Shown here piece after piece: positions 1 to 64,000 of a DNA stretch of 64,000 nucleotides. Position 1 is the first letter of the stretch, and each line of letters opens with the position of its first letter. Below the pieces are notes generated by a model. That model did not search any database, was not told where the DNA came from, and saw only the letters and a list, made by a program, of their open reading frames with translations. Both the position numbers and the translations under genes were made by a program. The stretch is from Macrostomum lignano (lineage: Eukaryota). The stretch spans positions 76,441 through 140,440 of the forward strand of contig NIVC01000866.1 in assembly GCA_002269645.1 (NCBI GenBank), read 5' to 3'.

Positions 1-1070
1 GAATAGATTGACAGACAGAAAGGCAGACAGACAGACAGACACACAGACAGACAGAAAGATAGACAGACTGAGTGAGACTGACACAAGGACACATAGACAG
101 GCAGACAGACCGAAGGACACAGAGGCAGACAGACACAAGGACACATGAACAGGCAGACACAAGGACACAGAGGCAGACAGACCGAAAGAAACACAGGCAG
201 ACAGACACAAGGACACACAGGCAGACAGACACAAGGACACACAGGCAGACAGACACAAGGACACAGAGGCAGACAGACACAAGGACACACAGGCAGACAA
301 ACACAAGGACACACAGGCAGACAGACACAAGGACACAGAGGCAGACAAAACAAGGACACACAGGCAGACAGACACAAGGACCACAGGCAGACAGACACAA
401 GGACACACAGGCAGACAGACACAAGGACACACAGGCAGACAGACACAAAGACACAGAGGCAGACAGACACAAGGACACAGAGGCAGACAGACACAAAGAC
501 ACAGAGGCAGACAGACACAAGGACACAGAGGCAGACAGACACAAGGACCCACAGGCAGACAGACACAAGGACACAGAGGCCGACAGACACAAGGACACAC
601 AGGCAGACAGACACAAGGACACAGAGGCAGACAGACACAAGGACACACAGGCAGACAGACACAAGGACACACAGGCAGACAGACACAAGGACACACAGGC
701 AGACAGACACAAGGACACAGAGGCAGACAGACACAAGGACACAGAGGCGGACAGACACAAGGACACAGAGGCAGAAAGACACAAGGACACACAGGCAGAC
801 AGACACAAGGACACAGAGGCAGACAGACACAAGGACACAGAGGCAGACAGACACAAGGACACACAGGCAGACAGACACAAGGACACACAGGCAGACAGAC
901 ACAAGGACACAGAGGCAGACAGACAAGGACACACAGGCAGACAGACACAAGGACACAGAGGCAGACAGACACAAGGACACAGAGGCGGACAGACACAAGG
1001 ACACAGAGGCGGACAGACACAAGGACACAGAGGCAGACTGACACAAGGACACAGAGGCAGACAGACACTG
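1..1070. repeat. 24-bp minisatellite (GCAGACAGACACAAGGACACAGAG)n preceded by (GACA)n; intronic to the WD40 gene
   Basis: Unit read directly from the sequence. It explains ORFs 72..1208 and 145..1041. Confidence 0.95.
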
Positions 1071-1124
1071 TGTCAGGACACACAGGCGGACAGACACCCG
1101 AGCCTCCCCATCCCTAAACCGCAG

Positions 1125-4100
1125 CCAGCATCACTGCCTTGGCCATATCGCCCGACTCCAAATGGATCTCAGTGGGCCGAGCCACCGGCTCCCTCGCCAA
1201 CTTTCTAACCCGAACAGCCTACTTGGAGCAAGTAGTCACTGGTGAGTATTGATGCACAAAATTCGTTTGCTTTACTCGTAGTGGATGAAATTCAGTAGTA
1301 TAAATTACAATTTATGGACCAATTATTATTTCAGGCCACAGGAACTTGGTCCATGCCGTGCAGATTTCAGCCAACTCCAAGCTGTCTGTATCCGCCTCAG
1401 CCTGCGGTGTCTGCCTCGTATACAGTCTTGATGTGGGTTGGACATTGCGAAATTTTATATTTATGACTATAGGCATAAGAGCTGTGCTAGCTAGCATCCT
1501 TTCAAGTGCTTTGAAGTGCCACTGAACTTTTTTTACGTGTGGTTTCTTACCTACTGCCTAAGAACTGAAGCTTTCTAATTGAGGCATCAGTGCAGTTTTT
1601 AGTCCAGGCAATTCTAATTAGGAGAGGCATTTGTTGCTTTTCTTCAGGAGGAGAAACTCCTGTTCGAGCTGAATCTGCGGCGGCCCTGCTTGTCCTGCTC
1701 GATTTCGTTTGACAATCGCGTCATTGTAAGACAAACTTCGTTGCTTCATTGCGTGAATTGATGAAAACTGCACGTATATTGTAGAAAATGCTACATTTTT
1801 AACCACGAAATGTTCAGAGCTCAAGAAAGTGACTGTCAAAGTCAAGTTTAGCGCTTGTGAAAGGGGTTGAAAAAGGACAGAACCCTTGCTTTTTCTACGT
1901 TTCATAGTGAGTTTTCTATGAAATAAAATTTCTTATTTCGACTGAATCAACCTGTCACTGGTTGATCACCTGGTCACTCACTGATCACCTGATCAGTCAC
2001 TCGCTGATCACCTGGTCACTCACTGATCACCTGGTCATTCGCTTATCACCTGGTCACTCACTGATCACCTGGTCAATGGCTGATCACCTGGTCACTCACT
2101 GATCACCTGGTCACTCACTGATCACCTGTTCCCTCACTGATCACCTGGTCACTCGCTGATCACCTGGTCACTGGCTGATCACCTGGTCACTCACTGATCA
2201 CCTGGTCACTGGCTGATCACCTGGTCACTCACTGATCACCTGGTCACTCGCTGATCACCTGGTCACTCACTGATCACCTGTTCCCTCACTGATCACCTGG
2301 TCACTCGCTGATCACCTGGTCACTGGCTGATCACCTGGTCACTCACTGATCACCTGGTCACTGGCTGATCACCTGGTCACTCGCTGATCACCTGGTCACT
2401 GGCTGATCACCTGGTCAATGGCTGATTACCTGGTCACTGGCTGATCACCTGGTCAATGGCTGATTACCTGGTCACTCACTGATCACCTGGTCAATGGCTG
2501 ATCACCTGGTCACTGGCTGATCACCTGGTCACTGGCTGATCACCTGGTCACTGGCTGATCATCTGGTCACTGGCTGATTACCTGGTCAATTATTTATCAC
2601 CTGTTCCCTCACTGATCACCTGTTCCCTCACTGATCACCCGATCATTCACTGATCACCTGGTCACTCGCTAATCACCTGATCTCATTAGGCTTTGATGAG
2701 AATGACTTTGAGCAAACCCATGCCAAATCCGGAACCGCAGGCCTCCGGAACATCCGCTGGTGACGTTTTCACCTGTTTGTGGCAAGCGACGGACGCGAGC
2801 GCGGCGGTAGCTCACGCCACTGTCTGCCGTCAACTGGAGCGCCGCTTGAAAAGCCGCGCCGTTTTTCACCCGGCGCCATCTTGGGCGCCAAATTCGTTGG
2901 TCTATCGAGCGCACAACAGTAAGAATGGCAAGTCACCGGTGACTGCCGTAGCATTCGCGCGTCAGAGCTGTCTCCTAGCAACCGGGGGCAGCCACGATCG
3001 ACGAGTCACGGTAGCGGATTGGTGCCGTCTTGTTCAGCTGATGTCAGTTGATGACGGGCACGGATCCTGGGTTGTGGGCTTGCGCTGGAGCCGCGACGAC
3101 CGGTGTCTGGCGTCCTGGGCTGAGCACGACTGCGTCAGGCTGTGGCGACGGCGAGCACCCGACGGTGAAGGCGGCGAGAACTCCAGCTCGGAGTTGGACT
3201 ACTCGATGGAGTCCGAAGTTGTAGCTGATTTGGAGCGAATGTGCAGCGTGTTCTGCTGCAGGTATAGGACTGCTTGATGCTGATCAGCATCCTGAGTACC
3301 TCTGAATCACTTTCTGATAACCCAGCTACACTTTAAACTACTACGAGTTATGATCTCTTGAATTGCCTACTAACCATCCAGTCGCTTTCTTTTCTATTTC
3401 TGATAAGCTGGTCGCTTCTTGATCACCTGGTTTCATCCTAAGCACCTGGCTACATCCTGAACACTTGGTTACTCCTTGAATACCTGCATGGTTACATAGG
3501 AGTACTGATCACCTCGTCACTTCCTGATGACCTGGTCTCTTTCTGGTCACCTAGTCTCTTCCTGACCACCTCCTGGTCTTTTCCTGACCACCTGGTCCTT
3601 TCCTGATCACCTGGTCCTTTCCTGATCACCTGGTCCTTTCCTGATCACCTGGTCCTTTCCTGATCACCTGGTCCTTTCCTGATCACCTGGTCCTTTCCTG
3701 ATCACCTGGTCCTTTCCTGATCACTTGGTCTCTTCCTGGACACCTGGTCTCTTCCTGACCAACTGGTCCTTTCCTGAACACCTGGTCTCTTCCTGATCAC
3801 CTGGTCCTTTCCTGATCACCTGGTCCTTTCCTGATCACCTGGTCTTTTCCTGATCACCTGGTCCTTTCCTGATCACCTAGTCCTTTCCTGATCACCTGGT
3901 CCTTTCCTGATCACTTGGTCTCTTCCTGGACACCTGGTCTCTTCCTGACCAACTGGTCCTTTCCTGAACACCTGGTCTCTTCCTGATCACCTGGTCCTTT
4001 CCTGATCACCTGGTCCTTTCCTGATCACCTGGTCCTTTCCTGATCACCTGGTCTTTTCCTGATCACCTGGTCCTTTCCTGATCACCTAGTCCTTTCCTGA

Positions 4101-4654
4101 TCACCTGGTCCTTTCCTGATCACTTGGTCTCTTCCTGGACACCTGGTCTCTTCCTGGACACCTGGTCTCTTCCTGGACACCTGGTCTCTTCCTGGACACC
4201 TGGTCTCTTCCTGGACACCTGGTCTCTTCCTGGACACCTGGTCTCTTCCTGGACACCTGGTCTCTTCCTGGACACCTGGTCTCTTCCTGGACACCTGGTC
4301 TCTTCCTGATCTCCTGATTACATCCTGAGTACCTACCTGGTTACATCTTGATATTTTTGTTCGTCACCTGCATATTTCCTGCTCGATCGATTAATAATCT
4401 GTTCTTTGTGTTAAAATAACTTGCCTCACTCACTGGTCTCTCATCATCCTGGCTACAGTGTGGACTCGCCGCATTCGGCAGCGGTCACAGTTGCCGGCAG
4501 CTCCTCGGATGGCACAGCGGCAGCGGCTCGCGAGAAGTTTCAGCTGGACGACCGAGACTTGGCCGCGCTGTCCTCGGGACTCGAGGATCGGGACAGCGCA
4601 GGCGGAAGTGACGACCAGGATGGCAGTCAGGCAGATGACGCTGAATTTGATTGA
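1125..4654 (+). CDS. WD40-repeat protein, 3' part (5' exons lie upstream of the window)
   Basis: Exons 1125-1241, 1335-1432, 1648-1725, 2741-3261 and 4459-4654, all AG/GT bounded with matching phases (1,0,0,2). The joined protein has WD40 blades: SITALAISPDSKWISVGRATGSL, GHRNLVHAVQISANSKLSVSASACGVCLVYSLD, CSISFDNRVIASGTSAGDVFTCLW, PVTAVAFARQSCLLATGGSHDRRVTVADW, GHGSWVVGLRWSRDDRCLASWAEHDCVRLW. Acidic tail; TGA at 4652-4654. Confidence 0.9.
1945..2680. repeat. 19-bp minisatellite (TGATCACCTGGTCACTCAC)n in a WD40 intron
   Basis: Unit read directly; fills most of intron 1726-2740. Confidence 0.95.
3570..4310. repeat. 19-bp minisatellite (TGATCACCTGGTCCTTTCC)n grading into (TGGACACCTGGTCTCTTCC)n
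   Basis: Unit read directly; lies in intron 3262-4458 and shares a 13-bp core with the array at 1945-2680. Confidence 0.95.
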
Positions 4655-5439
4655 TTGAGTATTTTGTTATTCCGTTCTACATAGCAGTGGAATTTTAATT
4701 GGAGGTGCTGCAACCCTAAGGGGCGTCAATACTTATGGTGTCTTGGTGGGGTGGGAGCCCAGCTGTCTGTAGGTCGGCGCCCCTGTCCTTTGGTGGGTGG
4801 GCGCCCCTCTTAATTACAGTTGGGTTCGCGAGGAAAGGCTCAAATCTCGCGAGACCCTCGCGAGATTTCGCGAGAATCTGTGTGTAACTCTCTCTCCATT
4901 GGCTGAGCGTTTATTGAGCTTGTAGGCTGAACGAGAGAGAAAACCCCCTGGGGATGGGGATAATTGGGGTTGGTGCATGCATGGTGTGCGAAATGGGGGG
5001 GGGTTCAGGGCTTGTACGAGCTCACAGAGATTTGCTTGATATATTTCGGAGTGTAGTTATATAAATAGTCTCAAAGCAGTGAAAATTGTTGCCTAGAAAG
5101 TTGCATACTAAGATTCTCGTAATCGTTATACAATTAATTTTAAATTAGAATTTTGAGATTTTTGTTGAATAACAGCAATGAGTACTTTGATGTTAACATT
5201 AATGTAAAAATTCATTAATTCCAGCGAACGGCGAAGTGAAAAATTTTCGTTTTTTATGCAGTTTACAATGTTAATTACAAAATAAGTAGTGAGCAACATG
5301 ACAATGGAGGGATAATATGGTGTGCACCGTCAAGGGTTTCCAGTTCATTCATCTGCCGACAGTTCGTCTTGTAAAACAAAATGTTTTACAATTTACACCT
5401 AAAATAAGAAAGCTTAACTTAAAACCCAATCTCGAACTT

Positions 5440-5715
5440 CCTGAGTGTGAGCGAGTGAGAGAGTGAGTGTGAGCGAGTGAGTGACTGTGAGTGAGTGTGA
5501 GCGAGTGAGAGAGTAAGTGTGAGCGAGTGAGTGACTGTGAGCGACTGAGTGAGTGAGTGAGTGTGAGTGAGTGAGTGTGAGCGAGTGGGTGATTGTGAGC
5601 GACTGAGTGAGTGTGAGTGAGTGAGTGTGAGCGAGTGAGTGAGTGTGAGCGAGTGGGTGAGTGTGAGTGAGTGAGTGAGTGTGAGCGAGTGGGTGAGTGT
5701 GAGTGAGTGAGTGAT
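5440..5715. repeat. Degenerate (GAGT/GTGA)n microsatellite
   Basis: Read directly; explains the THS-rich ORFs. Confidence 0.9.
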
Positions 5716-6529
5716 TGAAGTTAATTTGCAAGCTAAGTCATTATAGTGAGTTCTTTGCGTGCTGTTTTTATCGCTATACAAACCGAAACAATAGGCCAAA
5801 AGTTGGAACTGAAAAAGACTGACAAAAGATGACGATATGTGACTTTTAAGGTGAGCTGTTATAAATATATTTTTATTACGATGCAAGCCAGTCAGTTATT
5901 TAGACTATAGTCTGCTTTTCAATCGTACCAGTAGGCCAAAATTGAAAAAAAGTTACTCTAGGGTTGGATTGTGTGTAACGATCCACAGTCACAATCAATG
6001 CGCATAAGGAGAAAGGGGGCTTGACGACAGTGACCATAAATTAACTCTGCTCATTCAAGCTTGAATTGACAGCCACCCCGCCCACCTTTTCGAAGTCCCA
6101 AAGTCTGAACCATGGAGCACGGTATTTGCAGTAGACTGTTATAGTTTGATCCCCATTCCCCATTTGTTCAGAGAATAAGAAAGACTTGGCTGACTTCGGA
6201 CTATTCGAATACTCTATTCGGACTATCGTAAAATAGAGGCTCTGTGGACAAATAAATAACTCACCCTGGTGAAGGATTGAAACGAATAAGGGCGAGCATC
6301 ATAGCTTGCTTTGCCTCAAACCGGCTAATAGGACTGGGTAGTGAAACTGCCTGTCGGTATACACCAACAAGAGGGTGCCTTAGCTCCGAGAACACCCACC
6401 CCATGGCCCCGCACCGAGCAAACTACGAGCGTAGCTGAGAGTCCCCGTGTTACAAACAAGAAGCAGGCAAACAAGCTTAAAATCCTGAGGGAAGTCCTGA
6501 CTGTAACATGACAGAGGGCAGTACGGAAA

Positions 6530-7039
6530 AATATTATCTATAAATTTGTTGCACATCTGAACAGCCAGTAGCTTCCAGAATTCTTCAATTCCATCGGCCA
6601 GTGCTTGCTCCGTCTTTGGCTTGATCTTCTTTTCCAGATGATCCTTGAGGTGGCTCCACAGAATAGCCAAATGGGTTGCTTTTCAACTTTATCATCTGGC
6701 AATACTGTGTTGTTGTTCGAACCCAACCCAGCAGTCGCCGAATTCTCTTCATTGTGCAGATAGAAAGGCGCAAACCAAACTTTAATCTCACCCTATTGCA
6801 CAAGTCTTGAGCTGAAACTTGGCCCATGGCGTCAAGCAGCGCATCGATGAAGCCCCCATTTTCGGGGCAGAGATTTATCCTTGCTAATTTTTGTCCTTGA
6901 CAGAGTAGGATGGCGCCTGATGGCACGCCAGGAAGACCTGAATTTCGCTACTAATTTCAGCTACACTTCTTTTCTCTAAGTAAAACTTTGACAGGAGATC
7001 AATACGTTGCTTGTCCGTCAGGCGACGTCCAATCTCCAT
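6530..7039 (-). mobile_element. Tc1/IS630-like transposase remnant (frameshifted, DDE core missing)
   Basis: ATG at 7039 gives MEIGRRLTDKQRIDLLSKFYLEKRSVAEISSEIQ (HTH-like). A second frame gives FIDALLD..SAQDLCNRVRLKFGLRLSICTMKRIRRLLGW (second HTH). This joins directly to NP/LAILWSHLKDHLEKKIKPKTEQALADGIEEFWKLLAVQMCNKFIDNI, which matches the Tc1 C-terminal pattern NPIExxWxxLKxxL..P....L...I...W......C..LI. No TIRs identified. Confidence 0.7.
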
Positions 7040-7088
7040 TTGCAAGCTTCGTGAAATTGCTGTTAGTCTTCCTATTAGCTGTGTCAGA

Positions 7089-7260
7089 CAGGCGCGGATC
7101 CAGAAAATTTTTGAGGGGGGGGGCAACTATAGATATACCAAACACTACAACCCCATATTGGAAAGTAGACCTGGCATAGAAGCAGGCCAAAAAAGTATGA
7201 TCAAAATTTCTTTGGCCGCGGCCATGGCCCCCTTGGCCCCCCCCTCTGGATCCGCCCCTG
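7089..7260. mobile_element. 172-bp hAT-type MITE
   Basis: 16-bp TIRs CAGGCGCGGATCCAGA / TCTGGATCCGCCCCTG (1 mismatch). Perfect 8-bp TSD GTGTCAGA at 7081-7088 and 7261-7268. Confidence 0.9.
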
Positions 7261-9288
7261 GTGTCAGACAATGAATTTTCGATGGGAAAAACAAGAAAGG
7301 GTTTGCCATAAAAAACTATGAGAAACTGTTAAGGTGGACGCCGAAAAAGCGGGCAACCTCAATAAACAACCCACCTCAAACAGCGCTCAATCTTACTCTC
7401 CCCAGTTAATGGCTCAGCCAATGACGAACGAGTTACACACAGATTCTTGCCATAAAAAGGGTAATCAAAAATAGCATTGATTTTCATGCTTTTAAAGTTT
7501 ATTTTAAAGCTTTTTTTAACTTGTCTCTTCGGTTTGTTTTGCAAGCAGCGAATATATGTTGTAAAATTATTTGTTATATCTTAATAATATTTTGAAAACA
7601 CCGGAAAACTTTTTCAACATGTACGTACCTTTTATTTGCGCACTATTATTTTTGCTGATTAAAAGCACACCTTATTGTTTTTGCGTAGCTTTATGTTTAA
7701 AAATTTTGATATTTTTATTCCACATGCAGATGTAGATGTTTTTCCAATGCTTTTTTTGCGTGACCTCATATAGTTATTTTTATATGACTCTTCGGAAATA
7801 CACTTGTATACATACGAGCTACTGATATGGAAATGTATATGATTATATTATATGTACATATGTACTCGTATGTTAGCCCGATCCGAAGAATATTCAACAT
7901 AAGTTAGTTTATGTTTTGTTCTCTTCAGTGTCACTTTTAAAAAGCTCAACAAAACCATTAAACATTTGGATTTGTTTTCATTTTATGCTCTCTATATAGA
8001 TATAAATTAAATTAGTTTTTGAAATAGAGAATTAAAAGTGTGTACAGTGTTATATTTGAATTAAGACTTTATAATTGTTAAAGCTTTTGACATAGAATTG
8101 ACATGGACTCGAAAATATACATAGCTTGAAAAATAAATTTGCTTTCCGTGAAAAAAAACAGTTCAGAGCTCGGGGTTGTGACTGCGCTAAAATATAACAA
8201 ATATGTGCTACTTACTGTGTCGTATGCAGCAAAACTACATATAGGGTTCTACAAACATTTGTGCTTGAAAATGATAATAATAACTTTTTGAAAATAAGCT
8301 TGAGTATAATTCAAGAGTATAATTAGACCATGAAAAGCTGACTAAAAAGGCTAGAGTTAAAATGAGAAATTTACAAATTTAAATGGAGCCGTTTGTGTAA
8401 AATCTAATCTGGTGCATACTGATGGAAATTCTGTGTACTACTTTGCAATCGGTTAACAACTCATACCGTTCTGTGTACAAGAAATGTGATTTACTTCTAA
8501 TTAAAAAGAGATTGTTGCAGAATAATAGTTCAAAGCGACTTAGGGTCATATCGAAAATAGAGAATTAACCACACTAGAGTGGCGTAATCAGGATAGGCAC
8601 TTTTTTAGTATTCACGAAATGTACATACCATTATCGCTAAGCTTTGAGAACTGCTCACACTTGGCCTCAGGACGCACCCGTACTCTAATCTCCCAGAAAA
8701 TCCACTGCCACTTCCTGGCAGAGCGGAGTATCCGTCTCTGGGAGTGCACTAGCTCAGCCTCAGCCTCCCCATCGCCTCATCTCGGACAAGCCCCACTCTA
8801 GTATCTGTTCTGAGCTCCTTAATTCTCCTTCCCTTGTTGGGACACAATCTCCCCATCTGCCAGCTCACCCGCTCTCCTCTGTGCCCATGCAGGATCTTGA
8901 GCTTCATCCGCTGAGTCCAGAGTAGTTGCAATCGGGATTAAGTTAACACAAGCCCCATACGCGCAAACAAACTTGAAAGACAAACAGCAAGCCTGCGAAT
9001 GCGTGAACGATTTGCACAATGAAAATGAAGGGCCTTGGTAGTAAATGATGGGTTCGTGATGAAGACTCGTCGGGTGCTGCAAAACTGTACATGTGTTGCG
9101 AATGGAAATGAACAGCAATGCCAAAATGTCCAAAATGATATGTGAAATTATCATTAAAATCTGGATATAACGGCGTACGCACAGGTCTTGCTTTATACGA
9201 GAGTATTTGGGGAGCTTTTGAAATTTCGAGTTTTAACTCTCAACTGAGCGTCAAGTGAGACAAGTAGACGCTGCTCCCCACTTGCACT

Positions 9289-9839
9289 CAAGGACTTATT
9301 AAGTTGAAGGACAGGAGGCAGGCCCAGTGCTGATCTTTTTTATATGTTTGCCTTTTTGTTATAGCTCCATTGATATTCCCGACACTTTTCGTTCAGAAAA
9401 ATAGGATTCTATTCATAATTTTTATTCCACTTACATTTGTAGATGTCCTGTGTCTAAGAACCATTAAAGTGGCACGGTTTTAAAATCTATTTTGTCATTC
9501 TTTGCCGAGTTTGTAACAATATTTCTAACAGAGATGATCAAATCCACTTCTAAAACCAAAAAGTCGAGCTGTGCCACGCATTTTTATGATGTTTAGATAG
9601 TAAACATAGAATCCTAATTTTCTGAACAAGAAGCTTCATGAATATCAATAGAGCTAAAAGAAAGGCACAACATATCAAAAGATGAACATTAGGTCTGCCT
9701 CCTATCAAAAGCAATAACTATTTTTGCGCCGAAAAAATGAAAACTTCCCATCTCCGTTGTGTATTTTTCGGAAAAACCGGCCTCCTAAAATTTTCCAAGA
9801 AACAATTTTTCCCGTCCTTCTAGTTGAGTGTCGTCCTTG
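9289..9839. mobile_element. Foldback MITE with CAAGGAC termini (P-superfamily-like), left arm partly deleted
   Basis: Ends CAAGGAC...GTCCTTG. Flanks CTTGCACT / CTTGCACC (7/8 TSD). The right arm (~9600-9839) closely matches 60535-60774. Confidence 0.8.
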
Positions 9840-9928
9840 CTTGCACCGCGTATGGCAAAGATAAATGAAAATTAATAAATCTCAAACCAATCAGTTCGTC
9901 CTTCTACTCAGCCAGTCTCTCTCCTTCA

Positions 9929-23661
<13,733 letters not shown>

Positions 23662-24769
23662 CGCGACACGACCTCGGGTAGAAGATGACACCTTTCCTGA
23701 TCTCCTGGGTGGCTGGGCTAAGCTTGCTAGTCGGGAGATTCAGCCTCCTGCACCGCCCCTGAACCCGGAGACCTTTTGGCTGTGTAGTGGCTCCGGAGCG
23801 ACAGGGCAAGTAAGATGAGGAAGGGGGCTGGGGCGGATTCCAGCTATAGGGAAGCGATTAAGCCTTGGTCCCAGGAAGGAAGGCTTGTCTGGCCAAAACT
23901 GGAGCTTGAACGAAGTGCGTCATTCAGTTTTATCTTGCCTTGGAAATGGCCTTTCCCTCTGCCCTGGTTTCCCGCTCCTCTCTCCCCCTCTGTCCTCTCC
24001 CCTGTTTCTCTCCCTTCTCCTCTTGACACCGCGGTCGGGTTAGCGCTGGGTTAGACAGGGAGGGCCCGGGGAGAGAGGACACGACAGTGCGAGAGAGACG
24101 GAGAGGAGCGCGAAGGACATGCGAAGGGGGAGGGTGCAGCGCCCACCTCCTCTTCCCGCCCGGCCCGGCCCGTGTGCGCAGCTGACTCGACTGACTGCCC
24201 TCAAACTATAAACACGCGAACTGGAGAGGCCCTCGGCTGGCAGTAGCTTAACACACCTATCGTACGTGCATTAATAACTTTACCGTGCAGTCTTTAGCCT
24301 GCTTGATTTAGCATTTTATTACCCTGCCGTAATTTAAACTGTTAACTAGTTAATTGTTTTATTATTGCGTTTATCTTAGAGTGGTTATTGTAGCAGCGTG
24401 AGGTAGGTGGGCAATAAAAGCATGATTTAACCGGAATGTACATCTGACCCACTCTGTTAAAACATCGCTGTTCCGGATTTAGGAGATTTAAAAAAATGTT
24501 TTTATCACAGTCCAGGGTTAAAGCAGCCATTTATTATCGAACGCCTGATTTCTGATGGATTTTACAATCGGAAGTGAAACAAACTTGCAGCAATCATAGT
24601 TCACCAGCTTGCCGAGTTTCCTTCATCAATATTTACTCTGACAGTCGATGGTTAGGGAATTTCATTTTTAACAGAAAGCAAGTAGTTGATTTGAATAATG
24701 ATGGAAATGCAATAATGTGAGGTTGACCGATTTTCCTCTGCTAGGAAATCGTTGAGTTGAATGCATGTT

Positions 24770-25490
24770 GTGACGTGTAGATAAGGGTTTGTGAGGTGTA
24801 GATAAGGGTTGTGAGGTGTAGATAAGGGTTTGTGAGGTGTAGATGAGAGTTGTGAGGTGTAGATAAGGGTTGTGAGGTGTAGATAAGGGTTGTGAGGTGT
24901 AGATAAGGGTTTATGAGGTGTAGATAAGGGTTTGTGAGGTGTAGATAAGGGTTTGTGAGGTGTAGATAAGGGTTTGTGAGGTGTAGATAAGGGTTGTGAG
25001 GTGTAGATAAGGGTTTGTGAGGTGTAGATGAGAGTTGTGAGGTGTAGATAAGGGTTGTGAGGTGTAGATAAGGGTTGTGAGGTGTAGATAAGGGTTTATG
25101 AGGTGTAGATAAGGGTTTGTGAGGTGTAGATAAGGGTTTGTGAGGTGTAGATAAGGGTTTGTGAGGTGTAGATAAGGGTTTGTGAGGTGTAGATAAGGGT
25201 TTGTGAGGTGTAGATGAGGGTTTGTGAGGTGTAGATGAGAGTTGTGAGGTGTAGATAAGGGTTTTGAGGTGTAGATAAGGGTTTGTGAGGTGTAGATAAG
25301 GGTTTGTGAGGTGTAGATGAGGGTTTGTGAGGTGTAGATGAGGGTTTGTGAGGTGTAGATAAGGGTTTGTGAGGTGTAGATGAGGGTTTGTGAGGTGTAG
25401 ATGAGAGTTGTGAGGTGTAGATAAGGGTTGTGAGGTGTAGATAAGGGTTTGTGAGGTGTAGATGAGAGTTGTGAGGTGTAGATAAGGGCT
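24770..25490. repeat. 20/21-bp minisatellite (TGTGAGGTGTAGATAAGGGTT)n
   Basis: Read directly. Confidence 0.95.
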
Positions 25491-25974
25491 GTGAAGGGTA
25501 AATGAAAGACCCGGATAATATTCTGATAGTTACTAAAATTTATTAAATCATCTGTCTCTCAGCTGCGCAAATCAAAATGCAGTTCCACTCCGAATTATCG
25601 CGATTGCGTAACAGCTCGCAGTGGGTGGTGTAAAATTCCCCCGAAAGAAAAAGAGCTTTGCAGTAGATCCGAATTGCAACTGAGTTAAAATATAAAATCC
25701 CTTAATGCCTGCTCGCCAGTCTATCACATGCTCTTCCTAATCCCAAGCCTACTTTATCATTGCTTCCATCCCGGTGTTGCCTCCCCGAAGCTGCCTGCCG
25801 CTCCATCACTCAATTTGTGGCCGCATGCGCAGCTGCAGATGTCAGCCCTGGATGCTGGGAGGCTGCGATCTCATTCCCTGTGGCTGCTCGTTGGAGAAGG
25901 TTCGGAAAAGAAATTCTGCTCATGGCCGATGGTTGTTAGGGGTAGACGTAGCGCTGTAGTTGGGAGCGGCTCTA

Positions 25975-26470
25975 TTTGGAAGTGGCGCCAGTTGGAACTG
26001 ACACTAGCTGGAAGTGGCGCTAGTTGAAAGTGGCGCTATTTGAAATTGAGGCTATTTGGAAGTGGCTCTGTGTGGAAGTGACACTATTTGGAAGTGGCGC
26101 TAGTTGGAAGTGGCGCTATTTGGAAGTGGCGCTAGTTGGAAGTGGCGCTATTTGGAAGTGGCGCTAGTTGGAAGTGGCGCTTTGTGGAAGTGGCGCTAGT
26201 TGGAAGTGGTGCTAGTTGGAAGTGGCGCTAGTTGGAAGTGGCGCTAGTTGGAAGTGGCGCTAGTTGGAAGTGGCGGTAGTTGGAAGTGACGCTGTGTAAA
26301 AGTGGCGCTAGTTGGAAGTGGCGCTAGTTGGAAGTGGCGCTTTGTGGAAGTGGCGCTAGTTGGAAGTGGCGCTAGTTGGAAGTGGCGCTAGTTGGAAGTG
26401 GCGCTAGTTGGAAGTGGCGGTAGTTGGAAGTGACGCTGTGTGGAAGTGACGCTGTGTGGAAGTGGCGCTA
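25975..26470. repeat. 16-bp minisatellite (GAAGTGGCGCTAGTTG)n
   Basis: Read directly. Confidence 0.95.
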
Positions 26471-26954
26471 TTTCGCATGGGCGTGACTCTATTGGCAAGT
26501 TCATCAGTCCTTGAATGCAGGTAGTAATTAACACCAAATTTCACCATCAGTTTTCAGCAGTGCAAATTCTCAATCTAGTTTCAACTTGGTTCAACTGCCC
26601 ACTTGTAACTGTCAATCAAGCAGTTATTAACAAGCTTTCACTAAATAGCTCTGGGCAGTGTACACGCAGTCCTGTGCATTCTATCATGTGCGCAGTTACA
26701 CAATAATTAGCTGGGTAACTTGACTCTTTCTCGGCATGGGCCAGGATTAATGGAACTGTGAAGCCACATCGTTAGCACTGAGTATTCTTGCTATAGGCGA
26801 GTGTAATAAGCCAATTTCTGTTCAACTCTAGTCAGAATAAATTTGGTTAAGAATAGTCGCAACTTGCTACTCAATCAGTTACGGATCAAGGCTTCTTTTT
26901 CTACTTGATGTAGGTCTAAGCTGTGAGGGTCATGGTTTCAGATTTGAGAGCCTG

Positions 26955-27505
26955 GGGCGCCGTTGTGGGGTGCCATTGGAGGCTCCGTTGGGGGCGCCGT
27001 TGGGGGCACCGTTGGGTGCACCGTTTGGGGGTGCCGTTGGGGGTGTGTCGTTGGGGTGCCATTGGGGCGTCGTTGGGGGCGCCATTGGGGGCTCCGTTGG
27101 GTGCTCCATTGGGTCGCTTAGTTGGGGCTCCGTTGGGTGCTCCGTTGGGTGCTCCGTTGGGTGCTCCGTTGGGTGCTCCGTTGGGTGCTCCGTTGGGTGC
27201 TCCGTTGGGTGCTCCGTTGGGTGCTCCGTTTGAGGCATCGTTGGGGGCTCCGTTTGAGGCGTCGTTCGGGGCGCCGTTGGGGGCGCCGTTGGGGGCTCCG
27301 TTTGAGGCGTCGTTGGGGGCGCCGTTGGGGGCTCCGTTTGAGGCGTCGTTGGGGGCGTCGTTGGGGGCTCCGTTTGAGGCGTCGTTCGGGGCGCCGTTGG
27401 GGGCTCCGTTGGGGGCTCCGTTTGAGGCGTCTTTGGGGGCACCGTTGGGGGCTCCGTTGGTGCTCCATTGGGGGCCCATTGGAGGCACAGTAAGGGGTGC
27501 CATTA
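26955..27505. repeat. 12-bp GC-rich minisatellite (CCGTTGGGTGCT / CCGTTGGGGGCG)n
   Basis: Read directly; explains the GAPN/APLG ORFs. Confidence 0.93.
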
Positions 27506-28071
27506 GGGGCCCACCAGTTGGAATGCAGCAGCTGATAGCGCTCCTGTTGCAACGGTGAAAGAATCTGTCACAGACATCGCAGCTCAGGCGGAGTCAAAAA
27601 AGCAGCCCTGAGCGTACCAGTCTCGGAGTGTCTCAGCGCCAGTTGGTTTTTTCACTTTTCCCGATAACCGGGGCCGAAAAAAAACTAATTTTGCGCCGAC
27701 TGCCTGCAATAGCAATGTTCGAGCGCTCCGAAACCCCGAAGGACCAAATCTCTCCACTCCACCCTCCCCTCTCTCTGTCCCTCTCTGCCTCGCCCTGTCT
27801 GCCGCACCTGTTAACAGCTCATAACCACTCAGCGATCCATTTTGCAATCTGGCAACTTTGTTTCAGTTGCTCCTAGCAACAGAGAGAGAGAGAGAGGGAG
27901 CGGGTGGGACGTTGATAAGGTATCGTAATTTCCTAAGCACTGGACATGCATCAGTACACCTATATATGCGGCATGAACCCGAGAGAATAAGGACTCGATT
28001 TGTCCCTGTCTGTCTGACTGCTTCTAAGAAAACGCTGCCCTATCTATCAATCTAAAACAAAAATTTACACA

Positions 28072-31000
28072 ATGCCAGAGCAGCAGCAGCAGATTAGAGA
28101 TCCCGGTGACCGCTTTACCGGTTTTCCACCTGGTCGACCGGCTGATGGCAGCCGGTGCTGGATGTTCGACCTGTTCAAGGCGGGGAGGTCGAGCCGGCGT
28201 TTTCCAATTGCTCCGGATGGTGAGTCAGACTGCATGGGTTTGACACTTGCTAATTGCTGGCAGAGTTTAGCAGTTAGGCTACTCATTATAAGCCCCTGCT
28301 GACGCTTTCAAGCTACTTACCATGACCCTAGGCTAAAACATATTCTAGCTGGTCACTATGACCTTACTCCACACACACTTAGGTACTCACTATGACCCAC
28401 TCCTGACACACTTATCTACTCACTATGACCTGCTCCTGACACACTTATTTAATCACTATGACATACTCCTGACACACTTATCTACTCACTATGACCTACT
28501 CCTGACACACATTCTTGCTACTCACTATGACCTACTACTGACACACATTCTTGCTACTCACTATGACCTACTACTGACACACATTCTTGCTACTCACTAT
28601 GACCTACTCCTGACACACATTCTTGCTACTCACTATGACCTACTCCTGACACACATTCTTGCTGCTCACTATGACCTACTCCTGAAAAACTTATCTACTC
28701 ACCATGACCTATTCCTGACACACTTATCTACTCAATATGACCTACTCCTGACACATTTATCTACTCACTATGATCCACTTCTGACACATTATTGCTACCC
28801 ACTATGACCTACTCCTGACAGATATTCTGGCTACTCACTATGACCTACTCCTGACACATTCTTGATACTCACTATGACCTACTCCTGACACACTTATCTA
28901 CTCACAATGAGCTATTCCTGACACACTTATCTACTCAATATGACCTACTCTTGACACACTTATCTACTCACTATGAACTACTCCTGACACACATTCTTGC
29001 TACAAACTATGACCTACTCCTGACAGATATTCTGGCTACTCACTATGACCTACTCCTGGCAAATAATTCTTGCTAATCACTATGACCTACTCCTGACAGA
29101 AATTCTGGCTACTCGCAATGACCTACTCCTGACAAATTGCAGTTTTTAGTCGTCAATAGCTCAATATACAATATTTTTGATTTACAACCCGCACGCGCCA
29201 GGCCAAATTCCGAACTCTGTCATACGTCAACTATTTGAGCCTTCGGAGCCGAAAGCTGCTATCAGCAGTGTGCCTGCTAAGCTAAAAAAGGTAAGTAAAC
29301 ACCTGAGCAGACAAGCCATAACTTATCATCTGATAAATATTGCGTTCGAGCTTTCAGGAAATTGCTGTAGAAAGTCAAAAAAAAATGTAAGTCGACTTTG
29401 ATCAAGAAAGAGCTTCTCTTTTAGGGTGTTGGGCTCCAGTGGAAAAACTGCTATTGTAAACTCTGGTCTTTTTAGTTCGGTTTGCTATTGACTTCTTGAG
29501 TCTCATTTCCTAGAATTTCTTAGGACATATTTAGATTTTCCGTTTGGTGATTTTGGATGGCACAAGTCTAGATGATTTTCACGCCAGACTGGATGATTCT
29601 GGTTGGTGCCAGAATAGATGATTTTGACTCCAGACTAGATGATTTTGGTTGGTGCCAGACTAAATGATTTTGACTCCAGACTAGATGATTTTGACTCCAG
29701 ACTGGATGATTTTGACTCCAGACTAGATGATTTTGACTCCAGACTAGATGATTTTGGCACCAGACTAGATGATTTTGGCACCAGACTAGATGATTTTGGC
29801 ACCAGACTAGATGATTTTGACTCCAGACTAGATGATTTTGGCTCCAGACTAGATGATTTTGGCTCCAGACTAGATGATTTTGACTCCAGACTAGATGATT
29901 TTGGCACCAGACTAGATGATTTTGACTCCAGACTAGATGATTTTGACTCCAGACTAGATGATTTTGGCTCCAGACTAGATGATTTTGACTCCAGACTAGA
30001 TGATTTTGGCACCTGACTTGATGATTTTGGTTGGTGCCAGACTAAATGATTTTGGCTCCAGACTAGATGATTTTGGCTCCAGACTAGATGATTTTGGCAC
30101 CAGAATTGATGATTTTGGCACCTGACTTGATGATTTTGGTTGGTGCCAGACTAAATGATTTTGGCTCCAGATTAGATGATTTTGGCGCCGGATCAGTTGA
30201 TTTTGGCGCCAGACTAGATAATTTCGGTAGCAGAATAGATGATTTTGGCTCCAGAAATGATAATTTTGTTGGCGCCAGACTCGTGGATTTACTGCCGGTG
30301 CTAAGCTAGGTGATCAGACCCCGGTGCTAAGCTAGGTGATCAGACCCCGGTGCTAAGCTAAGTGATCAGACCCCGGTGCTAAGCTAGGTGATCAGACCCG
30401 GCCTCATGTCGAATTTTTATCCCTCAAAACAGCCGCTGCGCCTTCGGCGCCGATTCGCGCGAGCAGAGCCGATCCCGGAGCCCGCAGCTGAGGGTGCCGC
30501 TGAGATGTCAGTGGACGAGGCGTCCTACCTCAACGTTACAACCCGCTGGGACACCTGGGCAGATGATGACAGCGGCAGCCAACAGCAGTTTGATGATGTA
30601 CCGGAGTCGAGCAGCGACACTTCGGAAGTCAGCGAAGTCAAACAGCTCGCCGAGCTACCGGAAGAGCCCAGGAGGACGGTGGAGACGCCTTCCACATCCG
30701 CCTCGGCAAGCCTTCAGCCTGCGACGAGCTTGGAGCCTCCAGCTCAGCAGCCGGCAACTTCAAAACGGAAGCGAGCAATCAATGCGGGGGCGGCCGGGGG
30801 TGTCGAGCGGCTTCCACCGCTGCCAAGCCAGCAGCAGCTCCGGCTGCTCAGGCAGAAGCGGCAGCAGCAGGTGCAGCCGCCGAAGCCACCACTGCAGCAG
30901 GAAGACCGACCGCCTCCTCCTCAACTACCGCCGTCTCCGCCGCCTCCGCTGGCAACGCAGCCTCCACCGCCGACTCCTCCGCAGCCGCCTCCGCCTCCTC

Positions 31001-33890
31001 CGCCGCCTCCAGCTCAACCGTCCAGCTCAGCCGCGCCGCCTGCACAGAAGCCGGAGGCAAAACGGACGCAAAAGCAGAATCGACAGGCAGTTGGAAGGCG
31101 AGCGCCGCCGGTGCTGAAGCCACCGCCGCCGCCACCACCGCCGCCGCCGCCACCGCCGCCTCCTCATCCGCCTGCATCACCGCCTCTTCAACGACGGGCA
31201 TCTGCTTCTTCATCGTCAGCGGAGAAGCCGCTGCCACCATCGCTGCCGTCGCCGCCGTCACGCCCGCAGCCTCCGCCGCTTCCAAAGATTCCGCAAATTC
31301 CTGTCGTGATCGTTACGGCTGACGATGTCGCCGACTTTTACGATGGCAGCGAGGATGATACAAGCCAGCCAGAGCTGGACTCGCTCCAGGGGGTGCAAGA
31401 TTTGCCCAGCTTTGCTAACCCCCTCCCCGGGGAGCCGGATATTCAATCGAATCAAGAACCGGAAGTGAAGTCGGAACCAAATTCTGAAGTGCAATCGCAA
31501 AATGAAACGAAAGGAGAAATAGAAGTGGAGCTGGAAGTGAAACAGGAAGTGGAACCGGAGGTTAAGCCGGAAGTGGAACCGGAGGTTGAGCCGGAAGTGG
31601 AACTGGAAACTGAAGACACGGAATCTGAACCGGAAGAGGAGCCGGAACTACAGGAGCTAGAAACGGTTGAGGAAATGTCTTACGATAGCAGAAAGTCTGC
31701 TACAGAGTCAGACTACCAGACCGATCTGCTCTCGGCCATCGTGTCCGAGCCGTGGTTCCGCCAGCCGGAGGTGCCGCTGCTGACGGAGCCGGTGGCCAGA
31801 GCTCTCACTGAGATGATGTCGGAGTCTACGAACAGTCTCGAGTCGCATGGGGAGATGTGTCGAAGACTGCTGGACATTAAACAGTGAGGACTTTGTTTAA
31901 CAATTGCAAATTTTAATGCCAAACATTCATTAAGTTTTCTCTTCAAATCAGACAGCTCAACCTCCGCGAAGACTTTGAGCTGCAACTTGTATCGGAGCTG
32001 ATCTCCCAGCTAGAGAGACTCATCGACGAGCTGATGAAGTTAGCCGATGAGGCCCGGAAGCTGGGACCTTCAAGAGGTGAAAGAAGCAATAACAACAGCA
32101 GCAGAAGTAGCACTGTTCGGTGCAAAGGTGACAACCTGCTGGATTTGCTCCGGCGGATGGGGCACGATTTGACGGACGAACTCAGAAAGGTAATGGGAAA
32201 GTTGAAAAGCAGCTTGGCTATCCGACCCTTTGATGTGCCGCTGCACCATCATCCCCTCCGATCCTTTGATGTGCCGCTGCACCATCATCCCCTCCGATCC
32301 TTTGATGTGCCGCTGCACCATCATTCCCTCCGACCCTTTGATTTACTGCACTGCTCTGCATCATTCCCTCTACTTTTCCTCTTTGCCTCCTCATCGTACT
32401 ATCAGTAAGCAGTTCCAGTTTCATCAGCTCAGTACCTTTGCAGCGTTGGACCGGCGCTCTTCTCTCGGCAACCCTCGCCGAGGACGCCAGCCGTCAGCAT
32501 CGCAGACCTCGACGGAGACGCCATCGCGGCCACTCCGACTCAGGCATGGGCACGGAGAGCGTCGAATCTACAGAGACTTCAGAGTCGGGCGACAGCCGAA
32601 ATCGTGAGCAGCGTAGGCTGAATGCCCTGAGTGAGGAGGAACGCCAGACTGCTGCCACCAGCTTGAGCCAGCGCGACCTGGATGCCGATGGCAAACCCAA
32701 CAGTGCTGACGAGGATGAGGAGCCCGAAGCTCTACAAGGCCTGCTGCTGCGGGACGAAGCATCGATCGACGAGACAGAGGAAGCTGACGCTGCGTCCACA
32801 GTTCGATTCATGCTGCCCCCAGAGACCTCGATTGGTTCGGAATCTGGAAACAGCGAAGAGGTAATCTGCAGAAACTTGTGCGTTAGAAAATATCTACTGA
32901 TATATAGGATTGTGCAATCCGAAAGTGACGCCATTCGATCATTGGCTGCTTGCTTCTAAAAATAGAAACTGACGCTATTCAGTGATTATCTGCGTGTTTC
33001 TAAAAATAGAAACTGACGCCATTCAGTGATTATATGCGTGTTTCTAAAAATAGAAACTGACGCCAATTGCTTACGTAATTTGCAGAAGCACTGGCTCCCT
33101 CCCGTGCCAACTCCGCCACCGATGCCACGACCAAATCAAAGGAGGCCGGTATTTTTCGAGGCCAAAGAGGAGACGGTGTTCGAGTAAGACATTTCTCACT
33201 GAACCTCTCTCTGGCAACAGAATAACTTGAAACTTATTTTCAGTTTTATGCGTATGCGGTTAAACTTTCAGTCAGATGGGCGACTTTCGACTGAAGCGAC
33301 TTGTGCAGAACTTGCCGCCGATTGTGCGCCTGGACCTCGAGTCCATCGCTGAGCGCTCGCGCCAGTCGGCCAGCAGCTATCGGTGCCCTCGGCTAGTTGA
33401 TCAATCGTCCCGTTGGTCCAATCGTTCCTCCGGATAGTGAGCTGACTTTCCAGTTTGGTTCGAATCGCACTACTCAGCTCAGTAGTCAGCAGAGAACTCA
33501 TATTATTTTTTCAGCTACAGCGATCGAAGTCAACAGCCCGACGCTACCAGCTACTCGGCCACCTGGCAACCAGCTCAAGTCTTCGAGTCGGAGCCGGACG
33601 ACTCAACGACGTCTGCGCCGTTCCGCCTGCCAGCCCTGGATCGGCAGGTGAGACAGACAGAACGGTCTCAGGCTCGGGTGCGATTTTCTTCTTGCAACCA
33701 CGATGAAGCCAGCTCGAGCGGTGATGCAGACAGCAGCATCCCGATGCGGCCATCAGAGCTGTGGGATGCGCACTGCAGGATGGAGAGCCTGGCCAAGCAC
33801 GGCATGGACGCCGCCGGTATTCGGATTGGACGCCACCTGGCCAGGGACCGCCTGCTGTTCTCGCTACTGCTGCCATCGCTGAGGGAATAA
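28072..33890 (+). CDS. Pro-rich/Glu-rich, largely disordered protein of unknown function, ~993 aa, 8 exons
   Basis: Exons 28072-28219, 29202-29290, 30433-31883, 31952-32189, 32444-32860, 33086-33183, 33272-33436 and 33515-33890. All are AG/GT bounded and the phases chain (1,0,2,0,0,2,2); total 2982 nt = 994 codons. Contains polyproline tracts, EVEP repeats and a helical/coiled-coil-like segment (LNLREDFELQLVSELISQLERLIDELMKLADEARK). AATAAA at 34300-34305. Confidence 0.8.
28355..29130. repeat. 36-bp minisatellite (CACTATGACCTACTCCTGACACACATTCTTGCTACT)n
   Basis: Read directly; in intron 1 of the orphan gene. Confidence 0.95.
29560..30290. repeat. 21-bp minisatellite (GATGATTTTGACTCCAGACTA)n
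   Basis: Read directly; in intron 2 of the orphan gene. Confidence 0.95.
30295..30400. repeat. 26-bp tandem repeat (CCGGTGCTAAGCTAGGTGATCAGACC) x ~4
   Basis: Read directly; just upstream of the 30433 acceptor. Confidence 0.9.
32222..32345. repeat. 36-bp tandem repeat x ~3 (TCCGATCCTTTGATGTGCCGCTGCACCATCATCCCC)
   Basis: Read directly; in intron 32190-32443. Confidence 0.85.
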
Positions 33891-33924
33891 GCGAATGACC
33901 CCTGCTGCCACTGCGGGGGTCGGG

Positions 33925-34225
33925 TAGTATTGGGGTCAGGTAGTATTGGGGTCAGGTAGTATTGAGGTCAGGTAGTATTGGGGTCAGGTAGTATTGGGGT
34001 CAGGTAGTATTGGGGTCAGGTAGCATTGGGGTCAGGTAGTATTGGGGTCAGGTAGTATTGGGGTCAGGTAGTATTGAGGTCAGGTAGTATTGGGGTCAGG
34101 TAGTATTGGGGTCAGGTAGTATTGGGGTCAGGTAGCATTGGGGTCAGGTAGTATTGGGGTCAGGTAGTATTGGGGTCAGGTAGCATTGGGGTCAGGTAGC
34201 ATTGGGGTCAGGTAGCATTGGGGTC
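33925..34225. repeat. 16-bp minisatellite (GGTAGTATTGGGGTCA)n, probably in the 3' UTR of the orphan gene
   Basis: Read directly; lies between the stop at 33890 and AATAAA at 34300. Confidence 0.93.
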
Positions 34226-34554
34226 AAGATGTAGTTTAAAATATTGAATCACTGATAGACTATTTTTTGTCTTTTGTTTTAATCTTTCTAATTTTTTTCA
34301 ATAAAGAAGTTATTTCTTAAAATATATATTGAAGATTAAAAATAAATAACATATATTTTTTTATTTTTCCTTGATTAGTTAAACTGACGAACAGTCAATG
34401 ATGTGATTATACAGACACTATCGATTATATTTCTTTAATTCAATTTTAGTTTGTAAACATGGATATATTTATTGCATAATTGCTTGCGATTTTGTCTATT
34501 ACTAAATGCAATAAAATCTTCAAACCAATTATTGCTGTGAAAAATATTTAGAAA

Positions 34555-35095
34555 AATGTTCTGAATTCGGTGCCTCTTGTTCTGAATTCGGTGCCTCTTG
34601 TTCTGAATTCGGTGCCTCTTGTTCTGAATTCGGTGCCTCTTGTTCTGAATTCGGTGCCTCTTGTTCTGAATTCGGTGCCTCTTGTTCTGAATTCGGTGCC
34701 TCTTGTTCCGAATTCGGTGCCTCTTGTTCTGAATTCGGTGCCTCTTGTTCCGAATTCGGTGCCTCTTGTTCTGAATTCGGTGCCTCTTGTTCTGAATTCG
34801 GTGCCTCTTGTTCTGAATTCGGTGCCTCTTGTTCCGAATTCGGTGCCTCTTGTTCTGAATTCGGTGCCTCTTGTTCTGAATTCGGTGCCTCTTGTTCTGA
34901 ATTCGGTGCCTCTTGTTCTGAATTCGGTGCCTCTTGTTCTGAATTCGGTGCCTCTTGTTCCGAATTCGGTGCCTCTTGTTCTGAATTCGGTGCCTCTTGT
35001 TCTGAATTCGGTGCCTCTTGTTCCGAATTCGGTGCCTCTTGTTCTGAATTCGGTGCCTCTTGTTCTGAATTCAGCATCTCCTGTTCTGAATTTGA
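34555..35095. repeat. Very homogeneous 21-bp minisatellite (GAATTCGGTGCCTCTTGTTCT)n
   Basis: Read directly; one EcoRI site per unit; explains the NSEQEAP ORF. Confidence 0.97.
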
Positions 35096-35594
35096 CGTCT
35101 TCAAGCCGAGACGTGCTATCCAAAAGCGGAATTAAAGTGGGCTTTTAAAAGAAATTAATGATGGAAAAAGCGTCCCAAAGACGCGAACTCAGTCCGCAAG
35201 TTCGGCAATTACTCGGTGGTTTCAGACAAATTGATAATTCTTGATAGAATTGATAAAGGCGGGAGCGTGATAGCTCGCTCCTAGAGCCGGTTAATAGCAT
35301 TCTTTCACAAAGCACTGAGCAACTCCCTCCAGGCGCGGTCGGATACCGGGCAGGGGGGTTGGGATTCTTTTGCCCGAATTGAAGCACGAGATGGAGAGTG
35401 CGCGGGTGCAACTTTTCCATATTTGGCTGTCGGCTGCGTCACAGCCGCTGCTTTTATCAGAGCGCCAGAGAGAGAAGGGGGCTCCAGGGGCCTGCGTGGC
35501 GAGGGGGATTATTTCATAGGCCCAGATTTACCTGGCTCGATGGCATGCGGCAGTGCATTTGACACTTTGTCTGCCGGAAACTGCGCACCTATCT

Positions 35595-35970
<376 letters not shown>

Positions 35971-36522
35971 TCTCCCTCAGTTCCGCCCCAATATCCGCCC
36001 CTATCCTCCCTCAGTTCCGCCCCAATATCCGCCCCTAACCTCCCTCAGTTCCGCCCCAATATCCGCCCCTGACCTTCATTACTTCCGCCCCCAAAATCAT
36101 TCAGTATGGAAGGAGCAAATCGTTGCCTCAGAGCACAAATCAGTTTAAATTCGCAGTCAGGGTGGCAACTCAACAGTCTCCACCAATCTGGTTGAAATCC
36201 GAAGAATGATAAAGTTTTATTTTGACCTGAAGATGTTAGCATTCAGAGTCACAGTTCGAGAGGGTTCGTGCAGCTAAAAGATCAACAGAGTACGTTTCAA
36301 TGTCAAAAACAGAAAATTATATTCAACAATGCCTTAGGAGAGCAAGGAGAAGGGCAGCTTGTTCGAGTCCATTAATTTTTGCTACTACAATTTGAGATCG
36401 CTGAGAAGCCAATTAGCAACTTTTCCCATCGAGTTCCGGCATGCTTTGGGGAGGAAAGTGGAGAAGGAAGAAGGATGTTCAGAGTCAGACAGAGACTTGA
36501 GGCGCAGCACAACCTGCCTCCT

Positions 36523-43664
<7,142 letters not shown>

Positions 43665-43747
43665 GGCTGCCGAGCTTGTGGTTGGTTCGAGTTTGACTTC
43701 GAGTGACCTGCGCGAATTCCGGTTGGCAATGTCGCATTGTAGGAATT

Positions 43748-46700
43748 GAGAGTGACTGCTTTAGAGTGACTGATTGAGAGTGACTGATTGAGAGTGACTG
43801 ATTGAGAGTGACTGACTGAGAGTGACTGATTGAGAGTGACTGATTGAGAGTGACTGATTGAGAGTGACTGACTGAGAGTGACTGATTGAGAGTGACTGAT
43901 TGAGAGTGACTGATTGAGAGTGACTGATTCAGAGTTACTGATTCAGAGTGACTGATTCAGAGTTACTGATTCAGAGTGACTGATTCAGAGTGACTGACTG
44001 AGAGTGACTGATTGAGAGTGATTGATTGAGAGTGGGCTTATTTAGAGTGACTGATTGAGAGTGACTGATTAAGAGTGACTGATTGAGAGTGACTGATTGA
44101 GAGTGACTGATTGAGAGTGACTGATTGAGAGTGACTGATTGAGAGTGACTGATTGAGAGTGACTGATTGAGAGTGACTGATTGAGAGTGACTGATTGAGA
44201 GTGACTGGTTGAGAGTGACTGATTGAGAGTAACTGATTGAGAGTGACTGATTGAGAGTGACTGATTGAGAGTGACTGATTGAGGGTGACTGATTGAGAGT
44301 GACTGATTGAGAGTGACTGATTGAGAGTGACTGATTGAGAGTGACTGGTTGAGAGTGACTGATTGAGAGTGACTGATTGAGAGTGACTGATTGAGGGTGA
44401 CTGATTGAGAGTGACTGATTGAGAGTGACTGATTGAGAGTGACTGATTGAGAGTGACTGATTGAGAGTGACTGATTGAGAGTGACTGATTGAGAGTGACT
44501 GATTGAGAGTGACTGATTGAGAGTGACTGATTGAGAGTGACTGATTGAGAGTGACTGATTGAGAGTGACTGATTGAGAGTGACTGATTGAGAGTGACTGG
44601 TTGAGAGTGACTGATTGAGAGTAACTGGTTGAGAGTGACTGATTGAGAGTGACTGATTGAGAGTGACTGATTGAGAGTGACTGATTGAGAGTGACTGATT
44701 GAGAGTGACTGATTGAGAGTGACTGGTTGAGAGTGACTGATTGAGAGTGACTGGTTGAGAGTGACTGATTGAGAGTAACTGATTGAGAGTGACTGATTGA
44801 GAGTGACTGATTGAGAGTGACTGATTGAGAGTGACTGATTGAGAGTGACTGATTGAGAGTGACTGATTGAGAGTGACTGGTTGAGAGTGACTGATTGAGA
44901 GTGACTGATTGAGAGTGACTGATTGAGGGTGACTGATTGAGAGTGACTGATTGAGAGTGACTGATTGAGAGTGACTGATTGAGAGTGACTGATTGAGAGT
45001 GACTGATTGAGAGTGACTGATTGAGAGTGACTGATTGAGAGTGACTGATTGAGAGTGACTGATTGAGAGTGACTGATTGAGAGTGACTGATTGAGAGTGA
45101 CTGATTGAGAGTGACTGATTGAGAGTGACTGATTGAGAGTGACTGGTTGAGAGTGACTGATTGAGAGTAACTGGTTGAGAGTGACTGATTGAGAGTGACT
45201 GATTGAGAGTGACTGATTGAGAGTGACTGATTGAGAGTGACTGATTGAGAGTGACTGATTGAGAGTGACTGATTGAGAGTGACTGATTGAGAGTGACTGA
45301 TTGAGCAGTGACTGATTGAGAGTGACTGATTGAGAGTGACTGGTTGAGAGTGACTGATTGAGAGTGACTGGTTGAGAGTGACTGATTGAGAGTAACTGAT
45401 TGAGAGTGACTGATTGAGAGTGACTGATTGAGAGTGACTGATTGAGAGTGACTGATTGAGAGTGACTGATTGAGAGTGACTGGTTGAGAGTGACTGATTG
45501 AGAGTGACTGATTGAGAGTGACTGATTGAGGGTGACTGATTGAGAGTGACTGATTGAGAGTGACTGATTGAGAGTGACTGATTGAGAGTGACTGATTGAG
45601 AGTGACTGATTGAGAGTAACTGATTGAGAGTGACTGATTGAGAGTGACTGATTGAGAGTGACTGATTGAGAGTGACTGATTGAGAGTGACTGATTGAGAG
45701 TGACTGATTGAGAGTGACTGATTGAGAGTGACTGATTGAGAGTGACTGGTTGAGAGTGACTGATTGAGAGTGACTGATTGAGAGTGACTGATTGAGGGTG
45801 ACTGATTGAGAGTGACTGATTGAGAGTGACTGATTGAGAGTGACTGATTGAGAGTGACTGATTGAGAGTGACTGATTGAGAGTGACTGATTGAGAGTGAC
45901 TGATTGAGAGTGACTGATTGAGAGTGACTGATTGAGAGTGACTGATTGAGAGTGACTGATTGAGAGTGACTGATTGAGAGTGACTGATTGAGAGTGACTG
46001 ATTGAGAGTGACTGGTTGAGAGTGACTGATTGAGAGTAACTGGTTGAGAGTGACTGATTGAGAGTGACTGATTGAGAGTGACTGATTGAGAGTGACTGAT
46101 TGAGAGTGACTGATTGAGAGTGACTGATTGAGAGTGACTGATTGAGAGTGACTGATTGAGAGTGACTGATTGAGCAGTGACTGATTGAGAGTGACTGATT
46201 GAGAGTGACTGGTTGAGAGTGACTGATTGAGAGTGACTGGTTGAGAGTGACTGATTGAGAGTAACTGATTGAGAGTGACTGATTGAGAGTGACTGATTGA
46301 GAGTGACTGATTGAGAGTGACTGATTGAGAGTGACTGATTGAGAGTGACTGATTGAGAGTGACTGATTGAGAGTGACTGATTGAGAGTGACTGATTGAGG
46401 TGACTGATTGAGAGTGACTGATTGAGAGTGACTGATTGAGAGTGACTGATTGAGAGTGACTGATTGAGAGTGACTGATTGAGAGTGACTGATTGAGAGTG
46501 ACTGATTGAGAGTGACTGATTGAGAGTGACTGATTGAGAGTGACTGATTGAGAGTGACTGATTGAGAGTGACTGATTGAGAGTGACTGATTGAGAGTGAC
46601 TGATTGAGAGTGACTGGTTGAGAGTGACTGATTGAGAGTAACTGATTGAGAGTGACTGATTGAGAGTGACTGATTGAGAGTGACTGATTGAGAGTGACTG

Positions 46701-46790
46701 ATTGAGAGTGACTGATTGAGAGTGACTGATTGAGAGTGACTGATTGAGAGTGACTGATTGAGAGTGACTGATTGAGCAGTGACTGATTGA
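43748..46790. repeat. 3-kb 14-bp satellite (GAGAGTGACTGATT)n
   Basis: Read directly; explains the 952-aa and 913-aa ORFs. Confidence 0.98.
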
Positions 46791-47449
46791 GCAGTCACTA
46801 ACAGTAACAAAATGAAATCCGTAGATCAATAGATTATTATTTATAGCTCAAAAGACGCGTAATTCCTAACGCAGTTAATAAATTTGGCTTCCTGTCAGCC
46901 TTCCGTATCTGCAAGCAGCGCACACAGACTGTATCGTCACTGCTTAGCACACCCACGCAAGACCATCTCCTGTTTCAGTTCTGCTTTGTTCACCGAGCGC
47001 GGCTTCCTTTCGGGAAGATCTTTCACTGCGGAAGGAGCCAAGCACACACACACACACACACACACATCTTCCATCACACACATCTTCCATCACACACACA
47101 TCTTCACTCATTAATCTCCTGTGTCTCTCTGTCTCCTAGACTCCGTCAGTTAGTGTTAAATTCATTCAAAGTAGCAACCTCATGGTGCCTCGCAGTTCAT
47201 TATCTCACATAGTCGACCTCTAGTGCGCCCTCCTGATCGCCAACTCCTTTTTTGGGAGAGCGAATGGGGGCTTGAGATTCTCGCGTACCGGATGGTTGCT
47301 ATGGATATAGGGACAGGTGGCCCTGCCTGTTCTACCTCTGCCTGCGAATCGTTGTCTATCCCACCAAATCTCTCCCTTCTCTCTCCTTCTCCCTGTCTCC
47401 CTCCCTTCTCGACCTGCATTTCCTAATCTTCCATCTTTCAGTCATTTTC

Positions 47450-47750
47450 TCCCTCCTTACCCTCCCTCATCTCTCACCCTCCGTACCCTCCCTCATCTCT
47501 CACCCTCGTTACCCTCCCTCATCTCTCACCCTCCTTACCCTCCCTCATCTCTCACCCTCGTTACCCTCCCTCATCTCTCACCCTCGTTACCCTCCCTCAT
47601 CTCTCCTTCTCCTTACCCTCCCTCATCTCTCACCCTCCTTACCCTCCCTCATCTCTCACCCTCGTTACCCTCCCTCATCTCTCACCCTTCTTACCCTCCC
47701 TCATCTCTCACCCTTCTTACCCTCCCTCATCTCTCACCCTCCTTACCCTC
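47450..47750. repeat. 26-bp pyrimidine-rich minisatellite (CCTCCCTCATCTCTCACCCTCGTTAC)n
   Basis: Read directly. Confidence 0.88.
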
Positions 47751-48103
47751 CATAATTTCTCTGCTCCTTACTCTCCCTTATCTCTCACCCTTCTTCGTCC
47801 TCTTCTTCTCACTCCCTGCCCACCCAGCAGCGCACCTCACACAATCCTCATAAGGCGAGAAGCCAGCAATTCTCGTAACGCCACTCGAAAACTTCTCAAG
47901 CTCTTCCTCATCAGACCAGCATGCGAAATTCGAAACTAAGAATTTGCCCTAGAAACTTGACCCGCGATCATTTAAAGCTTGAAAAGATTTTTCCGTTCAA
48001 ATCATAAATATTTAATGAGATTAAAAATGCCCCCAGGGAAATCCGTGGATCCACTGTCCAGCGGAGAGGCAATGCATCTAGGAGAAGACTGCATTCAACT
48101 CAC

Positions 48104-48299
48104 CTGCACAGGCGGCAATTGTATCCCTAAGTTCGACCCCTTCTTTGGCGAGTACCGGAAGAGCGAAAAAAACTTGAAATTAATGAACGACTCGAATTTA
48201 CCGCAGTCCTCGCGAAGACGTCTCAGGGCGCCTTTTTATTTATGAGGATTTGAGCAGAGCAGGATCCCGGCCAATGAGATTGCTCGGCCAGCTCATTGG
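48104..48299 (-). promoter_or_regulatory. Candidate promoter and non-coding first exon of the AstC-like gene
   Basis: Inverted CCAAT pair (CCAAT 48271-48275; ATTGG 48295-48299), TATA-like TAAATAAA on the minus strand near 48240, then an ATG-free segment ending in a consensus donor CAG|GTGAGT at 48104/48103. An acceptor 43 nt upstream of the precursor ATG (exon start 43707) requires such an exon. Confidence 0.4.
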
Positions 48300-48789
48300 C
48301 TCAGTGGCTCCGTGGCGTGCGGATTTTCAATTAATTTCTACCCATCTCCCCATCCTTGCCTTTGTGTTGCGTCAAAAATTGCGCGGCAATTTCATTTTGT
48401 CTTTTGTGAGGAAGGTTCGGTTGGCTTGAGGTGCTCAAAGAAGCAAAATATTATAGAGCCAGCAATGAGCAATCAGTTTCTGCGTCTGCGTGGGTCATGC
48501 AAAATTCGAGGCTTGAATGCGGAAAATCAATTAAAACATTAACCACATTGTGCCTCTGCCTCTACACATTTGCTTTCGTTGATTTCATCAAGAAAGCCTA
48601 TGATAGTTCAGTACTGGTTCGTCACGAAATTAGTCACAGTATTAACGCCGCCCACGAGTTCGCTTTGAGAAAGAAGCTCTGAGAATCCTGGTCGCAGAGA
48701 GATGACGCTGATTCTTCAGGCCAGGTAGGTACAACTTTGTGAGTGTAAAAACAGCGCTTACTGTGCCGATGCAGTGGTAATGGCTAAAA

Positions 48790-49275
48790 GCGATGCGGAG
48801 TGAGGTGGGTGCTGCGGTGGGGGGTTAAAATGGATACGGAGTGAGGTGGGTGCTGCGGTGGTGGGTTAAAATGGATACGGAGTGGGGTGGGTGCTGAGGT
48901 GGGGGTTAAAAGTGATGTGGAGTGAGGTGGGTGCTGCGGTGGGGGGTTAAAAGCGATGCGGAGTGAGGTGGGTGCTGCGGTGGGGGGTTAAAATGGATAC
49001 GGAGTGAGGTGGGTGCTGCGGTGGGGTTAAAAGCGATGCGGAGTGAAGTGGGTGCTGCGGTGGGGGGTTAAAAGGGATACGGGTGGGGGGTTAAAATAGA
49101 TATGGAGTGAGGTGGGTGCTGCGGTGGGGGGTTAAAATGAATACGGAGTGAGGTGTGTGCTGCGGTGGGGGTTAAAAGCGATGTGGAGTGAGGTGGATGC
49201 TGCGGTGGGGGGTGGGTGAGGTGAGGTGGGTGCTGCGGTGGGGGTTAAAAGCGATGCGGAGTGAGGTGGGTGCTA
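48790..49275. repeat. ~41-bp G-rich minisatellite (GCGATGCGGAGTGAGGTGGGTGCTGCGGTGGGGGGTTAAAA)n
   Basis: Read directly. Confidence 0.92.
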
Positions 49276-49954
49276 CAGTAAAGATTTAGAAGCCATACGA
49301 TTCTGAGGCCCTCCAAAAGTAGTGGAGCAACACAGGAAATTCTGTCGCATGAATTTAGGCAAAACGAGAAAATCTAGTATTAGTGCCAAAGTACTTATTA
49401 TGCTGTTTGCTCTTTGCAAGGCAATGTATTTTCTCAGCCAATATAGACCGCAGATCAGCTTGATCAGGAAAGTAAGCAATTAAATCCATAAGAAATGTCC
49501 AATACTGTCACTAAGTATACTTATAACAGAGGCAAATTAACCAAATAAGTTCTATTGAGCACACAATTCTGAAATATTGTTTCTTGAAATGAACCGGGAG
49601 CCCCTGCTCGCACTGGAGCAGGCAGATAAGCCGGTACCCAGCAGCCTTGGCCCTAATCTAGCGGTGTTCTTCCCCTTCCCAACCTTTCGTGTGTCACTCA
49701 ACGGGAGGCAAATTTTCTGATAAAAACTGAGCGAGCAGGAGCTGAGTAATTGCATTGGGCTACTCCAGCAGCCTCCGCATCGCCCGCATCAAGTATTTAG
49801 CTCAAAATCTGCGAACAGAAAAACTTGCTTCTTTTTCCTGCAATTGCCAATTTATCAACGGCGCGATTAAACTATTCTACTTACAGTAGTAAGATGCAAA
49901 TTTTAGTCAGCTGCCATGTTGAAAAGTGTAATTTAGGGTAAGAAATTCATCTAC

Positions 49955-50820
<866 letters not shown>

Positions 50821-52179
50821 ATCTAGCTTCAACTGATCCGCAGTGCCCAGTCGCCTGTGACCAGGGGCTGTGCAGGCGGCGATCTGTGACCAGACGCCGC
50901 CAACTGCGACCAGTGGCCTGACTGGCGACAAAATTTAATTACTATTTATGGATTAACATCTATTTACTTACACTTATTTATGCAAAGTTCTCAGTGCTCT
51001 GTATTAATTTAATATTTCTTTTTTCTACGGGCGTAAATAACTTATTTGTTAAACTTTTCAAGATGCTTAGTCACACACTTCTATGCTTTAAATCTGGTTT
51101 TCCATAGCACCTGACATCTTTATTTTTGTGCAAGGCTTTAGCTGCAAAACTTTAACCAATCAGCAGCGTGCTTCAACTCGCGTTTTAACTAATTATACGT
51201 ATATATCTTTACTCAACACTGCTCAGTGCACCCCCAAAAGTCGCATAGATATATTGAAATTATGTTACAATAACTTCACAGCCAATATATTTGTTTTTAA
51301 ACCCGAATAAATAAACCCTGACGAAGGCCCAGTCCAGGCCGAAATATCGGTTTTTATACCGAATATTCCACAACTGGTAACCTTCAAAATCTTCCGTGTG
51401 CGTGGTTTGCAGTTTCAAACTGCCTAATTCATAGCTATATCTAAAAGACTGACACTAAAGGTTCCATCGCATAGAGTAATGTCCTTTGGCCTTTTTTTCG
51501 GACAGAAAATGGGAAAAACAAACGCAATGAATAATAAAAAAAGTTTTTTTCTGTCAGCCAAAAGCTGCAAAACAGTCTCAGCTCTCAGAGTTCGCTCACC
51601 AACCCCAAACTTGTCTCACGTTGTTTTGAGAAACTAAACTTGAAAACGTGCCTGTAGAGGAGCCACGAAGATGCCTGATGAATGCGTTGCAGGCAGACCC
51701 AGTAAATTGTGCTCAAGCAATAAAGTTTTTTTCTATTCTTTCATTTCCAGTTAGAGATCACAAAGCATGCAAACAATTTGACAGCGAGGCCAGCAGACAG
51801 AAGCAATTAAAAATAAAACTGAGAATGAGGCGATGCAGCAGGCTTTTCTGCACCGACTCTAACTTAGGGCCTTGAGAGTTCGCAACGAGTGGCGCCATTC
51901 GCGACCCACTCCAGCATCTGCATGGGGTGATGCTGCTCCTTCTCACTGCCAAGTGCGCCAGCCAAGACAGGGTGGCTCCATTATCCTTCTAATTCTGTCT
52001 GAGAGCAGATTTTTTGGATTGAAGGAGTCTGCCGAACTTGAACCTTTTGGTTCCTTTTGTTTCGTTTGATGAAGCTTCATTTCAATTAAGATTATTCCTA
52101 CTAATCCTACTTGTTCCCTTATGAATCAGTTATAAATCCTCTTTCAATACGAGTTATTATCCCATCTCATTCCATTCCG

Positions 52180-52860
52180 AAACTATCTCACCCCATTCCG
52201 AATCTATCTCGACCTCTGTGGGCATTTCTGTGGGCACCTCAACCTATTCGGAATCTATCTCACCTCATCTTGAATCTACCTCACCTCATTCCGAATGTAT
52301 CTCATCCCATTTCGAATCTATCTCATTCCGTTCCAGATCTATCTCACCCCATTCCCAATCTATCTCACCCCATTCCCAATCTATCTCACCCCATTTCGAA
52401 TCTATCTCACCCCATTCCGAATCTATCTCACCCCATTTCGAATCTATCTCGACCCATTTCGAATCTATCTCACCCCATTCTGAATCTATCTCACCCCATT
52501 CCAAATCTACATGTATCTCACCTCATTTCGAATCTATCTCGACCCATTTCGAATCTATCTCACCCCATTCCGAATCTATCTCACCCCATTTCGAATCTAT
52601 CTCGACTTATTCCGAATCTACCTCGACTTATTTCGAATCTATCTCACCCCATTCTGAATCTATCTCACCCTATATTCAGTCTAGCTCACCCCATTCCGAA
52701 TCTATCTCACCTCAGTCCGAATCTATCTCACCCCATTCCGAATCTATCTCACCCCATTCCGAATCTATCTCACCCCATTTCGAATCTATCTCGACTTATT
52801 TCAAATCTATCTCACTCCATTCTGAATCTATCTCACCCTATTTCGAATCTATCTCACTCC
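52180..52860. repeat. 21-bp minisatellite (CCGAATCTATCTCACCCCATT)n
   Basis: Read directly; explains the NLSHPIP ORF. Confidence 0.95.
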
Positions 52861-53371
52861 TTTCCTTGCTATCTCCTCTCATTCGTTTTTGTATCTTATC
52901 TTTATGAAATCCTTCCATACTTGTCAATATTTATTTACAGAAGTTTTGAAACATACCGTACCTTGCTTCCAGCAATATATAATTATTGTCTCCTGCTGTC
53001 ATAAAATTTCATCATCACGCAAACACGTGAGGCCCTATCTGACGCAAAGAACACTGTGCACCCCAGAATTAAATACTTTTGAGCCTCAATACTACAATAG
53101 AAAGGAAAAGAAACTGCTCAATTTGCATTAACTACGAGTACTAGACCAAAGTACGCAGTGTTAATCGCACCCCAATCGTACCCCATACGTATTAATTGTA
53201 TCGTTGTTTGTCAGTGCCCTTGGCACTTTCGTCTCGCTGAGTTTAACACTCACTTGCCCAGCGAGGAATAAAAAGCCGGTTCAATCCGCTTCTTAATCAC
53301 ACTCGGGGGCATTTCGCATGCAGGCGCCTCCCGTGTCGTAGGTCTGCTCAGAAAGCGTGCTCAGAACAGGC

Positions 53372-53378
53372 TATAAAT
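53372..53378 (+). promoter_or_regulatory. TATA box of cationic peptide gene 1
   Basis: TATAAAT 95 nt upstream of the ATG at 53473; Inr-like TCAG about 25 nt downstream. Confidence 0.7.
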
Positions 53379-53472
53379 GGGCCCCAGCTTCACTTCCATT
53401 ATCAGCTGACTGGGAGGTCTGAATCGCCGCTGTTCTCGTTGAATTTCCGCAGCATCAGCAGCATCAATCAGC

Positions 53473-53718
53473 ATGAAGTGGCAGCTGGCCGCTCTTCTGC
53501 TCGCCTGCGTCGCCGTGGCCGTCATGGCGTCGCCGTCGGCCGAGGCCGAGGACTCGGACCTGGCCGAGCTCGCCCAGCTGCAGGAGGCCATGGAGAGCGA
53601 TGAGGTCGAGCACCTGCAGGCTAAAGGCCGCTACAGGCGCTTCAAGCGCAAGCTGAAGCGCGCCTACAAGCGCTATCTGAAGAGGCACGGATACCGGAGG
53701 CACGTGATTTATGGCTGA
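53473..53718 (+). CDS. Secreted cationic peptide precursor 1 (81 aa; putative antimicrobial peptide)
   Basis: Intronless ORF MKWQLAALLLACVAVAVMA|SPSAEAEDSDLAELAQLQEAMESDEVEHLQAK|GRYRRFKRKLKRAYKRYLKRHGYRRHVIYG*. Hydrophobic signal peptide, propiece with 10 D/E, and a 30-aa tail with 9 R + 5 K and no acidic residue. GC3-rich codons; TATA box present. Confidence 0.9.
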   Translation: MKWQLAALLLACVAVAVMASPSAEAEDSDLAELAQLQEAMESDEVEHLQAKGRYRRFKRKLKRAYKRYLKRHGYRRHVIYG

Positions 53719-54534
53719 TTGTGGCCGCCACTGGACTGTCCGCAACGGAACTGATTGTACTGAGTAATACTATATGCTCTCCACAGTATGAAGTACTTTG
53801 TAGAATTATCGATACAAGTATTGCATTTGCAAAATTATCAATACCGAAAAGAGCATGTTTCACCATCGCATGAGCTTGTCGTGTCAATGCAGCTGATTTA
53901 TACAAAAAGAATGGTAATACACGAGCGTACACTTACTTTGCTATTCCTACTCTTATTTTAAGTACAGGTAACTCGTACGGGCTACTCTCAGCAGTTCTTG
54001 TTTTTATTTATTGAATTTGAAGATGGCTTGCACACCGAAAAGGCGAATTCCGTGTCCTAGATTGGATGATCTGGCATGCTAAATCAGAGATTGTGCAAAG
54101 ACTCGACTGTTCTCTTTGATCAAGAGTTCGAATTGATTTTTAGTATGTTTGTATTCAATCGTTCAGAGTCCCTCTGAAATATGATAAACACTTTTACTAT
54201 AGCTTTTGCAGCCCATTAGGGCCTACGTGCGATAAATTTAATTTAATGTAAGACACGGTTGGTAAAGTAATGGAGCTTTTGTCTATGGTAGCAAGGCTGA
54301 CACAGTGGCATTTAATTTGGTCAGCTATTGGTTTGCTGTTAGCATCACATCAAGCTCTGCAATGTTGCTTGAATAAAATTAATATCGTAGGCGTAGGAAC
54401 GTTTCAAAAAGTGGGGGGCCAGGTTCAGTGGCGGATTTAGGGGGGGGGGGGAGGGCGCACGCCCCCCATCGAGTTGGATTTTTTATATGGGAAATGCACA
54501 TTATCATGTACAGATTATTTTCAGAATCGGTGTT

Positions 54535-55830
54535 GTCAGCACTCATTTTAGCGCCGCAGCCACTCATTTTAGCGCCACAAGCATTCATTTTAGCGCCGCA
54601 GGCACTCATTTTAGCGCCACAAGCATTCATTTTAGCGCCACAAGCATTCATTTTAGCGCCGCAGGCACTCATTTTAGCGCCACAGACACTCATTTTAGCG
54701 CCACAAGCATTCATTTTAGCACCGCAGGCACTCATTTTAGCGCTGCAGGCACTCAGTTTAGCACCGCAGCCACTCATTTTAGCGCGGCAGGCACTCATTT
54801 TAGCGCCGCAGCCACTCATTTTAGCGCTGCAGGCACTCAGTTTAGCACCGCAGCCACTCATTTTTGCGCCGCAGGCACTCATTTTAGCGCTGCTGGCAGT
54901 CATTAGCGCCGCAGGCACTCATTTTAGCGCTGCTGGCAGTCATTAGCGCCGCAGGCACTCATTTTAGCGCCGCAGGCACTCATTTTAGCGCGGCAGGCAC
55001 TCAGTTTAGCGCCGCAGCCACTCATTTTAGCGCGGCAGGCACTCATTTTAGCGCCGCAGGCACTCATTTTAGCGCCGCAGGCACTCATTTTAGCGCTGCT
55101 GGCAGTCATTAGCGCCGCAGGCACTCATTTTAGCGCTGCTGGCAGTCATTAGCGCCGCAGGCACTCATTTTAGCGCCGCAGGCACTCATTTTAGCGCTGC
55201 AGGCACTCAGTTTAGCGCCGCAGCCACTCATTTTAGCGCGGCAGGCACTCATTTTAGCGCCGCAGGCACTCATTTTAGCGCTGCTGGCAGTCATTTTAGC
55301 GCTGCAGGCACTCAGTTTAGCGCCGCAGCCACTCATTTTAGCGCGGCAGGCACTCATTTTAGCGCCGCAGGCACTCATTTTAGCGCCGCAGGCACTCATT
55401 TTAGCGCTGCAGGCACTCAGTTTAGCGCCGCAGCCACTCATTTTAGCGCGGCAGGCACTCATTTTAGCGCCGCAGGCACTCATTTTAGCGCCGCAGGCAC
55501 TCATTTTAGCGCTGCAGGCACTCAGTTTAGCGCCGCAGCCACTCATTTTAGCGCGGCAGGCACTCATTTTAGCGCCGCAGGCACTCATTTTAGCGCCGCA
55601 GGCACTCATTTTAGCGCTGCAGGCACTCAGTTTAGCGCCGCAGCCACTCATTTTAGCGCGGCAGGCACTCATTTTAGCGCCGCAGGCACTCATTTTAGCG
55701 CTGCTGGCAGTCATTAGCGCTGCAGGCAGTCATTTTAGCGCCGCAGCCACTCATTTTAGCGCGGCAGTCACTCAGTTTAGCGCTGCTGGCAGTCATTAGC
55801 GCCTCAGGCAGTCATTAGCGCTGCAGGCGA
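54535..55830. repeat. 21-bp minisatellite (CACTCATTTTAGCGCCGCAGG)n
   Basis: Read directly; explains the CGAKMSA/ILAPQAL ORFs. Confidence 0.95.
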
Positions 55831-57296
55831 TATGTGAAAGAGTTCTGCAGTCTCTCAAGAATAAAAGCTCTACTGTTAGGCTCAAGAACTGTTTATTTGA
55901 GTCTGAACCCCCACCCCATTGTGAGCCTGGCACTGGAAAGACCGACTCTTCATTGCCGCTGTCTCAAGGCTAGGTCGCATTGAGCATGCAGACTACCTGA
56001 GGGGCTGAGTATTCTCTTAACCAGCTCACCCAAATTTGGCTTGACTTCTTGGGGCTCTGTTTTGTAGGTAAGCGAAAGCTCCCAGATTTCGGATTTATAG
56101 ATTCGACGAGGTGGAGCTACGAGCTTGATTGTTTGAAACGAGAGAAAGCTGTTAATGAAGTTCTCTCGTTTCAAACCATATGCCTGACGATGCACCTAAC
56201 GTGTGCAAAACGCGTCGTAACAACCTACATGTTGATTTTTGGCTTTCTCTTTAAATATCGAATTCTTCAACGATCATGCATAACTTTTTTGATGAAAAAT
56301 TCCTATTATGACTAGTGGGGTCAAATATTCGAAAAAGATGTTTTTAACGCTTTCACGCTTAACGCTCCGTTTGAATTTAATTGTTCAGTTCAATCATTTA
56401 GGTCTCACCTTGGCCAATGTACAGTGTAGAATGTACATTCACAATAGCTAAGGCGTTTTATGACTCGCAATTTGTGGTGTTGATTGAGTTTTATCGTTTA
56501 CCAGTCTGATAGACGATCGATGAAATAGAGGGGGTTATAAAGCTGCTGGCCTGAAATGCGATGTGTTTGCGGACGAAACAAGCCTTTTTTCACAATCCCC
56601 ATCTTGCTCTGCTCTGCCCATTTGCCACTGCTCTGATTTTGTTTGTGTTATTTTAGAACACAGAGGGTGGCGCAGTTGCAGATGGGGGCAGTTGCTAAAG
56701 GGTTCAATTACTTCAGACTTACTTGGCAAATTTGGAAAATGGTGGGCTTAGTGCGCTAGTCACAATATACTAAATAATTTCCTAAATTAATAAATAGATT
56801 TAAACAATGCGTCAACACTATTTTATAGATCTGATAAATATTTACCAATATTTTTCAAAGGCGACCCGAGTCTGCAATAGAGGAAGCATATATACTCAAC
56901 AACATTAAAAAGTCGCCACCTTTGAAAGTGCGCAGTAAATTCCAGCTCAGTATTGATTTCTGACTCAGTTTTGAGTGACGCAACTTAAGCACGATCGGAA
57001 ACAGAAAAGTGAGAAAGATGCTGAAGTCTGTTACCCTGCTGCTAAATATTTATTTTAACTAAAAGTTAAAAAAGTTAAAAAACAATGCTTAATAATTACG
57101 AGCTAGCTTGCAAACTGCGAACGATGAAATTCCAAGTGTATTTTCTGCCTGGCAGATTCTCAAAGTTCACGATGTTCAACAATCACTTAAGCTGATATTA
57201 TATAGTAAATTTTTTTGTTGATTAAGTGTACATTATCAGTAAAGAAAGATTAGCCATATTGTCCAAGGCGATAATTCAGAAGACGGTCCGCTTCGT

Positions 57297-57596
57297 TTAG
57301 CCATAGAAGTGGTAGCGCCTGCGGAAGAAGCGCCTGCGGATGCGGAAGTAGCGCCTGCGGAAGTTGCGCCTGCGGAAGTAGCGCCTGCGGAAGTAGCGAC
57401 GCCTGCCGAACCGAATCCTAAACTTCTCTTCCGGATCCGCGTCCTCGTCGGATTCGGCCAGATCGGGCTCGGCCATGTCGGCCAGGGCGGAGGCCACCTT
57501 TTCAAAGTCTTCGTCGTCTTCTTTGTGCTCAGCCGGGCTGGCGTAGACCGCCAGCGCCACGCACAGGAGGAGACCGAGAGCGAACTGCCACTTCAT
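57297..57596 (-). CDS. Secreted Arg-rich peptide precursor 2 (99 aa; putative antimicrobial peptide)
   Basis: Intronless ORF from ATG 57596: MKWQFALGLLLCVALAVYA|SPAEHKEDDEDFEKVASALADMAEPDLAESDEDADPEEK|FRIRFGRRRYFRRRYFRRRNFRRRYFRIRRRFFRRRYHFYG*. Propiece has 17 D/E; the tail has 21 Arg in 41 aa. The first 21 residues are 15/21 identical to precursor 1. Confidence 0.92.
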   Translation of the reverse strand: MKWQFALGLLLCVALAVYASPAEHKEDDEDFEKVASALADMAEPDLAESDEDADPEEKFRIRFGRRRYFRRRYFRRRNFRRRYFRIRRRFFRRRYHFYG

Positions 57597-57682
57597 GGCT
57601 GCTGCTGAATTCAGAGAGATTCGCTTTGCAAAGTTGATCCCGTCTTGGGTCTTGGGGGCCGTTTTGAGCTCGAGGTGGTCGA

Positions 57683-57689
57683 ATTTATA
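57683..57689 (-). promoter_or_regulatory. TATA box of cationic peptide gene 2
   Basis: TATAAAT on the minus strand, 87 nt upstream of the ATG; same CTATAAAT context as gene 1. Confidence 0.7.
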
Positions 57690-60080
57690 GACCCGCAAAC
57701 TGGGGCGGGGGCACGTTTTTGCTTACCTGCAAAACAGAAGCCCCAAAAAACGTGCTCTCAAGACTCGATAGGGGGTTGAAATTTGAATGCTTTTGCCTCA
57801 TGGTCCAAATTGCATTCAAAGAAAGAACGAAAGATGCATGCAGTAGCTGCCATTTTAATTTCAGCAACCACATATCTGATATTAATTCTCTCACGGCCCC
57901 TTCTCAACTCAATGCTACCTAGCCTTGAGGCAGCAGTAATTAAAAGCGGCTCTTCAGTGTCAGACTCACAATAGGTGGCCTCAAGAACAGCATAAGCAAG
58001 TCTTGAGCAGTTGAGCTTGAGAGTTGAAGCTGTTATTGTCTGGAAAACTACCGAACTCTACCTACGAGTCTTGTGAGTTCGCTCACACACTTGCAGACTT
58101 GCGTCGCATGGAAGCTTTTTCGGTCCCAGCATATTTTGGCCCATAAATTTTCTGTCAGGTTGACAGAGATCCCGGGACTTTAAAGCTGATTTGTGTCTAT
58201 CTTCCAAGGGAATTTGTTTATCGTCAATTCAGCGAACCCAAAGTTTTGCATGCTGGTATCGGCACGGGCTGTTCTGCCAGGCGTCCTGCACACCGCAGCG
58301 CTGTTGCTGGGGCTATTGATGTCAGAGATGCATTTGCGACAAAGCACTGGCATTATTGGCATATTTAGCATGAGCAGTACCCTCAGGAGTTTGCAGCCTA
58401 AACTTATGCAGCTTTGAAAAGTCAGAGATTCCTTCATGCTGCCACACCTTCACAGACTAAATATCTTGACTACAAAAGACTGTATCATCATCAGATTCGT
58501 ATTACATTCAGTGGTGTAGCAGTTTGAACAACCCAATGAATTCGAATGACATTTCGAAACACTTTTTATGCACACTCGGCAGTTCAAAATTACCTTCAAT
58601 GGTTCACCAAAAATTTAGTGATGGTTCACCAGCAGTTTAGCAATGGCTCACCCACAATTTGGCTACGGTTCACCAACGGTTTAGAAACGGTTTATCAGAA
58701 GTTTAGCAATGGCTCACCAGCTATGGTTTACCAGCACTGTTTCTCACAATCCCTGAGCAGATGGCCACAAATCTCCGAGCAGTTCTACAGTAATCCCATG
58801 GTAGTTTTTCGCCGACCATGCTGAGACCCAAAAAGGTCTAAAAAGGGATATTTCTCAATAAATCGAAACAATTTTAAATGTTTTAAAGATCCTTGCATCA
58901 TTATCTATGTATTTATTGTAAATGTCAGATTAGACTGCTCCCCAGATTTCAAATATTAAGAACTCTGTGAATCCGAGCTATGTTTTCCGTTTGGTTATCT
59001 CATCGTTTCGTCTGGGAACCTGTATCGAACTCAAAGGCAGTTTTATTACGTAACATCTACTCGCTGCAAAGAGATAGATGCAAAATAGGGCTCCGAACAC
59101 TCTCCAATGCTTCATCGCCGAATGATACGATACCACTGAGCTCAAACTCAAAGTACTAAACCCCTCCGACCACTTCCGTGAGGCGATTTCTTATTTAGGT
59201 AAACAATGGGAGGCATTGATGGAGTGGAATCAAATCATTTACATTTCACTTCCAGCAAAAAACAAACAAGATCAAAGTATCATCAAAGTAGTCTGCATCA
59301 GTGAGTTATCCGTGGATTCGCTCCGTGTAAGCGGAGTGAAATAAAGTCAAGTAGTCAGAAGTCTGAACTTTACGAGATTGCGACACGAAAGCCAAAAAAC
59401 AACGTTGCAGGCCGAAAAGCCAGCTTATACTGAAACTTTATCGATATTTTATTATCGATCAGCTGACTCACCCAAACCCCACCCCGCGCTTGCAAAGTAC
59501 ATTCAGCGAGAGTGAGAGACATCAAAACAACCCAACCCAGCACCTGCCACCGGCGCTCACGCATAAAGTAACCACAGCAGTGATGCACGGTCCTCTGGGG
59601 GTTGTTTCACAGTCGTGGGTGCTCTTCACTATTACTTAGGCGTAACTTCTACGAGTTTATTTTGATGCCAACCGAGACTGAGCTTTCTGGGTGGAGATGC
59701 AGTATGAAGTAGGATTGGCCATAGACAAACCTTAATGTGGAAGAAGGTATACATGTATTGAAGTTGCTCTGGCATGTGCCAAGTTCACTTTTCTGATCTT
59801 TCTGTGTTTACTGCCATACCGTCTTTACCGTGAATTGGCTGAAAATATATCGAATATCCATTCAATTCGACTTGAAGCAACTCAAGCAACTCCTTATGTG
59901 CTCTAAAGCTGGGAGCGACATCGGGGCTTTTACTACAGACTAATTTTCTTTCGTGAAATATTTCTAGAGAATGAAAGTTTATTGCTATTTAACTAAAAAC
60001 TTGAGCCTTACCTTACCTTTATAAGTAATCTAACCATATTTGCGACCGACGAATATGCAATAAGTAGTACGAGATACAAG

Positions 60081-60774
60081 CAAGGACGACTTAAGTAGAA
60101 GGACGGGAAACCTCGTTTCTTAGAAAATTTTTTAAGGCAGGTTTTCCCGAAAAAAATACACTACGGAGATAGGAATTTTTCATTTTTTCAGCACAAAAAT
60201 TGCTATTGCTTTTGATAGGAGGCAGATCCAGTGTTCATTTTTTGATATATTGTGCCTTTCTTATTGCTCTATCGATATTCATAAGGCTTTTCGTTCAGAA
60301 AATTTGGATTCTATGTTAATTTTTTATTCTACGTATATTTTCACGCGTCTTGAGCCTGAAATACATTAAATGCCACGGCTCGGCTTTTTGGTTTTATGAG
60401 TCTATTTTATAATTCTTAGCTGACTGTGTAACAAATATTTGTAACAGATGATAAAATAGATTCATAAAACCAAATATTAAAGCTGTGTCATACATTTTTG
60501 TGATTTTTAGATACAGGAAATATACGTAGAATAAAAATTTAACATAGAAATCTAATTTTCTGAACGAAAAGCTTTATAAATATCAATAGAGCTATAAGAA
60601 AGGCACAGCATATCAAAAGATGAACACTGGATCTGCCTCCTATCAAAAGCAATAGCAACTTTTGTGCTGAAAAAATGAAAACTCCTATCTCCGTAGTGTA
60701 TTTTTCAGGAAGACCTGCCTTCTAAAATTTTCTAAGAAACAAGCTTTCCCGTCCTTCTACTTAAGTCGGCCTTG
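60081..60774. mobile_element. 694-bp foldback MITE with CAAGG termini (P-superfamily-like)
   Basis: Ends CAAGGACGACTTAAGTAGAAGGACGGGAAA / TTTCCCGTCCTTCTACTTAAGTCGGCCTTG. Inverted arms are clear for ~260 bp and weaker toward the centre. Perfect 8-bp TSD GATACAAG at 60073-60080 and 60775-60782. Confidence 0.92.
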
Positions 60775-61249
60775 GATACAAGATTCGTAAGTTTCTAATG
60801 CATTTTTACTCACATGCTGAGCAAATATGTGTAGGAAATAGATGGAAAGAAACAATTCGTAACCCGAAGAGTGAAGTCAATTGCTCTTTCACTGCTGCTT
60901 GGCCGCGGTTTTCAATATTGGAGTATACTGAAGCATCATGTTGGAGACGGTGATGCCTGCTTCAACTACATCTACGAGCGTAAGAGTGAATCTGCTTCAG
61001 CACCCACATCTGCGACGACTTAGCGCCAACTGAACACGACTGTTGTGGTTGGAGAAAGACGGGATCAAGTAGTTGATCGGCATGTTTGGTCTAGATTGTC
61101 GCTGGCAATGGTAACTTACAGCTATTTCTATTTGCTTACTTGTATATTATTTACTGGCTATTAAGTAATAACAATATTAATACGCTCGTAATTAATTTCA
61201 TCCGCCCCGATTTAGCCAGATGTAACAGGCTAAATCCGAGGAGGTTTCT

Positions 61250-61830
61250 GAGGAGCGAGTTGGCAGACACCCTCGCCAAAAGGGGCGGCTCTGGCTCTTC
61301 CTAGACCCTGAGCCTCTGGTCCCTATCCCTTCTACGGTCATCAATCGTCAGATCTATGACTGGGCTGATTCCCTTCACAGGGACCCAGAAATGCTGTCAA
61401 TCACGAACCAAAATCGGAAGGACATTCGAGTCTTTGTCATGATTTTTACGGGCCATGGCTAACTCGCCAGACACTGCTTCCTTCGAGGCGACCTCGTGAG
61501 TGAACTTTGCCGTTTTAGCGAGTGCGACAATGAAGATGCTCAGCACTTTGTCTGTCACTGCCCTTTCTTTACCAGAGACCGGCTACGCTACCTCTGGCCA
61601 AACCCGTCTATTGACGAGGTCTGCCAGCCCGACAGCATCCCACGGCTCATCCAGTTCCTCCGGGCGACGAGACGAGCCACTTTCTTCCCTACGGAAGATC
61701 AAAGCTGCAGGAAGGACCGGCGGACCACCCTGACCGGCCCCACGCCTCTGCCTGTCTGCGGGCCTTCGGGGGCTGGCGGAATGGGCGACCCTCGCCTCCC
61801 CGCTGTGTCTACGGACCACCATGCAGCTAA
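61250..61830 (+). mobile_element. 3' fragment of an RNase H-bearing non-LTR retrotransposon (I/Loa/R1-like)
   Basis: ELADTLAKRG (end of RNase H), then DPEPLVPIP..IYDW, then IFTGHG*LARH..LCRFSECDNEDAQHFVCHCP (C-terminal zinc knuckle). Contains a frameshift and an in-frame stop. Confidence 0.8.
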
Positions 61831-62129
61831 GTAAAGTAAGTCAAAGGGCCAGATGTACAAACGACAGCTCAGCCGCAGCTATTGCGCGGCGCATCTGAAG
61901 GCTGCGTACGGCTGTTCAGTCCAAGGACTGGGATTAATTACTAATACTGGCACCCATTTTACAGCTGGGTGAACTGAAGCAATGGAGAGTTAAGTGTCTT
62001 GCTCAAGGACACTAACAAGGAAGTTTTCCTAGTGGTTTTTGGACACTAATTGTTCCAGCTAGATCAGGAATCGAACCCCTGACCTTCAAGTCGTGATTCC
62101 GACGCTCTAAGTACTAGGTTACAACTCCC
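61828..62129 (-). mobile_element. tRNA-derived SINE with a Nin/Deu-like central domain
   Basis: Minus strand: GGGAGTTGTAACCTAGTACTTAGAGCG (A-box-like), GGTTCGATTCC (B box), then GTGTCCTTGAGCAAGACACTTAAC..CACCCAGCTGTAAATGGGTGCC (conserved-domain-like), ending in a CTTACTTTACTTA tail. Confidence 0.75.
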
Positions 62130-63851
62130 TTGCTATTGAGATACACGTCAAAAGATTCATACTCAACCCAACAGATGACATTTTAGCATTGTTATGCATA
62201 TAGTTACGTCTGTACTGGTAATATACGTTGTTTTTTATTTCAAAAAGCATTGTTAGTCGTTTCAGTCGGTCCTAAAGTAGTTGATTTATAATACAACTTG
62301 TATTCGTCTTATAATCTCCTGAGTTATTATAGGGATACCCCTGCGTTAAATTAAGTGGGTTGGTTATGCACGAACACGAAACTTTACTTGGCTGTAGTTT
62401 TGTTGAATTTATTTTAGTTGGTATGAGGAGGTGGTTTCTATTATCAGTTAATGAATTCAAACAATGCATAAACACTCTTTTATAGATCTGATCAATATTC
62501 ACCAGCCATCTGAGAGTCTGCATGGACGACGCAAATAATTAAACATGGCCGAAAAAGGAAGACCTTGAGAGATGCTGAGCACTGGGGGTCTTTCTCGAAA
62601 GCAACTTACGATCGACCATAGACGTAAGTTGGGTAAGCTACACTTACGGGTTGCTCGAAGGGCTCGCAAGTTAGCTATGCGTAAGATTGATCGCAACTTT
62701 ACGAGTTCGTAACTTTGTGCAAAAGACTCATGGATGAATGAATAGAATGGATTGCTATTCTGGCTCTGGCTATTTTCGTTTTTGACTCTTTTGCATCCGG
62801 TTCCCCCCCGTGCCTTTTCATTGGTTGATGATTGCCATAGACAATTTTCGGCCTTCGCCCCTTTCTTTCCTTTTTATTGTAGACGAATCGACTCTCGAAT
62901 CGTGCTTGTAGGTCTTCCCCCTTTATTTCAAAACACGAGCGAAAGAGTAGATATGTATAAGATATTCTATCGGTTTGAGGTCGGTATGAGATTAAATCCC
63001 GAGAGTTGCAACTGGCATATATTTTCTCCAAAACTGGATGAAAATGTCATTCTGCACCATTTTCCAAAGTTTGATACCGCCTCTCAGTTTTGGATCGACG
63101 CATTGAGATCAGAGGCTATAACCTCGGACGTCGTCAGGCAACACAAACTGAAGCTATGAAGCCTACAATTTGAAAGACGCCTACCCCCAATTTTGACGTC
63201 AATTTGCGGTTGCGTTGACGTAGCAAAAATTACCTAACTGACTAACGATTTCGTTGGTAAATTTGTTTTTGCCACAGAAGCGTGCGGCACCGTTTTGCTT
63301 GCGGCAACGCCCCATTTCGTTGCTGCACGCTTTTTTTGTAAAAAAAACAACGAAATCGTTTGGCAATGCAACTCAAGCCTCACTGCAGAATTTTAGTGAT
63401 GAAGCGTTTCTATTCACTGTTTCAATGTGGCTCAGAGCGGTTCGTGGAAAAACACTGGTTTTTTCCTTTCCTGCCATGCAGGTTATAGAGCGGAGAGGGG
63501 TTGGGTGACTGGCTTGTTATATTGTTTGATATGAATATTTCGTGGCATTGGACTGATGGTCCGAACTTGAGATATGTAGACGAACTTGCTTTCAAGTTAT
63601 TAAATTTTACAGTTTTTTAACTTACTACGATCTTGTGTTTTACCCACTTTATAAGTCATAGTCATAATCAATCAAAGCGACCGATAAATATCCGGTATGT
63701 TTTATGAGCTACCAAAGTATGCTCGCATGCTAGAACTATGATTCTTACAATCTAAAAATCACTATATACTAAATCTCTATACCAAAAATTTGATGTTTAT
63801 GTATATATATTTACTAAAGTCTTAATGTTTTTAATGCAAAATAGGCATGTA

Positions 63852-64000
63852 AATCAATCTATGGAACAATCATGGAATCTATCGAATCAATCTATGGAAC
63901 AATCATGGAATCTATCGAATCAATCTATGGAACAATCATGGAATCTATTGAATCAATCTATAGAACAATCATGGAATCTATTGAATCAATCTATAGAACA
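63852..64000. repeat. 33-bp minisatellite (AATCAATCTATGGAACAATCATGGAATCTATCG)n running off the window end
   Basis: Unit starts at 63852 and 63885. Confidence 0.92.

Follow-up and report, generated by a model that had tools for sequence, protein, structure and literature searches.

Two short genes that face each other on contig NIVC01000866.1 of Macrostomum lignano (assembly GCA_002269645.1) raise the question of what kind of secreted product they encode. An earlier note on this DNA had proposed that they represent an undescribed host-defense peptide family combining a conserved signal peptide with an acidic propiece and a divergent cationic tail. We analyzed the two genes (referred to here as A and B) within the whole 64-kb stretch of DNA (the window), together with their promoters, their genomic surroundings, and their relatives. 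On sequence evidence, A and B belong to a family of small secretory prepropeptides that is restricted to Macrostomum and has undergone both tandem and segmental duplication.

Layout of the two precursors and their locus

The features of gene A are as follows.

53350..53361, plus strand: degenerate promoter box AGAAAGCGTGCT, with three mismatches to AAA(A/C)ACGTG(C)C in the promoter alignment
53371-53378, plus strand: TATA box CTATAAAT, with its 3' end 95 nt before the ATG
53473-53718, plus strand: gene A, ATG at 53473 and stop at 53716-53718, an intact reading frame of 81 aa
53473..53529, plus strand: signal peptide, residues 1-19, MKWQLAALLLACVAVAVMA, with predicted cleavage between VMA and SP
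53530..53625, plus strand: acidic propiece, residues 20-51, of which the last is the family-invariant junction Lys
53626..53718, plus strand: cationic tail GRYRRFKRKLKRAYKRYLKRHGYRRHVIYG and stop, net charge +14 when the terminal Gly, the presumed amide donor, is excluded

Those of gene B are as follows.

57745..57757, plus strand: second ACGTG-containing box AAAAAACGTGCTC, inverted with respect to the first
57720-57710, minus strand: promoter box AAAAACGTGCC, an exact match, 20 nt upstream of the TATA box
57690-57683, minus strand: TATA box CTATAAAT, with its 3' end 87 nt before the ATG
57596-57297, minus strand: gene B, ATG at 57596 and stop at 57299-57297, an intact reading frame of 99 aa
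57540..57596, minus strand: signal peptide, residues 1-19, MKWQFALGLLLCVALAVYA, identical at the protein level in the paralogues P0002 and P0010
57423..57539, minus strand: acidic propiece, residues 20-58, with the invariant junction Lys last
57300..57422, minus strand: cationic tail, residues 59-99, FRIRFG(RRRYF)n...RRRYHFYG, followed by the stop at 57299-57297
57312..57398, minus strand: in-frame 15-bp tandem repeat in the tail, 5.4 copies of the unit CGCAGGCGCTACTTC, which encodes RRRYF (TRF)

Re-reading of the sequence bore out the description in the earlier note. The TATA boxes lie 87-95 nt upstream of the ATG, both genes begin ATGAAGTGGCAG, their first 21 residues agree at 15 positions (MKWQLAALLLACVAVAVMASP in A, MKWQFALGLLLCVALAVYASP in B), and both frames end Tyr-Gly-stop. 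The genes are convergent, with their 3' ends approximately 3.6 kb apart, and they are intronless as far as the coding sequence is concerned: the reading frames are uninterrupted, and the annotated paralogues are single-exon. The acidic spacer and strongly basic tail are likewise present. Net charge is -10 in A (residues 20-50) and -15 in B (residues 20-57), followed by basic C-terminal parts of +15 over 31 residues and +22 over 42 residues, respectively, so that the two halves of each precursor are nearly stoichiometric in charge. The tail of B carries +21 over the 40 residues that precede its terminal Gly, and the RRRYF repeat makes up most of it.

The two proteins are 42% identical in pairwise BLASTP (E = 6e-15). 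Because of this value, and because a profile built from both retrieves relatives at E = 2.7e-16, their similarity is beyond chance. Each leader has an n-region Lys, a hydrophobic core of 13-15 residues, and a V-x-A cleavage motif, and the signal peptide proposed in the earlier note agrees with the published SignalP 4.1 result, which is positive for both exact proteins (PMC10414684 S5 File). AlphaFold models place helices at residues 3-18 of A and 55-98 of B (pLDDT 76-85). The coding sequences contain 62-65% G+C (GC3 83-88%), compared with 35-47% in the flanks. Both genes are transcribed, as judged from their gene models (BOX15_Mlig026130g3 for A and BOX15_Mlig014430g1 for B) in an annotation built from RNA-seq.

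A and B are the only family copies inside the window. Beyond its end, on the strand of gene B, lie a truncated pseudogene at 0.7 kb and a third intact paralogue at 4.3 kb, so that A, B, the 5'-truncated pseudogene, and the third gene occupy about 15 kb. Tandem or divergent pairs of family genes are found at other loci in the genome. The clustering at this locus and the adjoining pseudogene form an apparent birth-and-death pattern.

A Macrostomum family with a common leader and promoter and variable tails

We searched 1.84 billion representative proteins with a two-sequence profile of A and B, and used 5.8 billion clusters as a second search space. The profile matched M. lignano proteins at E = 2.7e-16 to 8e-5, and a six-sequence profile matched 11 clusters, with E-values down to 1e-27 at best. 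The family was thus found to be much larger than the pair first noticed, with at least 12 distinct precursors, and it was found only in Macrostomum; besides Macrostomum proteins, the searches returned one Logan contig and one composition-driven metagenome match. None of the matches from either search space was a cnidarian protein. No Pfam family, frog signal and propeptide models included, reached threshold for A, B, or nine relatives, and there was no PDB sequence match and no Rfam match.

A and B align with at least nine M. lignano proteins, in all of which a leader of the form MK(W/Y)Qx(A)LGLLLC precedes an acidic propiece. The signal peptide of the family is nearly invariant (MKWQxALGLLLC), and M1, W3, Q4, L9, L10, and C12 are invariant columns of the alignment, as is the junction Lys (K58 in the alignment) at the boundary between propiece and tail, which is Lys-Lys in one sub-family. 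The tails, by comparison, vary in type: helix-like and rich in Lys/Arg, with two Cys, Pro/Arg repeats (LPRVR in P0005), Arg/Tyr/His repeats, and (VR)n-Leu-Gly octa- to decapeptides, the shortest being 8-10 residues (FVRVRVRLG, FIRARVRVRLG). A terminal Gly is present in 8 of the 12 distinct tails, A and B ending YG. In these respects, the claim of a duplicated, rapidly diversifying family whose cationic tails cannot be aligned holds, with most tails ending in Gly.

The family promoters have a TATA box in common and form a conserved module of about 150 bp. In 338 kb of retrieved Macrostomum DNA, the motif AAA[AC]ACGTG[ACG]C matches exactly at 12 sites, all of them on the correct strand and 94-145 nt upstream of the ATG of a family gene. 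Gene B follows exactly the family rule, in which AAA(A/C)ACGTGCC stands 10-25 nt upstream of (T/C)ATAAAT; its second box, AAAAAACGTGCTC, lines up with the paralogues' CACGT(G) box. Gene A follows the rule in part, having the TATA box and a box with three mismatches; a regular-expression scan found no exact ACGTG upstream of it.

Divergence is concentrated in the tails, with leader and promoter held constant. Among B, P0010, and P0002 the signal peptide has dN = 0 and dS = 0.15, the propiece has a dN/dS of approximately 0.5-0.9, and the tails are unalignable; the dS of the signal region is below that of the propiece. Between B and its sister copy Mlig017551g1, 0 of 58 prepro residues differ, compared with 8 of 41 tail residues (Fisher p = 5.6e-4), and near-identical sister copies keep the reading frame. 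The family leaders show purifying selection. The P0010 and P0005 tails also carry in-frame 15-bp repeats like that of gene B, and we propose that the tails diversify quickly, in part through slippage of these repeats.

Possible roles of the released peptides

On balance, and with modest confidence, we favor the proposal that the prepropeptides are released as host-defense effectors. A TATA-box promoter with the family-specific AAAAACGTGCC box would drive an intronless mRNA, and the 19-residue signal peptide would direct the product to the secretory pathway and be removed after Ala19. In transit and storage, the acidic propiece would neutralize and chaperone the polycationic tail, until an endoprotease cut behind the invariant junction Lys, or behind Lys-Lys in the one sub-family, and the C-terminal Gly was converted to an amide. 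Peptide A (about 29 residues, +14, rich in Lys/Arg/Tyr) and peptide B (about 40 residues, +21, Arg/Phe/Tyr repeats) would then act outside the cell by binding polyanionic microbial surfaces, membranes, or nucleic acids. We infer the host-defense role, like the cleavage sites, the amidation, the neutralizing function of the propiece, and the antimicrobial action, from the layout of the precursors. Against the proposal stand the numerous RR, KR, and RRR sites within the tails that a furin-type convertase could cut, two of them in A predicted by ProP, which leave the mature products uncertain.

In published predictions, 10 of 11 AMP predictors (90.9%) call both proteins AMP-like, and the same proportion of the 11 calls the 22 C-terminal residues of A AMP-like (PMC10414684 S5 File). 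Such predictors mostly reward cationic charge, which we count against the host-defense proposal, as we do the finding that 8 of 20 synthesized predicted peptides were active in the study concerned (Irvine et al., 2023; PMC10414684). Two properties of gene A also count against it: its leader is the most divergent in the family, and its promoter box is degenerate. Hydrophobic moments did not exceed those of shuffled controls for tail A (p = 0.12 at 100 degrees, 0.72 at 180 degrees) or tail B (p = 0.50 and 0.53), and the amphipathic mature peptide of the cationic AMP class was found in neither. The earlier description of tail A as helix-like therefore stands to the extent that AlphaFold predicts a helix at residues 54-71 with moderate confidence (pLDDT ~81), but a classical amphipathic lytic helix is unsupported because the helical moment is not above that of the controls (p ~0.12). 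In this respect both tails are closer to protamine-like or cell-penetrating polycations than to lytic amphipathic helices. Beta-amphipathicity is found in the short (VR)n members (p ~0.04); those such as FVRVRVRL-Gly look like amidated signaling peptides, which again counts against a host-defense role.

This last resemblance bears on the idea that the genes encode neuropeptide- or hormone-like precursors, in which cleavage at Lys or Lys-Lys and a Gly-derived amide would yield receptor ligands. Most members have Lys-Lys junctions and a terminal Gly, so that a putative basic cleavage site and amidation signal are both present in the sequence; some tails have just 8-10 residues, and the FRIRFG followed by RRR in gene B could give an RFamide. 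Cationic neuropeptides of Hydra can be antibacterial too. We nevertheless consider a signaling role unlikely, because the conservation is reversed, with leader and spacer kept and the presumed ligand unalignable among paralogues, because a specific receptor ligand would hardly be charged at +14 or +21 or vary in length through repeats, and because each precursor holds a single product rather than multiple flanked copies.

The composition of some tails fits a structural secretion, in which Arg/Tyr/Phe-rich polycations, together with the acidic propiece released alongside them, would coacervate or cause granule contents to condense. Aromatic residues make up 28-35% and Arg/Lys 41-52% of the B and P0010 tails, in which RRRYF and RRRYY repeats occur; the acidic and basic halves are close to stoichiometric in charge, and the duo-gland adhesive system of M. 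lignano is well studied. Mucus, rhabdite, or adhesive-system material held together by charge and cation-pi interactions would be the kind of product in question. However, other tails are short or poor in aromatics (FVRVRVRL has one, the initial Phe, and the helix-like WRRRRRFRWRKAIRVAGKVAKAVL has 12%), amidation signals are unexpected in bulk material proteins, and eight family identifiers are absent from the portion of the reproductive and tail-region gene table of PMC7336406 that was covered. A material role is thus quite unlikely.

The same eight identifiers, which do not include those of A and B (Mlig026130 and Mlig014430), are absent from the covered part of the in-situ-validated gene table of that study. 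Their absence among the testis, ovary, prostate, and tail genes of the part of the PMC7336406 supplements covered is weak evidence against reproductive (seminal-fluid) peptides, or toxins directed at prey, predators, or mating partners, that diversify under sexual or antagonistic selection. A conserved leader with rapid tail divergence also typifies toxins and seminal proteins, and the parts of PMC7336406 and PMC8662610 covered describe fast evolution of reproduction-related genes in Macrostomum, which counts in favor; overall we regard this origin as improbable. That A and B are chance reading frames or dead copies without a product is hardly credible, for although the promoter box of A is degenerate, a truncated pseudogene adjoins, and no canonical AATAAA was found within 500 nt downstream of A, the frames are intact with GC3 far above the AT-rich flanks, the leaders show purifying selection, near-identical sister copies keep the frame, and both genes have RNA-seq-derived models.

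If the host-defense proposal is correct, the family would be a genus-restricted battery with an ACGTG-type promoter module of its own, for which a bHLH-PAS or bHLH-ZIP factor is a possible reader, and slippage of in-frame minisatellites, in a genome of which 15% is tandem repeat, would be a built-in generator of effector-tail diversity that shapes the microbiota of the worm. The repeat-built tails would be a clean case in which tandem-repeat slippage possibly drives effector diversification. The full combination, a first bona fide gene-encoded host-defense peptide family from a free-living flatworm, at once co-regulated, diversified by slippage, and microbiota-shaping, is one we put forward tentatively and with some doubt; if the peptides are inactive, this is merely another lineage-restricted secreted-peptide family. 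The family is directly testable, because it is compact, with a promoter module of ~150 bp and synthesizable peptides of 8-46 residues, and because M. lignano offers transgenesis, good genome resources, and established RNAi.

Comparison with described peptide systems

Both proteins, with gene models, are in the table of Irvine et al. (2023), in fAMP-LP groups 71 and 129; together with two further sub-groups of the family they make up groups 71, 129, 116, and 142, which are SignalP-positive and called AMP-like by 73-100% of predictors (PMC10414684). The Macrostomum groups were discarded there as 'Same genome' because they were present in one genome only; they were never synthesized and, split in four, were not recognized as a single family. 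In the fAMP-LP series (e.g., fAMP-LP-5 and fAMP-LP-17), the peptides that were tested and active derive from parasites, cestodes among them, and show no sequence relationship with the Macrostomum groups. This very family was lost to the filters of that catalogue on account of its restriction to one species. The description of the family as undescribed is therefore only partly right: its members had been tabulated and filtered out, and they are defined here as one family, the Macrostomum MKWQ-leader prepropeptide family.

Amphibian precursors of the preprodermaseptin type have a hyperconserved signal peptide, an acidic propiece that extends to a basic cleavage site, and a hypervariable cationic mature peptide, frequently with a Gly-derived C-terminal amide. 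The lower dS of the signal region than of the propiece in the Macrostomum family recalls these skin-peptide precursors; the amphibian junction is Lys-Arg, whereas that of Macrostomum is a single Lys or Lys-Lys, and the A and B tails are far more Arg-rich and not amphipathic. Membership in the preprodermaseptins, cathelicidins, or other curated AMP precursors was rejected, with no Pfam or PDB match and profile matches essentially confined to Macrostomum. Arg-rich linear AMPs and cell-penetrating peptides have the very high Arg content, low amphipathicity, and repeats of the A and B family, a likeness of composition only; no homology to Pro/Arg-rich AMPs or protamine-like polycations was detected in Pfam or PDB. 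Protamines lack signal peptides and propieces.

The arminins and periculins of Hydra have, like A and B, a signal peptide, a negative N-terminal half, and a C-terminal half that is strongly cationic, and the arminins are also clustered tandem-duplicate paralogues without homologues outside the genus (PMC10945409). This precedent counts in favor of the host-defense proposal. The profile searches returned no cnidarian matches, and homology to the arminins was rejected, the likeness being one of layout only. Antibacterial activity and endodermal expression have been shown for the arminins, whereas the Macrostomum family is known from its sequences. What sets the Macrostomum family apart from the arminins is its intronless genes, its repeat-built tails, and its defined promoter box.

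The two genes and their prior record

Gene A and gene B are intronless and encode small precursors, each with a leader, an acidic propiece and a cationic tail:

53473-53718, forward strand: gene A, 81 residues, MKWQLAALLLACVAVAVMA (leader) / SPSAEAEDSDLAELAQLQEAMESDEVEHLQAK (propiece) / GRYRRFKRKLKRAYKRYLKRHGYRRHVIYG (tail)
57596-57297, reverse strand: gene B, 99 residues, MKWQFALGLLLCVALAVYA (leader) / SPAEHKEDDEDFEKVASALADMAEPDLAESDEDADPEEK (propiece) / FRIRFGRRRYFRRRYFRRRNFRRRYFRIRRRFFRRRYHFYG (tail)

These coordinates would place gene A at about 129913-130158 and gene B at about 133737-134036 of contig NIVC01000866.1. The sequence features on which the earlier note had built its proposal were all recovered: the genes are convergent, both proteins begin with ATGAAGTGGCAG and share 15 of their 21 leading residues, the element CTATAAAT ends 95 nt (A) or 87 nt (B) before the start codon, and in both an acidic spacer is followed by a basic, aromatic tail that ends Tyr-Gly-stop. 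BLASTP shows a significant relationship between the two proteins (E = 6e-15, 42% identity), and no third copy of the family was found inside the 64-kb window. The coding regions of A and B have a G+C content of 62-65% and a GC3 of 83-88%, against 35-47% G+C in the flanks.

The description of the family as previously undescribed was half right. Its members had not been unified, but several, including A and B, had already been flagged computationally as antimicrobial peptides (AMPs) in a supplementary table (S5 File of Irvine et al. 2023, PLoS Pathog 19:e1011508, PMC10414684). In that table the gene A protein is BOX15_Mlig026130g3 (fAMP-LP group 71) and the gene B protein is BOX15_Mlig014430g1 (group 129); two more sub-groups of the family are groups 116 and 142. 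All family entries are SignalP 4.1 positive there, which for A and B agrees with the secretion proposed earlier. ProP predicted two convertase sites in A. Candidate products are the ProP-predicted KLKRAYKRYLKRHGYRRHVIY-NH2, GRYRR...HVIY-NH2, FRIRF-NH2 and full-length B. A and B each scored positive with 10 of 11 AMP predictors, and groups 116 and 142 with 8 to 11 of them. The 'Same genome' flag is set on all four, meaning that they were discarded as confined to a single genome assembly; they were neither synthesised nor recognised as one family, and the authors considered species-specific peptides unlikely to be given priority (PMC10414684).

Because an exact-sequence look-up had returned neither protein, we had considered that A and B might be unannotated and perhaps untranscribed, and rejected this because both are BOX15 gene models in S5 File. 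The BOX15 models come from a genome-guided RNA-seq assembly (PMC5730564), so A and B are both transcribed in ordinary culture. Family peptide sequences and gene identifiers had no literal match in paper texts, and eight family gene identifiers (those of A and B not among them) were absent from the supplements of five M. lignano expression studies.

Family membership and divergence of the tails

A word-based, single-sequence search with gene A gave no match. When a profile of A and B was searched against 1.84 billion representative proteins, four real relatives were found (E = 2.7e-16 to 8e-5); with a profile built from six sequences, eleven clusters were retrieved. The named matches were all M. 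lignano 'hypothetical proteins', and a further member, P0005, is encoded on a genomic contig from run SRR31628392. The A+B profile also matched P0006, a metagenome protein with RRRYW repeats, which we rejected as driven by composition. Searches of Pfam, PDB (by sequence) and Rfam gave no meaningful family match. The member P0011 (85 residues as annotated) had a Lock_Gag1-like Pfam match of 27.1 bits against a cut-off of 27, which we rejected: the model is a chimera, joined by splicing, of two identical 62-residue precursors in tandem (locus L009, 10001-12935; copies at 10001 and 12747), and this accounts for both its apparent internal duplication and the spurious borderline match. The UniRef name of member P0012, 'SERPIN domain-containing', has no support in its 73 residues. 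Outside Macrostomum, no relatives were detectable.

Every member has the leader MK(W/Y)QxALGLLLC, an acidic propiece that often contains ALEAL, and an invariant junction of Lys or Lys-Lys. The tails of different sub-groups are unrelated in sequence, and 8 of 12 distinct tails end in Gly. The tails comprise:

WRRRRRFRWRKAIRVAGKVAKAVL; WRIKSACKIFRRLLHLARKCYAKKG; WFSRWFRITYRRRGGERRYLRSYFRLG; LPRVR repeat; Arg/Tyr/His repeat; FVRVRVRLG; FIRARVRVRLG; FVRVRARIRLG; the tails of A and B

The earlier picture of a duplicated and diversifying family was therefore borne out, both by the additional members and by tails that cannot be aligned. Within the trio of B and its relatives P0010 and P0002, values for the signal peptide are dN = 0 and dS = 0.15, and those for the propiece are dS = 0.5-0.66 and dN/dS of 0.46-0.76; for more distant pairs, propiece dN/dS is about 0.5 to 1.1. 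The family tails could not be aligned. The 5' half of gene B, together with the 176 nt before its ATG, shows 77% DNA identity with the P0002 locus, and the similarity stops at the tail. The sister copy of B, BOX15_Mlig017551g1, agrees with it at all 58 prepro positions and departs from it at 8 of the 41 tail positions (Fisher p = 5.6e-4). For the two sister copies of gene A, the changes are H77R, in the tail, and A7T, in the leader. The tails of B (RRRYF), P0010 (RRRYY) and P0005 (LPRVR) are formed by in-frame 15-bp tandem repeats, so repeat slippage is one demonstrated source of tail change; no DNA repeat was found in the tail of gene A.

AlphaFold models of A and B, built from shallow alignments, each averaged a pLDDT of about 69. 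In both, the leader and the tail are predicted to be helical (tail of A, residues 54-71, pLDDT about 81; tail of B, residues 55-98, pLDDT 76-85), and the propiece to form one or two helices. The tail of A carries a charge of +14 over 29 residues and that of B +21 over 40, and aromatic residues make up 21% and 35% of them, respectively. The Lys/Arg tail of A had been called helix-like, and the predicted helix at 54-71 fits that description. Neither the helical nor the beta hydrophobic moments of the A and B tails exceeded those of shuffled controls, which indicates that these tails are Arg- and aromatic-rich polycations and not amphipathic helices of the textbook type. Clear beta-amphipathicity is confined to the short (VR)n peptides.

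Promoter and genomic organisation

Alignment of the upstream regions revealed a (T/C)ATAAAT box common to the family, an AAA(A/C)ACGTGCC box (family promoter box, AAAAACGTGCC) 10-25 nt upstream of it, and, still further upstream, a second box of the CACGT(G) type. Counting both strands, the 338 kb of Macrostomum DNA that we fetched contains the 11-mer pattern 12 times. Every one of the 12 is correctly oriented and sits 94-145 nt before the start codon of a family gene, and together they stand for six independent lineages of paralogues. The boxes at A and B are:

53350-53361, forward strand: three-mismatch version of the box, gene A
57720-57710, reverse strand: exact copy of the box, gene B

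Factors of the bHLH-PAS and bHLH-ZIP classes read sites with such an ACGTG core, which offers a lead towards a reader of one of these classes. No consistent poly(A) signal was found downstream of the family genes.

Locus L010 (assembly GCA_002269645.1, contig NIVC01000866.1) overlaps the window end with 100% identity over 5739 bp, which puts the window at about 76441-140440 of that contig. It carries two more copies on gene B's strand:

L010 13740-13922, about 658-840 nt past the window end: truncated family pseudogene
L010 10001-10318, about 4.3-4.6 kb past the window end: third intact paralogue, 105 residues, BOX15_Mlig008283g1

Four family copies thus lie within about 15 kb. In the pseudogene, a 5'-truncating deletion has joined the upstream promoter region to mid-propiece sequence. 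The TATA box, 5' UTR and signal peptide are gone, and what is left is a portion of the upstream promoter region, the propiece's 3' part and a short tail (…LQEKFRIRFRFRKHRYFRRRSQF*). A variant of the third paralogue, Mlig025063g1, encodes 96 residues and has one 27-bp repeat unit fewer, so tail repeat copy number varies between copies. The other family loci are tandem pairs (L009), divergent pairs (L005 and L006) and single genes, and each recurs on two or three nearly identical contigs, in line with the polyploidy of the species. Tandem, divergent and single copies with a pseudogene are the pattern expected of birth-and-death evolution.

More than half of the M. lignano genome is repetitive, with 15% simple and tandem repeats and with large duplicated blocks that stem from a recent polyploidy (PMC5730564). 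Micro- and minisatellites are unusually dense in the window, which fits the published 15% (PMC5730564), and satellite arrays mimic very long open reading frames (ORFs) in several frames (72-1208, 18356-22066, 41411-43516, 43971-46829 and many more). The repeat density first suggested a crustacean, an origin rejected on the best match of the PDZ-RhoGEF ORF, in M. lignano, and on the L010 overlap. Other features of the window are:

2693-3277, forward strand: WD40-repeat exon
9929-12046 and 15185-15383, reverse strand: PDZ-RhoGEF gene exons, ORF with best match in M. lignano
13284-13895, forward strand: P-element-transposase-like HTH fragment, just below the Pfam cut-off (21.8 against 23 bits)
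30388-31887, forward strand: 499-residue Pro- and Glu-rich ORF, no Pfam match, probably one large exon of a gene yet to be characterised
52251-52864: 21-bp minisatellite, 29 copies, just upstream of gene A
54539-55828: 21-bp minisatellite, 62 copies of GCACTCATTTTAGCGCCGCAG, between A and B
60081-60774: foldback element of about 700 bp, with a related copy at about 9310-9852
63852-64000, continuing into L010 14087-14662: 33-bp satellite (98% matches), running about 0.5 kb past the window end

The PDZ-RhoGEF exons match BOX15_Mlig000883g3 on another contig at 40-73% protein identity by segment and 72-85% DNA identity, levels that indicate a diverged paralogue; the ORF is rich in poly-Gln, has 68% G+C, and itself fell below the Pfam threshold. 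The nested inverted-repeat arms of the foldback element are 164, 79 and 44 nt long, with 93%, 89% and 80% complementarity.

Interpretation and known peptide families

The best-supported reading is that the family comprises lineage-restricted cationic peptides that are secreted, processed and, for the most part, amidated, and that have a putative role in host defence; we infer every biochemical step after translation, and the target. The products may instead be signalling peptides, coacervate or adhesive material, or reproductive or toxin peptides. The family makes a good, testable candidate, since M. lignano lends itself to experiments. What is new is the promoter module, the local four-copy cluster with its pseudogene, the unification of the fAMP-LP groups into one family, statistics that show divergence to be focused on the tails, and the mechanism of repeat slippage.

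The layout of the family is of a known kind and holds no surprise in kind. The Macrostomum family combines a hyperconserved leader, a charge-balancing propiece, one unvarying cleavage residue, a terminal Gly that is kept and hypervariable effector tails with clustered paralogues, a pseudogene, a shared promoter and confinement to a single genus. This combination fits the signature of amphibian skin-peptide and venom-peptide families. It also fits that of Hydra AMP families (PMC10945409).

Follow-up and report, generated by a model that had tools for sequence, protein, structure and literature searches.

Frog preprodermaseptin-type precursors and conopeptides combine a conserved signal peptide, an acidic spacer and a basic processing site with a hypervariable, often amidated peptide. 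The AMP families of Hydra (arminins and periculins) are small secreted precursors in which a signal peptide is followed by an anionic part and a cationic C-terminal part that is released by proteolysis. They form tandem paralogue clusters within one genus and diverge fast, and some of the paralogues are normally silent (PMC10945409). The AMP repertoire of flatworms has been described as unknown. In an in silico screen, Irvine et al. 2023 scored the tails of two groups of Macrostomum lignano proteins (116 and 142) as AMP-like by 73–100% of the predictors and dropped both groups solely as single-genome occurrences (PMC10414684, S5 file), while nAMP-LP-298, a comparably Arg-rich nematode peptide, has antibacterial activity (PMC10414684). 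M. lignano itself is a transparent flatworm model in which transgenesis and RNAi are established (PMC5730564, PMC7053086).

We analysed a 64,000-nucleotide stretch of M. lignano contig NIVC01000866.1 (the window), in which a sequence-only reading had placed a cationic amphipathic helical peptide. Translation confirms that this predicted peptide is the end of an intact small gene (gene A, Table 1). Judged by sequence, gene A is an intact member of the 'MKWQ' family, an uncharacterised, Macrostomum-restricted and tandemly expanded family of predicted small secreted prepropeptides. Its precursor consists of a signal peptide, an acidic pro-region and a 30-residue cationic tail. Position 53626 is codon 52, and 53626..53715 encodes the tail, GRYRRFKRKLKRAYKRYLKRHGYRRHVIYG, followed by TGA at 53716-53718. 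The tail contains 9 Arg, 5 Lys and 2 His and has a Gly directly before the stop. The coordinates and the K/R/His counts first given for this tail are exact on translation, the positions assigned to its hydrophobic residues (Y3, F6, L10, A13, Y14, Y17 and L18) are all correct, and the sequence supports the view of the peptide as the polycationic, Gly-terminated tail of a secreted prepropeptide. The GC content of gene A is 65% and its GC3 88%, in flanks of 42–43%. A chance ORF is clearly excluded for this predicted gene, because its GC and GC3 lie above those of the flanks, a TATA box is found upstream and its family relatives are significant. Three minus-strand ORFs that run across gene A (53361..53591, 53464..53745 and 53642..53932) were rejected as by-products of the GC-rich coding region, and an Rfam scan of 50–60 kb in the window returned no RNA family.

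Table 1. Features of gene A and of its paralogue B (positions in the window unless a contig is named)
Feature	Position	Strand	Description
Gene A	53473..53718	+	Single-exon ORF, intact, 81 aa
Gene A on contig	NIVC01000866.1:129,913-130,158		Macrostomum lignano
AAACGTG box of gene A, AAAGCGTG	53352..53359	+	Degenerate, one mismatch
TATA box of gene A, TATAAAT	53372..53378	+	101 nt before ATG
Signal peptide of gene A, MKWQLAALLLACVAVAVMA	53473..53529	+	Aligned with MKWQLALGLLLC, the near-invariant signal of the family
Acidic pro-region of gene A	53530..53625	+	32 aa, net −9; last residue is the family-invariant Lys51
Predicted mature peptide, GRYRRFKRKLKRAYKRYLKRHGYRRHVIY	53626..53712	+	29 aa, net +14, pI 11.7
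Amphipathic segment, YRRFKRKLKRAYKRYLKR	53632..53685	+	Mature residues 3–20; tetrads RFKR-KLKR-AYKR-YLKR
C-terminal Gly codon and TGA stop	53713..53718	+	Gly is a possible amide donor
Paralogue B	57297..57596	−	99 aa; convergent with gene A, 3.6 kb off
Promoter module of paralogue B	57683..57718	−	AAACGTG box and TATAAAT

At least five family copies lie within about 25 kb of the contig. Genes A and B are inside the window; beyond them are fragment C, which has lost its signal peptide, gene D (Mlig025063g1/Mlig008283g1) and gene E. The paralogues share a compact promoter module. The TATA boxes of the paralogues are located 90–125 nt before the ATG, and an (A)AACGTG-type box is located 8–35 nt before the TATA box in A, B, D, E, P0004 and P0012. 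Upstream of gene A, the inverted AAACGTG copy is missing. Upstream of B, the strict promoter pattern gives its only match in the window, versus 0.01 expected; elsewhere, among the loci examined, it occurs exclusively upstream of family genes.

A profile of A and B, searched against 1.84 billion representatives, matches the proteins P0001–P0004 at E = 2.7e-16 to 8e-5, and profile matches at E = 2.7e-16 to 1e-13 place gene A in the family. The family profile retrieves 11 proteins, all of them 'hypothetical proteins' of M. lignano, and one Logan (SRA) contig. The 12-member profile recovered no further members, because its candidate list was saturated by Arg-rich words. The metagenome protein P0005, (RRRYW)n, is a compositional match that has neither the signal peptide nor the pro-region in common and was rejected. 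A single-sequence homologue search with the 81-aa precursor gave no match, the PDB sequence search gave coiled-coil noise alone (E > 1), and no Pfam family was accepted above threshold for A, B and eight relatives. A 'Lock_Gag1-like' Pfam match on P0010 (27.1 bits, cut-off 27), which spans an acidic repeat of 17 residues, was judged spurious. The literature search gave no main-text match for the family sequence strings or for 12 gene ids, and neither ids nor sequences of the family occur in the supplements of three papers: the genome paper, the seminal-fluid in situ screen and a 2026 differential-expression paper. Because the paralogue models in GenBank come from RNA-seq-based annotation (PMC5730564), transcription follows for D, P0001, P0006 and P0012 at least.

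The family cassette starts with the signal MKWQ(L/F)ALGLLLC..., which is followed by an acidic pro-region (net −6 to −15), a boundary Lys and a cationic tail (+3 to +42) that usually ends in Gly (8 of 11 tails); P0015 is a member with a non-cationic tail. M1, Q4, L10, L33 and K51 are invariant in the alignment of 12 members (A4), the boundary Lys being the only invariant residue outside the signal and pro-regions. The putative processing site at the boundary is a single Lys or KK, not KR or RR. Most tails use Arg only and reserve Lys for the cleavage site, and gene A has five internal Lys. When B, D and P0001 are compared, dN is 0 and dS 0.15 for the signal peptide, dN is 0.30–0.39, dS 0.5–0.66 and dN/dS 0.46–0.76 for the pro-region, and the tails are unalignable.

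Across the family, a single conserved cassette for secretion and processing appears to carry several cationic designs, with tails that are helical, alternating beta-type (FVRVRVRL-amide), Pro/Arg repeats, marked by a Cys pair or Arg/Tyr polymers. The local paralogues B, D and E belong to the last design; their tails are near-pure co-polymers of Arg with Tyr/Phe that reach 77 residues and +42 and are unusual sequences regardless of function. Paralogue B carries the family signal peptide, an acidic pro-region of net −14 and a 41-aa Arg/Tyr/Phe-rich tail, which has a charge of +21, is free of Lys and ends in FYG. This tail is an in-frame 15-nt DNA tandem repeat, (YFRRR)n. The B and D tails have neither helical nor beta amphipathicity (helical p = 0.5 for B).

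No family member has a more divergent signal peptide than gene A, whose signal has a hydrophobic core of 2.97 on the Kyte-Doolittle scale; from the -3/-1 rule, applied by eye, we infer that this signal is cut after Ala19. In the pro-region, AlphaFold2 places helices at precursor residues 23–41 and 44–50. The cleavage after LQAK, which had been offered as a guess, is supported by its coincidence with the Lys at the acid/base boundary that is invariant in 12/12 aligned members. The predicted 29-aa mature peptide has a monoisotopic mass of 3922.3 Da if amidated. Internal cleavage of the tail, which the sequence-only reading had itself named as a refuting outcome, remains a live risk, because the tail has six dibasic sites (KR four times, RR twice, with KRK sites) and five internal Lys and the family processing site is a Lys. 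Full dibasic processing would leave fragments of 1–3 residues and the pentapeptide HVIY-Gly.

The single hydrophobic helical face proposed for the peptide is borne out for residues 3–20 by the helical wheel and the moment. On a 100-degree wheel, seven hydrophobic residues of this segment fall within one 140-degree arc (280 to 60 degrees), into which K7 is the sole intruder, and the remaining 220 degrees carry ten K/R. With the Fauchere-Pliska scale the best 18-residue helical moment of the tail is 0.62, and with the Eisenberg scale 0.80. This moment lies above that of composition-preserving shuffles (p = 0.004–0.008), a signal that is modest after multiple testing, since 11 family tails were tested and E and P0003 pass too. 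A tetrad at the protein level, (x-hydrophobic-K-R) x4, underlies the periodicity; TRF detects no tandem repeat in the gene A tail, unlike that of paralogue B, so the periodicity is not a recent DNA repeat. AlphaFold2 also predicts a helix at precursor residues 54–71 (mature residues 3–20) with a pLDDT of about 81. The non-amphipathic paralogue B, which served as the control, receives a longer and more confident helix than A, so the prediction does not discriminate and was rejected as evidence.

The tail of gene A combines a charge of +14 and 48% K/R with a mean hydrophobicity of −0.02. Hydrophobic residues make up 38% of the peptide when Tyr (5/29) is counted and 21% (6/29) when it is not. The classical lytic helical AMPs used as a yardstick (magainin 2, cecropin A, LL-37 and BMAP-27) have mean hydrophobicities of 0.20–0.38, and the gene A tail falls far outside this group. 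Gene A shares the charge and the above-chance helical periodicity of linear cationic amphipathic alpha-helical AMPs and lacks the 40–60% hydrophobic residues and the positive mean hydrophobicity that are typical of this class.

The precursor architecture, the clustering and the earlier in silico AMP flag on two paralogue groups lead us to consider that gene A may encode a host-defence (antimicrobial-type) polycation that is released at the surface of an epithelium, of mucus or of the gut, the most likely reading, to which we give about an even chance. The signal peptide would route the precursor to the secretory pathway, and the anionic pro-region would partly neutralise the cationic tail in transport and storage. 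An endoprotease would cleave after Lys51 and the terminal Gly would be converted to a C-terminal amide, yielding a 29-residue peptide of about 3.92 kDa. The released polycation could bind anionic microbial envelopes electrostatically, and residues 3–20 would fold as an amphipathic helix whose Tyr/Phe/Leu face is narrow (140 degrees) and which breaks at His21-Gly22. From the very high charge and the near-zero mean hydrophobicity, the expected mode is surface-carpet disruption, or translocation and polyanion binding; a discrete lytic pore would not be expected.

Several observations count against host defence. M. lignano is marine, and the salt of sea water screens purely electrostatic binding. 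Arg/Tyr polymers such as the tail of gene E (+42) are atypical of AMPs and suggest a polyanion-binding or materials role. A and B are unannotated, the signal peptide of A is divergent and its upstream box degenerate, and P0015 departs from the cationic pattern. Gene A itself has a low hydrophobicity and may be fragmented at its internal Lys or dibasic sites.

The peptides could instead be polyanion-condensing or structural products, which we regard as unlikely. Arg/Tyr polycations would then pack or cross-link anionic secretions, for example the sulphated glycosaminoglycans in rhabdite mucus, or adhesive, eggshell or cement material, through cation-pi contacts between Arg and Tyr and through complex coacervation, with the acidic pro-region keeping them soluble until release, and gene A would be a Lys-enriched offshoot. 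The near-pure Arg and Tyr/Phe composition of B, D and E, the absence of amphipathicity in B and D and the Tyr content of gene A (5/29) agree with this, and sulphated glycosaminoglycans form the basis of planarian rhabdites (PMC5450325), which makes a polycation partner plausible. The FVRVRVRL-amide (8–10 residues), the Pro/Arg repeat and the Cys-pair peptide are nevertheless too short or too AMP-like for such a role. A hypervariable tail on a conserved cassette is typical of defence peptides and toxins, unlike structural proteins, and no tie to rhabdite or adhesive gland transcripts was found.

That gene A is a silent or decaying paralogue in a functional family, either unexpressed or active under unsampled conditions alone, seems quite improbable. 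Neither A nor B appears in the RNA-based GenBank protein set, although D, 15 kb from A, does. The divergence of the signal peptide, the mismatch in the AAACGTG box, the missing inverted copy and the loss of the signal peptide in the neighbouring fragment C would fit decay, as would the single exact copy of gene A in the assembly versus three each for P0001 and P0012. However, the ORF is intact, its GC3 is 88% amid 42% GC, and the TATA box, the invariant Lys and the terminal Gly are retained. Paralogue B is also unannotated despite its perfect promoter module, and the GenBank filter dropped repeat-overlapping transcripts (PMC5730564), so that absence from the annotation is weak evidence. Many Hydra AMP paralogues are silent in homeostasis and are not pseudogenes (PMC10945409).

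Reproductive secretions, such as prostate, seminal-fluid or other genital-gland peptides that evolve fast by sexual selection or conflict and not in response to pathogens, are a very unlikely explanation. Rapid divergence, lineage restriction and small, secreted, domainless products also characterise the putative M. lignano seminal fluid proteins (PMC5977470), and the pro-region dN/dS and the unalignable tails are in keeping with them. On the other side, the supplements of the seminal-fluid in situ screen, which list transcript ids and BLAST annotations, not sequences, and therefore weigh little, contain no family sequence or signal string. To our knowledge, extreme cationic charge and amidation are unreported for M. 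lignano seminal fluid proteins.

A neuropeptide or hormone precursor, from which prohormone convertases would cut at dibasic sites and Gly amidation would yield HVIY-amide (A) or FVRVRVRL-amide (others), is scarcely credible: the signal peptide, acidic spacer, basic site and C-terminal Gly are also the layout of neuropeptide precursors, gene A has the KR, RR and KRK sites, and some cnidarian neuropeptides are antibacterial as well (PMC5614986), but the tails are hypervariable among paralogues while receptor-coupled peptides are conserved, no conserved bioactive peptide lies between dibasic sites, dibasic processing of A yields just the short pieces and HVIY-Gly, the boundary site is K or KK and not KR/RR, and Arg/Tyr tails of 40–77 residues are unlike neuropeptides.

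Within the host-defence reading, a more specific and quite doubtful proposal is that free-living flatworms have here their first gene-encoded system of host-defence peptides, in which the Arg/Tyr-polymer branch (B, D and E) would act by a non-classical route, condensing or phase-separating with polyanions (microbial envelopes, extracellular DNA or the worm's sulphated mucus), with gene A as a recent Lys-enriched, helix-forming and membrane-active offshoot. If so, the 25-kb cluster would form a natural series with a coacervating polycation at one end and an amphipathic helical AMP at the other. The peptide of gene A is one, possibly silent, member of the family and its individual importance is modest; the hypervariable cluster of secreted polycations with its compact promoter module is directly testable in M. 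lignano. If the function were reproductive or structural, the design of a conserved cassette with a hypervariable tail would still be a clear case of rapid peptide innovation.

Groups 116 (gene D/Mlig008283g1/Mlig025063g1) and 142 (Mlig024774g1/g2) of the fAMP-LP study (PMC10414684) are true paralogues of gene A. That study screened a proteome without genes A and B, treated the two groups as unrelated and took ProP-predicted Arg sites, rather than the family Lys, as their cleavage points (PMC10414684). The 'cecropin/cathelicidin type' first assigned to gene A holds as a loose physical analogy, whereas homology, a cathelin domain and a hydrophobic C-terminal helix are absent, and the predicted peptide is neither a cecropin nor a cathelicidin. 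No Pfam family, Cecropin included, scores above threshold for gene A (the best match, E = 0.022, is irrelevant). Gene A has the N-terminal amphipathic segment and the His-Gly break of the cecropin layout, but its C-terminal YRRHVIY is cationic and forms no hydrophobic helix. Its pro-region is acidic, Cys-free and 32 aa long, in contrast to the cathelin-like domain of ~100 aa with four Cys.

The N-terminal helix of the bovine cathelicidin BMAP-27 resembles gene A in its charge of about +10 over 18 residues, its narrow aromatic/Leu face and its GR(F/Y)(K/R)RF start, and the helical moments are comparable (0.72 for BMAP-27 and 0.62 for gene A). Only 4/6 N-terminal residues match, with a BLASTP E of 61, and gene A is without a cathelin pro-domain; the hydrophobic C-terminal tail of BMAP-27 raises its mean hydrophobicity to 0.38, compared with −0.02 in gene A. 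The 'MKWQ' family has the same layout as preprodermaseptin-type precursors, with a signal peptide conserved even at synonymous sites. It differs from them in that there is no homology, its site is a single Lys or KK and not KR, its genes are single-exon by their ORFs and the taxon is another.

The Hydra families, which the 'MKWQ' family resembles in the precursor and cluster traits given at the outset, are likewise without homology to it, as the profile searches return Macrostomum sequences only. Hydra families mostly have cysteine patterns, whereas Arg dominates the flatworm tails, most of which contain no Cys and many of which repeat internally. The Hydra families have demonstrated activity and expression, and the flatworm family is known here from its sequence. 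If the host-defence reading is true, the 'MKWQ' family would join those of Hydra as a second, independent case of defence-peptide families that are taxonomically restricted and expand in tandem in a simple aquatic animal.

The 30-residue cationic peptide noted earlier corresponds to the final 30 codons and the stop of an intact 81-aa ORF (gene A), the reading frame of which requires no intron. The precursor reads MKWQLAALLLACVAVAVMA / SPSAEAEDSDLAELAQLQEAMESDEVEHLQAK / GRYRRFKRKLKRAYKRYLKRHGYRRHVIYG: a hydrophobic signal peptide, an acidic pro-region (32 residues, net -9) and a cationic tail (net +14; 9 Arg, 5 Lys and 2 His) that ends in Gly-stop. ORF translation confirmed all the residue counts and positions that the sequence-only reading had reported for the tail. 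The gene has 65% GC (GC3 88%), the flanks have 42-43%, and a TATAAAT box lies 101 nt 5' of the ATG. Antisense ORFs across the same bases were rejected as by-products of the GC-rich frame, and an Rfam scan of both strands at window 50-60 kb gave zero family matches. Gene A is unannotated; neither it nor its paralogue gene B has an exact match in the NCBI/UniRef protein collections, where the neighbouring gene D is annotated.

A tblastn search with the gene A precursor revealed a single paralogue in the window, gene B (99 aa), which is convergent with gene A at a distance of 3.6 kb. Gene B shares its signal peptide with gene A, followed by an acidic pro-region (net -14) and the tail FRIRFGRRRYFRRRYFRRRNFRRRYFRIRRRFFRRRYHFYG (net +21, zero Lys). 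A word-index homologue search with the gene A sequence alone gave no matches, and the A+B profile was searched against 1.84 billion representative proteins, which recovered P0001 (E = 2.7e-16), P0002 (E = 3.4e-07), P0003 (E = 5.9e-05) and P0004 (E = 8.1e-05). The fifth match, the metagenomic P0005, was rejected as a relative, the common part being only a (RRRYW)n repeat. A second search with the family profile added P0009-P0015. The named matches are all from M. lignano and all labelled 'hypothetical proteins'; the profile searches detected no relatives outside Macrostomum, and P0004 comes from an SRA contig (Logan assembly of run SRR31628392). In a 12-member alignment, the signal peptide is near-invariant (MKWQ(L/F)ALGLLLC), the acidic pro-region is common to the family, and the boundary Lys between the acidic and basic parts (K51 in gene A) is present in 12/12 members, while the tails are not mutually alignable.

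The tails differ in kind. That of gene A (GRYRRFKRK...) is of helical amphipathic pattern, P0001 (WFSRWFRITYRRRGGERRYLRSYFRL-Gly) is Arg/aromatic-rich, P0006 (WRRRRRFRWRKAIRVAGKVAKAVL) is Trp/Arg-rich, P0003 (WRIKSACKIFRRLLHLARKCYAKK-Gly) has a Cys pair, P0004 (FLRVRLPRVRMPRVRLPRVRLPRLRVRFRWSKK) is a Pro/Arg repeat, P0010 and P0012-P0014 (FVRVRVRL-Gly and variants) are short and alternating, and genes B, D and E end in Arg/Tyr/Phe polymers. The gene E tail, 77 residues long (42 R and 28 Y; net +42; YYG end), is almost purely an Arg/Tyr co-polymer with period-4 RRYY repeats, which makes for an unusual secreted sequence. Across the family, net charges range from -6 to -15 for pro-regions and from +3 to +42 for tails, and a terminal Gly is found on 8/11 tails. 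P0015 is the one member whose tail is non-cationic. A comparison of B, D and P0001 gave dN 0 and dS about 0.15 for the signal peptide, and dN 0.30-0.39 and dS 0.51-0.66 for the pro-region; the tails could not be aligned. The gene B tail is encoded by a 15-nt in-frame DNA tandem repeat, and no DNA repeat was found in the gene A tail.

P0009 maps to the same contig (NIVC01000866.1), 4.3 kb past the window end, and tblastn with ORF listing revealed three more copies (C, D and E) at that locus, which gives at least five copies in ~25 kb. Fragment C, situated between B and D, lacks the signal peptide and is probably decaying. The remaining subfamilies are solitary. For both P0001 and P0012, three contigs carry one copy apiece and the three copies are identical, which is the expectation for this neopolyploid genome. 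The solitary P0001 copies (NIVC01001462.1, NIVC01000621.1 and NIVC01000739.1) are each flanked by PARP-domain genes, and this conserved synteny is likewise consistent with neopolyploidy.

Family genes also share an upstream module ~90-125 nt 5' of the ATG, in which an AAACGTG box stands 8-35 nt before (C/T)ATAAAT; an inverted copy of the box (CACGTTT) is often present still further 5'. The strict pattern has one match in the 64-kb window (0.01 expected), 5' of gene B, and in the fetched loci it occurs exclusively upstream of family genes. Gene A keeps the TATA box and has the AAACGTG box with one mismatch (AAAGCGTG). One may speculate that the ACGTG core binds a bHLH- or bZIP-type regulator, e.g. 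a CREB3/CrebA-like secretory factor.

Positions of family genes, upstream modules and other features (L003-L008, fetched loci carrying family genes; L003 lies on NIVC01000866.1 beyond the window end)
Feature	Location	Strand	Remarks
WD40-repeat exon	window 2693-3277	+	Pfam WD40, E = 1.6e-6
ORF	window 9929-12046	-	705 aa, GC-rich (68%), poly-Gln tracts, no Pfam domain
ORF	window 13284-13895	+	weak Tnp_P_element match
Tandem array, 12-mer x298	window 18377-21932
ORF	window 30388-31887	+	499 aa, Pro-rich
GA-rich tract	window 41575-43338		1.8 kb
Tandem array, 14-mer x217	window 43745-46791
Upstream module, gene A (box with one mismatch)	window 53352-53378	+
Gene A	window 53473..53718	+	tail at 53626..53718
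Tandem array, 21-mer x62	window 54539-55828		between genes A and B
Gene B	window 57596..57297	-
Upstream module, gene B	window 57683-57718	-
Fragment C	L003 13731-13922 (contig ~141.1-141.3 kb, just past window)	-	…LADLAEPD…LQEKFRIRFRFRKHRYFRRRSQF
Gene D	P0009 locus, NIVC01000866.1	-	105 aa in genomic sequence
Gene E	L003 719-1165 (~13.4-13.9 kb past window end)	-	signal peptide, acidic pro-region, tail
Upstream modules, fetched loci	L003 9873-9908; L004 398-423; L005-L007 about 9893-9917; L008 about 9830-9905

The assembly (GCA_002269645.1, Mlig_3_7) is from the free-living marine flatworm Macrostomum lignano (PMC5730564). By exact-sequence look-up, genes A and B both lie on its contig NIVC01000866.1, of which the window covers 76,441-140,440. 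The tandem-repeat load of the window is very high (41 TRF rows with score >= 200), which fits this genome; long arrays saturate the window, many besides the four tabulated, and most long ORFs from the mechanical listing are their products. The ORF with a weak Pfam Tnp_P_element match (P-element transposase HTH; E = 2.6e-4, which narrowly misses the threshold) probably represents the remnant of a THAP9/P-element-like transposon, and the 705-aa ORF, the Pro-rich ORF and the WD40-repeat exon are likely to be coding exons that belong to ordinary host genes.

The cleavage guessed after LQAK falls on the family-invariant Lys, which is good comparative support short of proof. In most members this Lys is followed by an aromatic residue (F, W, Y or L), in gene A by Gly. 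Most tails use Arg as the only basic residue and keep Lys at the boundary, the exceptions being A (5 Lys), P0003 and P0006. The processing protease would act at Lys (K or KK) rather than being a KR/RR convertase, which would explain the avoidance of Lys; the Arg-only tails hint at a Lys-specific protease together with selection against internal Lys. Lys is not avoided in the gene A tail, and full processing at its six dibasic sites would yield just GRY, F, L, AY, YL, HGY and HVIY-Gly. With five Lys and six dibasic sites, internal cleavage is a genuine risk for gene A. Its terminal Gly suggests C-terminal amidation.

The helical amphipathic spacing proposed for the gene A tail holds at residues 3-20. 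On a 100-degree wheel, Y3, Y14, L18, A13, F6, Y17 and L10 fall within one 140-degree arc with K7 as the sole intruder, and ten K/R fill the remainder. The largest moment over 18 residues reaches 0.62 (Fauchere-Pliska) or 0.80 (Eisenberg), and comparison with shuffles likewise scored by their best window gives p = 0.004-0.008. In the angular spectrum the maximum is at 90-100 degrees, reflecting the tetrad register RFKR-KLKR-AYKR-YLKR. Helical periodicity is also found in E (p = 0.001) and P0003 (p = 0.017), and beta-type alternation in P0004, P0012 and P0013. The B and D tails show neither, so that in terms of sequence pattern the suggested contrast between A and its neighbour is genuine. Run on the family alignment, AlphaFold2 placed a helix at exactly tail residues 3-20 (pLDDT about 81) with a break at His21-Gly22; this was given zero weight, since the gene B control yielded a still longer helix with higher confidence. 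The mean hydrophobicity of -0.02, compared with 0.20-0.38 for magainin 2, cecropin A, LL-37 and BMAP-27, the K/R content of 48% and the Tyr-dominated face count against a classical lytic helix. The mechanism would lean to electrostatic carpet action, or to translocation with binding of polyanions, rather than to lysis through pores.

The conserved secretion and processing cassette, the pro-piece whose negative charge would balance the cationic tail, the hypervariable tail, the tandem clusters and the lineage restriction fit a gene-encoded host-defence peptide family, a role to which we give roughly an even chance. A helminth-wide prediction pipeline (PMC10414684, S5 file) contains two groups, 116 and 142, called AMP-like by 73-100% of predictors; group 116 (Mlig008283g1/Mlig025063g1) is gene D and group 142 is Mlig024774g1/g2, both family paralogues. 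They were dropped, each coming from one genome only, and never synthesised; the same study calls the flatworm AMP repertoire undescribed and demonstrates that a nematode peptide of comparable Arg richness is antibacterial (PMC10414684). The family is new, though of a known kind. It had been visible in part in a supplement, where its members stood in two separate groups; that these belong to a single clustered family sharing a cassette and a promoter was not recognised earlier. The literature searched yielded no record of expression, localisation, peptidomics or activity for any of the members.

Polyanion-condensing or structural secretions are suggested by the Arg/Tyr polymers, and planarian rhabdites have sulphated glycosaminoglycans as their basis (PMC5450325); we consider this reading improbable. 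Gene A could instead be a silent copy. GenBank gene models of M. lignano derive from RNA-seq (PMC5730564), which indicates that D, P0001, P0006 and P0012 are transcribed, and A and B are missing from this set. The deposited annotation left out transcripts overlapping repeats (PMC5730564), so their absence is weak evidence of silence; a silent gene A we regard as quite unlikely. Fast-evolving reproductive secretions are very unlikely, and neuropeptide-type processing is less likely still.

The sequence-only reading had likened the spacing in the gene A tail to that of cecropin/cathelicidin-type AMPs. The peptide is not a cecropin, since it shows neither homology nor a hydrophobic helix at the C-terminus, and the lack of a cathelin domain sets it apart from the cathelicidins. 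The BMAP-27 helix resembles the gene A N-terminus in style only (4/6 residues, E = 61). Frog preprodermaseptins show the same combination of precursor features. The Hydra AMP families likewise combine a conserved cassette, charge balance, hypervariable tails, clusters and lineage restriction (PMC10945409).

Follow-up and report, generated by a model that had tools for sequence, protein, structure and literature searches.

A repeat-derived arginine/aromatic tail in a secreted prepropeptide of the flatworm Macrostomum lignano, a candidate host-defence peptide

Comparable peptide precursors

Antimicrobial peptide (AMP) families of Hydra are marked by bipartite charge, clusters of paralogs, and restriction to one genus (PMC10945409). 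The arminins, like periculin and NDA-1, are composed of a signal peptide, an anionic N-terminal part, and a cationic C-terminal effector, and exist as many tandem paralogs. The C-terminal Gly of arminin 1a is read as an amidation signal. Frog preprodermaseptins and the cathelicidins follow the same logic, in which a conserved signal and an acidic spacer are followed by a basic processing site and an unalignable mature peptide of several structural classes, often with a Gly-derived amide. Classical lophotrochozoan AMP families are reported to be missing from flatworms, and almost no AMPs have been described from free-living species (PMC10414684, PMC12466427).

The gene described here, BOX15_Mlig014430g1 of M. 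lignano, belongs to a family of prepropeptides with this layout. It lies within a 64,000-nucleotide stretch of contig NIVC01000866.1, referred to here as the window, and all positions are those of the window. The exact protein, together with 16.7 kb of identical DNA, occurs on this M. lignano contig, which rules out the crustacean or insect origin that the repeat richness and the venom-like propiece had suggested. The family appears analogous, not homologous, to the Hydra arminins or the frog preprodermaseptins. No sequence homology to the arminins was found by profile HMMER among 1.84 billion representatives, where relatives occur in Macrostomum only. The tail of BOX15_Mlig014430g1 also differs from the arminins in being the product of a 15-nucleotide repeat, in its 51% Arg and 34% Phe/Tyr, and in being non-amphipathic. 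Arminin activity has been shown by experiment, whereas the activity of the Macrostomum peptides is a prediction. In comparison with preprodermaseptins and cathelicidins, the Macrostomum processing site is a single Lys or KK/KKK and not KR, the genes are intronless, and the host is a flatworm. The cathelin-like pro-domain of cathelicidins is absent, and no Pfam family matched any of the nine family members scanned at threshold.

A second set of comparable peptides is formed by protamines (salmine), PR-39, Bac7, and cell-penetrating oligo-Arg. These share with the tail an Arg content of at least 50% in runs of three and a very high pI. Like protamines and other Arg-rich polycations, the tail would be expected to bind phosphates and nucleic acids. 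Antibacterial activity is known for protamine. Protamines, however, are nuclear, sperm-specific, and made without a signal or propiece, both of which are present here. PR-39 and Bac7 are Pro-rich, whereas the peptide described here contains no Pro and is one-third aromatic.

The gene and its product

BOX15_Mlig014430g1 is a real, transcribed, intronless gene. Its single-exon CDS (57297..57596, minus strand) encodes 99 amino acids followed by a TAA stop. The prepropeptide, MKWQFALGLLLCVALAVYASPAEHKEDDEDFEKVASALADMAEPDLAESDEDADPEEKFRIRFGRRRYFRRRYFRRRNFRRRYFRIRRRFFRRRYHFYG, is the translation of the minus-strand ORF 57596..57297 up to that stop. The deposited annotation places a 300-nucleotide, single-exon, transcript-derived model of a 99-aa gene at the same position of GCA_002269645.1 on NIVC01000866.1. 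The annotation deposited for M. lignano was built from transcripts (PMC5730564), and the gene identifier was taken from S5 File of PMC10414684.

The 3’ half of this gene had been noted in a preliminary description of the window as positions 57297-57419. The observation holds, with a small error in the coordinates: the interval translates as RIRFG...HFYG and stop, so that the stop codon is counted in and the first Phe codon (57420-57422) is left out. The same description rightly recognized a secreted precursor in which an acidic propiece precedes a tail extremely rich in Arg and aromatics and probably amidated. ORF 57596..57297 encodes a signal peptide, a 39-aa acidic propiece in which 17 residues are D/E, and a tail of 41 aa that includes 21 Arg. 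The description did not name the source organism, the family to which the gene belongs, its second member within the window, the 15-nucleotide repeat origin of the tail, or the FRIRF-G-RRR unit.

Tandem repeat accounts for 39% of the window, and spurious repeat ORFs are abundant there, so a repeat-encoded peptide by itself would mean little. That BOX15_Mlig014430g1 is one of these spurious ORFs was rejected on the basis of its conserved signal, propiece, and promoter, its approximately 30 paralogs, and its annotated transcript model. Two overlapping ORFs (57309..57608, plus strand; 57236..57505, minus strand) were also rejected. They have no signal, homologs, or start context and are merely the complement of a GC-rich CDS.

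The signal peptide comprises aa 1-19 (MKWQFALGLLLCVALAVYA; 57540..57596, minus strand). It is SignalP 4.1 positive in a published table, with predicted cleavage between VYA and SP, and the predicted secreted peptide begins SPAEH. The first 19 residues are those of the family members P0001 and P0002. Across the signal region the amino acids of P0001 are identical, and P0002 differs at one residue directly past the predicted cleavage site. The family signal MK[WLY]Q[FLI]ALGLLLC... is present, with M1, L10, and K2/Q4 conserved across 12-16 family members. Comparison of paralogs gives a signal peptide dN of 0-0.02 and dS of 0.15, so that the signal is conserved even at synonymous sites.

The acidic propiece comprises aa 20-58 (57423..57539, minus strand) and contains 17 D/E, the number counted previously, and 3 K, for a net charge of −14. 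It ends at Lys58 (PEEK, with F following). In alignment A5 this Lys never varies, in alignment A2 its conservation is at least 90%, and its near-invariance suggests that it is the processing site. In the paralog comparison the propiece has a dS of 0.5-0.67 and a dN/dS of 0.45-0.74, and its acidity is kept. The charges of propiece and tail had been described as roughly matching. This holds loosely for the main gene only (−14 against +21) and is not conserved, as family propieces remain near −14 with tails from +8 to +42.

The tail, F59-G99, is 41 amino acids in length (21 R, 9 F, 5 Y, 2 I, 2 G, 1 N, 1 H). It contains no D/E and no Cys, in agreement with the earlier reading of its composition, and no Pro; Arg makes up 51% and Phe/Tyr 34%. 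The predicted mature peptide, FRIRFGRRRYFRRRYFRRRNFRRRYFRIRRRFFRRRYHFY, comprises aa 59-98 (57303..57422, minus strand), with 21 R and a net charge of +21. If amidated, this 40-mer would have a monoisotopic mass of 5968.37 Da (approximately 6 kDa). The codon of Gly99, the presumed amide donor, is located at 57300..57302 (minus strand) and adjoins the stop codon. A terminal Gly is common to most paralogs, although their tails are unalignable, and its presence at the C-terminus suggests that the tail is amidated.

The tail contains six RRR runs, and its start forms one canonical amidation/cleavage unit (FRIRF-G-RRR after Lys). Cutting at all basic runs would give FRIRFG, YF, YF, NF, YFRI, FF, and YHFYG. 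ProP predicts no cleavage site in the main protein but does predict sites in close paralogs (published table), and the long tail of the main gene may stay intact. A hydrophobic moment of 0.23 was obtained for the tail at 100 degrees and one of 0.40 at 160-180 degrees; the maximum, at 66 degrees, reflects the 5-residue repeat. Amphipathic structure, whether helix or strand, is a feature of several paralogs but not of this tail. AlphaFold2 predicts one long helix with pLDDT of approximately 90. This model is not relied on, since it is built on a shallow alignment of 16 sequences with unalignable tails. AlphaFold2 tends to over-predict helices for low-complexity repeats of this kind.

The TATA box TATAAAT is found 93 nucleotides upstream of the ATG (57683..57689, minus strand). 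The promoter element AAAAACGTG (57712..57720, minus strand) lies 22 nucleotides upstream of the TATA box, contains the family-wide core RCGTG, and aligns with paralog promoters. P0001 and P0002 have the TATA box as GCGGGTCTATAAAT, the short-peptide subfamily as GCATAAAT. The main gene shows the layout of the family: it is intronless and clustered, with RCGTG 8-30 nucleotides upstream of a [CT]ATAAAT that lies approximately 85-110 nucleotides before the ATG. In 225 kb, consisting of the window and loci, RCGTG-N8-30-[CT]ATAAAT is found only upstream of family genes, and shuffling gives 0.02 expected matches of the composite promoter in the window. This shared, family-specific promoter argues for co-regulation. 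A candidate poly(A) signal, AATAAA, is located approximately 243 nucleotides downstream of the stop (57049..57054, minus strand).

The family and the repeat origin of the tail

The family consists of approximately 30 clustered, intronless paralogs, nearly all of them from M. lignano. The first search gave two close paralogs, to which HMMER and profile searches added about 25 more. Apart from M. lignano proteins, the matches from HMMER against the 1.84 billion representatives and from two word-index searches were limited to a single Logan contig and an unrelated metagenome protein. These small secreted prepropeptides, tandemly clustered, form a flatworm-only family restricted to Macrostomum. 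At least five loci are on contig NIVC01000866.1, and five genes lie within 20 kb on L008. No relatives of the family proteins were present among PDB sequences, and Rfam and tRNA searches found nothing. Logan RNA-seq contigs carrying the exact family proteins were not found, a result without weight, as Logan support is lacking for every M. lignano member of the family. Literature searches by gene identifier and peptide string found no assay or localisation data, and the supplements of five M. lignano studies contained no expression-site information.

Members share a near-identical signal (MKWQ[FL]ALGLLLC), an acidic propiece, a near-invariant Lys that occurs as K, KK, or KKK, and a cationic tail that is hypervariable and in most cases ends in Gly. 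The Macrostomum ‘MKWQ’ prepropeptide family is defined here on this basis and takes in fAMP-LP groups 71, 116, 129, and 142. BOX15_Mlig014430g1 has the acidic propiece, conserved Lys, cationic tail, and terminal Gly of the family. A second member in the window, BOX15_Mlig026130g3, is 81 aa in length (53473..53718, plus strand; tblastn E=2.5e-11) and is both an ORF and a called gene. Its promoter, AAAGCGTG-N12-TATAAAT, is found at 53352..53378 (plus strand), and its predicted mature peptide is GRYRRFKRKLKRAYKRYLKRHGYRRHVIY-amide. The two genes are convergent.

Behind the same signal and propiece, the tails of paralogs may be amphipathic-helix, Trp/Arg-rich, Pro/Arg-rich, or alternating X-R. Examples are WRRRRRFRWRKAIRVAGKVAKAVL, WFVRWRRRRWRFRFFR-G, FLRVRLPRVRMPRVRLPRVRLPRLRVRFRWSKK, IFRVRVRI-G, and a 2-Cys form. 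Judged by their sequences, the family tails appear to cover the classic classes of linear antimicrobial peptides. Predicted mature peptides range from 6 to 78 residues with charges up to +42. In the short paralogs, hydrophobic and cationic residues alternate along the strand, and the beta-strand hydrophobic moment is very high (1.1-1.45). The tail of P0001 begins LFFRRRRRR, and that of P0002 begins WFSRWF.

The tail of the main gene arose by tandem duplication of a 15-nucleotide F-R-R-R-Y unit. Tandem Repeats Finder and the codon layout identify an imperfect 15-nucleotide tandem repeat of 5.4 copies at 57312..57398, with the unit TTC CGC AGG CGC TAC on the coding strand. The Arg triplet CGC-AGG-CGC is also found in P0001, whose annotated copies differ in repeat copy number (96 and 105 aa). 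Every tail repeat unit is a multiple of 3 nucleotides. In a neighbouring paralog the (RRYY)n tail reaches 78 aa, of which 42 are R and 28 are Y. A tblastn match between this tail and a (TAC)n tract near the cluster was rejected as microsatellite only. The locus is a concrete case of coding microsatellite slippage making new effector sequences (FRRRY, RRYY) behind a fixed secretion/propiece cassette.

Conservation is uneven along the precursor. Recent duplicates differ by 1-8% per site in the prepro region and by 4-58% in the mature region, the latter being close to the figure for the 3’ flank. Against the near-twin Mlig017551g1, 0/58 differences fall in the prepro region and 8/41 in the tail (Fisher p=5.6e-4). 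This near-twin retains the FRIRFG sequence, and its length (99 aa) and composition are the same despite the eight substitutions. A pseudogene-like fragment of the same subfamily, located approximately 7 kb from the main gene, has FRIRFRFRK without Gly.

Possible functions of the tail

BOX15_Mlig014430g1 is best explained as a lineage-restricted, AMP-like host-defence prepropeptide of predicted activity, a reading to which we give slightly better than even credence. The strongly conserved signal peptide would take the protein into the secretory pathway, where the acidic propiece (net −14) would keep the polycationic tail in solution and prevent it from doing harm while it is made and stored. 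A cut after Lys58 would free the tail, and conversion of the terminal Gly to an amide would give a +21 Arg/Phe/Tyr peptide of approximately 6 kDa. This peptide may act as an extracellular host-defence polycation, with Arg guanidinium groups binding anionic microbial surfaces and phosphates. The aromatic side chains could aid membrane insertion or crossing, possibly to intracellular polyanion targets as for protamine, PR-39, and Bac7-type peptides. Slippage of the 15-nucleotide coding repeat created the tail and is still remodelling it, one way in which the family diversifies its effector ends behind a constant prepro ‘delivery cassette’.

Several features are those of a cationic AMP, namely a SignalP-positive precursor, an anionic propiece, and a 40-mer of +21 and 35% F/Y that is probably released from it. 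Irvine et al. 2023 (PLoS Pathog, S5 File; PMC10414684) report BOX15_Mlig014430g1 as SignalP-positive and as AMP-like in 10 of 11 tools, a score that applies to the 80-aa propiece plus tail and not the tail alone and comes from predictors that largely reward cationic charge. They place it in fAMP-LP group 129 and BOX15_Mlig026130g3, also positive in 10 of 11, in group 71. Both are found only in the pre-filter table, as single-genome (species-specific) groups were dropped (PMC10414684). Joining the groups as one family, the Lys site, the mature peptide, the repeat origin, the clustering, and the promoter are new here. The link to Arg-rich AMPs and cell-penetrating peptides, drawn in the preliminary description, gains support from the paralog tail classes and from the positive AMP tools. 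Nucleic-acid binding, cell penetration, and coacervation, also suggested there, are speculative.

With its approximately 30 clustered and probably co-regulated genes, the family bears every genomic hallmark of an effector arsenal. Should its peptides prove active, it would rank as the first family of linear host-defence peptides in a free-living flatworm. RNAi and transgenesis are available in M. lignano, so the question is directly testable. The peptides are also unusual scaffolds for antimicrobial, cell-penetration, or condensate work.

Some observations count against a defence role. As an alpha-helix the tail lacks amphipathicity, and its Arg content lies far above that of typical AMPs. Since Arg-rich AMPs without amphipathicity are known, the first of these weakens the case for an AMP but does not overturn it. 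Prohormone convertases could cut at the six RRR runs, in which case no long peptide would survive. Mature regions change about as fast as the flanking DNA, which is also expected under relaxed constraint.

The Arg/aromatic block could instead be structural, condensing by cation-pi and electrostatic contacts in granules or after release, either cleaved or as an acid-base diblock, for example in rhabdite/mucus, adhesive/cohesive secretions, or tanned egg or stylet material. This is unlikely, even though Arg with Tyr/Phe is the strongest known ‘sticker’ composition for condensates and one chain holds both acidic and basic blocks. Repeat number sets tail length, up to the 78-aa (RRYY)n paralog, which looks more like low-complexity material than a tuned AMP, and the alternating strands of the short paralogs have a pattern known to self-assemble. 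Many members, however, are predicted amidated peptides of 6-10 residues or classical amphipathic helices, which are better understood as bioactive peptides, and the Gly/Ser/Asn-rich spacer of known adhesive proteins is missing. Mussel foot protein 3 (mfp-3) likewise comprises small secreted Arg + aromatic peptides in many variants, and the (RRYY)n paralog is compositionally close to it. The mfp-3 proteins are Gly/Asn-rich, DOPA-dependent, and without an acidic propiece or amidation signal, whereas the main-gene tail has an acidic propiece and a terminal Gly and is a poor substrate for DOPA/quinone chemistry because it is Phe-rich (9 F vs 5 Y). Somewhat less likely again is that the protein remains uncut at Lys58, or is cut and re-paired with its propiece, as a −14/+21 diblock polyampholyte. 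It would self-condense in dense secretory granules and dissolve or re-organise in high-salt seawater, and the family would be, in place of classical AMPs, repeat-tunable condensate or self-assembling materials (mucus, rhabdite, adhesive) in which microsatellite slippage determines how long the tail is, the 78-aa (RRYY)n form being the longest. Similarly doubtful is a neuropeptide or hormone-type precursor, in which convertases would cut every RRR and a carboxypeptidase would trim Arg to leave FRIRF-amide of 736.450 Da, YHFY-amide of 627.281 Da, and YF/NF/FF spacers. YIRFamide, GYIRFamide, and RYIRFamide are flatworm FMRFamide-like peptides (FLPs), and FRIRF-amide, which the first five tail residues with G-RRR would give, resembles them in its -IRF-amide end. 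The unit is a textbook one with RF-Gly and basic flanks, neuropeptides typically carry a C-terminal Gly for amidation, FRIRFG is kept in Mlig017551g1, and some short paralogs would end in RF-amide (e.g., IFRVHVRF-G and FVRVHVRF-G). FLP precursors, on the other hand, usually hold several copies, and this tail has a single, non-conserved unit with no further Gly-flanked ones. None of P0001, P0002, the second gene of the window, and a 148-aa paralog carries FRIRF-G, and in the pseudogene-like copy the Gly is missing. Neuropeptide families conserve their C-terminal amides, whereas those of this family vary freely (HI, RL, RI, RF, HF, FY, IY, YH, YY). There would be one peptide per precursor in many divergent gene copies, repeat expansion would multiply ‘spacer’ dipeptides only, and ProP finds no convertase site in the main protein.

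Two further explanations concern the rapid change of the tail. A conserved signal peptide with rapid evolution is also typical of reproductive proteins and toxins. A seminal-fluid or egg-associated peptide or a toxin, with a tail shaped by sexual conflict or an animal arms race and not by microbes, would share the hypervariable mature part, tandem clusters, and taxon restriction that are hallmarks of seminal-fluid proteins and venom peptides. Reproduction genes of M. lignano are known to evolve fast (PMC7336406). The family identifiers were not found in the searchable supplementary tables of the M. lignano reproduction-gene study, M. lignano is not known as a venomous predator, and the composition fits antimicrobial polycations better; this origin is quite improbable. 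Least probable is that the tail is a neutrally drifting microsatellite by-product in a decaying, transcribed family member, its peptide having no selected function. The genome is extremely repeat-prone, as the tandem-repeat content of the window indicates, the pseudogene-like fragment lies nearby, P0001 copies vary in repeat number, and mature regions change at about the flank rate. Such drift sits poorly with a frame, a composition free of acidic residues, a Gly-stop, a signal, a propiece, and a promoter that are all intact. The near-twin Mlig017551g1 holds its length and composition through eight substitutions, and all repeat units preserve the reading frame as multiples of 3 nucleotides.

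The Arg-rich precursor gene and its repeats

The window gene, BOX15_Mlig014430g1, lies on the minus strand, with an ATG at 57596, 99 codons, and a TAA stop at 57299-57297. Its translated product is composed of MKWQFALGLLLCVALAVYA, SPAEHKEDDEDFEKVASALADMAEPDLAESDEDADPEEK, and FRIRFGRRRYFRRRYFRRRNFRRRYFRIRRRFFRRRYHFY-G, in that order. The tail (last 41 amino acids) contains 21 Arg, 9 Phe, 5 Tyr, 2 Ile, 2 Gly, 1 Asn, and 1 His. It has no Asp, Glu, or Cys, and the segment preceding it holds 17 Asp/Glu. These composition counts match those of the preliminary description, which is therefore correct on the Arg/aromatic tail and its acidic neighbor. The coordinates it assigned to the tail (57297-57419) need amending, as they take in the stop codon and leave out the Phe codon that opens the tail (57420-57422). 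Its interpretation is partly supported. The charge matching it noted is not conserved in the family, with a propiece of about −14 and tails of +8 to +42.

The 99-amino-acid protein is found exactly, as a called single-exon gene, on contig NIVC01000866.1 of the Macrostomum lignano assembly GCA_002269645.1, which is identical base for base over window positions 47297-64000. Wudarski et al. 2017 (PMC5730564) based the gene annotation of this assembly on a genome-guided transcriptome, so the gene model implies a transcript. Many sister-gene models are 5’-partial and include translated UTR, as expected of transcript-derived models. Direct reading of the minus strand shows a TATAAAT box at 57689-57683 (93 nucleotides upstream of the ATG), a AAAAACGTG element 22 nucleotides upstream of this box (promoter span 57683-57720), and a candidate AATAAA approximately 243 nucleotides 3’ of the stop.

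In the DNA, the tail consists of 5.4 copies of an imperfect 15-nucleotide tandem repeat (57312-57398). The repeat unit on the coding strand is TTC CGC AGG CGC TAC and encodes F-R-R-R-Y. The window is eukaryotic DNA and extremely minisatellite-rich, with 45 tandem arrays making up 39% of its length. These include a 12-nucleotide unit in about 298 copies (18377-21932), a 14-nucleotide unit in about 217 copies (43745-46791), a GA-rich array (41575-43338), and a 21-nucleotide minisatellite (54539-55828) between the two family genes of the window. The repeats give many long, meaningless ORFs on both strands, and a repeat-encoded peptide alone is thus no evidence for a gene.

Tail length within the family shifts by units of 15, 12, or 6 nucleotides. 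The close paralog P0001 (L002 10001-10318) is 105 amino acids long in the genome, where it is BOX15_Mlig008283g1. A second model at the same place, BOX15_Mlig025063g1, has 96 amino acids and lacks one 27-nucleotide repeat block. This difference suggests either that the number of repeats varies between copies or alleles, or that an intron is spurious. The origin of the Arg/aromatic tails by repeat slippage is newly recognized here.

Family membership, anatomy, and promoter

Word-index searches returned two M. lignano paralogs of the window gene (P0001 and P0002), and tblastn identified a second family gene within the window. This gene, BOX15_Mlig026130g3, is located at 53473..53718 (+), is convergent with the window gene, and encodes 81 amino acids with a predicted mature peptide of GRYRRFKRKLKRAYKRYLKRHGYRRHVIY-amide. 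Together with its promoter (RCGTG and its own TATAAAT) it spans 53352-53718.

Three more family loci are present on the same contig beyond the window, namely P0001, a 148-amino-acid member, and a pseudogene-like fragment. The 148-amino-acid member (L002 719-1165, about 20 kb past the right end of the window) is the most extreme seen. Its 78-amino-acid tail approximates (RRYY)n, with 42 Arg, 28 Tyr, and a net charge of +42. The fragment (L002 13731-13922, about 0.8 kb past the right end) belongs to the same subfamily, ends in ...EKFRIRFRFRKHRYFRRRSQF-stop (...AEPDLAESELAESDENTDLQEKFRIRFRFRKHRYFRRRSQF-stop), and lacks both a signal peptide and a terminal Gly. The gene cluster also contains a (TAC)n microsatellite with about 85 units (L001 401-655, about 3 kb past the right end). 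It reads as poly-Tyr in one frame, and its tblastn match to the (RRYY)n tail is spurious.

Profile searching with HMMER against 1.84 billion representative proteins, followed by a wider profile search, added approximately 25 proteins, all from M. lignano except for one Logan contig and one unrelated, bacterial-looking metagenome protein. The Logan contig (SRR31628392_42504, 929 nucleotides) holds the sole member that does not come from the M. lignano assembly. This member is Pro/Arg-rich (FLRVRLPRVRMPRVRLPRVRLPRLRVRFRWSKK) and also carries the family promoter motif. The metagenome protein (P0010, JGI, 92 amino acids) has a Tat-like signal and an Arg/Tyr/Trp tail (WGWRRRRYRRFYRRRYRWGRRYLRRRYRWGW). 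Its profile match is weak, homology is improbable, and the likeness of its tail is probably convergent. No Pfam domain (nine members scanned), PDB sequence relative, or Rfam or tRNA feature was found. Dense family arrays exist on other contigs, such as five genes in 20 kb on locus L008.

All members share the signal MK[WLY]Q[FLI]ALGLLLC... and an acidic propiece. Throughout the family, the acid-to-base junction is marked by a near-invariant Lys (K, KK, or KKK), a feature newly recognized here. All tails are cationic and most end in Gly followed by the stop. They cannot be aligned, and they cover familiar classes of linear cationic peptides: amphipathic helices (WRRRRRFRWRKAIRVAGKVAKAVL and GRYRRFKRKLKRAYKRYLKRHGYRRHVIY), a Trp/Arg-rich tail (WFVRWRRRRWRFRFFR), a Pro/Arg-rich tail (FLRVRLPRVRMPRVRLPRVRLPRLRVRFRWSKK), a two-Cys form (WRIKSACKIFRRLLHLARKCYAKK), alternating 6-10-mers (IFRVRVRI, FVRVRVRL, WLRVRARVRI, and FIHIHF), and Arg/aromatic repeats (window gene, P0001, and the (RRYY)n member). 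In members with KK or KKK at the junction, hydrophobic residues and Arg alternate strictly along the mature peptide and internal dibasic pairs are absent, whereas single-K members are full of poly-Arg runs. This pattern suggests two processing regimes.

Most family genes examined have a composite promoter, RCGTG-N8-30-[CT]ATAAAT, 85-110 nucleotides upstream of the ATG; no match was found upstream of P0002, the 148-amino-acid member, and one locus-edge gene. Within 225 kb (window plus family loci), this composite occurs only upstream of family genes, with copies in the window and at L002 and L006-L012. The window copies are at 57683-57720 (−) and 53352-53378 (+); by shuffling, 0.02 matches would be expected in the window. 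In the short-peptide subfamily, the promoter contains a full CACGTG E-box abutting CCAAT. Both the family-specific promoter and the single clustered Macrostomum family, with co-regulation inferred from the shared promoter, are newly recognized here.

Divergence, prior listing, and possible roles

The window gene was compared with P0001 and P0002 for dN and dS. The signal peptide is nearly frozen, silent sites included (dN 0-0.02, dS 0.15). The propiece is relaxed yet still acidic (dS 0.5-0.67, dN/dS 0.45-0.74), and the tails defy alignment. Among recent duplicates within the short-peptide subfamily, the prepro region has diverged less than the non-coding DNA around it, and the mature segment changes at about the rate of the 3’ flank. 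The near-twin BOX15_Mlig017551g1 is equal in length to the window gene and identical at residues 1-77, with eight substitutions in the last 22 (0/58 prepro versus 8/41 tail differences, Fisher p = 5.6e-4). AMP and toxin gene families characteristically pair a conserved delivery cassette with a hypervariable effector end, and reproductive proteins show this pattern too.

On balance, the window gene appears to encode a host-defense-type prepropeptide. From the sequence and the family evidence, the signal peptide would direct secretion, and the acidic propiece would neutralize and chaperone the tail. A cut may follow Lys58 in the context P-E-E-K, where the Glu at P2-P4 is reminiscent of the "processing quadruplet motif" of spiders, and an amide may be formed from Gly99. 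The resulting Arg/aromatic polycation (about 6 kDa, +21) would target the anionic envelopes of microbes and possibly polyanions inside cells. Hydra arminins and related taxon-restricted AMP families are closest in architecture and genomics (PMC10945409), with frog preprodermaseptins and cathelicidins also among the closest analogues. Homology to any of the three was not found with HMMER (1.84 billion representatives) or Pfam.

The host-defense reading is weakened by the tail itself, which is non-amphipathic as an alpha-helix (hydrophobic moment 0.23 at 100 degrees). AlphaFold2 predicts a confident single helix for the tail, which is not independent evidence. The contrast between KK/KKK and single-K members in internal basic runs and the lack of conserved charge matching weaken the reading too. 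A reproductive or toxin role is improbable. A material or condensate role, consistent with a tail length set by repeats and an R+Y/F "sticker" composition, is unlikely. The six RRR runs of the tail are possible convertase targets, and cuts there would yield FRIRF-amide, YHFY-amide, and dipeptides. FRIRF-amide resembles flatworm FMRFamide-like peptides, but a neuropeptide precursor is quite unlikely because this unit is not conserved in the paralogs. A drifting, functionless tail is the least probable of these alternatives.

The window gene had already been flagged computationally. Irvine et al. 2023 (PLoS Pathog, PMC10414684) place it in group 129 of their S5 File, with a positive SignalP 4.1 call, no cleavage site from ProP, and positive calls from 10 of 11 AMP predictors for the 80-amino-acid propiece plus tail. 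BOX15_Mlig026130g3 is in group 71. All family groups in this file are flagged "Same genome", and single-genome groups were dropped from the pipeline according to its methods; the groups were neither joined into one family nor discussed (PMC10414684). The family genes and peptides are not named in the text of searchable papers, and a search for expression and peptidomic data on them returned none. According to Irvine et al. and a 2025 review, flatworms have none of the classical AMP families, and AMPs of free-living flatworms are essentially unexplored (PMC10414684; PMC12466427). The general architecture is familiar; the window peptide is compositionally extreme and comes from a little-studied phylum for which good genetic tools exist.

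Other features of the window

Two long non-repeat ORFs, both with no Pfam match, are probably exons of real genes. The first (9929-12046, −) encodes 705 amino acids in a block of 68% GC, and the second (30388-31887, +) encodes 499 amino acids and is Pro-rich with an acidic C-terminal part. A WD40-repeat fragment is present at 2693-3277 (+, E = 1.6e-6). At 13284-13895 (+, E = 2.6e-4), a fragment with a weak match to the P-element-transposase HTH falls just below the Pfam cut-off.
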